From Heterodontus francisci (Eukaryota): 64,000 bases of DNA. The stretch spans positions 49,632,430 through 49,696,429 of the forward strand of contig NC_090399.1 of assembly GCF_036365525.1 (NCBI RefSeq), in the 5' to 3' direction. Position 1 is the first letter of the stretch. The number at the start of each line of letters is the position of its first letter. Shown here piece after piece: positions 1 through 64,000 of this stretch. The notes under the pieces are model-generated. The model had not been told where the DNA came from and searched no databases. It worked only from the letters and a program-made list of their open reading frames with translations. The position numbers were made by a program, and so were the translations under genes.

Positions 1-34
1 TCATGGTTGTTTGCATTTTGCTTCATCACCCTAC

Positions 35-962
35 TGTCATGCAGGACCCACCTCCCAAGAATGATGCACATAAATTTTGCCATATGAACATTGATTTTAA
101 ACTGTTACTGGAGTGAAGAAAGAACTTGTTAAAAAAAGAAAGCACAATGGACCCTTGCCTGGAACACATTTGCATATTAACAGAAAGTGCTTGAAGGGAG
201 AAAGAGGGTATTCCCTGCTCCAATTTAACCCACAATGGACCTTTGATCACCAGGTAACGTGTGCAGAGGAGACATTCCAGGGTCCGCTAGGACAAGACAA
301 ACCACAAAGCCAGAAGTGGTTATACCAGTTGTCATGTGATTAACCTGCTGACCAACTTGGGTGTTTTTTTAAATTGCAGCAACAGTTAAGAACTCAGAAT
401 GTCTGTTTGCTCCTGGATTGAAAAGAACTCTCCTGGCTGGCTCGCCACAGCCTCTCCTGTCTGCTCCCATCTCTTACTCACAGAACTCCAAATCCACTGA
501 AGACACATGAACACCAAGAGAGAAAAATCTCCTGCAGTGAACAATTTAAGAATACTGGGCCCCAACAAAAAACAAGATCTACCTACATCAAGGACGTTAC
601 AGTGAGCTCGAAGAACCATAACAAACCCTCTTCAGATATTGCCTCAAACATTTCCATGATATTTCATCTGCTGTGTGTTCTGTCTCTATTTGCATGTGTG
701 TATCGCATATGCATGCTAACATGGGTGCATCGTTTATCCGGAGGCATTAACTGAATTAAAGTTTAAGTTTAATAAAATTTCAACTTTTCTTCTTTAAACC
801 CAAGAAAATCTGTTTCTTTGCCTTATAACTGGAAAGCTGTGAACAAGAATTCACCAAATGGGAGCTAAAAACACGGTGTGTTTAAAATTAAAACCCTGTT
901 ACGGTAAGACCAGGTGAAGGCTGAAAGGGAACCCTAGACCCCTTTCTCACCTGGTCGTAACA
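35..962 (+). repeat. 5' LTR
   Basis: TG...CA termini; AATAAA near 771; colinear with 3523-4467. Confidence 0.9.
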
Positions 963-968
963 GAAATT

Positions 969-988
969 TGGGTGGTAGTGTCCGGAAT
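969..988 (+). promoter_or_regulatory. Degenerate primer-binding site, tRNA-Pro-like
   Basis: TGGGTGGTAGTGTCCGGAAT a few bases after the 5' LTR resembles the tRNA-Pro PBS TGGGGGCTCGTCCGGGAT. Confidence 0.5.
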
Positions 989-1105
989 TGACCCACAGAC
1001 AAACGAAAGAAATTGGAAATGGGAAGCTAAATTGTTCCCAATCAAAAAAAAAGAGCAAGAATTTAATACAGGTTTTCTTGTGGTTGTGTGTGCTTGAATA
1101 CTAAC

Positions 1106-3100
1106 ATGTCTGCAACTGAAACTATTAGTTCTCCAAGCCAGAGTGAAGTAACTTGGGATAAGTTAAAATCACTGTCTGTGGAGGAGTTAAGGAAAATGGC
1201 TGAGCAGTATGGGATCACTGTACGTGGCAAGGCTAGGAAGTCTGAACTCCTAAGGCTAGTGGCCAACCATTTTTCCGTTGAATCTGAAGAAGCAGAAGCA
1301 GTGTTAGAAGCAGACCCTGACAGGGTACTGCTAGTAAAGGTACAACTGGAACAAAGGAAACTTGGATTTGAGGAAAGGAAAAAAGAGAGACAGAGGCAGG
1401 AGAGGAAGAAAGAAAGAGCCTTCCAGAAGGAACACATAGAAAATGAAAGACAGGAGAGGGAGAGAGAAAGAATATTCCAGAAGAAATGCAAAGAGAGAGA
1501 GCTGAAGCAGCTTGAGTTAACTGGGGGGGGAGGGGGCGACAGAGTAATCCCAGTGAAAGTATGGCCAATATGAAGGAGCGTAATTCAGGGCTGGGTACAG
1601 AATTGTTAAAACTAACTCAACTAATTCCAAAATTCAATGAGGTAGATGTGGAGGCATTTTTGTGTCCTTTGAGAAACTGGCAAGGCAACCAAAATGGCCA
1701 GCTGAGACCTGGCCTCTTTTATTGCATAACCAACTAACCGGAAAAGCCCACGAGGCTTATTCCCTGTTGCCAGTTGAGAGTTCATCAAATTATGAACTGA
1801 CAAAAATGCTATGCTTGGGGCATATGAATTAGTACCCGAAGCCTATCACCAAAAGTTTAGAACCATCAGGATGCAAGCTAATAAAACTTATCTGGAGTTT
1901 GAAAGAAATAAGCAGCTGGCTTTTGACCAGTGGCTGAGGGCTGTTAAAGTACAGCTCAGCTATGAGAATCTCAGAGAAGTAATTCTGTTAGAGGAATTTA
2001 AACACTCTCTCCCACTCTCCATAAAGACCCATGTAGAGGAGCAGCGGGTACAGAGAGCCTGGCAAGCAGCCTTGCTGGCCATGAGTTTTCTTTAGTTTAT
2101 AAGTCGGTTTTCCAGGGGAGAACCTTTCCTAATCATCCCCACAACTCCGAAAAGGACAAAGGGTGGTAAGTTGATTGGAGCCCAAGCAGTCCTGGGAGAG
2201 AAAGAAAAGCAGGAGATACAAGGGGTCCTCCTCTAACCAGAAAGGAAGGTGCTGTGAGCAAGAGTGAAACCTGGAGACCTGTTGCTTCCATTATAATAAA
2301 GCAGGGAATTTAAAAGCTGACTGCTGGAAACTAAAGAGAAAACTGGTAGGGTTGATCGAGGCACACCCGCTCAGTGAAGGTGGGACCCTGATGCAAAGCA
2401 CAGCAGAACAAGCTGTGGCTTTAACTGCAGTAAGAGTGTAACCCAGGAAGCTTACTACTGCAAATGCAGGAAAAGCTAATAGGATTCCTGAAGATTATCA
2501 GGGCTTTGTAACAGAAGGGAAAGTAACCCCATACTCCTCGAGTGGGACAAGCAAGCCCATAGAGATTCTCAGGGACACAGGGAACACTGGATCCCTTTTA
2601 CTGGGAAAAGGCCTGACCTTTCCCCTAGAGAGTGCAGTGAACACCAGAATGATGGTGAATGGTATTGGAGGGCAATGTATGTCTGTACCTGTATACCTGG
2701 AGTGTGATTTAGTTTCAGGACCGGTGACCATAGGGATTGTCCCTAGTTTGCTTGTGGATGGGGTTGACCCACTCCTAGGTAATGATCTGGTGGGGGTGAA
2801 GGTGGTAGCCCACTCAGTAGTGAAAGAAGGATCACAGGAGGTCAGAGAGACAGGGCAGTGGCAGGAGACAGACCCCTGCAGTATCCCAGAGGAGACTGCA
2901 TGGCACTGCAGGCAGATGGCCAAGTCTGTCTGTCTGAGACTTTCTTTGGAAAGTTAGGAGACCAAGGGAATTAATTAAATAAATTTTCCCTAGGTGAGAG
3001 TCAGAGAGCCAACCCAGTATTGTGAGAGTTAGCACAGACTGCCCACTCTGAAAATGAAGCAGAGGGAGTCCCTGATTTCTACTATTTAAAAAATGGAGTA
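1106..3100 (+). pseudogene. Decayed gag-protease of the LTR element (SAP/HeH-like N-terminus, coiled coil, SCAN-like capsid, broken Zn knuckle, aspartic protease)
   Basis: ORF pieces: LSVEELRKMAEQYGITVRGKARKSELL; AYELVPEAYHQKFR...VILLEEFKHSLP; CFHYNKAGNLKADCW (~2284-2326); ILRDTG protease motif (~2564-2581); GVDPLLGNDL. Multiple stops and frameshifts. Confidence 0.85.
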
Positions 3101-3522
3101 GAGTCTGCAGAAATACCTGCAGGCAGGAGTGTCCCTGAGGACAAAGGGGAGATGAGCAAAGAATCCTTCCACACAGTCAGAAACAAAGTGAACCACCTAT
3201 CCCTTGAAGTCAAAAGCATTTGCATGACTCAGCAAAGCACTGAAAGAGAGTTCAGGATAGACCCGCCCACTACTGACTCTCTTAGAAAAAATTCCAACTC
3301 AGGGCTATTAAAACACCTCAAAGACCCTAGGCAGCCATGGAAATGGGCAAATTGAAGAAAAACTTCCCCAAAGAACCGTATATTTATTGGAAGGCCAAAA
3401 AGGGGCAATTGTAATAAGTTTTAGGATTTATGAATGGATGGGAATGAATGAGAAAAATGCATGTTTTTTTTTCTGTATCTTATATTTTCTCAAATTGCAT
3501 TTCATTCCCTTGGGTGTGGAGG

Positions 3523-4467
3523 TGTCATGCAGAACCCATCTGTCAAGAATGAGGCACATGAATTTTGCCATATGAACATGGATTTTAAACTGTTAATAGA
3601 GAAAAGAAAGAACTTGTTAAAAAAAAACCCACAATGGACACTTGGCTGGAAAGACTTTTGCATATTAACAGACAGTGCTTGAAAGTACAAAGGGGCTATT
3701 CCTTGCTCCAACTTAACCCACAATGGACCTTTGATCACCAGGTATTGCGTGTAGAGGAGACATTCCAGGGTCTGCTAGGACAAGACAATCTACAAAGCCA
3801 GAAGTGATTAGACCAGTTGGTCATGTAACTAACCTGCTGACTAAGCTGGGGAGCTTTTGTTTTAAATTGCAGCAACAGTTTGGAACTCAGAGTGTCTGTT
3901 TGCTCCTGGATTGAAAAGACCTCTCCTGGCTGGCTCGCCACAGCCTCTCCTGTCTGCTCCCATCTCTTACTCACAGAACTCCAAATACACTGAAGACACA
4001 TGAACACCAAGAGAAAAGTCTACTCCAGTGAACCAGGTTTAAGAAGAATACTGGGCCCCAACGAAAAGAAAGATCTACGGACAATCAAGGACTCTACAGT
4101 GAGCTCGGAGAACCATAACAAACCCTCTTCAGATATTGCCTCAAACTTTTCTACGATATTTCTACTGCTCTTTCTGTCTCTATTTGCATGTCTGTTTCGC
4201 GTATGCATGCTCGTGTGGGTGTGTCATGTATCCATTAGCGTTAACTGAATCAGAGTTTAAGTTTAATAAAATTTCAACTTTTCTTCTTTAAACCCAAGAA
4301 AATCTGTTTGTGCTGTTTTCTTTGCCTTATAATTGGAAAGGGGTGAACAAGGATTCACCAAAGGGGGTGCTAAAAGCACAGTGTGTTTAAAATTAAAATC
4401 CTGTTACAGTAAGACCAGGTGAAGGCTGAACAGGAACCCTAGACCTCTTTCTCAATTGGTCGTAACC
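3523..4467 (+). repeat. 3' LTR, preceded by purine-rich tract GGGTGTGGAGG (3512-3522)
   Basis: Colinear with 35-962; PPT-like tract immediately upstream. Confidence 0.9.
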
Positions 4468-4471
4468 CTAC

Positions 4472-4982
4472 TCTCACGCCCACATTTCTCTCCTTGGCCT
4501 GTTGCAGTGTTCCAGTGAAGCTGCAAGCTTGAGGGACAGCACCCCATCTTCCAATTAGGCCCTCTAAAGCCCTCTGGACTCAACATTGTGTTCAACATCT
4601 TCAGACCATGAATGCCATTTTGAATGGCACATGGTAGAAAAAAGTTTTTCAGTTTTTTCTTTTCATACAGAGTTGTTCATTATTTAACCATTAACTCTAT
4701 CTATGGACAAATGCTTTGTCTTTTTCTATGGCTCTGACTACTCCCTTTGTCTTTTGTCCCATGGCATCTTTGTCATTTAATCTCTCCTGCCCTCTGCCAT
4801 ATCACACATCTCCCCTTTTGTTCTTCTTCGCCCCTCCCCCATCCACTTGCTCAAAGTCTATTATGTTTCTAACCTTTACCAGTTCTGATAAAAGGTTACA
4901 GACCTGAAACGTTAACTCTGTTACTCTCTCTACAGATGCTGCCAGATCTGCTGTGTATTTCCAGCACGTTCTGTTTTTATTG
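4472..4982 (+). mobile_element. Penelope-like element 3' fragment (GIY-YIG C-terminus plus pLTR with hammerhead); its 5' part is at 1-34
   Basis: Removing the LTR element and one TSD copy restores the frame HFASSPYSHAHISLLGLLQCSSEA, followed by KLEGQHPIFQLG...PSGLNIVFNIF. Same family as 54640-55345. Confidence 0.8.
4881..4917 (+). ncRNA. Decayed minimal type I hammerhead ribozyme (Penelope-associated)
   Basis: AGTT-CTGATAA-AAGGTT ACA GACCT-GAAA-C-GTT-AACT: stem I AGTT/AACT, stem II AGGT/ACCT, core CUGAUGA carries G8>A. Confidence 0.7.
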
Positions 4983-5014
4983 TGGAACAGCTCTCGATGC
5001 ATTCTGCAATTACA

Positions 5015-5620
5015 TAATATTTACAGCACAGAAACAGGTAATTTGGCTCAAATGGTCTATGCTGGTGTTTAAACTCCATACAAACCCTCTTCCACTCTAT
5101 TTGGTTCATCACTCCCTATCAACAAGTCCCTCTATTCCTTTCTCCTTCATGTGTTTATCTAGCTTCCCCTTAAGTGCAACTATGCTATTGCCACAACCAC
5201 TCCATATGGTAATGAGTTCCACATTCTCACCACTCGGAGTAAAGGAATTTCTCCTGATTTCCTTGTTGGACTTATTAGTGACTATCTTATATTTAGTTTT
5301 GGATGTGCCACAAGTTGAAATATTTTGTCTAAGCTTAATCTATTGAACTCCTTCATAATGTTAAAGACCTCTATCAGGTCACTTCACCTTTCTACAGAAG
5401 ACAGCCCCAGCCTGATGAGTCTTTCCCAATATGTATGCACTCTTGCAATTCTTTTTTTGTATTTTTCCTTTGTCATATGGGTGTCAGAGCTTGCTGTGTT
5501 CCAAGTGTAGTGTAATGAAGGTTTCATACAAGTTCACTGAACATCTCAGCTTTTGAAGTTCATTCCACTGGAGATTAACCCCAGTGCCCTGTTTTCACTT
5601 TTCATAGCTTTGCTAACCTG
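5015..5620 (-). mobile_element. Old CR1 LINE 3' fragment
   Basis: Degenerate match to the CR1 ORF2 end and 3' UTR seen at 48940-49330 and 44930-45440. Confidence 0.65.
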
Positions 5621-6359
5621 GATTATAATTAGGTTCATACAAATCTCAAGATTTAAAATTCAGCAAATCATTTTAATAGGGCAGATTTTTTTTTTGGTAA
5701 CGTTTAAAATTCGGTTTGCGCATACCGTCCTGGCAAATGGGGTTCCAGTGGCACTTCACGGTCCACACATGGTTCACTCTAAGGGTCCTAGAGCAGAAAT
5801 TCCCTTGTGCAGTGGATGCAAGTGTTAGCACAGTCTATGAAATTCTCAACCTACAGTATTTTGTTTTATGTCAGCACGACATATGGTGTACTTATGACCT
5901 TTCTATAATCCCACACCTAGCAAATGCTTATTTAACTTAACTTCCTTAAATTTTGACCTGTTGTATCATTTCTTTTATATGTTGACAAGGTAATACTGTT
6001 AGTGAACATGGGCTTGATATATTGACTAAAAGCTGAACTTCTCTCATGGCCACATCCTGACACTCTCCCAAATGGGCACCAAATGGCAATTCTACCTATC
6101 CAAGCCTAAACAGACAGGTTATTCGCTAATAGGTGGAGAATCCCTGCATAAAAAACAGCCAGTGATAAGGCAGAACATTAAAGGCCCATTGGCCTTGCTT
6201 TAGTTATTGATAAACTACTAGAGTCTCTAATAGAAGGTGAAATCAGGTTCTTCTTCTAATAGAAGGTTGAACCAGCATGGACTTTTAAATGGCTGTACCA
6301 TATTGAACTAAGCTTATTAAACTCTTTACAGAGCATTCTGCTACTTTCCCCCAACCTCC

Positions 6360-6715
6360 ACACGCTCTGACTTTTCTCTCTTCTTTTTGTCACTGTCTCT
6401 TCCTCTGTCTCTTTCTATCTCTTGCTCTCTACTCTCTCTATCACTGTCTTTTTCTTTACTCTCTGTTTCTGTCCTTGTCTTGTCTGTTTCTTTGTTTCAG
6501 TCTCTTCTCTCTCCCTCTTTCTCTGTCCATCCCTATTCCTCCCTCCTCTCTGCTTCTCGACCTATCCCCAGCTCTGTCTCTATCTCTCTTTTTCCCTGTG
6601 TCTCTCTTTTTCCCTGTGTCTATTTCATCCTCTATCTCCTTCTCTTGCTCATTCCATTTGTCACTGTCTCTCTGTTTGTCACTCATTCTCTGCCTGTCAC
6701 GATCTCTGTGCCCCC
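6360..6715. repeat. CT-rich low-complexity tract
   Basis: Almost exclusively pyrimidines on +; degenerate (CT)n/(CTGT)n. Confidence 0.85.
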
Positions 6716-6987
6716 CTATATGGCATTTAAAGGAACTGAATAAATTATCTCTGTGCTTATGTATAAAACCAGGCAGTCTGAGACAGCCCTTTAATTAATG
6801 CAGTCAACTATGTTTGTCTGACCCTGTGACTTTGTGCCTGTTTGTTGTCTATATTTAATGTTAGTGCAAATCCCAATTTGCCTTGAATAAGAATCTACTG
6901 TAATTGGGATTTTGTGTGTACACACCAGGGGAGATTTGTACACTTGCTGGAGTTTCATTTGAGGGAAAAATGTGTACACATTAAACT

Positions 6988-9900
6988 AGGATGTGAACAT
7001 CACTGGCAAGACCAGCATTTATTGCCCATCCCTAATTATTTTTAAAATTCATTTCATGGGATCTGGGCATTGCTACCAGGCCAGCATTTATTGCCCATCC
7101 CTAATTGCCCTTGAGAAGGTCGTGGTGAGCTGCCTTCTTGAACAGCTGCAGTTCATGTGGGGTAGGTACACCCACAGTGCTTTTGGGAGTTCCAGGATTT
7201 TGACCCAGCGACAGTGAAGGAATGGTGATATAGTTCCAAGTCAGGGTGGTGTGTGACTTGGAGGGGAACTTGCAGGTGGTGGTGTTCCCATGCATCTGCT
7301 GCCCTTGTCCTTCTAGTTGGTAGAGGTCACAGGTTTGGAAGGTACTGTCGAAGGAGCCTTGGTGCATTGCTGCAGTACTTCTTATAGATGGTGCACACTG
7401 CTGCCAATGTGCATCGGTGGTGGAGGCAGTGAATGTTTGTGGATCCGGTGACAATCAAGCGGGCTGCTTTGTCCTGGATGGTGTCGAGCTTCTTGAGTGT
7501 TGTTGGGGCTACACCTATCCAAGCAAGTGGAGAGTATTCCATCACATTCCTGATTTGTTCCTTGAAGATGATGGACAGGCGTTAGGGAGTCAGGAGGTGA
7601 GTTACTCGCTGCAGGATTCCTAGCCTCTGGCCTGCTCTTGTAGCCACGGTATTTATATGACTACTCCATTTCAGTTTCTGGTCAATGGTAACCCCTAGGA
7701 TGTTGATAGTGCCCTTGAGAAGGTGGTGGTGAGCTGCCTTCTTGAACTGCTGCTGTCTATGTGGGGTAGGTACACCCACAGTGCTGTTAGGAAGGGAGTT
7801 CCAGGATTTTGACGCAGCGACAGTGAAGGAACAGCGATGTAGTTCCCAGTCAGGATGGTGTGTGACTTGGTGGTGCTCCCATGCATCTGTTGCCCTTGTC
7901 CTTCCAGGTGGTAGTGGTCACAGATCTGGAAGATGCTGTCTGAAGGAGGCTTCACGAGTTGCTGCAGTGCATCTTGTCGACAGCACACACTGCAGCCACG
8001 GTGCGCCTGTGATGGAGGGAATAACTGCTAAGGTGGTGGATCGGGTGCCGATCAAGCATGCTGCTTTGTCATGGATGATGTTGAGCTTCTTGAGTGTTGT
8101 TGCAGCTGCACTCAACCAGGCAAGTGGAGTGTATTCCATCACATTCCTGACTAGTGCCTTGTAGATGGTGGAAAGACCTTGGGGAATCTGGAGATGAATT
8201 ACTTGCCACAGAATTCACAGCTTCTGACCTGCTCTTGTAGTAATTGTATTTATCTGGCTGGTCTAAGTTACGTTTATGGTCAATGGAACCCCTAGGATGT
8301 TGGTTGTGGGGGATTCAGCAATGGCAAAGCCATTGAAAGTCAAGGGGAAATGGTTGAATTCTCTCTTGGAGATTGTCATCGCCTGGCATTGTGTGGCACA
8401 AATATTACATGCCACTTATCAGCCCAAACTGGAATGTTGTCTAGGTCGCGAATGGTCTGAACATTGTGCAATCATCAGCGAACATCCCCACTTCTTACCT
8501 TATGATGGAGGGAAGGTCATTGATGAAGCTGCTGAAAATGGTTGGCCTAGGACACTACCCTGAGAAACTCCTGCAGTGATGGCCTGGGACTGAGATGTTT
8601 GGCCTCCAACAACCACAACCATTTTCCTTTGCGCTAGGTATGATTCCAACCAGTGGAGAGTTTTCCCCCTGATTCCGATTGACTTCAATTTTATTAGGGC
8701 TCCTGATGCCATACTCGGTCAAATGCTGCCTTGATATCAAGGGCAGTCACTCTCACCTCACCTCTGGAGTTCAGCTATTTTGTTCATGTTTGGAAAAAGA
8801 CTGTAATGAGGTCTGGAGCCGAGTGGTCCTGACAGAACCCAAACTGAACATCGATGAGCAGGTTGTTGCTGAGTAAATGCCGCTTTATAGCACTGTCGAC
8901 GACACCTTCCATCACTTTGCTGATGATTGAGAGTAGACTGATGAGGTGGTGATTGGCTGGACTGGATTTGTCCTGCTTTTTGTGGACCGGACATACACTG
9001 GGCAATTTTCCACATTCTTGGGTAGATGCCAGTGTTGTAACTGTACTGGAACAGCTTGGCTAACGGCGCAGCAAGTTCTGCAGCACAAGTATTCAGTACT
9101 ATTGCCGGAATCTTGTCAGGGCCCATAGCCTTTGCAATAAAGGCCTGCTACCTGACCTAAACCCGACGGGACCCAACGACAGTTGTGGGGTTTGGGTCGG
9201 GTCCCGGTCGCTCTTCCAGGTCCAGCTTTCGGGCTCGGGTCGGGCCGGGTCCAGGTCGGGCCGGATCTGGATCGGGCACACACAGTACTACCTTTTGCTC
9301 TGCTGGGAGGAAAAGGGAAGTTGAGTACGTAAGCGTCAAAATTTGAAAAGCCTGCCTGAGCTGGGAGTCCGGGACGTCAAGGAGGGAAACGTGCATCTGG
9401 ACTAAACAGACTCTGAGTCTGCGCAGTGAGCGAGTGAGCATCTCTATGACATCACCGTGCTCAGGCTGCAGCTTCCTTCCATTCCATCCATCCAAAAGTG
9501 GTAAGTACAGTGAGTGCACTATGGTCAGGTCGGGCTCGGCTTGGGTTGGCTCAGGCATGGGAAAAATGGAAGGACTTGGGTCAGGTCGGGCTCGGGTCCA
9601 ATGTGGTTCAGTCGGGTTCAGGTCGGGTTTTTTTTCCAGACCCGAGCAGGCCTTTATTTTGCAGTATCCAGTGCCTTCAGTCGTTTCTTGCTATCACGCG
9701 GACTGAATTGAATTGGCTGAAAATTGGATCTGTGATGCTTTTTTTTTGCAGTAACGTGCTGAGCTCCCCCATCATTGAGATTGGGATGTTTGTGAAGCCT
9801 CCTCCTCCGGTGTGTTGGTTACTAGTCCTCCACAGTTCACAACTGGATGTGGCAGGATTGCAGAGCTTTGATCTGATCCATTTGTTGTGGGATCGATCAG

Positions 9901-10196
9901 CTCTGACTATCGCCTGCTGTTTTCACTGTTTAGCATGCATGTAAGCCTGTGTTGCAGCTTCACCAGGTTGGCACCTAATTTTTAGGTGTGCCTGGTTCTG
10001 CTCCTGGCATGTGCTCCTGCACTTTTCATTGAACCAGGGGTGATCCCCTGACTTGATGGTAATGGTAGAGTGAGAGATATACCGGGCCTTGAGTTTACAG
10101 TTTGTGGTTGAATGCGATTCTGCTGCTGCTGATGGCCCACAGCATCTCACAGATGCCCAGTTTTGAGCTGCTAGATCTGTTCTGAATCTATCCCAG
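6988..10196 (-). mobile_element. CR1/L2-group LINE copies: a tail remnant, a 3'-only copy (~7055-7710) and a longer copy (~7710-10196) interrupted by a MITE
   Basis: Minus-strand RT peptides GPDKIPAIVLNTCAAELAAPLAKLFQYSY, AGVSQGSVLG and MEYSPLAW...LKKLDTIQDKAARLI; repeated 3' tail GCATTTATTGCCCATCCCTAATT. Same family as 30230-32245. Confidence 0.88.
9138..9656. mobile_element. hAT-like non-autonomous DNA transposon (MITE)
   Basis: TIR TAAAGGCCTGCT / AGCAGGCCTTTA. Imperfect 8 bp TSD CTTTGCAA / TTTTGCAG; the intact LINE site reads CTTTGCAG. Many subterminal TCGGG/CCCGA motifs. Confidence 0.8.
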
Positions 10197-12249
10197 TGTG
10201 ACCGTGTCCTTACTTACTGAATCAAGGTCACGAGAGATTTGGAAGTTTTTTTATCAACACCTAATTGTTCTTCGAACATAAAGGAGTCAACTATGTGGCT
10301 TGTGCCTGGATTCCCATGTAGCACAGTCCTTCTATCAGTGATGAAGTGATTTATGACTTTAACCCCATATCGGGACTAAACCAAATCAAGTGTACATCCT
10401 TATGAGCCTCCTCTAATTAAGTTCAAACTAGACAGATTCCTACAGACACATGTTTGAGTCTGAAGAACTGCACTAGTCTTCCCTTAAAGAAAGAAAACTA
10501 ACAGAGAATATTATTATCTTTCAGATATGCTATTTTTTAATAATTATGGCTAAGTCTTAAAAACCCCAGATATTATAAGGGTCTGGGAAACTCTCTTCAA
10601 TGAGTGTCTCCCCACTAAAGGAGACACAGAGAGGGGGGTTCTTGTGGGTGTATACAGAATGCTACATGAGACGATTTATTAACTTTTATATATTTATTAA
10701 AGAATTGAACATGCAATACACTTTAAATGGATAAGTATACTCCAATATCAAAGATTACTAAGAGATGTAAAACATAATCTTATTTCTAAAATAGAATCCA
10801 AAGGTTCAGCCTTGACAACGTTACAGCAAAATATCTTAGAATATCCATCAAAATTCAAAGTAATCTGTTACCTTAAATTCCCTAAGTAAGCCTCTTCCCT
10901 TTCAAGCCAAAACACTCTCAGTTAAGAACAGAATTCTCCTGTCATGCAGTCATCCGTTCTTACCACAGGTTGAGAAGCATTGATGAGGAATTCAATACTT
11001 CTGATTTTTTGATTCAAAACTCTCATGCTTATACTGTTTCTAATCTATTAACTCATCTTTTGCAATGTAGGCGTTACCTTTCTGTGCATGTTTTTCCCCA
11101 CATTCATTGTCCATATATGGTAATATCATGACCTATTTATTCCCAATTAATTATCTGCTGAGAATTCCCTTCTCGTGAAGTTGTGAGTTTTTATCTGGTC
11201 AAAATGCTTGTAGTGTTTTATAGTTAACACTAAGACTTTGTTTTATTGTTTACTTAGCTTCATAAATGTGTCTTATACTTAAAAGATTTTTAATTAAATT
11301 TGTGCAGTAACTGGGTTTTTTTCCTTTTTGGGTTAAATTGGGTTTATGTAGATAACATTTCATTTTGTGATTGATCATCTGTGATGGTTCTATGATGATA
11401 CCTTGTACCATCTCCTTAAGTCAGTTTGTCTATATCATTAACATTATCAACTAATTAGGATTATAGTTATCAGTATAGACCACGTATAGCATATCTTGGT
11501 GTGTTTCATCTTCTAATTCCAATGTAGCAGAGAACTTGGGAATGGATTTTTTAACTTAAAAGGTGATTCTGGTTCACGTTCCATTGTAACAGGGATGTTC
11601 ATGGATTTTTAACTCTGCCCTTAAAGGGAATTTCAGTGAGTCTTGAAAACTAACCATTTATTCAATTTTTATTTCTAAAAGGTATAATATATTAATTCTA
11701 CCTAATAAAGCCTATTATACCTATATTTCATCACAGTGATAGGATCCCTTCCCTCAAGCAGTTTTACTTCAACCCTTTTCATCATGAATGTCTGGCATCG
11801 GCCACAAATTGACAAGGGCTGGAATTTTACTGTTGACGGCAGCTCAGAGTCCGAAGAGGCGGAGGCGGGTGAAGAACCCGCTCCCGCTCCACAATTCATG
11901 GCCGCCAGTATCGCGCGCGGGGCAGCCAATTAGTGGCCCCGTGGTGTACTTCTGCCAGAAAAGGGCTCGCGGGTGGGAGGCTGAGCGTCAGTGGGGACGG
12001 GGGCGAGTTTCGGAAGAGTCTGCTGAAAGCCATTTAAAAAGGCTTTCAGCAATCTCTGTGGTTCATAAAGGCTTACCTGAAGCAAGAAGGAGGACGTTCA
12101 TAGGAGACACTGGACATATGCGAGGAAAAAGCAAAGGTCTGAGGCTGAAAGGACCGTAGGAGATCAGAAAGTGCTCAGCAAGCCAACACTTTAGCAAAAT
12201 CAGACATCCAACAGAGCCTGCCTGCAGGAAGGGAGAGAGAAGTAGCTGC

Positions 12250-12880
12250 ATGGCCCCCCGCTTCTTCACATGTCCTCCTCCAGGCAGCTGGGGCAAGGCA
12301 GGAGCTCCTCTTCCTATCCGATGGAAGAAGGAGGCCTCCCTAAGTCACACAGAAGGCTTGCCTGGAGGTAGCGGAGGAGGTCAGCAGCCACAGCTTTGTT
12401 AGGCAGATATGACCCCAATGCCACAAGCGGGTCAATGACCTTATGCGCTCTGCCCGGGTAAGGGGCATTCCGCACTCATCTCATCTTTAATGTAACACGG
12501 GAGGGTCAATGAATGCTGAAGCTGCAAGGTGGAAGCCATCCTTGTCCAGTGCTTGGCTGCAGCCATGTCTTGGACCGCATGATGGCACATCTGTGACGCT
12601 GAGTGGTCCAGATGTGTTCCATCCCTGAACTTCACTGGCATTGCTTTGAGATGCAGCACTCAGCCCAAGGGGTGAGTGGGTGATCTTCCAAGTGATATGC
12701 CTTAACTAAGTCCTTTGTGTATACACAGGGGAATAAGGCACATAATGCCTGTGAGAGGTGCCAGACCAGTGGTGGCATGGCCAACCTTGCATGTCTGAGC
12801 CGACTGGAGGATGATGCATTAATGCTAGCAGGGGAGGACGGAGGATACGCTATAACTGATGGCGAGGCCGGTGCACCTGG
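12250..12880 (+). pseudogene. Harbinger Myb/SANT-like DNA-binding gene, decayed (exon ~12250-12457, second exon from 12729)
   Basis: LLQAAGARQELLF..DGRRRPP*..LEVAEEVSS...QCHKRVNDLMRSAR, then a GT donor at 12458. AG acceptor at 12727-12728 precedes GNKAHNACERCQTSGG. Stops and frameshifts present. Confidence 0.75.
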
Positions 12881-12882
12881 CC

Positions 12883-13326
12883 AGAAACATAGAAAATAGG
12901 AGCAGGAGTAGGCCATTCAGCCCTTCGAGCCTGCTCCGCCATTCATTATGATCATGGCTGATCATCCAACTCAATAACCTGTTCCCGCTTTCGCCCCATA
13001 CCCTTTGATCCCTTTAGACCGAAGAGCTACATCTAACTCCTTCTTGAAAACATACAATGTTTTGACCTCAACTGCTTTCTGTGGTAGCCAATTCCACAGG
13101 TTCACCACTCTCTGGGTGAAGAAATTTCTCCTCATCTCAGTCCTGAAAGGTTTACCCCGTATCCTTAAACCCCTGGTTCTGGACTCCCCCACCATCGGGA
13201 ACATCCTTCCTGCATCTACCCTGTCAAGTCCTGTTAGAATTTTATAGGTTTCTATGAGATCCTCCTTCACTCTTCTGAACTCCAGAGAATATAATCTTAA
13301 CCGACTCAATCTCTCCTCATACGTCA
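12883..13326 (-). mobile_element. CR1 LINE 3' fragment inserted in the Harbinger element
   Basis: ORF 12971-13327 YEERLSRLRLYSLEFRR...GYGAKAG plus the CR1 3' UTR and tail. Confidence 0.9.
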
Positions 13327-13683
13327 ACCTCTGCTGACATCCATTCGGCAGGAGATGCTTCAGGTGCAGGGTCTGGTGTGTGGAGATCTGGCGGAGTTAC
13401 CAGAGACTTTGCATGCTGTGACTCAGAGACTGGAGATGTCCACCCAGGGTCTAAGTGCCACACATTCTCTGTCATCTGTCCATCTGGCCTCCATCTGGCT
13501 GCAGTGGAGGGGCTGATCTGGATGCCATGCAAGAGTGGCCTCCTTGGACCAGAGCATCAGAGAACAGAATCTGATGCGCATGCAACAGTTTGAGGCTGCT
13601 GATCCCTCTGAGGTTAGCACTGAGGACCAATCGAGCCTCAGGAGCACACAGGGGCAGCAGCAGATTTCATATGGGAGTTCCTC

Positions 13684-15005
13684 TCATATCACTCCTGATG
13701 CATCCTGCAACTCCTTGTCCCCTCTGCCAGTGACATCAGCACTGCATACTCCCAGGGTGTCAGAGGGTGTTCCTGAGACTCTGTTCAGGAGAAATGCCTG
13801 AGTATTAGAGTCTCCCCCCTCCCGGGTCTCCCTTGCACTCAACTCCACCTGACCTTCAGCTCCATCTCCCTGCTGGTCAGGTGGCTGTGGCCCCTCTTCC
13901 CCATCTGTATCACCATCCTTGTCTGAGGAAGACACATGCTGACCTTGATCATCCGCCAGGGAATCTCCCCTCTCCATCGCCAGGTTATGTAAGGCACAGC
14001 AGACGACAATAATTCTGGAGACCCTTGACGGCAAGTACTGCAGGGCTCCACCTGAGTGATTGAGACACCTAAATCTCATTTTGAGAAGACCTGTAGTCTG
14101 TTCTATTGTCACTCTGGTGGTCGCCTGGCTCACATTGTAACGTTCCTCTGCATCATTCCTTGGGATCCTCACCGGTGTCATCAGCCATGTCTTCAGCGGA
14201 TAACCCCTGTCGCCAAGTATCCAGCCTTGCAGATGTGCAGGAGGGCTGAATGGTGCTGGCACCTGGGATTTCCACAGAATGAAAGCATTGTGGCTGCTTG
14301 CAGGGTAACATGGACACACCCGCAAGATTCCCTTACAATGGTCACACACAAGCTGAACATTCATTGAGTGGAAACTAATGAAGGCCCCTGACTGACCTGC
14401 AGGTGCTCTAATGGCCACATGCATACAGTCTATTACGCCCTGGACCATTGGGAACCCAGCAATGGTGCTGAAGCTTCTGGCTGTCTCGGCTTGACTGGCA
14501 AAGTCCATCTTGAAGTTGATAAAATGGTTGGCATGGTTGGCTTCGGTAACAACCTTTATGCAGTGATGCGCTGATGCTTGGGAGACTCCGCACATGTCTG
14601 CCGATGAAGCCTGGAATGAGCCTGATGCATAGAAATTTAGCACTACTGTTACCTTCAGTGCGACTGGCATTGGATGGCCACCCACGCAGTTGGATGCAAC
14701 CCCCATTGCCAGTATCTCACACAGAGATGTGACAGTCTCCCGTGACAGGCACAGTCTTCTTCGGCACTGGTGGTCTGACAGTTGCAGGAAGCTCAAACGC
14801 GGGCTGTAGACCCTGCCTGCAGGGTAGGCACGTCTCCTGACAGGTGGTTGCACCTGGGCCACTCTGCCACCTTCTCCCCCTCCTCCATTACGAGGCTGCA
14901 CTGGGCCTGCAGGTTGCATATTCCCCTGGCCAGTTGTCCTCCTGTCCCTCTTGGGGCGTAGTCCTCCTCATTAGATGAGCCATCTCCAGAGTGCACAATT
15001 CCCAT
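13684..15005 (-). pseudogene. Harbinger (HARBI1-family) DDE transposase, largely open frame (13684-14919)
   Basis: Motifs LNFYASGSFQ, GVIDCMHV, LGDRGYPL and TRVTIEQTTGLLKMRFRCL. The probable ATG at 15005 is in another frame. NRKG is deleted and SSHD reads SSHN. Confidence 0.9.
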
Positions 15006-15829
15006 TGCTGCTGTGTCCCACAGATGGTATTACTTCAGGTCTTATCAGCCTGCTGTGAGGAAAGGCACTCACAACCACCACCCTCTAAACCAAGAAATTA
15101 ATACTGCTGGGGCCCCGATCAGGTGTAACACGCAGAGGAACCCTGATGAACAATCTGAAAGTAGCACAAACTGTAAAGTCACACAAACTTTAGAGTCACA
15201 CAAATAAATAACATTGAACAACCAGCCAACATAACAGTACCTCCAATTCCCTCACCGATTCACTGGCTGCAGTTTTTAAATCTGCTGGGTTCCCGAGATG
15301 CCCTTCGACTCATTTTACGGCCATAAAATCTGACAGCCACTGTAAAATGACTGTCAACTGGTGCTTTAAATACCTCAATTGCCATTTAATTGATTGTAAG
15401 CGGACAGCGAGCGGCTCCTTGATCTCGCCCAACGTCCAGCCATCGTAAAATGGCGTTCATGCGTCATGACATCGGAATCCGACCCAACATCATCGACCAC
15501 CATTTTACATCTTGGATGCCTTGTAAGACTCCCGTTTTTCAACGGTAGAATTCCAGTCAAGATTTATTCAATTCAGCTGCACCATTTGGCCTGGTGGGAT
15601 TCAAACCAACAAATCCTGCATTGGTAGCACAGAACCATAAATACAAGTCTCCCTCACCCTTATGTCCAGAGAACTCAAGCCCACCCCTGCTCCCTGTGCC
15701 CTTTTAGAATTTAGAGGTTTAAGCTAATTAACCCTTTAACCCCTTCACTCCGTAGTTCCAAAGTGATTCGAAGTGATATCTGCATTTGTAACAATGGTTA
15801 TATTTTATTTGGAATAAGCATAACGTGAC

Positions 15830-18145
15830 AAGAACATAAGAACTTAAGAACTAGGAGCAGGAGTAGGCAATTCAGCCCCTCGAGCCTGCTCCGCCATTCA
15901 ATATGACCATGGCTGATCTCATCTTGGCCTCAACTCCACTTTCCTGCCCATTCTCCATAACCCTTCAACCCATTTCTATTTAAAAATCTGTCTATCTCCT
16001 CCTTAACTTTACCCAATGTCCCGGCATCCACTGCACTCTGAGATGGTGAATTCCACAGACTCACGACCCTTTGAGAGAAGTAATTTCTCCTCATCTCTGT
16101 TTTAAATCTGCTACCCCTTATCCTAAAACTATGACCTCTTGTTCTAGATTGCCCCACAAGATGAAACATCCTCTCTATGTCTACTTTGTTAATCCCCTTA
16201 ATCATCTTATATACCTCAATTAGATCTCCTCTCGTTCTTCTAAACTCCAGAGAGTAAAGGCCTAAACTGCTCAATCTCTCTTCATAAGACAAGCTCCCCC
16301 ATCTCTGGAATCAATCTAATGGACCTCCTCTGAACTGCCTCCAATGCAACTACATCCTTTCTCAAGTAACGTGACCAAAACTGTATGCAATACTCCAGGT
16401 AGGGTCTCACCAATGCCTTGTACAGTTGCAGCAACACTTCCCTGCTTTTATACTCCATTCCTTTAGCAATAAATGCCAAAATTCCATTTGCCTTCCTAAT
16501 CGCCTGCTGTACCTGCAAACTAGTTTTCTGCGATTCATGCACAAGGACACCCAGATCCCTCTGCACTGAAGCACTCTGAAGTTTCTCTCCATTTAGATAT
16601 TAATTTGCCTTTCTATTCTTTCTAACCTCACACTTATCCACGTTAAACTCCATCTGCCAAATTTTGGCTCATTTATCTAACCTATCCATATCCATTTGTA
16701 GATTTCTTATTTCTTTATTGCAACTTACTGTCCTACGAATTTTAGTATCATCTGCAAATTTGGCTATAGTACCTTCTATCCCTGCATCCAAGTCATTTAT
16801 ATAGAATGTAAATAGTTGGGGCCCAAGGACCGAACCCCGTGCACCCCACTAGTTACATCTTGCCAACCAGAAAAAGACCCATTTATCCAGACTCTCTGTT
16901 TTCTGTTGGTTAGCCAATCCTCTATCCAAGCTAATAAATTGCCCCTAACCCCATGTGAATTTACCTTGTGTATTAACCTTTTGTGCGGCACCTTATCAAA
17001 TGCCTTCTGGAAGTCCAGATAAACTACATCTACAGGATCCCCATTATCAACTTTGTTTGTTAAAGCTTCGAAGAACTCTTGCAAATTAGTCAAACACGAT
17101 TTACCCTTCATAAAACCATGCTGACTCTGATGGATTGCATTTTGACTTTCTAAATGTCCTGTTATTACTTCCTTAATAATGAATTCTAACATTTTCCCAA
17201 CGACAGATGTTAAACTAACTGGTCTATAGTTTCCTACTTTCTGCCTCCCTCCCTTTTTGAATAAGGGCGATACATTATCTTTTTTCCAATCCACTGGAAC
17301 CTTTCCCATATCCAGAGAATTTTGGAATATTATAACCAATGGATCCACTATCTCCACTGCCACTTCCTTTAAGACCCTAGGATGTAGACCATCAGGCCCT
17401 GAGGACTTGTCTGCCTTCAACCCCAATCGTTTGCTCAGTACTTTTTCCCTAGTGATGATGATTGTTCTAAGTTCCTACCTTTCTATAACCTCTGCATTAC
17501 CTGGTACTATTGGGATGGTGCTAATGCCCTCCACTGTGAAAACTGAAGCAAAATACTGATTTAGTGTCTCTGCCATTTCTGTGTTCCCTTCTATTAACTC
17601 CCCAGTCTCATCCTCCAATGGACCAACATTCACTTCAGCTACTCTCTTCCCTTTTATATACTTATAGAAGCTTTTGTTATCCACTTTTATATTTTACACT
17701 AGTTTTCTTTCATAATTTACCTTTGCTCTATTTATTACTTTTTTAGTAACCCTTTGTTGATCTTTAAAAGTTTCCCAATCTTCCAGCCTGGCCTCAGCAA
17801 TATGATCTGCCTTAGTTTTCGTCTTTATGTTATCCCTAACTTCCTTGCTTAGCCATGGATGTTTTTGCCCCCTCCTAGAATCTTTCTTCCTCTCTGGAAT
17901 ATATTTTAGTTGGATAAATTGAATAGCTCCTTAAACATCTACTACTGCTCGTCAACTGTTCTACCTTGTAGTCTTCCTGCCCAGTCCACAAGGGCCAAAT
18001 CTGTCCTCATGCCTATATAATTACCTTTGCTTAACTCCAGAACGCTCATGTGTGACTCCAGCTTCTCGCCCTCAAACTGAATTTGAAATTCCAGCATGCT
18101 GTGATCATTTTTCCCTCGACGATCCTTAACAATGAGATGTGCTAA
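15830..18145 (-). mobile_element. CR1 LINE (HER1-type), 5'-truncated, decayed ORF2
   Basis: [44 protein letters not shown]; tail repeat AAGAACAT. Confidence 0.92.
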
Positions 18146-18289
18146 TATCTGCGCAGTGATTTCAAAATGCAACAGTTGCATGACTGCCATGCCCCGGGTA
18201 GAAGAGCGATCTCTACATGATTACCGCCAATGGCCATGTCCCAGGAACCATTATCCATTAATGTGGCATGTGTGGTCTCTCCAGCAAAG

Positions 18290-20450
18290 AACAAACAACA
18301 AAGAACAAAGAACGGTACAGCACAGGAACAGGCCATTCGGCCCTCCAAGCCTGCGCCGATCTTGATGCCTGCCGAAACTAAAACCCTCTGCACTTCCAGG
18401 GAGCGTATCCCTCTATTCCCATTCTATTCATGTATTTGTCAAGATGCCTCTTAAACGTCGCTATTGTACCTGCTTCCACCACCTCCCCCGGCAGCAAGTT
18501 CCAGGCACTCACTACCCTCCATGTAAAGAACTTGACTCGCACATCCCCTCTAAACTTTGCCCCTCTCACCTTAAACCTATGTCCCCTAGTAACTGACTCT
18601 TCCACCCTGGGAAAAAGCTTCTGACTATCCACTCTGTCCATGCCACTCATAACTTTGTAAACCTCTATCATGTCGCCCCTCCACCTCCGTTGTTCCAGTG
18701 AAAACAATCCGAGTTTAACCAACCTCTCCTCATAGCTAATGCCCTCCAGACCAGGCAACATCCTGGTAAACCTCCTCTGTACCCTCTCCAAAGCCTCCAC
18801 GTCCTTCTGGTAGTGTGACGACCAGAATTGCATGCAATATTCTAAGTGTGGCCTAACTAAAGTTCTGTACAGCTGCAGCATGACTTGCCAATTTTTATAC
18901 TCTGTGCCCCGACCGATGAAGGCATGCATGCCGTATGCCTTCTTGACTACCTTATCCACCTGTGTTGCCACTTTCAGTGACCTGTGGACCTGTACGCCCA
19001 GATCTCTCAGCCTGTCAATACTCCTAAGGGTTCTGCCATTTACTGTATACTTCCCGCCTTCATTAGACCTTCCAAAATGCATTACCTCACATTTGTCCGG
19101 ATTAAACTCCATCTGCCAATTCTCCGCCCAAATCTCCAACCGATCAATATCCTGCTGTATCCTCTGACGATCCTCATCACTATCCGCAACTCCACCAAAC
19201 TTTGTGTCGTCCGCAAACTTACTAATCAGGCCAGCTACATTTTCCTCCAAATCATTTATATATACTACAAACAGCAAAGGTCCCAGCACTGATCCCTGTG
19301 GAACACCACTAGTCACATCCCTCCATTCAGAAAAGCACCCTTCCACTGCTACCCTCTGTCTTCTTAGATTAGATTAGATTAGAGATACAGCACTGAAACA
19401 GGCCCTTCGGCCCACCGAGTCTGTGCCGAACATCAACCACCCATTTATACTAATCCTACACTAATCCCATATTCCTACCAAACATCCCCACCTGTCCCTA
19501 TATTTCCCTCGCACCTACCTACACTAGTGACAATTTATAATGGCCAATTTACCTATCAACCTGCAAGTCTTTTGGCTTGTGGGAGGAAACCGGAGCACCC
19601 GGAGAAAACCCACGCAGACACAGGGAGAACTTGCAAACTCCACACAGGCAGTACCTGGAATCGAACCCGGGTCCCTGGAGCTGTGAGGCTGCGGTGCTAA
19701 CCACTGCGCCACTGTGCCGCCCTTCTATGACCGAGTCAGTTCTGTATCCATCTTGCCAGCTCACCTCTGATCCCGTGTGACTTCACCTTTTGTACCAGTC
19801 TGCCATGAGGGACCTTGTCAAAGGCTTTACTGAAGTCCATATAGATAACATCCACTGCCCTTCCTTCATCAATCATCTTTGTCACTCCCTCAAAAAACTC
19901 AATCAAATTAGTGAGACACGACCTCCCCTTCACAAAACCATGCTGCCTCCCGCTAATAAGTTCGTTTGTTTCCAAATGGGAGTAAATCCTGTCCCGAAGA
20001 ATCCTTCCTCTCTAATAATTTCCCTACCACTGAAGTAAGGCTCACCGGCCTATAATTTCCTGGATTATCCTTGCTACCCTTCTTAAACAAAGGAACAATA
20101 CTGGCTATTCTCCAGTCCTCTGGGACCTCACCTGTAGCCAATGAGGATGCAAAGATTTTTGTCAAGGCCCCAGCAATTTCTTCCCTTGCCTCCCTCAGTA
20201 TTCTGGGGTAGATGCCATCAGGCCCTGGGGACCTATCTACCTTAATGCTTTGCAAGACACCCAATACCTCCTCCTTTTTGCTAATGAGATGACTGAGACT
20301 ATCTACACTCCCTTCCCTAGGCTCATCATCCACCAAGTCCTTCTCTTTGGTGAATACTGATGCAAAGTACTCATTTACTACCTCGCCCATTTCCTCTGGC
20401 TCCGCACATAGATTCCCTTCTCTGTCCTTGAGTGGGCCAACCCTTTCCCT
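18290..20450 (-). mobile_element. CR1 LINE, younger copy, interrupted by an HE1 SINE
   Basis: 322 aa ORF with SGVPQGSVLGP and FADDTK; further ORFs at 19736-20390; tail repeat AAAGAAC. Confidence 0.93.
19364..19722 (-). mobile_element. HE1-type V-SINE
   Basis: tRNA-like head GGGCGGCACAGTGGCGCAGTGGTTAGC...GGTTCGATTCC; V domain GTGTCTGCGTGGGTTTTCTCCGGGTGCTCCGGTTTCCTCCCACA; CR1-like 3' end with (TCTAA)n tail. Confidence 0.92.
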
Positions 20451-22218
20451 CGCAGCCCATCTTTCCGGGAGGGTTCATCCTGTGGGGTGGTCACAAGTCC
20501 CTGGCTAAAGAGTTCTTCACCTTAAGTGCTCAGGGTATCCCTTCTTACACTCTTTTAACACAGCAAAGTCTATGGAGACCAGTTTAACCCAATTTGCTAG
20601 GGAATGTCAGAGTCTCATGGCCCCTGACACTAATTTATTTTTTCTACTCTTGGACCCTTATCAGCACCTGGTCAAAGCACGTAAAATATGGTGACCTTCG
20701 TACCCAGCCCTTTGCCTGGCATTCAAGACACCATTGTGTTCTTGGGCCCTTTATCTGGGTTTCTGGACTTCTACCAAGGTGTCGTCTGTTGGGTGACACA
20801 CTCACACACACAGACACACACACACTGTCTGTTCCCACACTCTGCTCACTGACATTTGCCTTTTGAGAATTTAGTTTCTTTTAAATATTTGGTCAATGTG
20901 GGCCCAAGCCACAGTTTCCTACCAAGTAACTGCTCATCCTCTTCTCACCAGGTCATATCACAAGCAGGGTTATAGTTCAGTATAGGCATTTTCATACCAC
21001 AACTAGTGAAAACTCGTGTTTACAATCAGCCATTGTATCTAAGTCAGCTCTCATTAATTAGCAAGAATACCCGAAGCAAAGATTTCTCACAGTTCTGGAG
21101 ATGCCTCTGTTTTAGCTTTTTCCTCATTTACGATGACAGACAAAATACATGATAATGATGGTCCCCACATTATTGATAGTGATAGTCCTATTGGCAGACA
21201 GATTATACCAAAACAAGGATTACAATTTCTCCTTCACCATTTATTTAAAAACACCATCTTTAACATTTAATCATCCCCACTTATGAACCTGATTGACTGA
21301 GGATAAATTATAACATGTCATGTTAGATGTCACAGAGTCATTAAGCATATGGTAATTAAACACACACTTAACTGCCAGAACTTACAACAGAGCCTTGAGA
21401 GTTTGGTCACAGAGTCAAATGTGATACAGTTGCAGTATACAGGTCGCAGGTCTTCTAAACCAGAATATCCGCTCCAACACGTGACTTTTATATGTTTTTC
21501 TTACTTTTTCTATGTAACAATGTACAAATTTCTACATTATTCAATATAGTGCTATTTAAAATGACTAGTAGTGAGCCTCTTCCATTATCCCTGATCGATG
21601 AAGTTTTAATGAGTTATATTTCTGTAGACCAGGACAACACCACTACTACTTAATAATGGTAAAATAGCAATAAGCATGAAACTAAGTAGAAGTTCTATCT
21701 ATAAATCTGGACAATTCCATACCAACCTCCTGCTTCCAAAAAAGGATCATGTGTTCACAAACGTTTTCTTCTGCAAAAGTAACTTGTTGATAAATGATTA
21801 AAACTCTTTGAAATATATACACTGGACTGTCTTTTAATTAACTTTATTGTCTAAACGGAATATTGATTTGAAGATCACTCGTAATCCAATAGTTCCATTG
21901 TTACTGCATCTAAATTGACTCAAACTTCCTCACTTAACAGGCAAATGCTAAACGTTACTATTACTAGAATTTCTGTTTAACCTCAGGACAGTCTAATTAA
22001 CTCTTTCCTTACACTGATCTAGACAGATACAAACCAGCTCCAAATGTTTAAATTGGTGTTCAATCTAGGTCATTCTTGGTAGCAGAACACACTAGTTACA
22101 TGTTCATAGTTCTGGTTTCCTGTTGCAGTTTGTTGGAATTTGCATGCAATGCAATATACACAGCAGTGAGATCAAGATTATTTCTCTTCCTTGGCTATCA
22201 CCTCAATATTTTAAGGTT

Positions 22219-22751
22219 TTACATTGCTAAATGGTGTAGTTTCAGAGGTTCAGCATGTTCGCCACTATCATTCACATTGAGAGAGAAATACGGAAAGAGC
22301 TTCTCAGTGAATGTGTTAGTATAAGTGGAGAGATGAGACATATCATCAGCATCGTAAAATGACAGCTGTCCTCCCTCGTAGTCCAGGTAAACTCCGACCA
22401 TCCTGGGTTTCACGTTCAATTCAAAAATCTCGTCAGCCTCATTCACATCTCCATTTGTCAATGACAGAACCCAATATCCATCTTCAGGGTGAAGACTGAT
22501 CACCCCCTTCCTATTGGCTGACTCGGTGGCTACACCAACAATCCACTCAGATTCATCCCCCACCTCCACCTCCCAGTAGTGTTTCCCTGATGTGAATCCC
22601 TCTGATCCCAGGACACTGAGACTTGTATCGAATCTCTCTGGATTATTACAAAACGAGACTTCCCTGTCGCTGACTTTTACGCTGGTCTGGTCCTCAGACA
22701 AGATAAGCTGAGGATGCGCTGTATTTGGGTCAAAAAACAATGGTTCTGGAA
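22219..22751 (-). CDS. TRIM exon 6: PRY/SPRY (B30.2) domain
   Basis: FDPNTAHPQLILSED, ERFD, GFTSGKHYWEVEV, VGVYLDYEGGQLSFY, FTEKLFPYF; ends in TAA. Confidence 0.95.
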
Positions 22752-25700
22752 CTTGAAAGAAATAAAAATAACAAAGTTAAACATCCAGATAAAGAATGGC
22801 TATTCATTTTTATCCTGCATGCAGGTCACTCTCATTTAACTGAAAATACCTCTTTCCAATAAGAAATAAATTTCTCTGTATTACTTGTAGAATTTCAACA
22901 TGAGTGGTGTAAAATGAGCAGTATCAGATCTTGTGCCTATTATACACTTGACTTCAATGAAGGAACTTGCAGGTGGCCAATGCCATGTGGCCTGTTTCAT
23001 GCCACTGCCCAAGACAGATTCCTTTAGCTATCAAGAGAACGAGTTGCTTTTTTTAAATTCACAATGACTTTTCTGCAGCCTACTACATGAGCAAGGTTTG
23101 AATTTTGAACTCCTAAAAATGGGAAATGTAACAAATAGCATTTTGGACACACTGGGGTAGAGATCTGTCTTGGGTTGTAGTGCTAAACGGACGATACTCC
23201 ATGGACCATCTGCGATACACCAGGCCTAATATTCAATTCCATTCAAGTCAATGGAGCCAGTATTTTAGTAATGTAATCACAGAGAATGCAAATAACAAAT
23301 TCCTTCATCCTAATTCAAATACATCCCAGCTCTTTTGCATTAGGTTAAGTGGAAGCCATATCATAAAGAGTAGGACATGTCTCACCTGGAGAGATGATCT
23401 CTTTCATTTCTTTCCACACTGCATACAGTAATGGTCCCCTGAATATTCCCAGTGTCAGGTCACTGATTCCCACCGTATCTTCATCATGTTCTTCAGATCC
23501 ACTCCCACTTTCTTCATCACTTCCCTCTCTTTTATTTTCATCATCATAATCTTCATCATCATCATCTTCATCATCACTTCCTTCTCTTTCATTTTCATCA
23601 TCATCTTCATCATCACTTCCTTCTTCTCCTTCGCTTCCATTTTCATCGTTCCCAAGACATCTGAATTGTATTTGCAAATTGGTTAATTTCTGAAAATAAT
23701 GTCATGCCTTTATAATATATAAAATTATGGGTCTAGATCATATACGCACCTTTCTGGTAATCCTTTCATTTCCTGTATACAAAGAAAATTTTAAAAATGT
23801 GAAATGTGAATTGTACCAATTTAGGATCTGATTAAGTTCTGCTTTGCTATGTACTTCAATCACTGGTTAAGACCTTGTGATGATATCTACCATGAAATCC
23901 GGATCAATAGTTCTGGTGATCCGAAAAGCTTAGGAGCAGCAAAACATAATTCATTTAGGTAAAAGCTCCTTTGCATATTCATATTTATCTACAATATATT
24001 TATGAACTGCCCAGAGAAAGTCAGCACGGATTTGTCATGGTTACATCATGTCTAACTTACCTAGCTGATTTTTATGAAGCGATTACTAATGTGGTAGATA
24101 AGGGAGTGGCTATAAAGGTCATTTATATGGACTGCCAGAAGGCATTCAATAAAGTTCCACACTAGACACTGTTAGGAAAAATGTAAGTGCATTGACATGG
24201 ATAGGGGATTTGGTTAGGAGGTAGGAGACAGAGAGTAGGGTCGGTATTTAATTTGGAAGGGTGTGACAAGTGGTTTTCCCCATGGATATGTCCTGGGGCC
24301 TCAGCTTTTTGCTGCATTTATCAATTATTTTGATGAAGAAATATAGAGCCATATATCCAAGTTTGCTGATGGCACAAAGTTAGGTGGCACAGTAAGTAGT
24401 GTAGATGGGAGCAGGAAATTGCATAGGGACATTGATAGATTAACTGAGTAGACAAAACTGTGGCAGACAGACTTTAATGTGAGGAAATAGGAGGTCATCC
24501 ACTCTGGATCTAAAAAGGATAAATCTGAGTATTTTCAAAATGATGAGAAGCTAGGAACTGTAGATGAGCTGAAAGATTTATGGGTCTATGTACAGCACCC
24601 ATTAAAAGCTAGTAGACAGGTAGAAAGCATAATTTAAAAGCCGAATGGCCATTATCTCAAAGGGCTGAAATACCAAGGAAATTATGTTACAGTTATCTAA
24701 AACTTCGGTTAGTCCCCATTTAGAGGGTAAGTAGAGCAAAATAATTTCTAGTGGGAGAGTTCAGAAAAAGGGGGTAGAACCATAATACTGAGATTGATAG
24801 TATTTTGTCAGGCAAGGACAGTAAGACATGCAGAACCAAGGTGCAGATCAGCCCTGTTCTAATTTAATGGTGAAACAGGCTCTCGGGGCTGAATGGCCTA
24901 CTCTGGTTCCTATACTTCCTGTTCACAATCACACATCTGCACTCACTTCCTGCCTACTAAATTTTACATTCTATTGTCATGTTTTGACACACTTCTGTGT
25001 GACCTATTAAAAATTCCTACATCCACATTTCTAGTGGAATCTCCCTATCTAACCTTGTCACACTGTAATTACACTCTCCTTCCAAAGGTGACATGCAGTC
25101 CCTCAATTTTGCAATGCCAAGCACCTCAGCTGGAACAGTGGAGACAAGCCTAGGCTCCGAATCACTCATTTTTTCTCAAATTGGTCTAATTTATGTTATT
25201 TAACTATAAAGAATATTATTAGCTATTAATAATACATCACCTGAAAATCAGATTGTATTATGTCTGTGCACATCAGCCCCAGGGGGGGAGGAATCTGGAG
25301 TAGCAGAGCCCTAAACTTCTCTTGTGGGGCTAAGAGGAGCACTTCTAAAAGTTGCATGTCTTTTCACCTTACCAATCCTCCAACCTTCAGCTGGTGGGAT
25401 ATCAGGAGCAGCTTCCCTTGCTCAGGCTAATTTTTCAAAGAAGGCCAGTTATGTCAATGGATGGCTGTTAACAGAGGTAAAGAAAGACCCTGCTAGCTGT
25501 GGTCAGACTGTCCAGAAGCATCAATTAAAATCGGGATCTGGGTGGCTTTCCAACGAGTGAGTAACCCAGGGCATTTTAACTGCCTAACTGCCTAATTCCT
25601 GCCAAACAGTTGGGGTTAAACTTTCTCCTCCCCGTCTTGACTATATATATTTCGAAATATATTTCAATTGCACAGACTCTCGTTTTCCTATCTCCATTGC

Positions 25701-28700
25701 AAAAGCTACCCCCAAGATGCTTAGTTTCAGCTTTCCCTCCAGATATTTACATTCTCTCCAATAATTCTTAACTTTTCCATAAATCTCAAGCCCACTTAAG
25801 ATTTACAGGCCCTGCCAAAATCTGCTCAGGCTCTTCCCATTTCATAGAAAGATACAGCACTGAAACAGGCCCTTCGGCCCAGCGAGTCTGTGCCGACCAA
25901 CAACCACCCATTTATACTAATCCTACATTAATCCCATATTCCCTACCACATCCTCCTACCACCTACCTACACTAGGGGCGATTTACAATGGACAATTTAC
26001 CTATCAACCTGCAAGTCATTGGCTGTGGAAGGAAACCAGAGCACCTGGCAGAAACCCACACAGTCACAGCGAGAACTTGCAAGCTCCACACAGGCAGTAC
26101 CCAGAACCAAACCTAGGTTGCTGGAGCTGTGAGGCTGCGGTGCTAACCACTGCACCGCTGTGCCGCCCAACAGACTTCCCGACAGACTCTTTAACTTGAT
26201 ACAGAAAATCTTTTGTCATCAGAGATGCGAACTCTTCCCATGAGCGTCCAAGAACTTCTCTCCATTAGGACTTTCCTTCTCTCATACACTCTCTCTCCCT
26301 CTGTATCTCCCACACTCCACCATCCCCCCACCAACTTTCATGCCTTACTTAATTCATTTATCTATATTACAATCCTGCTCGTATTGTTGACTGTCCATGC
26401 AGATGTCAGCTTCATTATTTGCCTAGAGAGTGTTTCTGAATGCAGGATTTCCTCAATTGTCCTGTTTCCTCACTTATTTACCAGCACCCTCCACAAATGT
26501 TCTGTTACCAAACATCATGGATCCCAAGAGTCCGGCTTACATCAAATATCCTCAAGATCCCTGAATGGCTCCATTACTAAATTCCCTATGTGAAACCCGT
26601 CATGCAATTCCTCTTTGTGTTGAGTCAAATAAACTGACCCAATATAAAGGCCAAGACAGTGTAAGTTGCCTGAGTAGCCCTGGGCTGGGGTCTCCAGGAT
26701 AAACCAGGGTTCTTTATCCTGGTCACTATCAAGTGACTGTTGGAATGGGAGAATGAAGTTGCGCATAACTGCCATTTCACCTACAGCCCAGAAGTACACT
26801 GGGTCAAACAGTCACTTAGAGTCAAACATGAAGATCTGTTGATGAGACAAGAATGTGATGAATATTCACTTCCACGTTGTCTGCAGAATTATATTATAAT
26901 CACATGAAAATATGGTGTCCTTAAAAACAGAAGCCGTTACCCCTTAACTTTGACATAATCAACTAATCTCATTGATCATTTCAGGTGCCTACAAAAACAT
27001 GTACTGTTCTGGTTTGTAAAGTGTCACCTTGAGAAAAGTGATGTTGTCTTTCTGGTCAATAACAGCTTGAAGGTTTGATATGTCCTCTTCAAGGGAACTT
27101 AATTCTTCGTCAACCGTTGCCAAGTTCATCTCCATTGATTGAAAATCTTCCTCTCGTTGCTTCCTGAGTTCTTCAATTAAATTTTTTTTTTTGTCTTCAA
27201 GATATTGATGAATTTGGTCAAATTGTTCAGCGATGTGTCGCTCCAGAGATCCTGTGAGTTCCTAAGTTGGTGAGAGATAACATAAGAGGTGGGTTGCATA
27301 AGAGTTACATGGACATTGCTGTTGGATGGTAGTGTTAAACTGGTGGCATCCCATCAGCCACCTGTTGATATTCACTTCTATTGAAGATAATGGAAATGGA
27401 CATTAAGTGTAATAGGCAGCCGAAACACTGCTGCCCATTTAGAACTACAGCACAAGCTGGGTTTTCCCCAGCGGTGTTTAAAAGTAAGACTGATAGGACT
27501 TACATCCAGTTCTGAAATCTTCTCCTCCTGCTGACGTTTCAACTCACTTTTACTTTTCTTTCTGTCCTCCATAGAATCTAAGGAGGATTTCAGCTGGTCC
27601 TGAAAATAGAAACAGGTCTTGTCAAAACTCGTGATTTTTAAAAATTTGATGTTTTTTGTTGTCTTGAATGGTTGGAGTTTAGGAAGGAAGCAATGCATTC
27701 TAGTAATCACGAGTAATCCAGAGCCCAAGCTAATGTCCTGGGGACATGGGTTCAAATCGCACCATGGCAGCTGGTGGGATTTAAATTCAATTAATTAATA
27801 CAATTCAATTAATCAAATTCAATCAATCAGGAAAAATCTGGAATTGAAAGCTAGTCTCAGTAATAGTGCCATGTAACTATCATTGATTGTCCTGAAAGCC
27901 CAACTGGTTCGCTAATGTCCTTTAGGGACGGAAATCTGCTGTACTTACCTGGTCTGGCCTACATGTGACTCCAGACGCACAGCAATGTAGTGACTCTTAA
28001 ATGCCCTCTGAAATGGACGAACAAGCCACTCAGTTCTCAAGGGCAATTAGGGATGGGCAACAAATGCTGGAACCCACATCCCATGAAACAGTAAAAAAAA
28101 ATTCAGTCAGCTTCAAACTCAAAGACAAGAGACACAATGTGTCATTAGCAAGCAATGATGTTAATCAAGAAACTGGTTAACATAAAGGTGCTTTCACAGC
28201 CAGAATAGAGGTAACAGAAAGACTTGCATTTATATACTGTCTTCCATGGCCACAGGATGTCCCTAAGCACTTTACAGCCAATGAAGTACATTTGGAGTGT
28301 AGTCACTGTTGTAATGTAGGAAACACAGCAGCCAACTTGCACACAGCAAGATCCCACAAACAGCAATGTGATAATGACAGATAATCAGTTTCTGTGATGT
28401 CGATCGAGGGATAAATATTGTTCAGGATCCCGGGGATATCTCCACTGATCTACTTCAAAGGAGTACCAGAGAATCTTATAGCCACATCTGAAAAGGCAAA
28501 CTGGGCCTTGGTTTAGCATTGCATCTGAAAGACAGCATCTCCATCTGTGCAGCACTCCCTCAGTACTGCACTGGGGCATCAACCTTGATATGTATGCTTT
28601 AGTCTGGAAGTGGGATTGGAACTCACAACCTTCTGACTCAGAGGCCTGAGTGCCAGCAACTGAACCACAGATGATTAAGCAAGTGCTCAGATACTGCAGC

Positions 28701-31700
28701 AGTCCCTGTCCATATGCAACAAAACCTGGACAACATTCAGGCCTGGGCTGATAAGCCAAAAGTAACATTCACACCACACGGGTGTCAAGCAACGACGATC
28801 TACAATAAGAGAGAATTTAACCATCACCCATTGACATTCAACAGCATTACTATCGCTGAATCCCCCACTAGCAACATCTTAGGGGTTACCATTGACCAGA
28901 ACTGGAGCAGACACATAAATAGCGTGGCTACAAGAACAGGTCAGAGACTGAAAATTCTGTGGCGAATAACCCATCTCCTGACTTGTCAAAGCCTGTCCAC
29001 CATCTACAAGGCACAAGTCAGGAGTGTGATGGAATACTCTCCACTTGCCTGGATGGGTGCAGCTCCAACAACACTCAAGAAGCTCAACACCATCCAGGAT
29101 AAAGCAGCCCGCTTGATTGGCACCCCGTCTACAAACATTCACTCCCTCCACCACCGATACACAGTGGCAACAGTGTGTACCATCTACAAGATGCACTGCA
29201 ACAACTTACCACACTTCCTTCGACAGCACCTTCCAAACCTGTGACCTCTACCACCTAGAAGGACAAGGACAGCAAATGCATGGTAATACCACCACCTGCA
29301 ATTTCCCCTCCAAGTCACACACCATCCTGCCTTGGAACTATATCGCCGTTCCTTCACTGTCGCTGGGTCAAAATCCTGGAACTCCCTTCCTAACAGCACT
29401 GTGGGTATACCTACCCCACATGGACTGCAGCTGTTCAAGAAGCCAGCTCACCACCACCTTCTGAAGGGCAATTAGGGATGGGCAATAAATGCAGGCCTAG
29501 CCAGTGACACCACATCCCGTGAAAGAATAAAAAAAATCTCTTTATGTTGCTCGGTGGCAAATGTTGTTTGGTAATGGCTCCTGGAAAGTGCCCTGGGATG
29601 CTTTACTATGTTAAAGGCGTTATATAAATACAAGTTGTTGTTTTCCTTAATATGAGGTAAAGATGAAACAGATGCATGCTGTAGATGGCGATAACACAGA
29701 AAGGTGGATACATAGAAAGGGGCAAACAAAAAAACAGATCTACATGTGGATATAAAGACAAAGGAGATATGCACAGCTAAAAAGGCACACAATATAGCGA
29801 CAGACAAATCATTAAGCTACAGTCTAGCCCTTCATTTATTATAATGATCCTGAAAATCTGACCTTTAAGATTGTGGGCTGAATTTTATAAGCCCAAGGGC
29901 TGCACGCCAAAGAGTTGCTACAATTTCAAGTGCAGCGGCTCATTTAAATAGCCAGGTGGGCCGCCCCCATCTCGCCGATCACGTGGACAGGGCAGGCTAT
30001 CCGTCCCTGGCAATGGCATCAGTTGCCTGTGTGCAGGCACTGACGCCATTTTTAAAGAGTTGTTAGCCTGAGTGGCAAATTTAATGATATGAAAATAAAT
30101 GAAATGATATGAAAGAAAATAAATACACTTCTTTTGCCCCTCTCCCACTCCCCAATATCAATTAAATTAATTATTTGCCCTTTCTCCCCCAGAAAACACT
30201 TACCTTCACATATCTCCTGGCATACTCCCCACTCTACCATTACCAACATTCCAGGGGACCAACTAATAGTTCAATGAAGAGTGCAGGAGGGCACGCCAAG
30301 AGCAGCACCACGTATACCTCAAAATGAGATCGCAACCCAGTGAAGCTACAACCCAGCAGTTCTTGCATGTCAAACAGCATAAGCAGCATGTGATAGACAG
30401 AGCTAAGTGATCCCGTAACCAACGGATCAGATTTAAGCTCTGCAGTTCTGCCACATCCAGTCATGAATGGTAGTGGACAATAAAATAACTAACTGGAGAA
30501 GGTGGCTCCACAAATATCCACATCCTCAATGATGGGGGAGCCCAGCACATCAGTGCAAAAGATAAGGCTGAAGCATTTGCAACAATCTTCAGCCAGAAGT
30601 GCCGAGTTGATGATTCATCTTGGCCTCATCCTGAAGTCCCCAGCATAACAGATGCCAGTCTTCAGCCAATTCAATTCACTCTGCATGATATTAAGAAATG
30701 ACTCAAGGCACTGGATACTGCAAAGGCTATGGGCCCTGACAATATTCTGGTAATAATACTGAAGACCTGTGCTCCAGAACTTGCTGCGCCCCTAGCCAAG
30801 CTGTTCCAGTACAGCTACAACACTGGCATCTACCCAGCAATGTGGAAAATTGCCCAGGTATGTCCTGTACACAAAAAGCAGAACAAATCCAAACTGGCCA
30901 ATTACCGCCCCATCAGTCTGCTCTCAATCATCAGTAAAGTGATGGAAGGTGTCCTCAACAGTGCCATCAAGCGGCACTTGCTTAGCAATAACCTGCTCAG
31001 TGACACTCAGTTTGGGTTCCACCAGAGCCATTCAGCTCATTAAAGCCTTGGTTCAAACATGGACAAAAGAGCTGAACTCAAGAGGTGAGGCGAGAGTGAC
31101 TGCCCTTGACATCAAGGCAGCATTTGACCGAGTATGGCATCAAGGAACTCTAGAAAAACTGGAGTCAATGGGAATCAAAGGAAAATCTCTCTGCTGGTTG
31201 GAGTCATACATAGTGCAAAGGAAGATGATTGTGGTTGTTGGAGGTCAATCATCTGAGCTCCAGGACATCACTGCAGGAGTTCCTCAGCGTAGTGTCCGAG
31301 GCCCAATCATCTTCATCTGCTTCATCAATGACCGCCCTTCAATCATAAGTTCAGAAGTGGGGATGTTCGCTGATGATTACACAATGTTCAGCATCATTCA
31401 CAACTCCTCAAATACTGAAGCAGAAGTAGAAATGCAGCAAGACCTGGACAAGATCCAGGCTTGGGCTGTTAAGTGGCAAGTAACATTCACGCCACACAAG
31501 TGCCAGGCAATGACCATCTCCAACAAGAGAGAATCTAACCATCTCCCCTTGGCATTCAATGGCATTACAATTGTTGAATCCCCCACTATCAACATCCTAG
31601 GGGCTACCATTGACCAGAAACTGAACTGGAGTAGCCATATAAATACTGTGGCTACAATAGCAGGTCAGAGGCTAGGAATCCTGCAGCAAGTAATTCACCT

Positions 31701-34037
31701 CCCGACTCCCCAAAGCCTGTCCACCATCTACAAGGCACAAGTGAGGATTGTGATGGAATACTCTCCACTTGCCTGGTGCAGCTCCAAAAACACTCAAGAA
31801 ACTCAACAACAGCCAGGATAAAGCAGCCTGCTTGATTGGCACCCCATTCACAACATTCACTCTCTCCACCACTGACGCACAGTGGCAGCGGTGTTTACCA
31901 TTGACAAGATGCACTGTAGCAATGCACCAAGGCTCCTTAGTCAGCACCTTCCAAACCTGCAACCTCTACCAACTAGAAAGACCAGGGCAGCAGCAAATGC
32001 ATGGGAACACCACAACCTGCAAGTTCCCCTCCAAGTCACACACCATCCTGATTTGGAACTATATTGCTGTTCCTTCACTGTCGCTGAGTCAAAATCCTGG
32101 AACTCACCTTCCTAACAGCACTGTGGGTGTAACTACCTCACATGGACTGCAGTGGTTCAAGGCAGCTCACCACCACCTTCTCAAGGATAACTAGGGATGG
32201 GCAATAAATGGTGTCCTGGCCAGTAACGCCCACATCCCATGAATGTTTAGTTTAGTTTAGAGATACAGCACTGAAACAGGCGGCTGTGCCGACCATCAAC
32301 CACCCATTTATACTAATCCTACACTAATTCCATATTCCTAGCACATCCCGACCTGTCCCTATATTTCCCTACCACCTACCTATACTAGGGGCAATTTATA
32401 ATGGCCAATTGACCTATCAACCTGCAAGTCTTTTGGCATGTGGGAGGAAACCGGAGCACCCGGAGAAAACCCACGCAGACACAGGGAGAACTTGCAAACT
32501 CCACACAGGCAGTACCCAGAATTGAACCCGGGTCGCTGGAGCTGTGAGGCTGCAGTGCTAACCACTGTGCCACTGTGCCGCCTGTAAAATGAATGAAAAA
32601 AAAAATGTAGTTATGCAGTAAGATTTAGGGTACTGTAGGAAGCGAACAAATTAATCTGGTGGGAGAATGAAGTGTTTTGTCTGGAATTTTTCAGTTCCCA
32701 TTTCAAGGTCACTACTTCCTTATTTTTACACAGTACTTTGACTTTATATTTTAATGGTTTGATTTTACTTCACAGAAGCACAAAATAATGCAGTACATTT
32801 GTGGTTGAAGAGTAGAGTAAATGTGAATGCTTTATTTTTGGTAAACAAGCCCCTGATATAACAACAATCGCAGGTTTTTCAGTGCAGAAAGATCACGGGG
32901 AACATAAGAACATAAGAAATTGGATCAGGAGGAGGCCATTCAGCCCCTCAAGCCTGCCCTGCCATTCAATAAAGCTCATGGCTGATCGGTCCCAGTCCTC
33001 AACATCTCTTTTAGGCTTGCTCTGCCTAACCATCGACTCCCCGAGATTTCAAAAATCTTTCTACCTCCTCCTTAAATACATTTACTCATCAGCTGGGACA
33101 CCTAAAGGTTAGAGTGAAACAGTAATGCCCTTCTGCGCCTGCAAATTACTGTCCATTCCTGATGGCTATCCTTGTCTAGTTTGGCCACATGTTCAAGTGG
33201 TTTACTGGGCTGTGGCCGCTGTTCCATGCTAACAGTTGCTTGGAGCCGCAGGTACAGCTGGGTGACGATGAGGACCAATAGAGGACGAGCCACTCCAAGG
33301 AGTGCAGCCTTCCCACCTGTGAGAGGTGCTACCCTTGGCGAATTGGGGTTTATCTCCCCTGGCATGCAAAGACTGATTCTGGTGGGTTGGACAGATGAGC
33401 CCAATAATTGGCCTTTATAGCCACTCCAGGCACTGCTTCAAAAACCACTGACCACCTCCAGGCGCTTACCCATTGTCTCTCGAGACAAGGAGACCAAAGA
33501 AGAAGAAGAAGACTGCTGGGGAATCAGTCTACTGAGTAAAGAGTAAATACAACTAGGAACTACTCCACTTCTGAAGAACCCTCACAAACAGCCCACAGGG
33601 CCTGAAGCACTTCGCTTTCTCAGTACCTTATACTTTCTCACTGCATCTGGGAGTGGCAGGAAGCTGTGCGCTGAATGTGCAGGTGAATCTCTGCAAATGA
33701 CACAGATCAGAGTCTGATCCTCCAGGCAGAAGAGTTTCAGCTTCTCATCGTGTTCCTCACAGTGAGACCGGTCCTGCGGCTCCGGGTTCAGCTCCAGCTG
33801 CCAAGCTTTCTCCGAGAGATTCTTCAACACCCTGTTACTTTCATACCACTTCCGGGAGAAAACTGCGCGACATTCCGGGCAAGACACGTCGCCCCGCTGG
33901 TTTTCCCAACACTTCCGAATACAGGATTCACAGAAGTTGTGATCACACTTCAGTCTCACCGGCTCCACGAACAGAGACAGGCAAATGGAGCAGGTTAAAT
34001 CCTCGGCCAGGGTTAAGAACTGTTTACTGGCAGCCAT
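22219..34037 (-). CDS. Tripartite-motif protein, class IV (RING-Bbox2-coiled coil-PRY/SPRY), TRIM35/39/A33-like E3 ligase; 6 coding exons, 523 aa
   Basis: Exons 34037-33627 (411 nt), 27599-27504 (96), 27261-27028 (234), 23772-23750 (23), 23660-23386 (275), 22751-22219 (533). All introns GT-AG with consistent phases and no stops. The 96/~231/23 nt exon pattern is typical of TRIM genes. Confidence 0.93.
23386..23660 (-). CDS. TRIM exon 5: linker with Asp/Glu-rich insertion
   Basis: cag|A TGT...; ends LGIFRGPLLYAVWKEMKEIISP G|gtgaga. Confidence 0.9.
23750..23772 (-). CDS. TRIM exon 4 (23 nt micro-exon)
   Basis: atacag|GAAATGAAAGGATTACCAGAAAG|gtgcgt; restores phase between exons 3 and 5. Confidence 0.85.
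23985..24920 (+). mobile_element. Old CR1 LINE fragment in TRIM intron 3
   Basis: SQHGFV...SCLT...IYMDCQKAFNKVPH, followed by a CR1 3' UTR. Confidence 0.8.
25844..26168 (-). mobile_element. HE1-type V-SINE
   Basis: Colinear with 19364-19722. Confidence 0.9.
27028..27261 (-). CDS. TRIM exon 3: coiled coil
   Basis: ttag|ELTGSLERHIAEQFDQIHQYLEDKKKNLIEELRKQ...DNITFLK|gtgaca; 234 nt, open frame. Confidence 0.92.
27504..27599 (-). CDS. TRIM exon 2: coiled coil (96 nt)
   Basis: tttcag|DQLKSSLDSMEDRKKSKSELKRQQEEKISELD|gtaagt. Confidence 0.93.
27700..28100 (+). mobile_element. tRNA-derived SINE sharing its 3' tail with the CR1/L2-group LINE
   Basis: B-box-like GGTTCAAATC; tail AAGGGCAATTAGGGATGGGCAA matches the LINE tails at ~29465 and ~32185. 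Confidence 0.75.
28210..28670 (-). mobile_element. Deu-domain SINE (SacSINE/AmnSINE-related)
   Basis: Reverse complement contains CAGTGCAGTACTGAGGGAGTGCTGCAC...TCTTTCAGATG and the tail TATAAATGCAAGTCTTTCT. Confidence 0.75.
28695..29535 (+). mobile_element. CR1/L2-group LINE 3' fragment
   Basis: ORF 28714-29244 MQQNLDNIQAWA...MEYSPLAWMG; tail GGCAATTAGGGATGGGCAATAAA. Confidence 0.88.
30230..32245 (+). mobile_element. CR1/L2-group LINE, 5'-truncated
   Basis: ORFs 30729-31821 with GPDNIL, NYRPISLLS, ALDIKAAFDRVWH and FADDYT. Confidence 0.92.
32246..32582 (-). mobile_element. HE1-type V-SINE
   Basis: Colinear with the other copies; (TTTAG)n tail on +. Confidence 0.9.
33100..33511 (+). mobile_element. 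Short RTE-tailed non-autonomous element
   Basis: 33404-33511 is nearly identical to the RTE 3' end (52871-52971) including (GAA)n. The upstream ~300 bp does not match the adjacent RTE ORF. Confidence 0.65.
33627..34037 (-). CDS. TRIM exon 1: C3HC4 RING and B-box2
   Basis: MAASK...CSIC...CDHNFCESC...CPEC; CEEH...CLED...CVIC...HSAH; ends YK|gtactg. Confidence 0.95.
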
Positions 34038-34066
34038 GTTCACACCCTCTTACTGTGCAATCCACA

Positions 34067-34082
34067 TTTTCACTTTCATTTC
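34067..34082 (-). promoter_or_regulatory. ISRE/IRF-binding element
   Basis: GAAATGAAAGTGAAAA (three GAAA half-sites) 30-45 bp upstream of the TRIM ATG. Confidence 0.65.
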
Positions 34083-34467
34083 TTCATTGATTGCAGTTCG
34101 AAGAGCAAATGGTTAATAAGATATCGGCGGCTTTTAGATCGAAAACAGAAGTAATTGAAAGTCACTATCTTACTGGAGCAGGGAATGGGGAAACTACTCC
34201 CAGTTTATGAACAGGATGGAGGTGTTGTGACAGAAACTGCTCATTATCTTTAATAGTGTTACATTTGTGGAGCAAAGATTAAAGATTTGCTTCTAAAACG
34301 TTATTTGTTCATGTAAAATAAACCTTGAAAAAGGCATGCTGCTAATTCAGAACAACTTGAAACACAAGTTTACTTTCAGAATTTTGACTTTAAACTGGTA
34401 ACTAAAAGTTATTATTGAATCTGCTTCCAGCACACTTTCAGGCAGTACATTCCAGATCATCATAAGT

Positions 34468-34812
34468 GGGCGGCACAGTGGTTAGCACCGCAGCCTCACA
34501 GCTCTAGGGACCCGGGTTCGATTCCGGGTACTGCCTGTGTGGAGTTTGCAAGTTCTCCCTGTGTCTGCGTGGGTTTTCTCCAGGTGCTCCGGTTTCCTCC
34601 CACAAGCCAAAAGATTTGTAGGTTGATAGGTAAATTGGCCATTATAAATTGTCACTAGTATAGGTAGGTGGTAGGGAAATATAGGGACAGGTGGGGATGT
34701 GGTAGGAATATGGGATTAGTGTAGGATTAGTATAAATGGGTGGTCGATGTTCAGCACAGACTCGGTGGGCCGAAGGGCCTGTTTCAGTGCTGTATCTCTA
34801 ATCTAATCTAAA
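34468..34812 (+). mobile_element. HE1-type V-SINE
   Basis: GGGCGGCACAGTGGTTAGC...GGTTCGATTCC, V domain, (TCTAA)n tail. Confidence 0.92.
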
Positions 34813-35271
34813 ACTCTCTCCACAGATACTGCCAGACCTGCCAGTATTTCCAGCATTTTCTGTTTATATTTCAGATTTCCAGCATCCGCAGTATTTTGCT
34901 TCTATCTCACCTCACCACTGGCTTTCTTGCCAATTATTTTAATCTCTGCCCTCTGGTTGCCGACCCTTCTGCCAGTGGAAACAATTTAACTTTATTTAAT
35001 GTATCAACACCCTTCATGACTTTGAACTCTTCAATTCGACCTCCCCTTTTAACTCTTCAGCTCCAAAGAGAACAATTCCAGCTTCTCTCGTCTCTCTGCA
35101 TAATTCAAGTCGCTGGTGCCGCTCCAGTAAATTGCCTCTGCCTGTTCTCCAAAGTCTTGACGTTTAAAAGATTGGAAAAATGCAATTAAGATAAATAATA
35201 GCTGTCACCAGCTGATGTGGGAATAGATGGGTGCAGATGGATGAGGCGAGACAGAGCAGCAGGGGTAATGC

Positions 35272-35288
35272 GGCCACTAGAGGGCGAC
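35272..35288 (+). promoter_or_regulatory. Candidate CTCF site
   Basis: GGCCACTAGAGGGCGAC matches the core consensus CCASYAGRKGGCR; lies in non-repeat intergenic DNA. Confidence 0.6.
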
Positions 35289-36079
35289 CACATCACTTTC
35301 ATTGGGCAAGATTCCCATCCCAGAAAACGCGTCCGTTTATCTTGTTCTCTTAGGTCTTCCTGCATACACTAGAGTCTACTGACTACAGTATTAATTATGC
35401 AGCAGCTAGAGATCTCAGAACAGGTCGTGGAGTTCGATGGGCAGACAGCAGACCAAAGTTATACTGTAGATTGCACTGAAGATAGCAAGGGAATGATGTT
35501 TGTGAACAAAAGGCATTCCATAAGGTGCCATACAGGAGATTGTTGCCCAAGATTAGGGCTCATGAGTTTACTATTGGTTCCTTCATTGCACCCCTGTAAG
35601 GTAGGCATATCTTTCTAGGAAAGGGATCAAAACTGTACACAGCACTCCAGGTGTGGACTCTCCATAGCCCGACATAATTGCAGTAAGACTTCTTTACACT
35701 CATACTCCAACTTGCTTCAAATAAATATAGATTGCAAGACAGTGGGAGGGAAAGGATAATTTTTGGGATCATAGGGTCTCATCTCATCTCATTCTCATTC
35801 TGCACAGGCTGGGATTGGGGTCTGGGATCTTCCTGTGCCCTGTGTGTGGGGCTCTGTACTGGTGATAAACATCTCATTCTGCACAGACTGGAAATCACAG
35901 AATAATACAGTACAGAAGAGGCCCTTCGGCCCATCGAGTCTGCACCAATGCATTAAAGACACCTGACCTGTCTACCTAATCCCATTTGCCAGCACTTGGC
36001 CCATGGCCTTGACTGTTATGACGTGCCAAGTGCTCATCCAGGTACTTTTTACCTGGTCACTCCCTAGGTCTAACTTAGT

Positions 36080-38545
36080 GGGGTCTTGCAAGGATCAGTG
36101 CATGAGCCTCAGCTACTTACAATCTGTATTAATGACTTAGATGAGGGCACGAAGTGCAATATATCCAAGTTTGCTAATGATAGAAAGTTAGGTGGGAAAG
36201 TAAACTGCAAAGAGGCTGCAAAGGAATACACACAGGTCTAAATGACTGTGCAAGAAGGTGGAAAATAGAGTATAATGTGGGGAAGTGTGAAATTATCCAC
36301 TTTGCTAGGAAGAATAGAAAAGCTGGAATCTTTGAGCAAATGCTGATATTCAGAGGGATGTGGGAGTCCTTGTACATGAATCTCAGAAAGTTAACATGCA
36401 GGGGCATCAAGCAATTAAAACAAAAGGTTTGTTAGCCTTTACTGAAAGTGAGTTGGAGTGTAAGAATGAAGAAGGCTCACTGCAATTATGTAGGGCTATG
36501 GTGAGACCACATCTGGAGTTCTGTGTACAGTTTTGATCTCCTTACCCAGGAAGGATATGCTTGCCTTACAGGGAGTGCAATGCAGATTCATTAGATTCTT
36601 TCCTGACATGAGAGGATTTCCTAAGAGGCAAATGTGAGTAAAATCCACAAATATTCTCTGGACTTTAGAAGAATGAGAGATGATCTTATTGAAATGTATT
36701 AAATTTTTTGCATAATTAATGGGGTAGATGCTGAGAGGCTGTTTCCTCTGGCTGGAGACATTAGAACTGAGGGCAGGGTGGGGGTCATAGCCTCAGGAAA
36801 AGGGGTCAGTCATTTAGAAATTTCTTCACTTAGGGTTGTGAGTCTTCAGAATTGTTCATCGCAGAGAGCTGTGGATGCTCAGTTGATGAGTATAGTCAAG
36901 ACTCGGGAGAATGAGGAATTGAAGGAAATTAGTATTAGTAAGAAGGCATTTGGAGAAATTGATAAGTCCCCAGGACCTGATATTCCACATCCCAGAGTGT
37001 TGGAAGAGGTAGCTATAGAGATAGTGGATGCATTGGTGATCATCTTCCAAAATTCTATAGATGCTGGAGGGGTTCCTGCAGATTGGAAGGTAGCAAATAT
37101 CATCCCACTATTTAAGAAGGGAGGACGAGAGAAAACAGGGAATTACAGACCTGTTAGCCTTACATCAGTCATTGAGAAAATGCGAGATTCTGTTCTAAAG
37201 GATGTGATAAATGGACACTTGGATAATTATGATCTGATTGGGCATAGTCAACATGGATTTATGAATGGGAAATCATGTTTAATAAAACTGTTGGAGGTTT
37301 TTGAGGATGTTACGAATAGAATTGATAAAGGGAAGTCAGTGGACATGGTATACTTGGATTTTCAGAAGGTTTTTGATAAAGTCCCCCATAGGAGGTTGGT
37401 TAGCAAAATTAAAGCACATGGGATTGGAGGTAATATATTGGCATGGATTAAGGATTGGTTAACAGGCAGAAAGCATAGAGTAGGAATAAATGGGTCATTC
37501 TCGCATTGGCAGACTGTGACCAGTGGGGTACCGCAGGGATCAATGCTTGGGCCCCAGCTGTTCACAATATACATCAATGATTTGGACCAAATGTATAATT
37601 TCCAAGTTCATGGATGACACAAAACTAGGTGGGAATGTATTTAGTGAGGAAGATGCAAAGTAGCTTCAAGTGGATTTGGACAGACTTAGTGAGCGGGCAA
37701 GAATGTGGCAGATGGAATATAATGTGGAAAAATGTGAGGTCATCCACTTTGGTAGGAGGAATAGATGTGCAGAGTATTTCTTAAATGGTACGAGATTCGA
37801 AAGTGTAGATATACAAAGGGACCTGGGTGTCCTTGTCAATAAGTCACTGAAAGCTAACATGCAGGTGCAGCAAGCAATTAAGAAGGCTAATGGTATGTTA
37901 GTCTTTGTCACAAGAGGATTTGAGTACAGGAGTAGTGAAATCTTGCTTCAATTGTATAGAGCCTTGGTTAGACCACACCTGGAATACTGTGTGCAGTTTT
38001 AGGAAGGATATTATTGCCATAGAGGGAGTGCAACGAAGGTTCACAAGACTTGTTCCCGGGATGTTGGGACTGTCCAATGAAGAGAGATTGGGGAAACTGG
38101 GCCTGTATTCTCTCAAGTTTCAAAGAATGAGGTGATCTCATTGAAACCCACAAAATACTTAAGGGATAGACAGGGTAGATGCAGGTAAGATGTTTTCCCT
38201 GGTTGGAGAGTCTAGAACCAGGGGACACAATTTCAAAATAAGAGGGAATCACTTAGGACAGAGATGAGGAGAAATTTCTTTACTCAGAGGGTTGTGAATC
38301 TTTGGAATTCTCTACCCCAGAGGGCTGTGGAAGCTCAGTCATTGAGTATGTTTAAAGCAGAGACTGACAGATTTCTAAATACCAATAACATAAAGGGATA
38401 TGGGGAAAGTGTGGGAAAAAGGCATTGAAGTCATGATCATATTGAATGGCGGGGCAAGTTCGATGGGCTGAATGGCCTACTCCTGTTCCTATGCAAGACT
38501 GAGATTAACAGATTTTTGGGCTTAATAGAATCAAGAGATATGGGA
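36080..38545 (+). mobile_element. Nested CR1 LINEs: a younger copy (36904-38493) inserted in the 3' end of an older copy
   Basis: RT peptides in ORFs 36778-38002; 7 bp duplication CAAGACT at 36897-36903 and 38494-38500. Confidence 0.88.
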
Positions 38546-38944
38546 ATATTGCAGTGTCACGAGAAATGCAGAGATGAGAATACAGAACCAAACTGAAGAG
38601 CTATTAAAAAAAATTGGAAAAATTTTAAAGACATTTGTACATATGCTGTCAACAAAACGGAGGACAAAACACAAGACCCTCAGCATCTCTTATCCTCAAA
38701 TCCACTTCCATGTCTACTAAGACTGAAAACCACTTAAGCCCCGTCTGCATGGAAATGCGACAGGTATTTACACCTGGATGTGAGCTATACTCAAACACAA
38801 TGAGACAAGACCTTTCTCAGACATCTCATCTCCGAATAACCTCCAGAATAAGGAGCAGGGGTCTGTTCTGGAGGGTAGTGACATGAACCCCAGTTAAGAT
38901 TTGGAACTTCAAGAGAATATGGGAGGTGAATAGACGAAAATAAA

Positions 38945-38964
38945 TTATTCATGGACATCAGCAA
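38945..38964 (-). CDS. MHC-I probable last (cytoplasmic) exon, encoding VADVHE*
   Basis: Strong acceptor ctgcttcattttcag|TT GCT GAT GTC CAT GAA TAA, in phase with a GC donor at 39397. Confidence 0.55.
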
Positions 38965-41900
38965 CTGAAAATGAAGCAGTCGATCAGCAATCAGGAATCT
39001 GCCAGTCTCTGTAAATCTCCACCAGTCTCTGCTGATCTCCACCAGTCTCTGCCCCCAGTCTCTGCTGATCTCCACCAGTCTCTGCTGATCTCCACCAGTC
39101 TCTGCCCCCAGTCTCTGCTGATCTCCACCAGTCTCTGCCAGTCTCTGCTGATCTCCACCAGTCTCTGCTGATCTCCACCAATCTCTGCTGATCTCCACCA
39201 GTCTCTGCCAGTCTCTGCTGATCTCCACCAGTCTTTGCAAGTTGTCTAAAATCTCTGGCAGTCTCCACCAGTCTCTGCCGGTCTCCGACAGTCTTTGCCT
39301 GTCGCCGACGGTCTTTGCCAGTCTCTGCTAATCTCCGCCAGTCTCTGACAGTCTCAGCCAGTCTCTGACAGTCTTTGTCAGTCTCCGAAGATCTTGCCGT
39401 TTTGCCTCTTCCTCCAGAAGCCAATTCCAGTGATGATGCCAAGAAGAGTGAGTGAGAGGGCTGCAGCTCCAATCAGAATTCCGAACCACACCTCACCTTG
39501 TCTCGCTCGCTCTGCTGACACAAATGGTTTACATTAAATTGATAGTGATAAATAATAATTTCCGAATGATTTCATTCTGTATTTTATTAAGCTGAAAACT
39601 AGTACTCTAAATGTCCGATAGTAGAGAAAGAATAGAGAAATTTAAATATGAACAGTATTTCCTGAATTCAGGGTTAGTTTGGGATTGATACAGAGCTACT
39701 GAGATACAATGAGGCAATGGGATTAGATTAGGATGGATACATGGGTACAGGTAAAGTGCGGGGCAGTGGGATTAGTTTGGATTTGATACAACACTTTGGA
39801 AAGATTGGGGCAGTGGGATTAGGTTAGGATGGATATCGGGCAATGGAGAGAGAGCGGGGCAGTGGGATTAGTTTGGGATTGATACAGGGCTATGGGGAGA
39901 GAGTGGGGCAGTGGGATTAGTTGGGGATTCATACAGGGCTATGGGGAGAGAGCGGGGCAGTGGGATTAGTTTAGGATTGATACAGGGCTATGGGGAGAGA
40001 GTGGGGCAGTGGGATTAATTTGGGATTGATACAAGGCTATGGGGAGAGAGCAGTGCAGTGGGATTAATTTGGGATTGATACAGGGCTATGGGGAGACAGC
40101 GGGGCAGTGGGATTAGTTTGGGATTGATACAAGGCTATGGGGAGAGAGCAGTGCAGTGGGATTCATTTGGGATTGATACAGGGCTATGGGGAGACAGCGG
40201 GGCAGTGGGATTAGTCTGAGATTGATACATGGCTATGGGGAGAGAGCAGTGCAGCGGGATTAGTTTGGGATTGATACAGGGCTATGGGGAGACAGAGGTC
40301 CAGCGGGATTAGTTTGGGATTGATACAGGGCTATGGGGAGAGAGTGGTGCAGCGGGATTAGTTTGGGATTGATACAGGGCTATGGGGAGACAGAGGTGCA
40401 GCGGGATTAGTTTGGAATTGATACAGGGCTATGGGGAGAGAGTGGTGCAGCGGGATTAGTTTGGGATTGATACAGGGCTGTGGGGAGAGCGGTGCAGTTG
40501 AATTAGTTTGGAATTGATACAGGGCTATGGGGAGACAGAGGTGCAGCGGGATTAGTTTGGAATTGATACAGGGCTATGGGGAGAGCGGTGCAGCGGGATT
40601 AGTTTGGAATTGATACAGGGCTATGGGGAGAGAGTGGTGCAGCGGGATTAGTTTGGGATTGATATAGGGCTATGGGGAGACAGAGGTGCAGCGGGATTAG
40701 TTTGGGATTGATACAGGGCTATGGGGAGAGCGGTGCAGCGGGATTAGTTTGGAATTGATACAGGGCTATGGGGAGAGAGTGGTGCAGCGGGATTAGTTTG
40801 GGATTGATACAGGGCTATGGGGAGACAGAGGTGCAGCGGGATTAGTTTGGGATTGATACAGGGCTATGGGGAGAGTGGTGCAGCGGGATTAGTTTGGAAT
40901 TGATACAGGGCTATGGGGAGAGAGTGGTGCAGCGGGATTAGTTTGGGATTGATACAGGGCTGTGGGGAGAGCGGTGCAGTTGAATTAGTTTGGAATTGAT
41001 ACAGGGCTATGGGGAGACAGAGGTGCAGCGGGATTAGTTTGGGATTGATACAGGGCTGTGGGGAGAGAGCGGGGCAGTGGGATTAGTTTGGGATTGATAC
41101 AGGGCTATGGGGAGAGAGTGGTGCAGCGGGATTAGTTTGGGATTGATACAGGGCTGTGGGGAGAGCGGTTCAGTTGAATTAGTTTGGAATTGATACAGGG
41201 CTATGGGGAGACAGAGGTGCAGCGGGATTAGTTTGGAATTGATACAGGACTATGGGGAGAGAGTGGTGCAGCGGGATTAGTTTGGGATTGATACAGGGCT
41301 ATGGGGAGAGAGTGGTGCAGCGGGATTAGTTTGGGATTGATACAGGGCTGTGGGGAGAGCGGTGCAGTTGAATTAGTTTGGAATTGATACAGGGCTGTGG
41401 GGAGAGAGTGGTGCAGCGGGATTAGTTTGGGATTGATACAGGGCTGTGGGGAGAGAGTGGTGCAGCGGGATTAGTTTGGGATTGATACAGGGCTATGGGG
41501 AGAGAGTGGTGCAGCGGGATTAGTTTGGGATTGATACAGGGCTGTGGGGAGAGCGGTGCAGTTGAATTAGTTTGGAATTGATACAGGACTATGGGAAGAG
41601 AGCGGTGCAGCGGGATTAGTTTGGAATTGATACAGGGCTGTGGGGAGAGCGGTGCAGTTGAATTAGTTTGGAATTGATACAGGACTATGGGAAGAGAGCG
41701 GTGCAGCGGGATTAGTTTGGAATTGATACAGGACTATGGGGAGAGAGTGGTGCAGCGGGATTAGTTTGGGATTGATACAGGACTATGGGGAGAGAGTGGT
41801 GCAGCGGGATTAGTTTGGGATTGATACAGGGCTGTGGGGAGAGCGGTGCAGTTGAATTAGTTTGGAATTGATACAGGACTATGGGAAGAGAGCGGTGCAG

Positions 41901-44900
41901 CGGGATTAGTTTGGGATTGATACAGGGCTATGGGGAGAGAGTGGTGCAGCGGGATTAGTTTGGGATTGATACAGGGCTGTGGGGAGAGCGGTGCAGTTGA
42001 ATTAGTTTGGAATTGATACAGGACTATGGGAAGAGAGCGGTGCAGCGGGATTAGTTTGGGATTGATACAGGGCTATGGGGAGAGAGTGGTGCAGCGGGAT
42101 TAGTTTGGGATTGATACAGGGCTGTGGGGAGAGCGGTGCAGTTGAATTAGTTTGGAATTGATACAGGACTATGGGAAGAGAGCGGTGCAGCGGGATTAGT
42201 TTGGGATTGATACAGGGCTATGGGGAGACAGAGGTGCAGCGGGATTAGTTTGGGATTGATACAGGGCTATGGGGAGAGAGTGGTGCAGCGGGATTAGTTT
42301 GGGATTGATACAGGGCTATGGGGAGAGAGTGGTGCAGCGGGATTAGTTTGGGATTGATACAGGGCTATGGGGAGAGAGTGGTGCAGCGGGATTAGTTTGG
42401 GATTGATACAGGGCTATGGGGAGAGAGTGGTGCAGCGGGATTAGTTTGGGATTGATACAGGGCTATGGGGAGAGAATGGGGCAGCGGGATTAATTTGGGA
42501 TTGATACAGGCTATGGGGATACAGCGGGGCAGTGGGATTAGTTTGGGATTGATACAGGGCTATGGGGAGAGCGGTGCAGTTGAATTAGTTTGGGATTGAT
42601 ACAGGGCTATGGGGAGACAGAGGTGCAGCGGGATTAGTTTGGGATTGATACAGGGCTATGGGGAGACAGAGGTGCAGCGGGATTAGTTTGGGATTGATAC
42701 AGGGCTGTGGGGAGAGCGGTGCAGTTGAATTAGTTTGGAATTGATACAGGACTATGGGGAGAGAGTGGTGCAGCGGGATTAGTTTGGAATTGATACAGGA
42801 CTATGGGGAGAGAGTGGTGCAGCGGGATTAGTTTGGGATTGATACAGGGCTGTGGGGAGAGCGGTGCAGTTGAATTAGTTTGGAATTGATACAGGACTAT
42901 GGGAAGAGAGCGGTGCAGCGGGATTAGTTTGGGATTGATACAGGGCTATGGGGAGAGAGTGGTGCAGCGGGATTAGTTTGGGATTGATACAGGGCTATGG
43001 GGAGACAGAGGTGCAGCGGGATTAGTTTGGGATTGATACAGGGCTATGGGGAGAGAGTGGTGCAGCGGGATTAGTTTGGGATTGATACAGGGCTGTGGGG
43101 AGAGCGGTGCAGTTGAATTAGTTTGGAATTGATACAGGACTATGGGAAGAGAGCGGTGCAGCGGGATTAGTTTGGGATTGATACAGGGCTATGGGGAGAC
43201 AGAGGTGCAGCGGGATTAGTTTGGGATTGATACAGGACTATGGGGAGAGAGTGGTGCAGCGGGATTAGTTTGGGATTGATACAGGGCTGTGGGGAGAGCG
43301 GTGCAGTTGAATTAGTTTGGAATTGATACAGGACTATGGGAAGAGAGCGGTGCAGCGGGATTAGTTTGGGATTGATACAGGGCTATGGGGAGAGAGTGGT
43401 GCAGCGGGATTAGTTTGGGATTGATACAGGGCTATGGGGAGAGAGTGGTGCAGCGGGATTAGTTTGGGATTGATACAGGGCTGTGGGGAGAGCGGTGCAG
43501 TTGAATTAGTTTGGAATTGATACAGGACTATGGGAAGAGAGCGGTGCAGCGGGATTAGTTTGGGATTGATACAGGGCTATGGGGAGAGAGTGGTGCAGCG
43601 GGATTAGTTTGGGATTGATACAGGGCTGTGGGGAGAGCGGTGCAGTTGAATTAGTTTGGAATTGATACAGGACTATGGGAAGAGAGCGGTGCAGCGGGAT
43701 TAGTTTGGGATTGATACAGGGCTATGGGGAGACAGAGGTGCAGCGGGATTAGTTTGGGATTGATACAGGGCTATGGGGAGAGAGTGGTGCAGCGGGATTA
43801 GTTTGGGATTGATACAGGGCTATGGGGAGAGAGTGGTGCAGCGGGATTAGTTTGGGATTGATACAGGGCTATGGGGAGAGAGTGGTGCAGCGGGATTAGT
43901 TTGGGATTGATACAGGGCTATGGGGAGAGAGTGGTGCAGCGGGATTAGTTTGGGATTGATACAGGGCTATGGGGAGAGAATGGGGCAGCGGGATTAATTT
44001 GGGATTGATACAGGCTATGGGGATACAGCGGGGCAGTGGGATTAGTTTGGGATTGATACAGGGCTATGGGGAGAGCGGTGCAGTTGAATTAGTTTGGGAT
44101 TGATACAGGGCTATGGGGAGACAGAGGTGCAGCGGGATTAGTTTGGGATTGATACAGGGCTATGGGGAGACAGAGGTGCAGCGGGATTAGTTTGGGATTG
44201 ATACAGGGCTATGGGGAGAGCGGTGCAGTTGAATTAGTTTGGGATTGATACAGGGCTATGGGGAGACAGCGGGCCAAATGGCCTCCTTCTGTGGAGTAAA
44301 TGCCATCTTTTTAACATGCCTATTGTGCCTGCTCTATGTAATAACAGGACAAGCTCTCCAGTTCAAATCCTCCCACTCAGCACAGCCCAGAGTTAAAGCT
44401 GTAACTCTGTATTCTGTGTCTCTTAGTTCCACATTGGGCAGTCCATTTACTAATTGTGCTACTGGGACGATTCAAGGGTTTAATCCTCAGTGTAACAAAG
44501 TGAAACATTTACAAGGAAGCTAGGAATGGAAAAAAGAGGAATGATTATATTTAGCAGCACTCTTCGTGACCGTGGACAACCCAAAGCACTTTACAGTCAA
44601 TGAAGCACTTTTGAAGAGTCACCACTCTTGTCATGTATAACAGTGGCAGCCATTTTTGCATACAGCAAGATCCCACAACAGCAATATGATGTTAATTTAA
44701 TGATGTTGGTTGAGGGGTAACTTTTGGCAGGACACCGGGGAAAGCTTCCCTGCTCTTCTTTGAATAGTGCTGTGGGATCTTTTCCATCCATGTGTTCATT
44801 TCACCAACTTCCTGCAATTCTCACCTCCCTGGTAAACCTGGCTTTAGCTGGATGAACTGCACCAGTGTCCCTGAACGTACCTGAGGCTCCCCAAGCCTTA

Positions 44901-47900
44901 GCTCTGAGAACCACAGTTCTGGTCTCCATACAATAAAAAGGGTACAGCGGCGCTGGAAAGGTGCAAAAGAAATTTTGCTCAAATGATACCAGAACCGGGA
45001 GGTTTACCAATCAGAAAAGATTGACTTGACTGGGGTCTTTTCTGTATCAGGGTGACCTGATAGAGTCTGTAAAATTTTTCAGGGTTTTGAAAGAAGAGAT
45101 GTAGAGAAATACCTCCACTTCTGGGGGACAGAGGGGTGGGAGTCCAAAACTCAAGACAATGAATATAAAATAACTCATCACTCATGAATCCAACAAGGAG
45201 TTCAGGAGAAACATTTTTACCCGGAGAGTGATTAAAATGTGGAACTCGCTACCACAAGGAGTAGTTGAGGCAAAAAACATAGATACATGTAAGGGGAAGA
45301 TAGATAAACAGTTGAGGGAGAAGGGAATAGATGGGTAGGCTGATAGAGTTGGGAGGAGGCCTGTGTGGAACATGAACACCATTTCTACCAATTGGGCTGA
45401 ATGGCCCCTTTCAGTTCTGTGCATTCTGTGTAATTCCGTATATCAAGGGAGAGTGAAGAGTCCATATTAGGCAAACAGAAACTGAACCCGTGTGGATTTA
45501 TCCACGACTTAATTTGGAGACTCTGAAACACCAAGTTGCCCACAGGTGTCGGTTATCTGATTGGCCAAAGATAATCAAAAAGCACTGGGTCCCTGTTGTA
45601 ACATGGCTCACAGTGGATGGCCGCCTACCAGTGTCTTACTCAAGTGACGTAAACCACAAGGTTATTTGATAGGAGAGCAGGTCATCATCACCAGCAAGTG
45701 TCTGATTCCTACTGAATGGTGAGAAGCAAGAACCAGGTACAAGGTTACTGTCTAACCCGGAGCTCACAAAGTAGGAAACTAGGAATACAGGAATTGCTGG
45801 ATGAAAAAAGACCAAATCCCATCGAGTTCACCTCGTACCACCCCGGCAGTTACATTCTAGAGGGATTTATTGACTAGTCAGCAAAATAAATATCCATCAA
45901 TTCGGCTGCAAGTTAGAGGTCAGAAGATTGTGGGTTCGAGTCCCACTCCAGGGACTGAAGCACAAAATCTAGGCTGACACTGTGATGCAATACCGAGGGA
46001 GTGCTGCACTGTCAGAGGGGCAGTATTGAGGGAGTGCTGCACTGTCAGAGGGTCAGTACTGAGCGAGTGCTGCACTGTCAGAGGGTCAGTACTGAGGGAG
46101 TGCGGCACTGTCGGAGGGTCAGTACTGAGGGAGTGCGGCACTGTCGGAGGGTCAGTACTGAGGGAGTGCGGCACTGTCAGAGGGTCAATACAGAGGGAGT
46201 GCTGCATTGTCGGAGGGGCAGTACGGAGGGAGTGCCGTGCTATGCCAGGTGCCAACCTGAGGATGTGATGTTAAGCTGAGGCCTGTCTGCACTCTGCCGA
46301 GAACAAAAATTATTCCATCGCACTATTTCTAAAAACAACAGGAGAGTTCTTCAGTCCCTGGTCAATATTTCTCCCTAAATCGACATGACAGAAACAATTT
46401 ATCTGATCATTATCACATTGCTGTTTGTGGGAGTTTGCTGTGTGCAAATTAGCTGCTGTGGTTCTGACATTGCAACAGTGACTACACTTTAAAAGTACTT
46501 CACTGGCTGGAATGTGATCTGCGACGTCCTGAGATTGTGAAAGGCGCTATATAAATGCAATGGTTTATATCTGCCTTTCTTTAACAGAGGCAGACATGAC
46601 GTGAGAAAACCCCAGTGTTGAAGAGCTTTGGGAATAAGAAGTTTAAAGTCACTCCTTCCTCCAGAACATGCTGCACCCATCGCATGTCCGGCCGAAAATT
46701 ACTTCGACATTGTATCCCAAAAATATTATTTTCTGAATGAAAACTATCCAATCTTCATTTGATTAAATGAACATTGAATAATTTCCCCATCTCCCTGGGG
46801 AGCCTGTTCCATAGATTGATCACTCACTCACTGAAATATTGTTCCTACAGAATTCTTTTAAATTTATCCCCGCACCTATGCCCACTTCAGGAGAAACAGC
46901 TGGACCTGGTCTACATTGTAGTAGCCAAGAACATAAGAAACAGGAGTACATCGTACAGCCTCTCAAGCCTGTGTCGCAATTCAATAAGGTTTTTTTTTAT
47001 TTTGTTCTTGGGATGTGTGCATCACCGGCTAGGACAGCATTTATTGCCCATCCCTAATTGCCATTGAACTGAGTGGCTTGCTAGGCCATTTCAGAGGGCA
47101 GTTAAGACTCAACCACATTGCTGTGGGTCTGGAGTCACATGTAGGCCAGACCAGGTAAGGGCAGCAGATTTCCTCCCCTGAGGAAATTCGTGAACCAGAT
47201 GGGTTTTTACAACAATCCAGTAGCTTCAAAGTCATTATTAATAAGACTAGTATTTCATTCCATATTAATCAATTAATTACATTTAAATTCCCCCCGCTAC
47301 GATGGGATTTGAACGTGTTTCTCTGGAGCATTTGTCTAGACCTCTGGATTACGTCTGGTGATATTACCAGTACGCTACCATCTATTAACAATTGCTGAAT
47401 TTCTACATTTACTCCACTTTCCTGCCCAATTCCCAGATTCAATGTGACTCAGGGTGTTTTGCAGGGATCTGTGTTGGGGCCTCGATTGTTCGCTGTATTT
47501 ATTAACAACTTCGAGGAAGGAATAAAAATCCCTATATCCAAATTTGCTGAAGACATAAACATATTTGTGAGCAGTGTGGATGGAAGCTGAACATTTCAAA
47601 GAGTTATCAATAGATTAAGTGAATGGGCAGAACTGTGGCAAATGTGAGGTCATCCACTTAGGACCTAACAAAGACATAGCTGGTTATTTTCTAAATGGTG
47701 AAAAGCTAGAAACAGTGGAGGCCCAAAGAGACTTGTGGGTTCAGATACATAGATCATTAAAGTGTCATGAACAGGTAGAGAAAATAATCAAAAAAGGTGA
47801 ATGGAATGCTGATCTTTATTTCAAGAGGACTAGAATACAAGGGGGTAGAAGTCATGCTTTAGTTATGCAAAGCCCTGGTTAGACCATACCTGGAATATCA

Positions 47901-50900
47901 TGAGTTGTTCTGGGCACCGCACCTTAGGGAGAATATATTGACCTTGGAGGGGGTGCACTGCTGATTTATCTTCCATACACAAAGCATGGTAGAAGTTTAG
48001 AACTCTCTGCTGCTAAAGACAATTGATGCTAGATTAATTGTTAATTTAAAACTGAGATTGATGGATTTTTGTTAACTGAAGTAATAAGGGATACGAGACG
48101 AAGGTGGTTATCTGGAGTTAGATCACAGTTAGTCACAATCTCATTGAATGGTCATACGGGCTCAAGGGGGCTAAATGGCTTATTCCTGTTCCTAAGTTCC
48201 TCTGCGGACAAGGACACCCAAATCACTCTGAATATCGACATTTACTAGTCTCGCACCTTTTAAGAAAATAATCTTAGTGTGTCTGACCATGACAGATAAA
48301 ACCAGCTCAGTGGTCCCCAGGGCTTTTTGCTCCACTTAGACGGACTGAATTACCACCCTGAGACATGGGGAAGAATCCTGCAGCCCTCTCGACTTGTCAC
48401 TTACCCCAGGGTACGTCGAGCCCCTGCAGGAAGCTGGCGTGATCGACATGACAGCAGTATCTCTCCCCATTGTCCCCGCTCAGCTCAACCGATTTCATCA
48501 CCCGATACGTCTCATCCTGGTTGGGCAGTATGCCACTGGATTCAGCGTCAGGGATCACCTCGCCATTCCTCAGCCACTCCACATCGATAGTCCATGGGTA
48601 AAAGCCCGTCACAAGGCAGGAGAGCCTCAGCACCCGCTCCCCCTCACTCCTATTCCCGATGAACACCTCAGGGGCGGCTGAGAGAGTTAAACAAGAACTA
48701 AAATCACTGGCAAGTTCCGATGAACGGTCATCGACCTGCACCGTTAACTCAGTTTCTCTCTCCACAGATACTGCTGAGTATTTCCAACCTTTTCTCTTTT
48801 TATTTCAGATTTCCAGGATTTTTGCTTTTGTGTTAGTGACAAATTCCCCTTTCATTCCATTATCTTTTCCCCACCCACCACCAACTTTCTCCGCTGAAGG
48901 CAGACGACTGTACTGAGATACCACACAAGGAAAGAGAAGCTGAGGGTTGACCCAATGCAGATCTGTAGAATTATGAACGGGTTCAATAGGATAGATGTAG
49001 AGAAGTTGGTTCCATTTGTTGGGGGAGAACAAAACTAGAGGCTATAAATGTGGGCAGTTACTAATAAATCCAATAGTGACTTCAGGAGAAACATCATAAC
49101 CCAGAGAGTGGTGAGAATGTGGAACTCGCCACTATGTGGAGTGGTTGAGGTGAATAGAATAGATACATTTACAGAGAAGCTAGATAAACATTTGAGCGAG
49201 AAAGGAATAGAAGGATATGCTGGTAGGGTGAGATGAAGTCTGGTGGGAGGAGGCTCTTGAAGAGCATATATGCCAGCATAGACCAGTTGGGCCGAATGGC
49301 CCCTTTCTGTGCTGTATATTCTATGTAATTCGATGCAAAGTTGAGCTCTTGTACGGCACACAGGTACCCAATGTTCAAGGGTGATCTTACACCCAGAAAG
49401 CTTTTCAAGCAAGGGTAGGGGTGGTGGTATTGCAGCATAGGCCAATTTTATCTTGACCCAATTTCAACATGCACACACTTTCCAGCTAAGGTGACTGTGT
49501 CAGTCAGTGAATTTAGGTCACGTGTCTGAATTTCTACCCACCCCACTCACCACCAAAGCATTGGGTACTGAGTCAAGTTGCAGCACCAATTTACTGCTGC
49601 CCTGTCCAAGAACAGCAGGCTCAGGACAGACCCGGGAATAAAACCTGGTCTAGGCCACACTTCCCACCCGAGCCATCGGGAGCACTCCCGTCAGTCCTCG
49701 TTCCCATGACGTACCTTTCCTCTGCAGAGCTCTTCGCCCACACTCAAGATATATCAGCAGCCATTTCACACAGTCCTTTTCCAACAGAGCCTTGAAGTAC
49801 TTGTTCATGAAGCTGTTCCCATTCCACCGGTCAGCTAACGCCTGGAACTCTGGATTTAGTGCGATCCAACTCGTTCTGTCCTTATCGAAAACATACGCAT
49901 CCTTCCCGCCAAATCCCAGCTTTAGAAACCCATCCGTGGAATTATCACCATGTATTTCACAGCCACACAGTCCCTGCACAAAGCAAATACCTGGGGAAAG
50001 TATTAATACTCAACTCAATTCATAACGTGGAACGGTTTCTATCAGGTACATACAACAAGTTGCATCTGTACAGCAATTTAGCATTGTAAAACATTTCAAG
50101 GCATTTCACAGGAGCATCATCGAACAGAAAGCCGAGAAGAGTACAGGAAGTATAGGGCTGCAATTAAAAAGGACATTTGGAAAGCAAAGAGAGAGCATGA
50201 AAAAATATTGGCAAATAAAAATCAAGGAAAACCCAAAGATTTTTTATCAATACATATAGAGCAAGGGAATAACTAAGGAAAGAGTGGGGCCATTTAGGGA
50301 CCAAAAAATAACCTCAGTATGGGGGAGCAAGATATGGGCATGGTTCTTAATGAATGCTTTACATCTGTTTTCAGAAAAGAGAGGGATGAAGCAAATGAAG
50401 GAGGAGGAGTGTGAAATATTGGAATGGATAAACATAATGAGGAAGACAATATTAAGGTGTTTACCACTTTTGAAAGTGGTTAAATTGCCAGGCCAGATGA
50501 AATGTATCCCAGGCTGCTAAGGAAAGCAAGACAAGAAACAGCGGAGGCTCTGACCATCATTTTCCAATCCTCTCTAACTACAGGTGTGCTGCTAGAGGAC
50601 TGGAGGACTGCTAATGTTGCACCATTGTTATAAAATGGAGGAAGGCATAGCCTGAATAATTACAGACCAGTCAGTCTAATCTCGATGGTAAGCAAATCAT
50701 TGGAAAAATTCCTGAGAGACAGCCTAAATCAGCATTTAAGAAAGCACAGATTAATCAAGGACAGTTGGCATGGATTTGTTAAGGAAAGGCCGTGTCGAAC
50801 TGATTTGATTGAATTTTTTGAGGAGGTAACAAGGAGGGTCAATAACGTTTGCTGTAGTTTACATGAAGAGCTGGAACCTGTCATAGCCGCTAAGCGCATT

Positions 50901-53900
50901 GCACTGTTGAACTACAAGAAAGCTCCCAACGAGTTAACATCCGTAGCATTTAAAGTAGCCAGAAGCGCTGCACAAAGAACAGCCAGGCTCTGTGCAAATG
51001 ACCACTGGAAACATCTATGCAGTCGTATTCAGCTGGCTGTAGGAATGTATGATGGCATCAAGAGAGCTTTTGGGCCAACCATCAGGAAGATCGCCCCCCT
51101 CAAATCTAAATCAGGGGACACGATCACTGACCAACGCAAGCAAATGGACCGCTGCGTGGAGCACAACCTAGAACTGTACTCCAGGGAAAATGTTGTCACT
51201 GATTCTGCCCTCAATGTAGCCCAGTCTCTGCCAGTCATGGATGAGCTGGATGAACAGCCAACAAAATCGGAACTCAGTTATGCTATTGATCCTCCAGCCA
51301 GTGGAAAAGCCCCTGGAAAGGACGGCATTACCCCTGAAATAATCAAGAGTGCCAAGACTGCTATGAGGGAGCAATACCACAGGACATGCGCGATGCCAAT
51401 ATCATCACCCTCTATAAGAACAAGGGTGACCGCGGTGACTGCAACAACTACCATGGAATCTCTCTGCTCAGCATAGTGGGGAAAGTCTTCGTTCGAGTTA
51501 TTTTAAACAGACTCCAGAAGCTGGCTGAGTGTGTCTACCCTGAGGCACAGTGCGGCTTTCGAGGAGAGAGATCCACCACTGACATACTGTTCTCCCTTCG
51601 CCAGCTACAGGAGAAATGCCGCAAACAACAGATGCCCCTCTACGTTGCTTTCATAGATCTCACCAAAGCCTTTGACCTCGTCAGCAGACGTGGTCTCTTC
51701 AAGTTACTAGAAAAGATCGGATGTCCACTAAAGCTACTAAGTATTATCACCTCATTCCATGACAATATGAAAGGCACTATTTAGCATAGCGGTGCCTCAT
51801 CAGACCCCTTTCCTATCCTGAGTGGCGTGAAACAGGGCTGTGTTCTCACACCTTCACTGTTTGGGATCTTCTTCTCACTGCTGCCCTCACATGTGTTCAA
51901 GTCTTCAGAAGAAGGAATTTTCCTCCACACAAGATTAAATGGCGGGTTGTTCAACCTTGCCCGTCTTAGAGCAAAGACCAAAGTACAGAAGGTCCTCATC
52001 AGGGAACTCCTCTTTGCTGACGATGCTGCATTAACAACCCACACAGAAGAGTATCTGCAGAGACTCATTGACAGGATTGCGGCTGCCTGCAACGAATTTG
52101 GCCTAACCATCAGCCTCAAGAAAACTAACATCATGGGACAGGACGTCAGAAATGCTCCATCTATCAATATCAGCGACCACGCTCTGGAAGTGGTTCAAAA
52201 GTTCACCTACCTCGGCTCAACTATCACCAGTAACTTGTCTCTCGATGCAGAAATCAACAAGCGCATGGGAAAGGTGTCCGCTGCTATGTCCAGACTGACC
52301 AAGAGGGTGTGGGAAAATGGCACACTGACACGGAACACAAAAGTCCAAGTGTTTCAAGCCTGTGTCCTGCCACCTATGTCAGTCAAGAGCGATGTCTCAA
52401 CTCATTTCATCTTCGCTGCCTCCGGAGAATCCTTGGCATCAGGTGGCAGGACCGTATCTCCAACGCAGAAGTCCTCGAGGTGGCCAACATCCCCAGCATA
52501 TACTGAGCCAGAGGCGCTTGAGATGGCTTGGCCATGTGAGCCGCACGGAAGATGGCAGGATACCCAAGGACACATTGTACAGCGAGCTCGTCACTGGTAT
52601 CAGACCTACCGGACCTCCATGTCTCCGCTTTAAAGACGTCTGCAAACGCGACATGAAGTCCTGTGACATTGACCACAAGTCGTGGGAGTCAGTTGCCAGT
52701 GATTGCCAGAGCTGGCGGACAGCCATAAAGGCAGGGCTAAAGAGTGGCGAGTAGAAGAGACTTAGCAGTTGGCAGGAAAAAAGACAGAAACGCAAGGGGA
52801 GAGCCAACTGTGTAACAGCCCCAACAACCAATTTTATCTGCAGCGCCTGTGGAAAAGTCTGTCACTCTAGAATTGGCCTTTATAGCCACTCCAGGCGCTG
52901 TTTCACAAACCACTGACCACCTCCAGGCGCTTACCCATTGTCTCTTGAGACAAGGAGACCAAAGAAGAAGAAGTTTCCATGGATTTTCGCGAGGCTTTTG
53001 ACAAGGTCGCACATGGCAGACTGATCAGTAAATTAAAAAGGATTCAAGGGAAAGTGGCAAGTTAGATCCAAAATTTGCTCAGTGGCAGGAAGGAAAGGGT
53101 TATGGTGTTTTTGTGGCTTGAAGGCCGTTTCCAGTGGGTTTCTGCAGAGCTCAGTACTCGGTCCCTTTCTTTTTGTGGTATATATCTATGTTTTAAAAGG
53201 TTTTGGGTTCAAGTCTAACTCCAGGGCTTTTAGATTACATAGATTAGATTAGATTACAGATACAGCACTGAAACAGGCCCTTCGGCCCACCGAGTCTGTG
53301 CCGACCATCAACCACCCATTTATACTAATCCCACACTACCATATTCCTACCAAACATCCTCACCTGTCCCTATATTTCCCTACCACCTACCTATGCTAGT
53401 GACAATTTATAATGGCCAATTTACCTATCAACCTGCAAGTCTTTTGGCTTGTGGGAGGAAACCGGAGCACCCGGAGAAAACCCACGCAGACACAGGGAGA
53501 ACTTGCAAACTCCACACAGGCAGTACCCAGAATCGAACCCGGGTCCCTGGAGCTGTGAGGCTGCAGTGCTAACCACTGTGCCACTGTGCCGCCCAACTCA
53601 AAAATTGAGGCTGACACTTCAGTGCAATACTGAGGGAGTACTGCACTGTCAGAGGTGCTGTCTTTTGGATGAGATATTAAACCGATGCCCCATCTGCCTG
53701 CTTGGTTGGATGTAAAAGATCCTGTGGCACTATTTCGAAGCGGAGCAGGGGAGTTATCCCTGGTGTCCAAGCCAATAATTATCTCATTGCTCTTTGCGGG
53801 TGTTTGCTGTGTGCAAATTGGCTGCTGTTTTCCCTCCATTACCTCATTGGCTGGAAAGCACTTTGAGACATCAGGTGGTCATGAAAAACATGATTTAAAT

Positions 53901-56900
53901 GCAAGTCTTCCTTTCTTTCTTCATTATTTAGACTTTAATGTTAAGGGGGCATGGTTAGGAAATCCTCTGTTCTAAAGAAAGTACAGTACTGTAGCTGTGG
54001 TCTATCTGATGTTTTATATGGTTCCAGCGTAACTTCCCTGCTCTTATACTCTAGGCCTCGGCCAAATGTATGATTTAGACTTAAGTGTAGGGTTAAGAAA
54101 TTTGCAGATGATATGAAATTTGGTCATGTGGTTGGTAGTGAGGAAGAAAGCTATCGACTGCAAGAAGATATCAGTGGGCTGGTCAGGTGGGCAGAAAGTT
54201 GGTAAATGGAATTCCAGTGACCTTGGGGCCCCTTTGTTCCTCCAGAGTTTTCAGAATCCTATCATTTATTGTGCATTCTCTTGCCTTGTTTGTCCTCCCC
54301 AGATGCATTACCTTTCACTTCTCCGGATTGAATTCCATTTGCCACTGTTCTGCCCACCTGACCAGCCCACTGATATCTTCTTGCAGTCGATAGCTTTCTT
54401 CCTCACTGCCAACCACATGAACAAATTTCATATCATCTGCAAATTTCTTAACCCTACACTTAAGTCTAAATCATACATTTGGCCGAGGCCTAGAGTATAA
54501 GAGCAGGGAAGTTATGCTAGAACCATATAAAACATCAGATAGACCACAGCTACAGTACTGTACTTTCTTTAAAACAGAGGAGGCTGAGGGAAGACTTAAT
54601 TGAGGTGTCTTAAATTGAGGGGCCATCCAGGACTGAAATCTGTAATAAAAACAGAAAATGCTGGAAATACTCAGCAGGTCTGGCAGCATCTGTGGAGGGA
54701 GAAATAAAGTTAACGTTTCACTTCGATGACCTTGCATCAGAATTGGGAAAAGTTATAAATGTCATAGGTTTTGAGCAAGTGAAAGGGGGCAGGCAGTAAA
54801 AAAGAACAAAAGGGAAGGTCTGTGATCGGGTAGAAGGTAGGAGAGATTAAATGGCATAAGGGTTGAGAGTGAAAGGCCAAAGGACTGGTAATGGGACAAG
54901 GAAAGGAACAATGTCTAGAGGAAGGTGAATAGCTGAATCATGAACAGCTGCTGTCCGATAGCAAAAAGAGAAAAACAAGAGAGAAAAAGCTTAAGCAGAA
55001 AAGAGAAAGGAAACAAAAAGGGGGCAGAGGTTACGATCTGAAATTGTTGAACTCAATGTTAAGTCCAGAAGGCTGTAAAGTGTCCAGTCAAAAGATGAGG
55101 TGCTGTTCCTCGAGCTTACATTGAGCTTCATTGGAACACTGCAGGAGGCTGAGAACAGAGAGATCAGAGTGGGAGCAAAGTTGGAGAATTAAAATGTTGG
55201 GTGACCGAAAGCTCAGGGTCACACTCGCAGACTGAACGAAGGTGTTCCGCAAAGTGGCCACCCATTCTGCGTTTGGTCTCTCTAATGTAGAGGAGACCAC
55301 ATCGTGAGCAGCAAATACAGTATACTAAGTTGAAAGAAGTACAAATTTGGAAGCCGTTTTCCACATAAAGGGTCACACTAATCCGAATTCTCCCGCTCCA
55401 AAAGTCTGTGAATGTCGAGGGATGGTTGGAACTTTCAAGACTGAGATCGAAAGGTTGTTGTTGTCTAAGGGCACCAAGGGCCAGGGAGCAAAGTCAGGTC
55501 AATGGGGTTCAAGTGCAGATCAGCCATGATGTATGCGAATGGTGAAAGAGCTGAAAGAACATAAGAAATAGGAGCAGAAGTAGACAATATGGCCCCTCAA
55601 ACCTGCTCCACCATTCAATACGATCGTGACTGATCCTCAGCCTCAATTCCACTTTGCCACTCCTTTCCAAAGAGTCACAACCCTCTGCGTGAAGACATTT
55701 CTCCTCATCTCAGTCCTAAATGATAGACCCCTTATCCTTAGACTATGCCCCATGTTCTAGATTCCCCAGCCAAGGGAAACAACCTCTCAGTCTCTACTCT
55801 GAGATCACCGCTCATTCTCCTAAATTCCACAGAATATAGGCCCACCCATCGCATCCCAGAATGAATGTACTGAATCTCGTAATTCCTAAGCAATTGTGTT
55901 CCGCTGAGATTCAATTCATGCTTTGCTCTGCTGAAATTTAAACTTATCAATAGGTTACATAGTACTTACAGCCAAAAAACAGGCCACTTGGCCCGTGGGT
56001 TAGATACCAGGGGGTCCAACAGGTTGCCAGGATGTGCAGTGAGTGTGGATTGACTGGGAGTGTTGGAAAGGGAGCTGGACCATATTTCATATTATAGAGG
56101 ATGTGTGGGATAACAGTGATATCAACCATTGTGGTCTCCTACACCTGCTACAATTCCTTCCAGGGATCGCAAAGGAAGTTCCCACACATTTTGTTATCCT
56201 TAGTTGTCTGATGTTTAGTTTATATATTTTGCCTCACCAAGGAGATTGCACGATTCTGGGAGGACAGGAAGCTGGGGGTTGAATGATGCTGAGGTGGTAT
56301 ATCGGCCTGGCAATACTGAGACAGCACTGCACTGTCAAAGGGGCAGTACTGAGGGAGTGCTGCTCTGTCGGAGGGACAGTACCAAGCAAGTGCTGCACTG
56401 TCGGAGGGTCAGTACTGAGGGAGTGCTGCACTGTCGGAGGGGCAATACCGAGCAAGTGCTGCGCTGTCGGAGGGTCAGTACTGAGGGAGTGCTGCACTGT
56501 CAGAGGGCAAAAACCGAGCAAGTGCTGCACTGTCGGACCGTCAGTACTGAGGGAGTGCTGCACTGTCGGAGGGACAATACCAAGCAAGTGCTGCACTGTA
56601 GGAGGGGCAATACCGAGCAAGTGCTGCGCTGTCGGAGGGTCATTACTGAGGGAGTGCTGCACTGTCGGAGGGTCAGTACTGAGGGAGTGCTGCACTGTCA
56701 GAGGCTCAGTACTGAGAGAGTGCTGCACTGTCGGACCGTCAGTACTGAGGGAGTGCTGCACTGTCAGAGGGTCAGGACTGAGGGAGTGCTGCACTGCCAG
56801 AGGGTTTGGACTGATGAAGTACTGCACTGTCGGAGGGTCAGTACTGAGGGAGTGCTGCACTGTCGGAGGGGCAATACCGAGCAAGTGCTGCACTGTCAGA

Positions 56901-59900
56901 CCGTCAGTACTGAGGGAGTGCTGCACTGTCGGAGGGACAATACCAAGCAAGTGCTGCACTGTCGGAGGGGCAATACCGAGCAAGTGCTGCACTGTCGGAG
57001 AGTCGGTACTGAGGGAGTGCTGCACTATTGAAGGTTCAGTACCGAGGGAGCACTGCATTGTAAGAGGGGCAGAAATGAGGGAGTGCTGCACTGTCAGAGG
57101 GTCAGTATCGATGAAGAACTGCGCTGTCAGAGGGGCAATACTGCAGGAGTGCGCAGTGTCGGAGGAGCAGTACCAAGGAAGGATTGCACTGTCAGAGGAC
57201 ATAACTGCGGGAGTGCTGCAGTGTTGGAGGAGCAGTACGGATTGAGTGCTGCACTATCAAAGGTTCAGTACCGAGGGAGCACTGCACTGTAAGAGGGGCA
57301 GTACTGAGGGAGTGCTACATTGTCAGAAATGCCATCTTTCAGATGAGATATTAAATCAACATCCCATCTATTTGTTATGTTTAACATAAATAAAACCAAC
57401 CAGGGATTTTCCCAAAATAGGAGATAAACAAATTATCCATCCGATTGTTCTTTGCTTTGCATCAAATGGCTGCCATGCTAAAATTAGGACCAGCTAATCC
57501 CAAGTCAGTTATTGGGTGTAAAGTGGCTCAGGATGTTTCTACAGCCTTGTATCGATAGAGATCCTTTCCTATAGTCACAGGGTCACCGCACCGTTTCTGT
57601 GAGGACACTTACTTGAAGCACCATGGCGCTGTCTGTAAAATATCTCAGCATTTCCTTTGACAATACCATGGAAGCCCGCTATCGTGATAGCCATCGCATC
57701 CCAGTGCTTCTTCTGGAAGGAATCAGCCATCCAGCTCTGTCTGGGCACAGTCCGCTGCAGGGTGCTATCGAAATATACTATCTGATAGTCATCCAGCATT
57801 GCCACCAAACTGTACTCGGGCAGCTCGGCCTGGCCAAGGTTCAATAGGTAGTAAAATGCGAGGATATGAAAATCTGCAGGATAACAAACAAGAACCAGCC
57901 TCAAAAAGGCTATCGACTGTAAAGTAACTCATAGTGGGAATGGCACCGGTTAACGAAAAATCAGTTTAGTACATAAGAAATACAAGTAGGAGTCGGCCAT
58001 ACGTCCCCTCTAGTCTGCTCTGCAATTTAATAAGACCATGGCTGAATTTCTATCTCAACTACACTTTCCCACCCACTCGTCACATTCCTTGACTCCCTTA
58101 CTGCCCAAGAATCTATCTCGCTCAATCCTGAATATACTCACTGACTGAGCATTCACAGCTCTCTGGGGTAGAGAATTCCAAAGATCATAATTGGAATATT
58201 GTGTCCAGTTTTGGATACCATATGTTGAGAAGGATGTCATGGTTGTGGAAGAGATTTGCCTGGGTGATTCCGGGTGTGAGAGGCTTGAGTTAAGAGGACA
58301 GACCACAGGAAGAGAAAAGATCGAGCGATCTGATCGAGATGTCTAAACTATTGGGGGTTGGCAAAGAGAATCAACACTCCTCATTGTTCGGTAAGTTAGT
58401 AATGCGGGGGTGGGGAAGAAGAGCATTGGAAAATTCATCACCTGTTTCTCCCCCCACAGTGGCATTGTCCGATTTGCCAATTTATTCTAATTAACAAGAC
58501 AGTAAGTAGGTTTGCCACTGGCAAATTTTCTACATAATCAAACACAAAGAGTTCACTTTGGCCTTGACTCACTCAGAGACTGTAATAAATGGACAGTGTT
58601 TGCTCAGAAATAAAAGCTCATTCTTGGACCTGAGCAGCAGATTGGATAGTGCCAAAGTCCATTGTGTTTCTGTGAGGTGAAAGTGCAACCAGAGGGCAGG
58701 GTTACAATCTACACCTACTTCAGTGTCACCCTGCAGAAGTAGCAGGAGGTTCGGAAAGAATTTACATTTATACAGTGCCTCTCACAACCTCAGAATGTCC
58801 CAAAGCACGACACAGCCAATGGAGTAATTCTGAAGTGTAGTCACTATTGCAATGTAGGAAACATCACTCATTATGTGAAGTGCTTCATTACTGGAGCAAA
58901 AAAACTATTTTCTCTGGTGGTGAGGGTGGCTTCGCATAACGTGAAAATCAAAGCTAAGCCACTCCAGGGTTTGTCAGGAAGGACTTCTTCGGCAACACAG
59001 GCATCTACCCTGCAATGTCGGAAACTGCCCAGGTTTGTCCAGTCGGCAAAAAGTAGGCCAAGTCCAATCTGGCCACTTACCACCCCATCAATCCACTCTC
59101 AGTCAACACCACAGTGTCATCGGCAGTGCTGTCCAGTGGCACTTACTCAGCATTAACCTGTTCACTGATGCTCAGCTTGGATTCCACCGGGGCCACTCGG
59201 CTGCAGACCTAAATTCCAGAGGTGAAATGAGAGTGACTGCACTTCATATCAAGGCAGCATTTGGCATCAAGGAGCCCTAGCATAACTGACATCAAAGGAA
59301 ATCAGGGGGAGAGCTCTCCGCTGGTGTCGAGGAAGCCTTGGTGCATAGCTGCAGTGCATCTTGTAGATGGTACACACTGCTGCCACTGTGTGTTGGTGCC
59401 AATCAAGCGGGCTGCTTTTTCCTGGATGGTGTTGATCTTCTTGAGTGTTGTTGGAGCTGCACCTATCCAGGCAGGTGGAGAGTATTCTATCACACTCCTG
59501 ACTTGTGCTTGGTAGATGGCGGACAGGCTTTGGGGAGTCAGGAGGATTCCGAGCCTCTGACCTGCTCTTGTAGCCACGTTATTTATATGGCTACTCCAGT
59601 TCAGTTCCTGACTTGTGCCTTATAGATGGCGGACAAGCATTGGAGAATCAATAGGAGAGTTACTCTTTGCAGAATTCCCAACCTCTGACCTGCTGTTGTA
59701 GCAACACTGTTTATACGGCTGGTCCAGTTCAGTTTCTAATCAATGGTATCCCAGGATGTTGATGGTAGTGGATTCAGCAATGTCAATGCTGTCAAGGGGA
59801 GATAATTAGATTCTCTCTTGTTGGATATGGACCTTGCCTGGCACTTGTGTAGCGCGAATGTTAATTTCTACTTATCAGCCCATATTGCTAGATATGGACA

Positions 59901-61842
59901 TGGACTGTTTCATTATCTGAGTAGTTGGGAATGGTACTGAACATTGCAATCATCAGCAAACATCCCCACTTCTAACATTATGATGGAAGGAAGGTCATTC
60001 ATGAAGCAGCTGAAGATGGTTGGGCCGAGGACACTACCCTGGTTGGGCCTCGTCCCCCACCAACATTCATGACTGGATTCGGAACTGCAGAGCTTTGATC
60101 TAATCCGTTAATTGTTGGATCACTTAGATGTGTTTAGAACAAGCTGCTTCCACTGCTTTAGCATGCCTGGTGCTGCTTCTGGCATGCTCTACTACACTCC
60201 TCATTGAACCAAGGGTTGATCCCCTGGTTTGATGTTAATGGTAGAGTGGGGATATGCCGGGCCATGAGGTTACAGATTGTGGTTGAATACAATTCTGGTG
60301 CAGCTGACGACCCACAGCACCTCATAACAGAATCACAGAATTGTTACAGTGCAGAAGGAGGCCATTCAGCCCATCGTGTCCGCACTGGCTCTCTGAGAGA
60401 GCAATTCCCTCAGTCCCATTCCCCTGCCTTTTCCCCATAACCCTGCACATTTTTCCTTTTCATATAACTGTCTAATTCCCTTTTGAATGCTTTAATTGAA
60501 CCTGCCTCCACCACATTCTCAGGCAGCGCATTCCAGACCTTAACCACTCGCTGCGTGAAAAAGCTTTTCCTCATGTCACTTTTGCTTCTCTTACCAAATA
60601 CTTTAAATTTGGTAAATCTCATTCTCGATCCTTTCATGAGTGGGAACAGTTTCTCTCTATCTACTCTGTCCATACCCGTCATGATTTTGAATACCTCTAT
60701 CAAATCACCTCTCAGCCTTCTCCCCTCCAAGGAAAACAGTCCTAACTTCTCCCATCTATCTTCATAACTGAAATTCCTCATCCCTGGAACCATTGTCGTG
60801 AATCTTTTCTGTAGCCTCTCCAATGCCTTCACGTCTTTCTTAAAGTGCGGCGCCCACTAGTGTCCTATACAAGTTCAACATTCCTTGCACATTTTTGACC
60901 TGATGCCACAAGATTCCAAGGGCTCCGCAGTCAATGGTGAGGACTCTCAGGGCCATTCACTCCCGGCTGTATACCACTGTGTCGTCACCTCTGGTGGGTC
61001 TGTCCTCTGGGTCATTGTCTGTAAGGTATGATTCTGTGAGTATGACTCTGTCAGACTGTTGCTTCTCTCATTGTCTGTAAGGTATGATTCTGTGAGTAAG
61101 ACTCTGTCAGGCTTTTGCTTCTCTCGCCTGTGGGGCAGCTCTCCCAATTTTGACACAAGTCCCCAGATGTTAGCAAGGAGGACTTTGCAAGGTTGACTAA
61201 GTTGAGAGTGCCTTTGTCGTCAGATTACTAGTCCAGGCCTCTAGATTACTACTCTAGTAACGTAACCACGATGCTACCATTCCTCATGGCAGGGCAAGTA
61301 AATTGAAAATTTCAAAACTGAGATTGATAGGCAATACAGAACCAAGACAGGTAGATGGAGGGCCTGAATGACTGCAGTTTACATTAATATAACACTTCGG
61401 GAACAACTCAAATATTGTGAAAACTCTCTCTCCCCTTCTCCTCCTTTTACTTTCCTACTCCCCATTCCTTCCTTTCTATTCTGCTTTCTCAAATATTTTT
61501 CCCTTCCATCCCCTCCCAAATTAGAGCTCAAAGACTTCTCACCCAAAGGGCTATTATTTGAATGTGCACCTTGGCAATAATTGCCAATCCATAAAATAAC
61601 TGCTCCGACCAAAGACTTTGCAAACAAATCTGTAACACAACTTCGCACAGTGACCCCCTCACCAGTACAGGTATTATGCTTACCCTGAATCGTTCACACA
61701 CCCAGGGCAATGAAATAATCTTGTGGTACTGTCAACCTGGGAGGTTCCCTCAAATACTAGCCACCGATATAAGCTGTTTGAATTGCTTACCAGAGGAGAC
61801 TGTGGACACACAGTAAACATTCAATAAAGTAACAAGCAGCAT
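38945..61842 (-). CDS. Non-classical MHC class I heavy chain (leader-alpha1-alpha2-alpha3-TM-short tail), 332 aa
   Basis: Exons of 52, 261, 276, 273, 117 and 20 nt, all joined by phase-1 introns, open frame. alpha2 C101-C164 pair; C1-set Ig alpha3 LSCLVTGFYP...W...YCCHVDH; hydrophobic TM followed by RKR. Confidence 0.9.
38998..39386. repeat. Minisatellite of 10 bp subunits (CCAGTCTCTG / CTGATCTCCA; 20-30 bp periods)
   Basis: Directly visible tandem repeats that become more degenerate toward 39386. Confidence 0.9.
39398..39514 (-). CDS. MHC-I transmembrane exon (read-through form ends at TGA 39378)
   Basis: gtcag|CA GAG...: AERARQGEVWFGILIGAAALSLTLLGIITGIGFWRKRQN; NAGNAG acceptor; 117 nt up to G|gcaaga. 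Confidence 0.88.
39665..44275 (+). repeat. Tandem satellite, 47-49 bp unit GGGATTAGTTTGGGATTGATACAGGGCTATGGGGAGAGAGTGGTGCAGC, roughly 90 copies, in MHC-I intron 4
   Basis: Directly visible; degenerate left edge; copy number estimated as length divided by unit. Confidence 0.97.
44540..44795 (-). mobile_element. Deu-SINE 3' fragment
   Basis: Matches 28210-28500 (AAAGCACTTTACAG...CAGCAAGATCCCACAA). Confidence 0.6.
44930..45440 (+). mobile_element. CR1 3' fragment
   Basis: Degenerate ORF2 end plus GGGCTGAATGGCC 3' UTR motif. Confidence 0.75.
45905..46580 (+). mobile_element. Deu-domain SINE with an internal 33 bp tandem expansion (8 units, 45988-46250)
   Basis: Head GGTTCGAGTCCCACTCC; repeated CAGTACTGAGGGAGTGCTGCACTGTCGGAGGGT; tail TATAAATGCAA. 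Confidence 0.85.
47005..47380 (-). mobile_element. tRNA-derived SINE with CR1/L2-group tail
   Basis: Reverse complement of the family at 27700-28100. Confidence 0.75.
47440..48200 (+). mobile_element. Old CR1 fragment
   Basis: KCEVIHLG...QRDLWVQIH; CR1 3' UTR. Confidence 0.78.
48405..48677 (-). CDS. MHC-I alpha3 exon (C1-set Ig)
   Basis: ctcag|CC GCC CCT GAG...; LSCLVTGFYPWTIDVEWLRNG...ILPNQDETY...YCCHVDHAS...PW G|gtaagt; 273 nt. Confidence 0.95.
48713..48830 (+). mobile_element. Penelope pLTR remnant with decayed hammerhead (48713-48749)
   Basis: AGTT-CCGATGA-ACGGTC ATC GACCT-GCAC-C-GTT-AACT, followed by the same downstream sequence as 4918-4980. Confidence 0.65.
48940..49330 (+). mobile_element. 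CR1 3' fragment
   Basis: FRRNIITQRVVRMWNS...GIEGY; GGGCCGAATGGCC tail. Confidence 0.8.
49715..49990 (-). CDS. MHC-I alpha2 exon
   Basis: ccccag|GT ATT TGC...: SICFVQGLCGCEI...GGKDAYVFD...SWIA...DRWN...LEKDCVKWLLIYLECGRRALQRK G|gtacgt; 276 nt. Confidence 0.95.
50866..52971 (+). mobile_element. RTE-clade LINE, 5'-truncated
   Basis: KAPGKDGITPE, NYHGISLLS, PEAQCGFR, AFIDLTKAFD, KQGCVL, LFADDAAL, FTYLGS; (GAA)n tail; ~10 bp TSD AGTTTACATG / AGTTTCCATG. Confidence 0.93.
53200..53915 (+). mobile_element. Deu-domain SINE interrupted by an HE1 V-SINE (53230-53594, minus)
   Basis: Head GGGTTCAAGTC before the HE1 copy; Deu core GGCTGACACTTCAGTGCAATACTGAGGGAG after it. Confidence 0.85.
53963..54581. 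repeat. Inverted duplication: 252 bp arms (53963-54214, 54330-54581) around a ~115 bp spacer
   Basis: Arms are near-perfect reverse complements, e.g. AAAGAAAGTACAGTACTGTAGCTGTGGTCTATCTGATG vs CATCAGATAGACCACAGCTACAGTACTGTACTTTCTTT. Confidence 0.92.
54640..55345 (-). mobile_element. Penelope-like element 3' part (GIY-YIG endonuclease plus pLTR with decayed hammerhead at 54708-54744)
   Basis: CTSFNLVYCICCSRCGLLYIRETKRR...FAEHLRSV; QCKLEEQHLIF; AATT-CTGATGC-AAGGTCATCGAAGT-GAAA-C-GTT-AACT. Confidence 0.85.
56311..57360 (+). repeat. 33 bp minisatellite (about 31 units) derived from the Deu-SINE core, in MHC-I intron 2
   Basis: Unit CAGTACTGAGGGAGTGCTGCACTGTCGGAGGGT with variant CAATACCGAGCAAG; runs directly into SINE sequence TGCCATCTTTCAGATGAGATATTAAA. 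Confidence 0.93.
57613..57873 (-). CDS. MHC-I alpha1 exon
   Basis: ctgcag|AT TTT CAT...: DFHILAFYYLL...LPEYSLVAMLDDYQIVYFDS...VPRQSWMA...HWD...HGAS A|gtaagt; 261 nt. Confidence 0.93.
59000..60325. mobile_element. Rearranged CR1/L2-group LINE fragments on both strands
   Basis: Plus-strand piece 59000-59320 and minus-strand pieces with EYSPPAWIGAAPTTLKK. Confidence 0.75.
60325..60880 (-). mobile_element. CR1 3' fragment
   Basis: ORF 60410-60832 ending QGYGEKAGEWD*; tail repeat ACAGAAT. Confidence 0.9.
61791..61842 (-). CDS. MHC-I leader exon, MLLVTLLNVYCVSTVSS
   Basis: ATG plus a hydrophobic signal peptide; phase-1 donor G|gtaagc fits the alpha1 acceptor; CCAAT at 61945-61949 upstream. Confidence 0.8.
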
Positions 61843-62439
61843 GTTGTAAAGACACGCAGGGCACTGATCAACCAGCAGAGAAGCTGCTGTAACAGTAATG
61901 TAATCTCTTGTGCTTTTGAGCACTATGCTGGAATGAAGCTACTTATTGGTGCTCATGTGCAGCACATCTGATAACCAGATCCAGTGAGACTGAAAGAATT
62001 GTTCTGGTCACTGGTTAACAGGGAGTGGAGTCTGCAGTTTGCCTTCTACAGCAGGCATTTTTTGAAATGCTGCAAATGTCAGAAACGCGGCAGTCATTTT
62101 GTACACAGCAAGATCGGCAGTCATTTTGTACACAGCAAGATCCCACAAACAGCCAAGACATCAAAGAGAACTCCCCTGCTCTTCTTCAAAATAGTGCCAT
62201 CAGTGCAGCTCTCTCTCTCTGTACTGGCTCTCCAACATTGAAGCGCTCCTTTGGACAGTACTGAGGGAGTGTAGCACTACTGACCTAATCTACCCTATCA
62301 GGTAGCTGTAAAAGATCACATGGTACTATTTCAAAGAAGAGCAGTGGAGTTCTCCCTGGCGTCCTGGGCCAATATATATCAATCAACAAGCATCACAAAA
62401 ACATATGGTCATTATCACGTTGCTGTTTATTCGCCCTTA

Positions 62440-64000
62440 CAAAGAACAAAGAACAAAGAAAATTACAGCACAGGAACAGGCCCTTCGGCCCTCCAAGCCT
62501 GCGCTGATCCAGATCCTCTATCTAAACATGTCGCCAATTTTCTAAGGGTCTGTATCTCTTTGCTTCCTGCCTATTCATGTATCTGTCTAGATACATCTTA
62601 AAAGACGCTATCATGCCCGCGTCTACCACCTCCGCTGGCAACGCGTTCCAGGCACCCACCACCCTCTGTGTAAAGAACTTTTCACGCATATCCCCCCTAA
62701 ACTTTTCCCCTCTCACTTTGAACTCGTGACCCCTAGTAATTGAATCCCCCACTCTGGGAAAAAGCTTCTTGCTATCCACCCTGTCTATACCTCTCATGAT
62801 TTTGTACACCTCAATCAGGTCCCCCCCTCAACCTCCGTCTTTCTAATGAAAATAATCCTAATCTACTCAACCTCTCTTCATAGCTAGTGCCCTCCATACC
62901 AGGCAACATCCTGGTGAACCTCCTCTGCACCCTCTCCAAAGCATCTACATCCTTTTGGTAATGTGGCGACCAGAACTGCACGCAGTATTCCAAATGTGGC
63001 CGAACCAAAGTCTTATACAACTGTAACATGACCTGCCAACTCTTGTACTCAATACCCCGTCCGATGAAGGAAAGCATGCCGTATGCCTTCTTGACCACTC
63101 TATTGACCTGCGTTGCCACCTTCAGGGAACAATGGACCTGAACACCCAATCTCTCTGTACATCAATTTTCCCCAGGACTTTTCCATTTACTGTATAGTTC
63201 ACTCTTGAATTGGATCTTCCAAAATGCATCACCTCGCATTTGCCCTGATTGAACTCCATCTGCCATTTCTCTGCCCAACTCTCCAGTCTATCTATATTCT
63301 GCTGTATTCTCTGACAGTCCCCTTCACTATCTGCTACTCTACCAATCTTAGTGTCATCTGCAAACTTGCTAATCAGACCACCTATACTTTCCTCCAAATC
63401 ATTTATGTATATCACAAACAACAGCACGGATCCTTGTGGAACACCACTGGTCACATGTCTCCATTTTGAGAAACTCCGCTCCACTGCTACTCTCTGTCTC
63501 CTGCTGCCCAGCCAGTTCTTTATCCATCTAGCTAGTACACCCTGGACCCCATGCGACTTCACTTTCTCCATCAGCCTACCATGGGGAACCTTATCAAACA
63601 CCTTACTGAAGTCCATGTATATGACATCTACAGCCCTTCCCTCATCAATCAACTTTGTCACTTCCTCAAAGAATTCTATTAAGTTGGTAAGACATGACCT
63701 TCCCTGCACAAAACCATGTTGCCTATCACTGATAAGCCCATTTTCTTCCAATGGGAATAGATCCTATCCCTCAGTATCTTCTCCAGCAGCTTCCCTACCA
63801 CTGACGTCAGGCTCACCGGTCTATAATTACCTGGATTTTCCCTGCTACCCTTCTTAAACAAGGGGACAACATTAGCAATTCTCCAGTCCTCCGGGACCTC
63901 ACCCGTGTTTAAGGATGCTGCAAAGATGTCTGTTAAGGCCCCAGCTATTTCCTCTCTCACTTCCCTCAGTAACCTGGGATAGATCCCATCCGGACCTGGG
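62440..64000 (-). mobile_element. CR1 LINE running off the window end
   Basis: ORFs 62522-63960 with [20 protein letters not shown] and FADDTK; tail repeat AAAGAAC. Confidence 0.93.

Follow-up and report, generated by a model that had tools for sequence, protein, structure and literature searches.

A single-copy non-classical MHC class I gene of Heterodontus francisci, likely sister to UGA, with a groove suggestive of hydrophobic ligands

The 64,000-nucleotide window of Heterodontus francisci contains an MHC class I gene of five exons, all of them open and bounded by canonical splice sites (Table 1). The leader, alpha1, alpha2, alpha3 (C1-set) and transmembrane segments occupy separate phase-1 exons, as in the class I exon plan. 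A previous sequence-only reading had placed the gene at 49715..57873; this interval does hold the alpha1 and alpha2 exons, which are open and of canonical size, just as that reading had stated, and which are in phase 1 and flanked by AG/GT, while the leader, alpha3 and transmembrane/tail exons lie outside it. The length of 332 aa given there is obtained if the transmembrane exon is entered at a tandem acceptor lying 3 nt further upstream, the spliced frame itself yielding 331 aa. Both the C101-C164 and the Ig disulfides are present in the predicted protein. Its alpha1 helix carries small residues, including G69, G72 and G76, and the alpha2 domain has one N-glycan site, together with G97 and an unpaired C99 on the floor. 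Class I heavy chains and beta2m form a textbook pair, and Q96, G120, D122 and the alpha3 P-N-x-D stretch, which we take to be beta2m-interface residues, are found in this product.

Table 1. Features of the class I gene and its 3' region (window positions).
Feature	Position	Strand	Remarks
Whole gene	61842-39378	minus	five exons; 331 aa spliced frame
Exon 1	61791..61842	minus	ATG and 17-aa leader, phase-1 GT donor; from the spliced frame; leaders near-identical in P0002 and P0004
Exon 2	57613..57873	minus	alpha1 domain, 261 nt; F7, H59, Q84; no N86 glycan site
Exon 3	49715..49990	minus	alpha2 domain, 276 nt; L143, R146, W147, L159, Y171
Exon 4	48405..48677	minus	alpha3 C1-set Ig domain
Exon 5	39378..39511	minus	connecting peptide, transmembrane helix, 11-aa tail to TGA; no tyrosine motif
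Putative decayed or GC-type donor	39393..39398	minus	G/GCAAG where the UGA paralog has a G/GTAAG donor to a tyrosine-motif micro-exon
Repeat after the transmembrane segment	39002..39387	minus	10/20/30-nt repeat
Satellite	39674..44273		49-nt unit, ~95 copies; fills half of intron 4

A chance origin of these reading frames is excluded by the matches to Pfam MHC_I and C1-set, by the match of alpha1 to PDB 9CH4 (E 1.9e-22) and by orthologs from sharks and rays at 66-87% identity in alpha1 and 71-80% in alpha2. Pfam MHC_I scored 92-98 bits versus 29-35 bits for MHC_I_3, and a DNA search of the genome returned one match, that is, one gene copy. The orthologs are automatic gene models whose automatic NCBI name derives from MR1; they are more conserved in alpha1 and alpha2 (0.76 and 0.76) than in alpha3 (0.65). 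In the search for members outside elasmobranchs, covering 147 further proteins among the best 150 of a 50%-cluster library, only two carried lineage features, a UGA and a fragment, both from skates; since concatenated class I models crowd this list, non-elasmobranch members may have escaped it. The ESM Atlas returned generic class I clusters only.

The copy in this species has some peculiarities: D119 is replaced by Gly, an extra Cys occurs at position 93, and the homolog searches did not return the species' own protein. The predicted tails of the orthologs run through a repeat homologous to that following the transmembrane helix here, where two in-frame TGA codons interrupt it. These traits would suit a gene recently silenced in this species, a reading that five open exons with canonical splice sites, and a terminal branch no longer than those of the orthologs (0.09-0.15), make barely credible.

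The cytoplasmic tails vary widely among the orthologs of this lineage. A tyrosine sorting motif is present in 0 of 16 ortholog tails and is lacking in this gene, while four of nine UGA tails have one, all of these tails being gene models. Between the transmembrane exon and the next gene there was no C-terminal candidate for a tyrosine micro-exon, and no homology to the flanks of the UGA micro-exon was found. One loose candidate for a hidden micro-exon, at 35617 within an apparent LINE remnant, was discarded; none emerged under the C-terminal rule.

Past transcription of the gene follows from a retrocopy elsewhere that is spliced at the alpha2-alpha3 junction; in it the final 13 nt of alpha2 run directly into alpha3, and the sequence then continues for ~197 nt into intron 4. 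Read-through past the alpha3 donor meets a stop after two codons, and the retrocopy hints at a possible soluble form. AATAAA sites lie 0.6-1.4 kb into intron 4, and ortholog model P0001 ends likewise. Along with the variable tails, these features would be expected if the product served mainly to carry lipids, secreted or shed in the manner of ZAG or CD1e, and less to present antigen at the surface; such a role is nevertheless very improbable, given an intact transmembrane exon that all full-length orthologs conserve, and given that partly spliced RNA can also give rise to a retrocopy. Expression was checked in four runs (X1-X4) from other organisms, guessed to be RNA, aligned to 48300-50100. 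Contigs of X1 and X2 match portions of the alpha2 and alpha3 exons with 84-90% likeness; one contig, from X2, stops exactly at the alpha3 donor and has 39 further letters, and another enters the intron by 14 nt. No contig of the four runs bridges alpha2 and alpha3, and X3 and X4 gave no exon matches, so that the X1 and X2 contigs are a weak hint of expression.

Phylogenetic trees place this gene and its orthologs in a clade of their own (100/100), separate from UGA, UFA, UDA, UEA, UBA and UAA. UGA likewise forms a clade (100/100), both clades contain shark and skate members, and the two are joined at 95/88, or 94/89 under a mixture model (not starred). Seven residues are fixed both in this lineage and in UGA, and no other shark row has them. 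With alpha1 and alpha2 alone and fewer rows, support for the branching order among UGA, UFA and this gene falls to 58/0 (AU p ~0.49 for alternatives), and an alpha3-only tree does not join this gene to UGA. In both sequence and fold, the best solved match is 9CH4, an entry whose title names it as the nonclassical class I molecule UGA of shark; a fold search with ortholog models gave it Z 26.4 (rmsd 3.2, 268 aligned), the next match reaching 23.8, and the scores did not discriminate among CD1, HFE, ZAG, FcRn and classical molecules (Z 23.0-23.8). The gene is, on these sequence comparisons, a separate paralog and likely the sister of UGA.

Several assignments were examined and rejected, with lineage labels such as UEA and UBA assigned by eye against the supplement of PMC10751288. 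The gene is not UGA itself, as it falls outside the 9CH4-type clade (two clades, 100/99-100 each) and the true UGA ortholog is a different gene ~110 kb away in this genome, as it is a separate gene in other species. It is not UFA either: it stands outside the 8GM8-type clade, UFA forms its own clade (100/100), and the UFA ortholog lies ~350 kb away, on C29. The UDA-type gene of the same genome reads YYRTKWYY at the anchor columns and belongs to a separate clade, and the multicopy UEA and UBA clades are also separate, at 19-33% alpha1/alpha2 identity. MR1 identity was rejected (clade p 1e-5; Thr at the column of the Schiff-base lysine, K43). That a chimaera gene labelled UGA in the supplement is the ortholog of this lineage was not supported; it branches apart with a long-branch warning, and holding it together gave p-AU 0.051. 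W-category MHC molecules consist of two class II-like chains with two domains each; the exon plan here is that of a three-domain class I molecule, and the trees were built without W-category sequences. The sequence-only reading had left open an unassigned lineage, which fits, with UGA the closest; the gene is not the named UFA or UGA, since an ortholog of each lies close by in the same genome.

The relation to CD1 was also examined. This gene and CD1 fall on one side of a split from the classical, MR1, UDA and UEA rows (95/91-92); orthology to tetrapod CD1, represented by a single, long-branched bird sequence, was neither supported nor rejected (p-AU 0.35). No CD1 appears among the best 60 sequence matches, where MR1 and classical molecules score above CD1.

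The classical peptide anchors are largely lost. In a formal alignment, this gene has FHQLRWLY in the columns where shark, lungfish and UDA rows show YYRTKWYY, with two of eight identical to the classical residues; the anchors originally assigned by eye were thus reproduced residue for residue, and the classical ones were not restored. One detail had to be amended, in that non-mammalian classical molecules carry R84 and not Y84, Q84 differing from both. F7 is found in all 10 ortholog rows having the position, H59, Q84, L143, R146, L159 and Y171 in 13 of 13, and W147 in 10 of 13, with Leu in three carpet sharks. The proposed non-classical nature is therefore borne out, with anchors lost lineage-wide and membership of the classical UAA clade rejected (p-AU 9e-7).

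Groove hydrophobicity was compared at 40 positions, taken from a list of groove residues and mapped by alignment rather than read from model coordinates. Mean Kyte-Doolittle hydropathy at these positions is 1.10 for this gene, with two charged residues, and 0.84-1.26 across the lineage, versus 1.03-1.12 in bird CD1, 0.66-0.83 in UFA, 0.15-0.69 in UGA, -0.11 in MR1 and -0.20 to -0.75 in classical-type and UDA rows having all 40 positions. The predicted groove positions are therefore the most hydrophobic among the shark lineages compared, and their unusual hydrophobicity, first noticed by eye, holds against classical-type values below zero. Conservation is slightly higher in groove columns than in other alpha1/alpha2 columns (0.87 vs 0.82, p 0.09). 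Conserved polar residues in the groove are few (N77, R146 and D163), and the helix tops carry the invariant residues I65, A68, G69, G72, G76, E79, K154, K157, E161, K162 and K166.

Bulky aromatics are also conserved at groove positions (F7, Y9, F70, Y155, F156, W167 and Y171) and might constrict the cleft or shut it. A groove that is closed or holds no ligand, with a receptor or chaperone role as in HFE or FcRn, would draw on these fixed aromatics, on the very conserved helix surface and on the fold scores, in which HFE and FcRn are level with CD1 and with classical molecules (Z 23-24); as G97, A123 and C99 on the floor are all small residues fixed in the lineage, and the closest paralog is reported as a lipid binder, we consider this improbable. 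Retention of R146, W147 and Y171 fits a lipopeptide ligand too. Somewhat less unlikely than a closed groove, though still unlikely, is that a short groove presents lipopeptides, or else some small hydrophobic metabolite, with R146 and W147 fixing a carboxylate or phosphate. This reading is modelled on chicken YF1, which, according to an excerpt of PMC2998441, combines the class I scaffold with a hydrophobic groove that is narrow and has basic residues at its F end, and whose complex with N-acyl glycine is among the fold matches. The near-complete retention of those three residues speaks for it, while the C-terminal-site T143 and R/Y84 are replaced in all 13 lineage rows, W147 is lost in the carpet sharks, and the position of the MR1 Schiff-base lysine holds T, A, I or C.

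Lipid-binding CD1-like shark class I molecules have already been reported and crystallised. A review (PMC12562908, excerpt) states, citing a personal communication, that crystal structures and mass spectrometry show UFA and UGA to bind lipids as CD1d does. Nurse shark UGA is PDB 9CH4 (released 2026-03-18; sequence Gcirratum_UGA in supplemental file 10 of PMC10751288), and UFA is PDB 8GM8 (released 2024-11-27). With UGA, this gene shares the class I fold, the exon plan, the MHC-Ib cluster, the alpha1 helix motif (T66, A68, G69, G72, G76), the alpha2 helix motif (M152, Y155, F156, L159, D163), the G97 floor and the loss of T143 and Y159. In contrast, identity is just 41-49% (alpha1), 37-43% (alpha2) and 36-44% (alpha3), four groove changes are fixed (H59, N77, C99 and R146 for Y, Q, F and K in UGA), and this gene is more hydrophobic and lacks the N86 glycan site, the tyrosine tail motif and the micro-exon. 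UFA resembles it in anchor loss, hydrophobic groove, G97 and cluster, but shows 31-35% (alpha1) and 22-27% (alpha2) identity and lacks W133, W147 and Y171. Bird CD1 has lost the anchors and equals it in groove hydropathy, yet is 16-17% (alpha1) and 23% (alpha2) identical; CD1a and CD1e are also without a tyrosine motif, according to an excerpt of PMC5002281. MR1 is the top-scoring mammalian relative of alpha2, although its groove is polar and this gene lacks the Schiff-base lysine. YF1 combines a classical-looking scaffold with a hydrophobic lipid-binding groove and is close to chicken classical class I (PMC2998441, excerpt), whereas the present lineage is older than the shark-ray split and nearly invariant in its groove. 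No description of this paralog was found in the literature searched, outside which the primary UFA/UGA publication may include it, and the gene is apparently an unnamed relative of UGA. In a table of white shark genes the MHC-Ib entries carry no lineage names, and the ortholog may be among them.

Altogether, we favor, with a probability of about two in three, an intact single-copy non-classical class I gene from a lineage conserved in sharks and rays and likely sister to UGA, whose product with beta2m would present a lipid or other hydrophobic ligand and not peptide; the ligand is deduced from groove chemistry and kinship to UGA. In such a molecule, acyl chains would rest on a floor that G97, A123 and C99 make deeper, beneath helices lined by M, I, F, V and L, with a polar head group held near N77, R146 and D163. 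The invariant helix top might dock a single conserved receptor, for instance a T-cell receptor of innate-like type. Having no sorting motif, the product would acquire its ligand along the secretory pathway or at the cell surface, in the fashion of CD1a; UGA, by contrast, would go to endosomes.

It has long been asked whether the presentation of lipid antigens is as ancient as that of peptides, and UFA and UGA were recently proposed as the answer from sharks. A third gene, conserved separately and having another groove and no sorting tail, would indicate that the shark system diversified and is no single relic. The scaffold shared with the solved 9CH4, four fixed groove differences and a different tail offer a side-by-side test, and work on UGA by probe, antibody or tetramer must reckon with an adjoining paralog. 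More speculatively, and on balance doubtful, three linked lipid-presenting class I genes of sharks and rays may divide labour as CD1a-e do. This gene would be the undescribed third, duplicated with UGA before the shark-ray split, deprived of its sorting micro-exon through splice-donor decay, endowed with the most hydrophobic groove of the set and a fixed free floor cysteine, and perhaps also secreted as a lipid carrier. If so, trafficking-based specialisation of lipid presentation would have arisen in cartilaginous fish in parallel to, or before, the mammalian CD1 isoforms.

The window holds a real, intact, non-classical MHC class I gene, encoded on the minus strand by five exons (61842-39378; coordinates in the table) and representing a distinct paralog lineage, whose product is probably lipid-binding. 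Scripted splicing yields 331 aa, where the sequence-only reading had expected 332 aa. That reading placed the gene at 49715..57873, a span that does contain the open alpha1 and alpha2 exons it described, both of them real, and leaves the leader, alpha3 and TM/tail exons outside. The exons match Pfam MHC_I and C1-set, and the introns measure 3.9, 7.6, 1.0 and 8.9 kb. Intron 2 harbors a reverse-transcriptase-like element (window 50634-52861, plus strand), which we take to be of a LINE family, apparently nested in another LINE fragment; the same 33-nt minisatellite occurs in introns 2 and 4 (56327-57324 and 45991-46235), with its unit phase read oppositely.

Coordinates of the window gene (window positions) and of related features elsewhere in the same genome
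Feature	Position	Strand	Remark
Leader exon	61842-61791	minus	
Alpha1 exon	57873-57613	minus	open, phase 1, AG/GT ends
Alpha2 exon	49990-49715	minus	open, phase 1, AG/GT ends
Alpha3 exon	48677-48405	minus	
TM + tail exon	39511-39378	minus	
UGA TM exon and micro-exon	locus L075, about 2325-2342, and locus L072, 6450-6578	minus	micro-exon ~14 kb further on
Decayed processed copy of the window gene	locus L074, 5077-5537 (G000:C5, ~95.646 Mb)	minus	outside MHC contig

Formal alignment, with HLA-A2 numbering taken over from HLA-A2 and shark UAA as they are aligned in the available supplement of PMC10751288, bears out the claimed loss of peptide anchors: the window gene reads FHQLRWLY at columns where classical-type rows read YYRTKWYY. 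The lineage floor carries fixed small residues (G97, C99 and A123); the unpaired C99 is Phe in 8/8 UGA rows and is not unique to the lineage, since it is also found in shark UAA rows. At 40 positions that we assume, from class I structures and mapping by alignment, to line the groove, mean hydropathy is 1.10, in agreement with the unusual hydrophobicity first noticed, and only R146 and D163 are charged. Orthologs range from 0.84 to 1.26 and bird CD1 from 1.03 to 1.12, followed by UFA (0.66-0.83), UGA (0.15-0.69), UEA (-0.23 to 0.37), MR1 (-0.11), and the classical-type, Z and UDA rows having all positions (-0.20 to -0.75). Binding of a lipopeptide or metabolite, modelled on chicken YF1 (PMC2998441, available part), seems rather unlikely, and a closed groove less likely still. 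Groove columns are barely more conserved than the remainder (p 0.09). Predicted models of two orthologs, of which the second reaches a pLDDT of about 90 across alpha1/alpha2, have 9CH4 as best fold match (Z 26.4, rmsd 3.2, 268 aligned), with HFE, chicken CD1, ZAG, FcRn and classical molecules tied next at Z 23.0-23.8.

PDB 9CH4, titled shark nonclassical class I UGA, is the best solved relative, and 8GM8 is UFA; by eye, both match labelled nurse shark queries in the available PMC10751288 supplement, among whose queries no lineage sequence is present. The window gene is not UGA itself: a separate UGA (L022, L002), with an alpha1 identical to P0016 (NCBI label Heterodontus francisci), lies ~110 kb downstream, and in the 33-row alpha1+alpha2 tree the lineage (100/99), UGA (100/100) and UFA (100/100) form separate clades. 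Together these three split from UAA, UBA, UDA and UEA at 99/96. Under a mixture model (19 rows), grouping with UAA is rejected (p 9e-7), which upholds the suggested non-classical status, and the branching order among lineage, UGA and UFA receives 58/0, with alternatives at p ~0.49. The alpha3-only tree keeps the lineage whole, not joined to UGA. An alpha1-3 tree adding bird CD1, marsupial MR1, chimaera, lungfish, sturgeon and salamander rows unites lineage and UGA at 95/88 (30 rows) or 94/89 (22 of those, mixture model). Grouping with MR1 is rejected (p 1e-5), grouping with CD1 is not (p 0.35; alpha1-3, mixture model), and grouping with the chimaera gene is borderline (p 0.051). These rows may be drawn together by convergence on a hydrophobic groove and by long branches. 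The chimaera genes P0075, P0099 and P0157, which the published queries list as UGA, stand apart from elasmobranch UGA in these trees, have a more charged groove and may represent a separate lineage.

Lineage and UGA share seven fixed residues absent from other shark rows and show nine fixed differences, four at the groove. Both paralogs coexist in Heptranchias, Cetorhinus, Stegostoma, Chiloscyllium and Leucoraja on equal-sized contigs for each pair (same-contig placement is judged from size, and P0202 is UGA by cluster only), and the Leucoraja accessions are consecutive. Their presence within the same shark and skate species therefore implies a duplication before the shark-ray split. UGA itself is low-copy, since one sawshark has two UGA-type models (P0020, P0021). 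UFA-, UDA- and UEA-type genes, labelled by eye against the supplement, begin ~340 kb upstream. A TRIM gene with RING, B-box, coiled coil and PRY-SPRY (window 22222-34049, minus) separates the window gene from UGA and shares their strand. A 427-aa open frame (13687-14967, minus) presumably resembles a Harbinger/HARBI1-type nuclease. Elsewhere, roughly ten class I copies, nearly identical to one another and retaining the complete set of classical anchors (L010, L014-L020, L027-L035; C29 57-63 Mb and small contigs), resemble the supplement's UAA-2. Off the main MHC contig, weak matches to C1-set or to class I alpha1 occur at G000:C49 13.15-13.20 Mb and C130:771019-771183; C130 looks UEA-like and could be an unplaced piece.

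An alpha1 query found 11 proteins (31 candidates) and a full-length ortholog query 15 (2282 candidates), 13 of them of this lineage, whose labels, cluster members included, span 14 shark, skate and ray genera. Compared with the window gene, identity is 66-87% in alpha1 and 71-80% in alpha2 (12 orthologs, excluding P0001 with its truncated alpha2), and 49-78% in alpha3 (11 orthologs, P0009 also being excluded for a gap). F7 is fixed in the 10/10 rows having the position; H59, Q84, L143, R146, L159 and Y171 are each present in 13/13 and W147 in 10/13. The window gene is single-copy in its own genome (one DNA match; next protein matches 46% and 38%), and copy number varies across the lineage, since in one species 11 nearly identical models are spread over several contigs.

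The UGA TM exon ends in G|GTAAG and is spliced to a tyrosine-motif micro-exon; the matching site in the window gene is G|GCAAG. Ortholog models read through the TM exon into a short repeat, and in the window gene two TGA codons cut this read-through to an 11-residue tail. The tyrosine motif occurs in 4/9 UGA tails versus 0/16 ortholog model tails, and no C-terminal tyrosine micro-exon candidate was found from the TM exon to the next gene. Human CD1a and CD1e, according to the available part of PMC5002281, likewise lack the motif. The decayed copy on C5 can be aligned to the window gene across 484 columns (77%). In this copy the final 13 nt of alpha2 run directly into alpha3, and ~197 nt of intron 4 come after. 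It shows that there was once a spliced transcript, and it hints at a protein form ending immediately behind alpha3. A secreted carrier is highly improbable, and recent silencing of the gene is the least probable alternative.

UFA was named CD1-like, as unpublished, in the available text of PMC10751288, and that of PMC12562908 describes UFA and UGA, by personal communication, as single- or low-copy lipid binders. Primary UFA/UGA structure, UDA or UEA papers, or their supplements, may cover this gene, at somewhat less than even odds. What this window contributes is a single-copy gene in tandem with UGA, its decayed donor and its retrocopy. The reading we favor, at a probability of about 0.68, is that of a beta2m-paired, nearly monomorphic surface molecule, which would bury acyl chains in its hydrophobic cleft and hold the ligand head group near N77, R146 and D163. 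Loading, to judge from the tail, would occur outside late endosomes, and a conserved receptor would read the loaded molecule.
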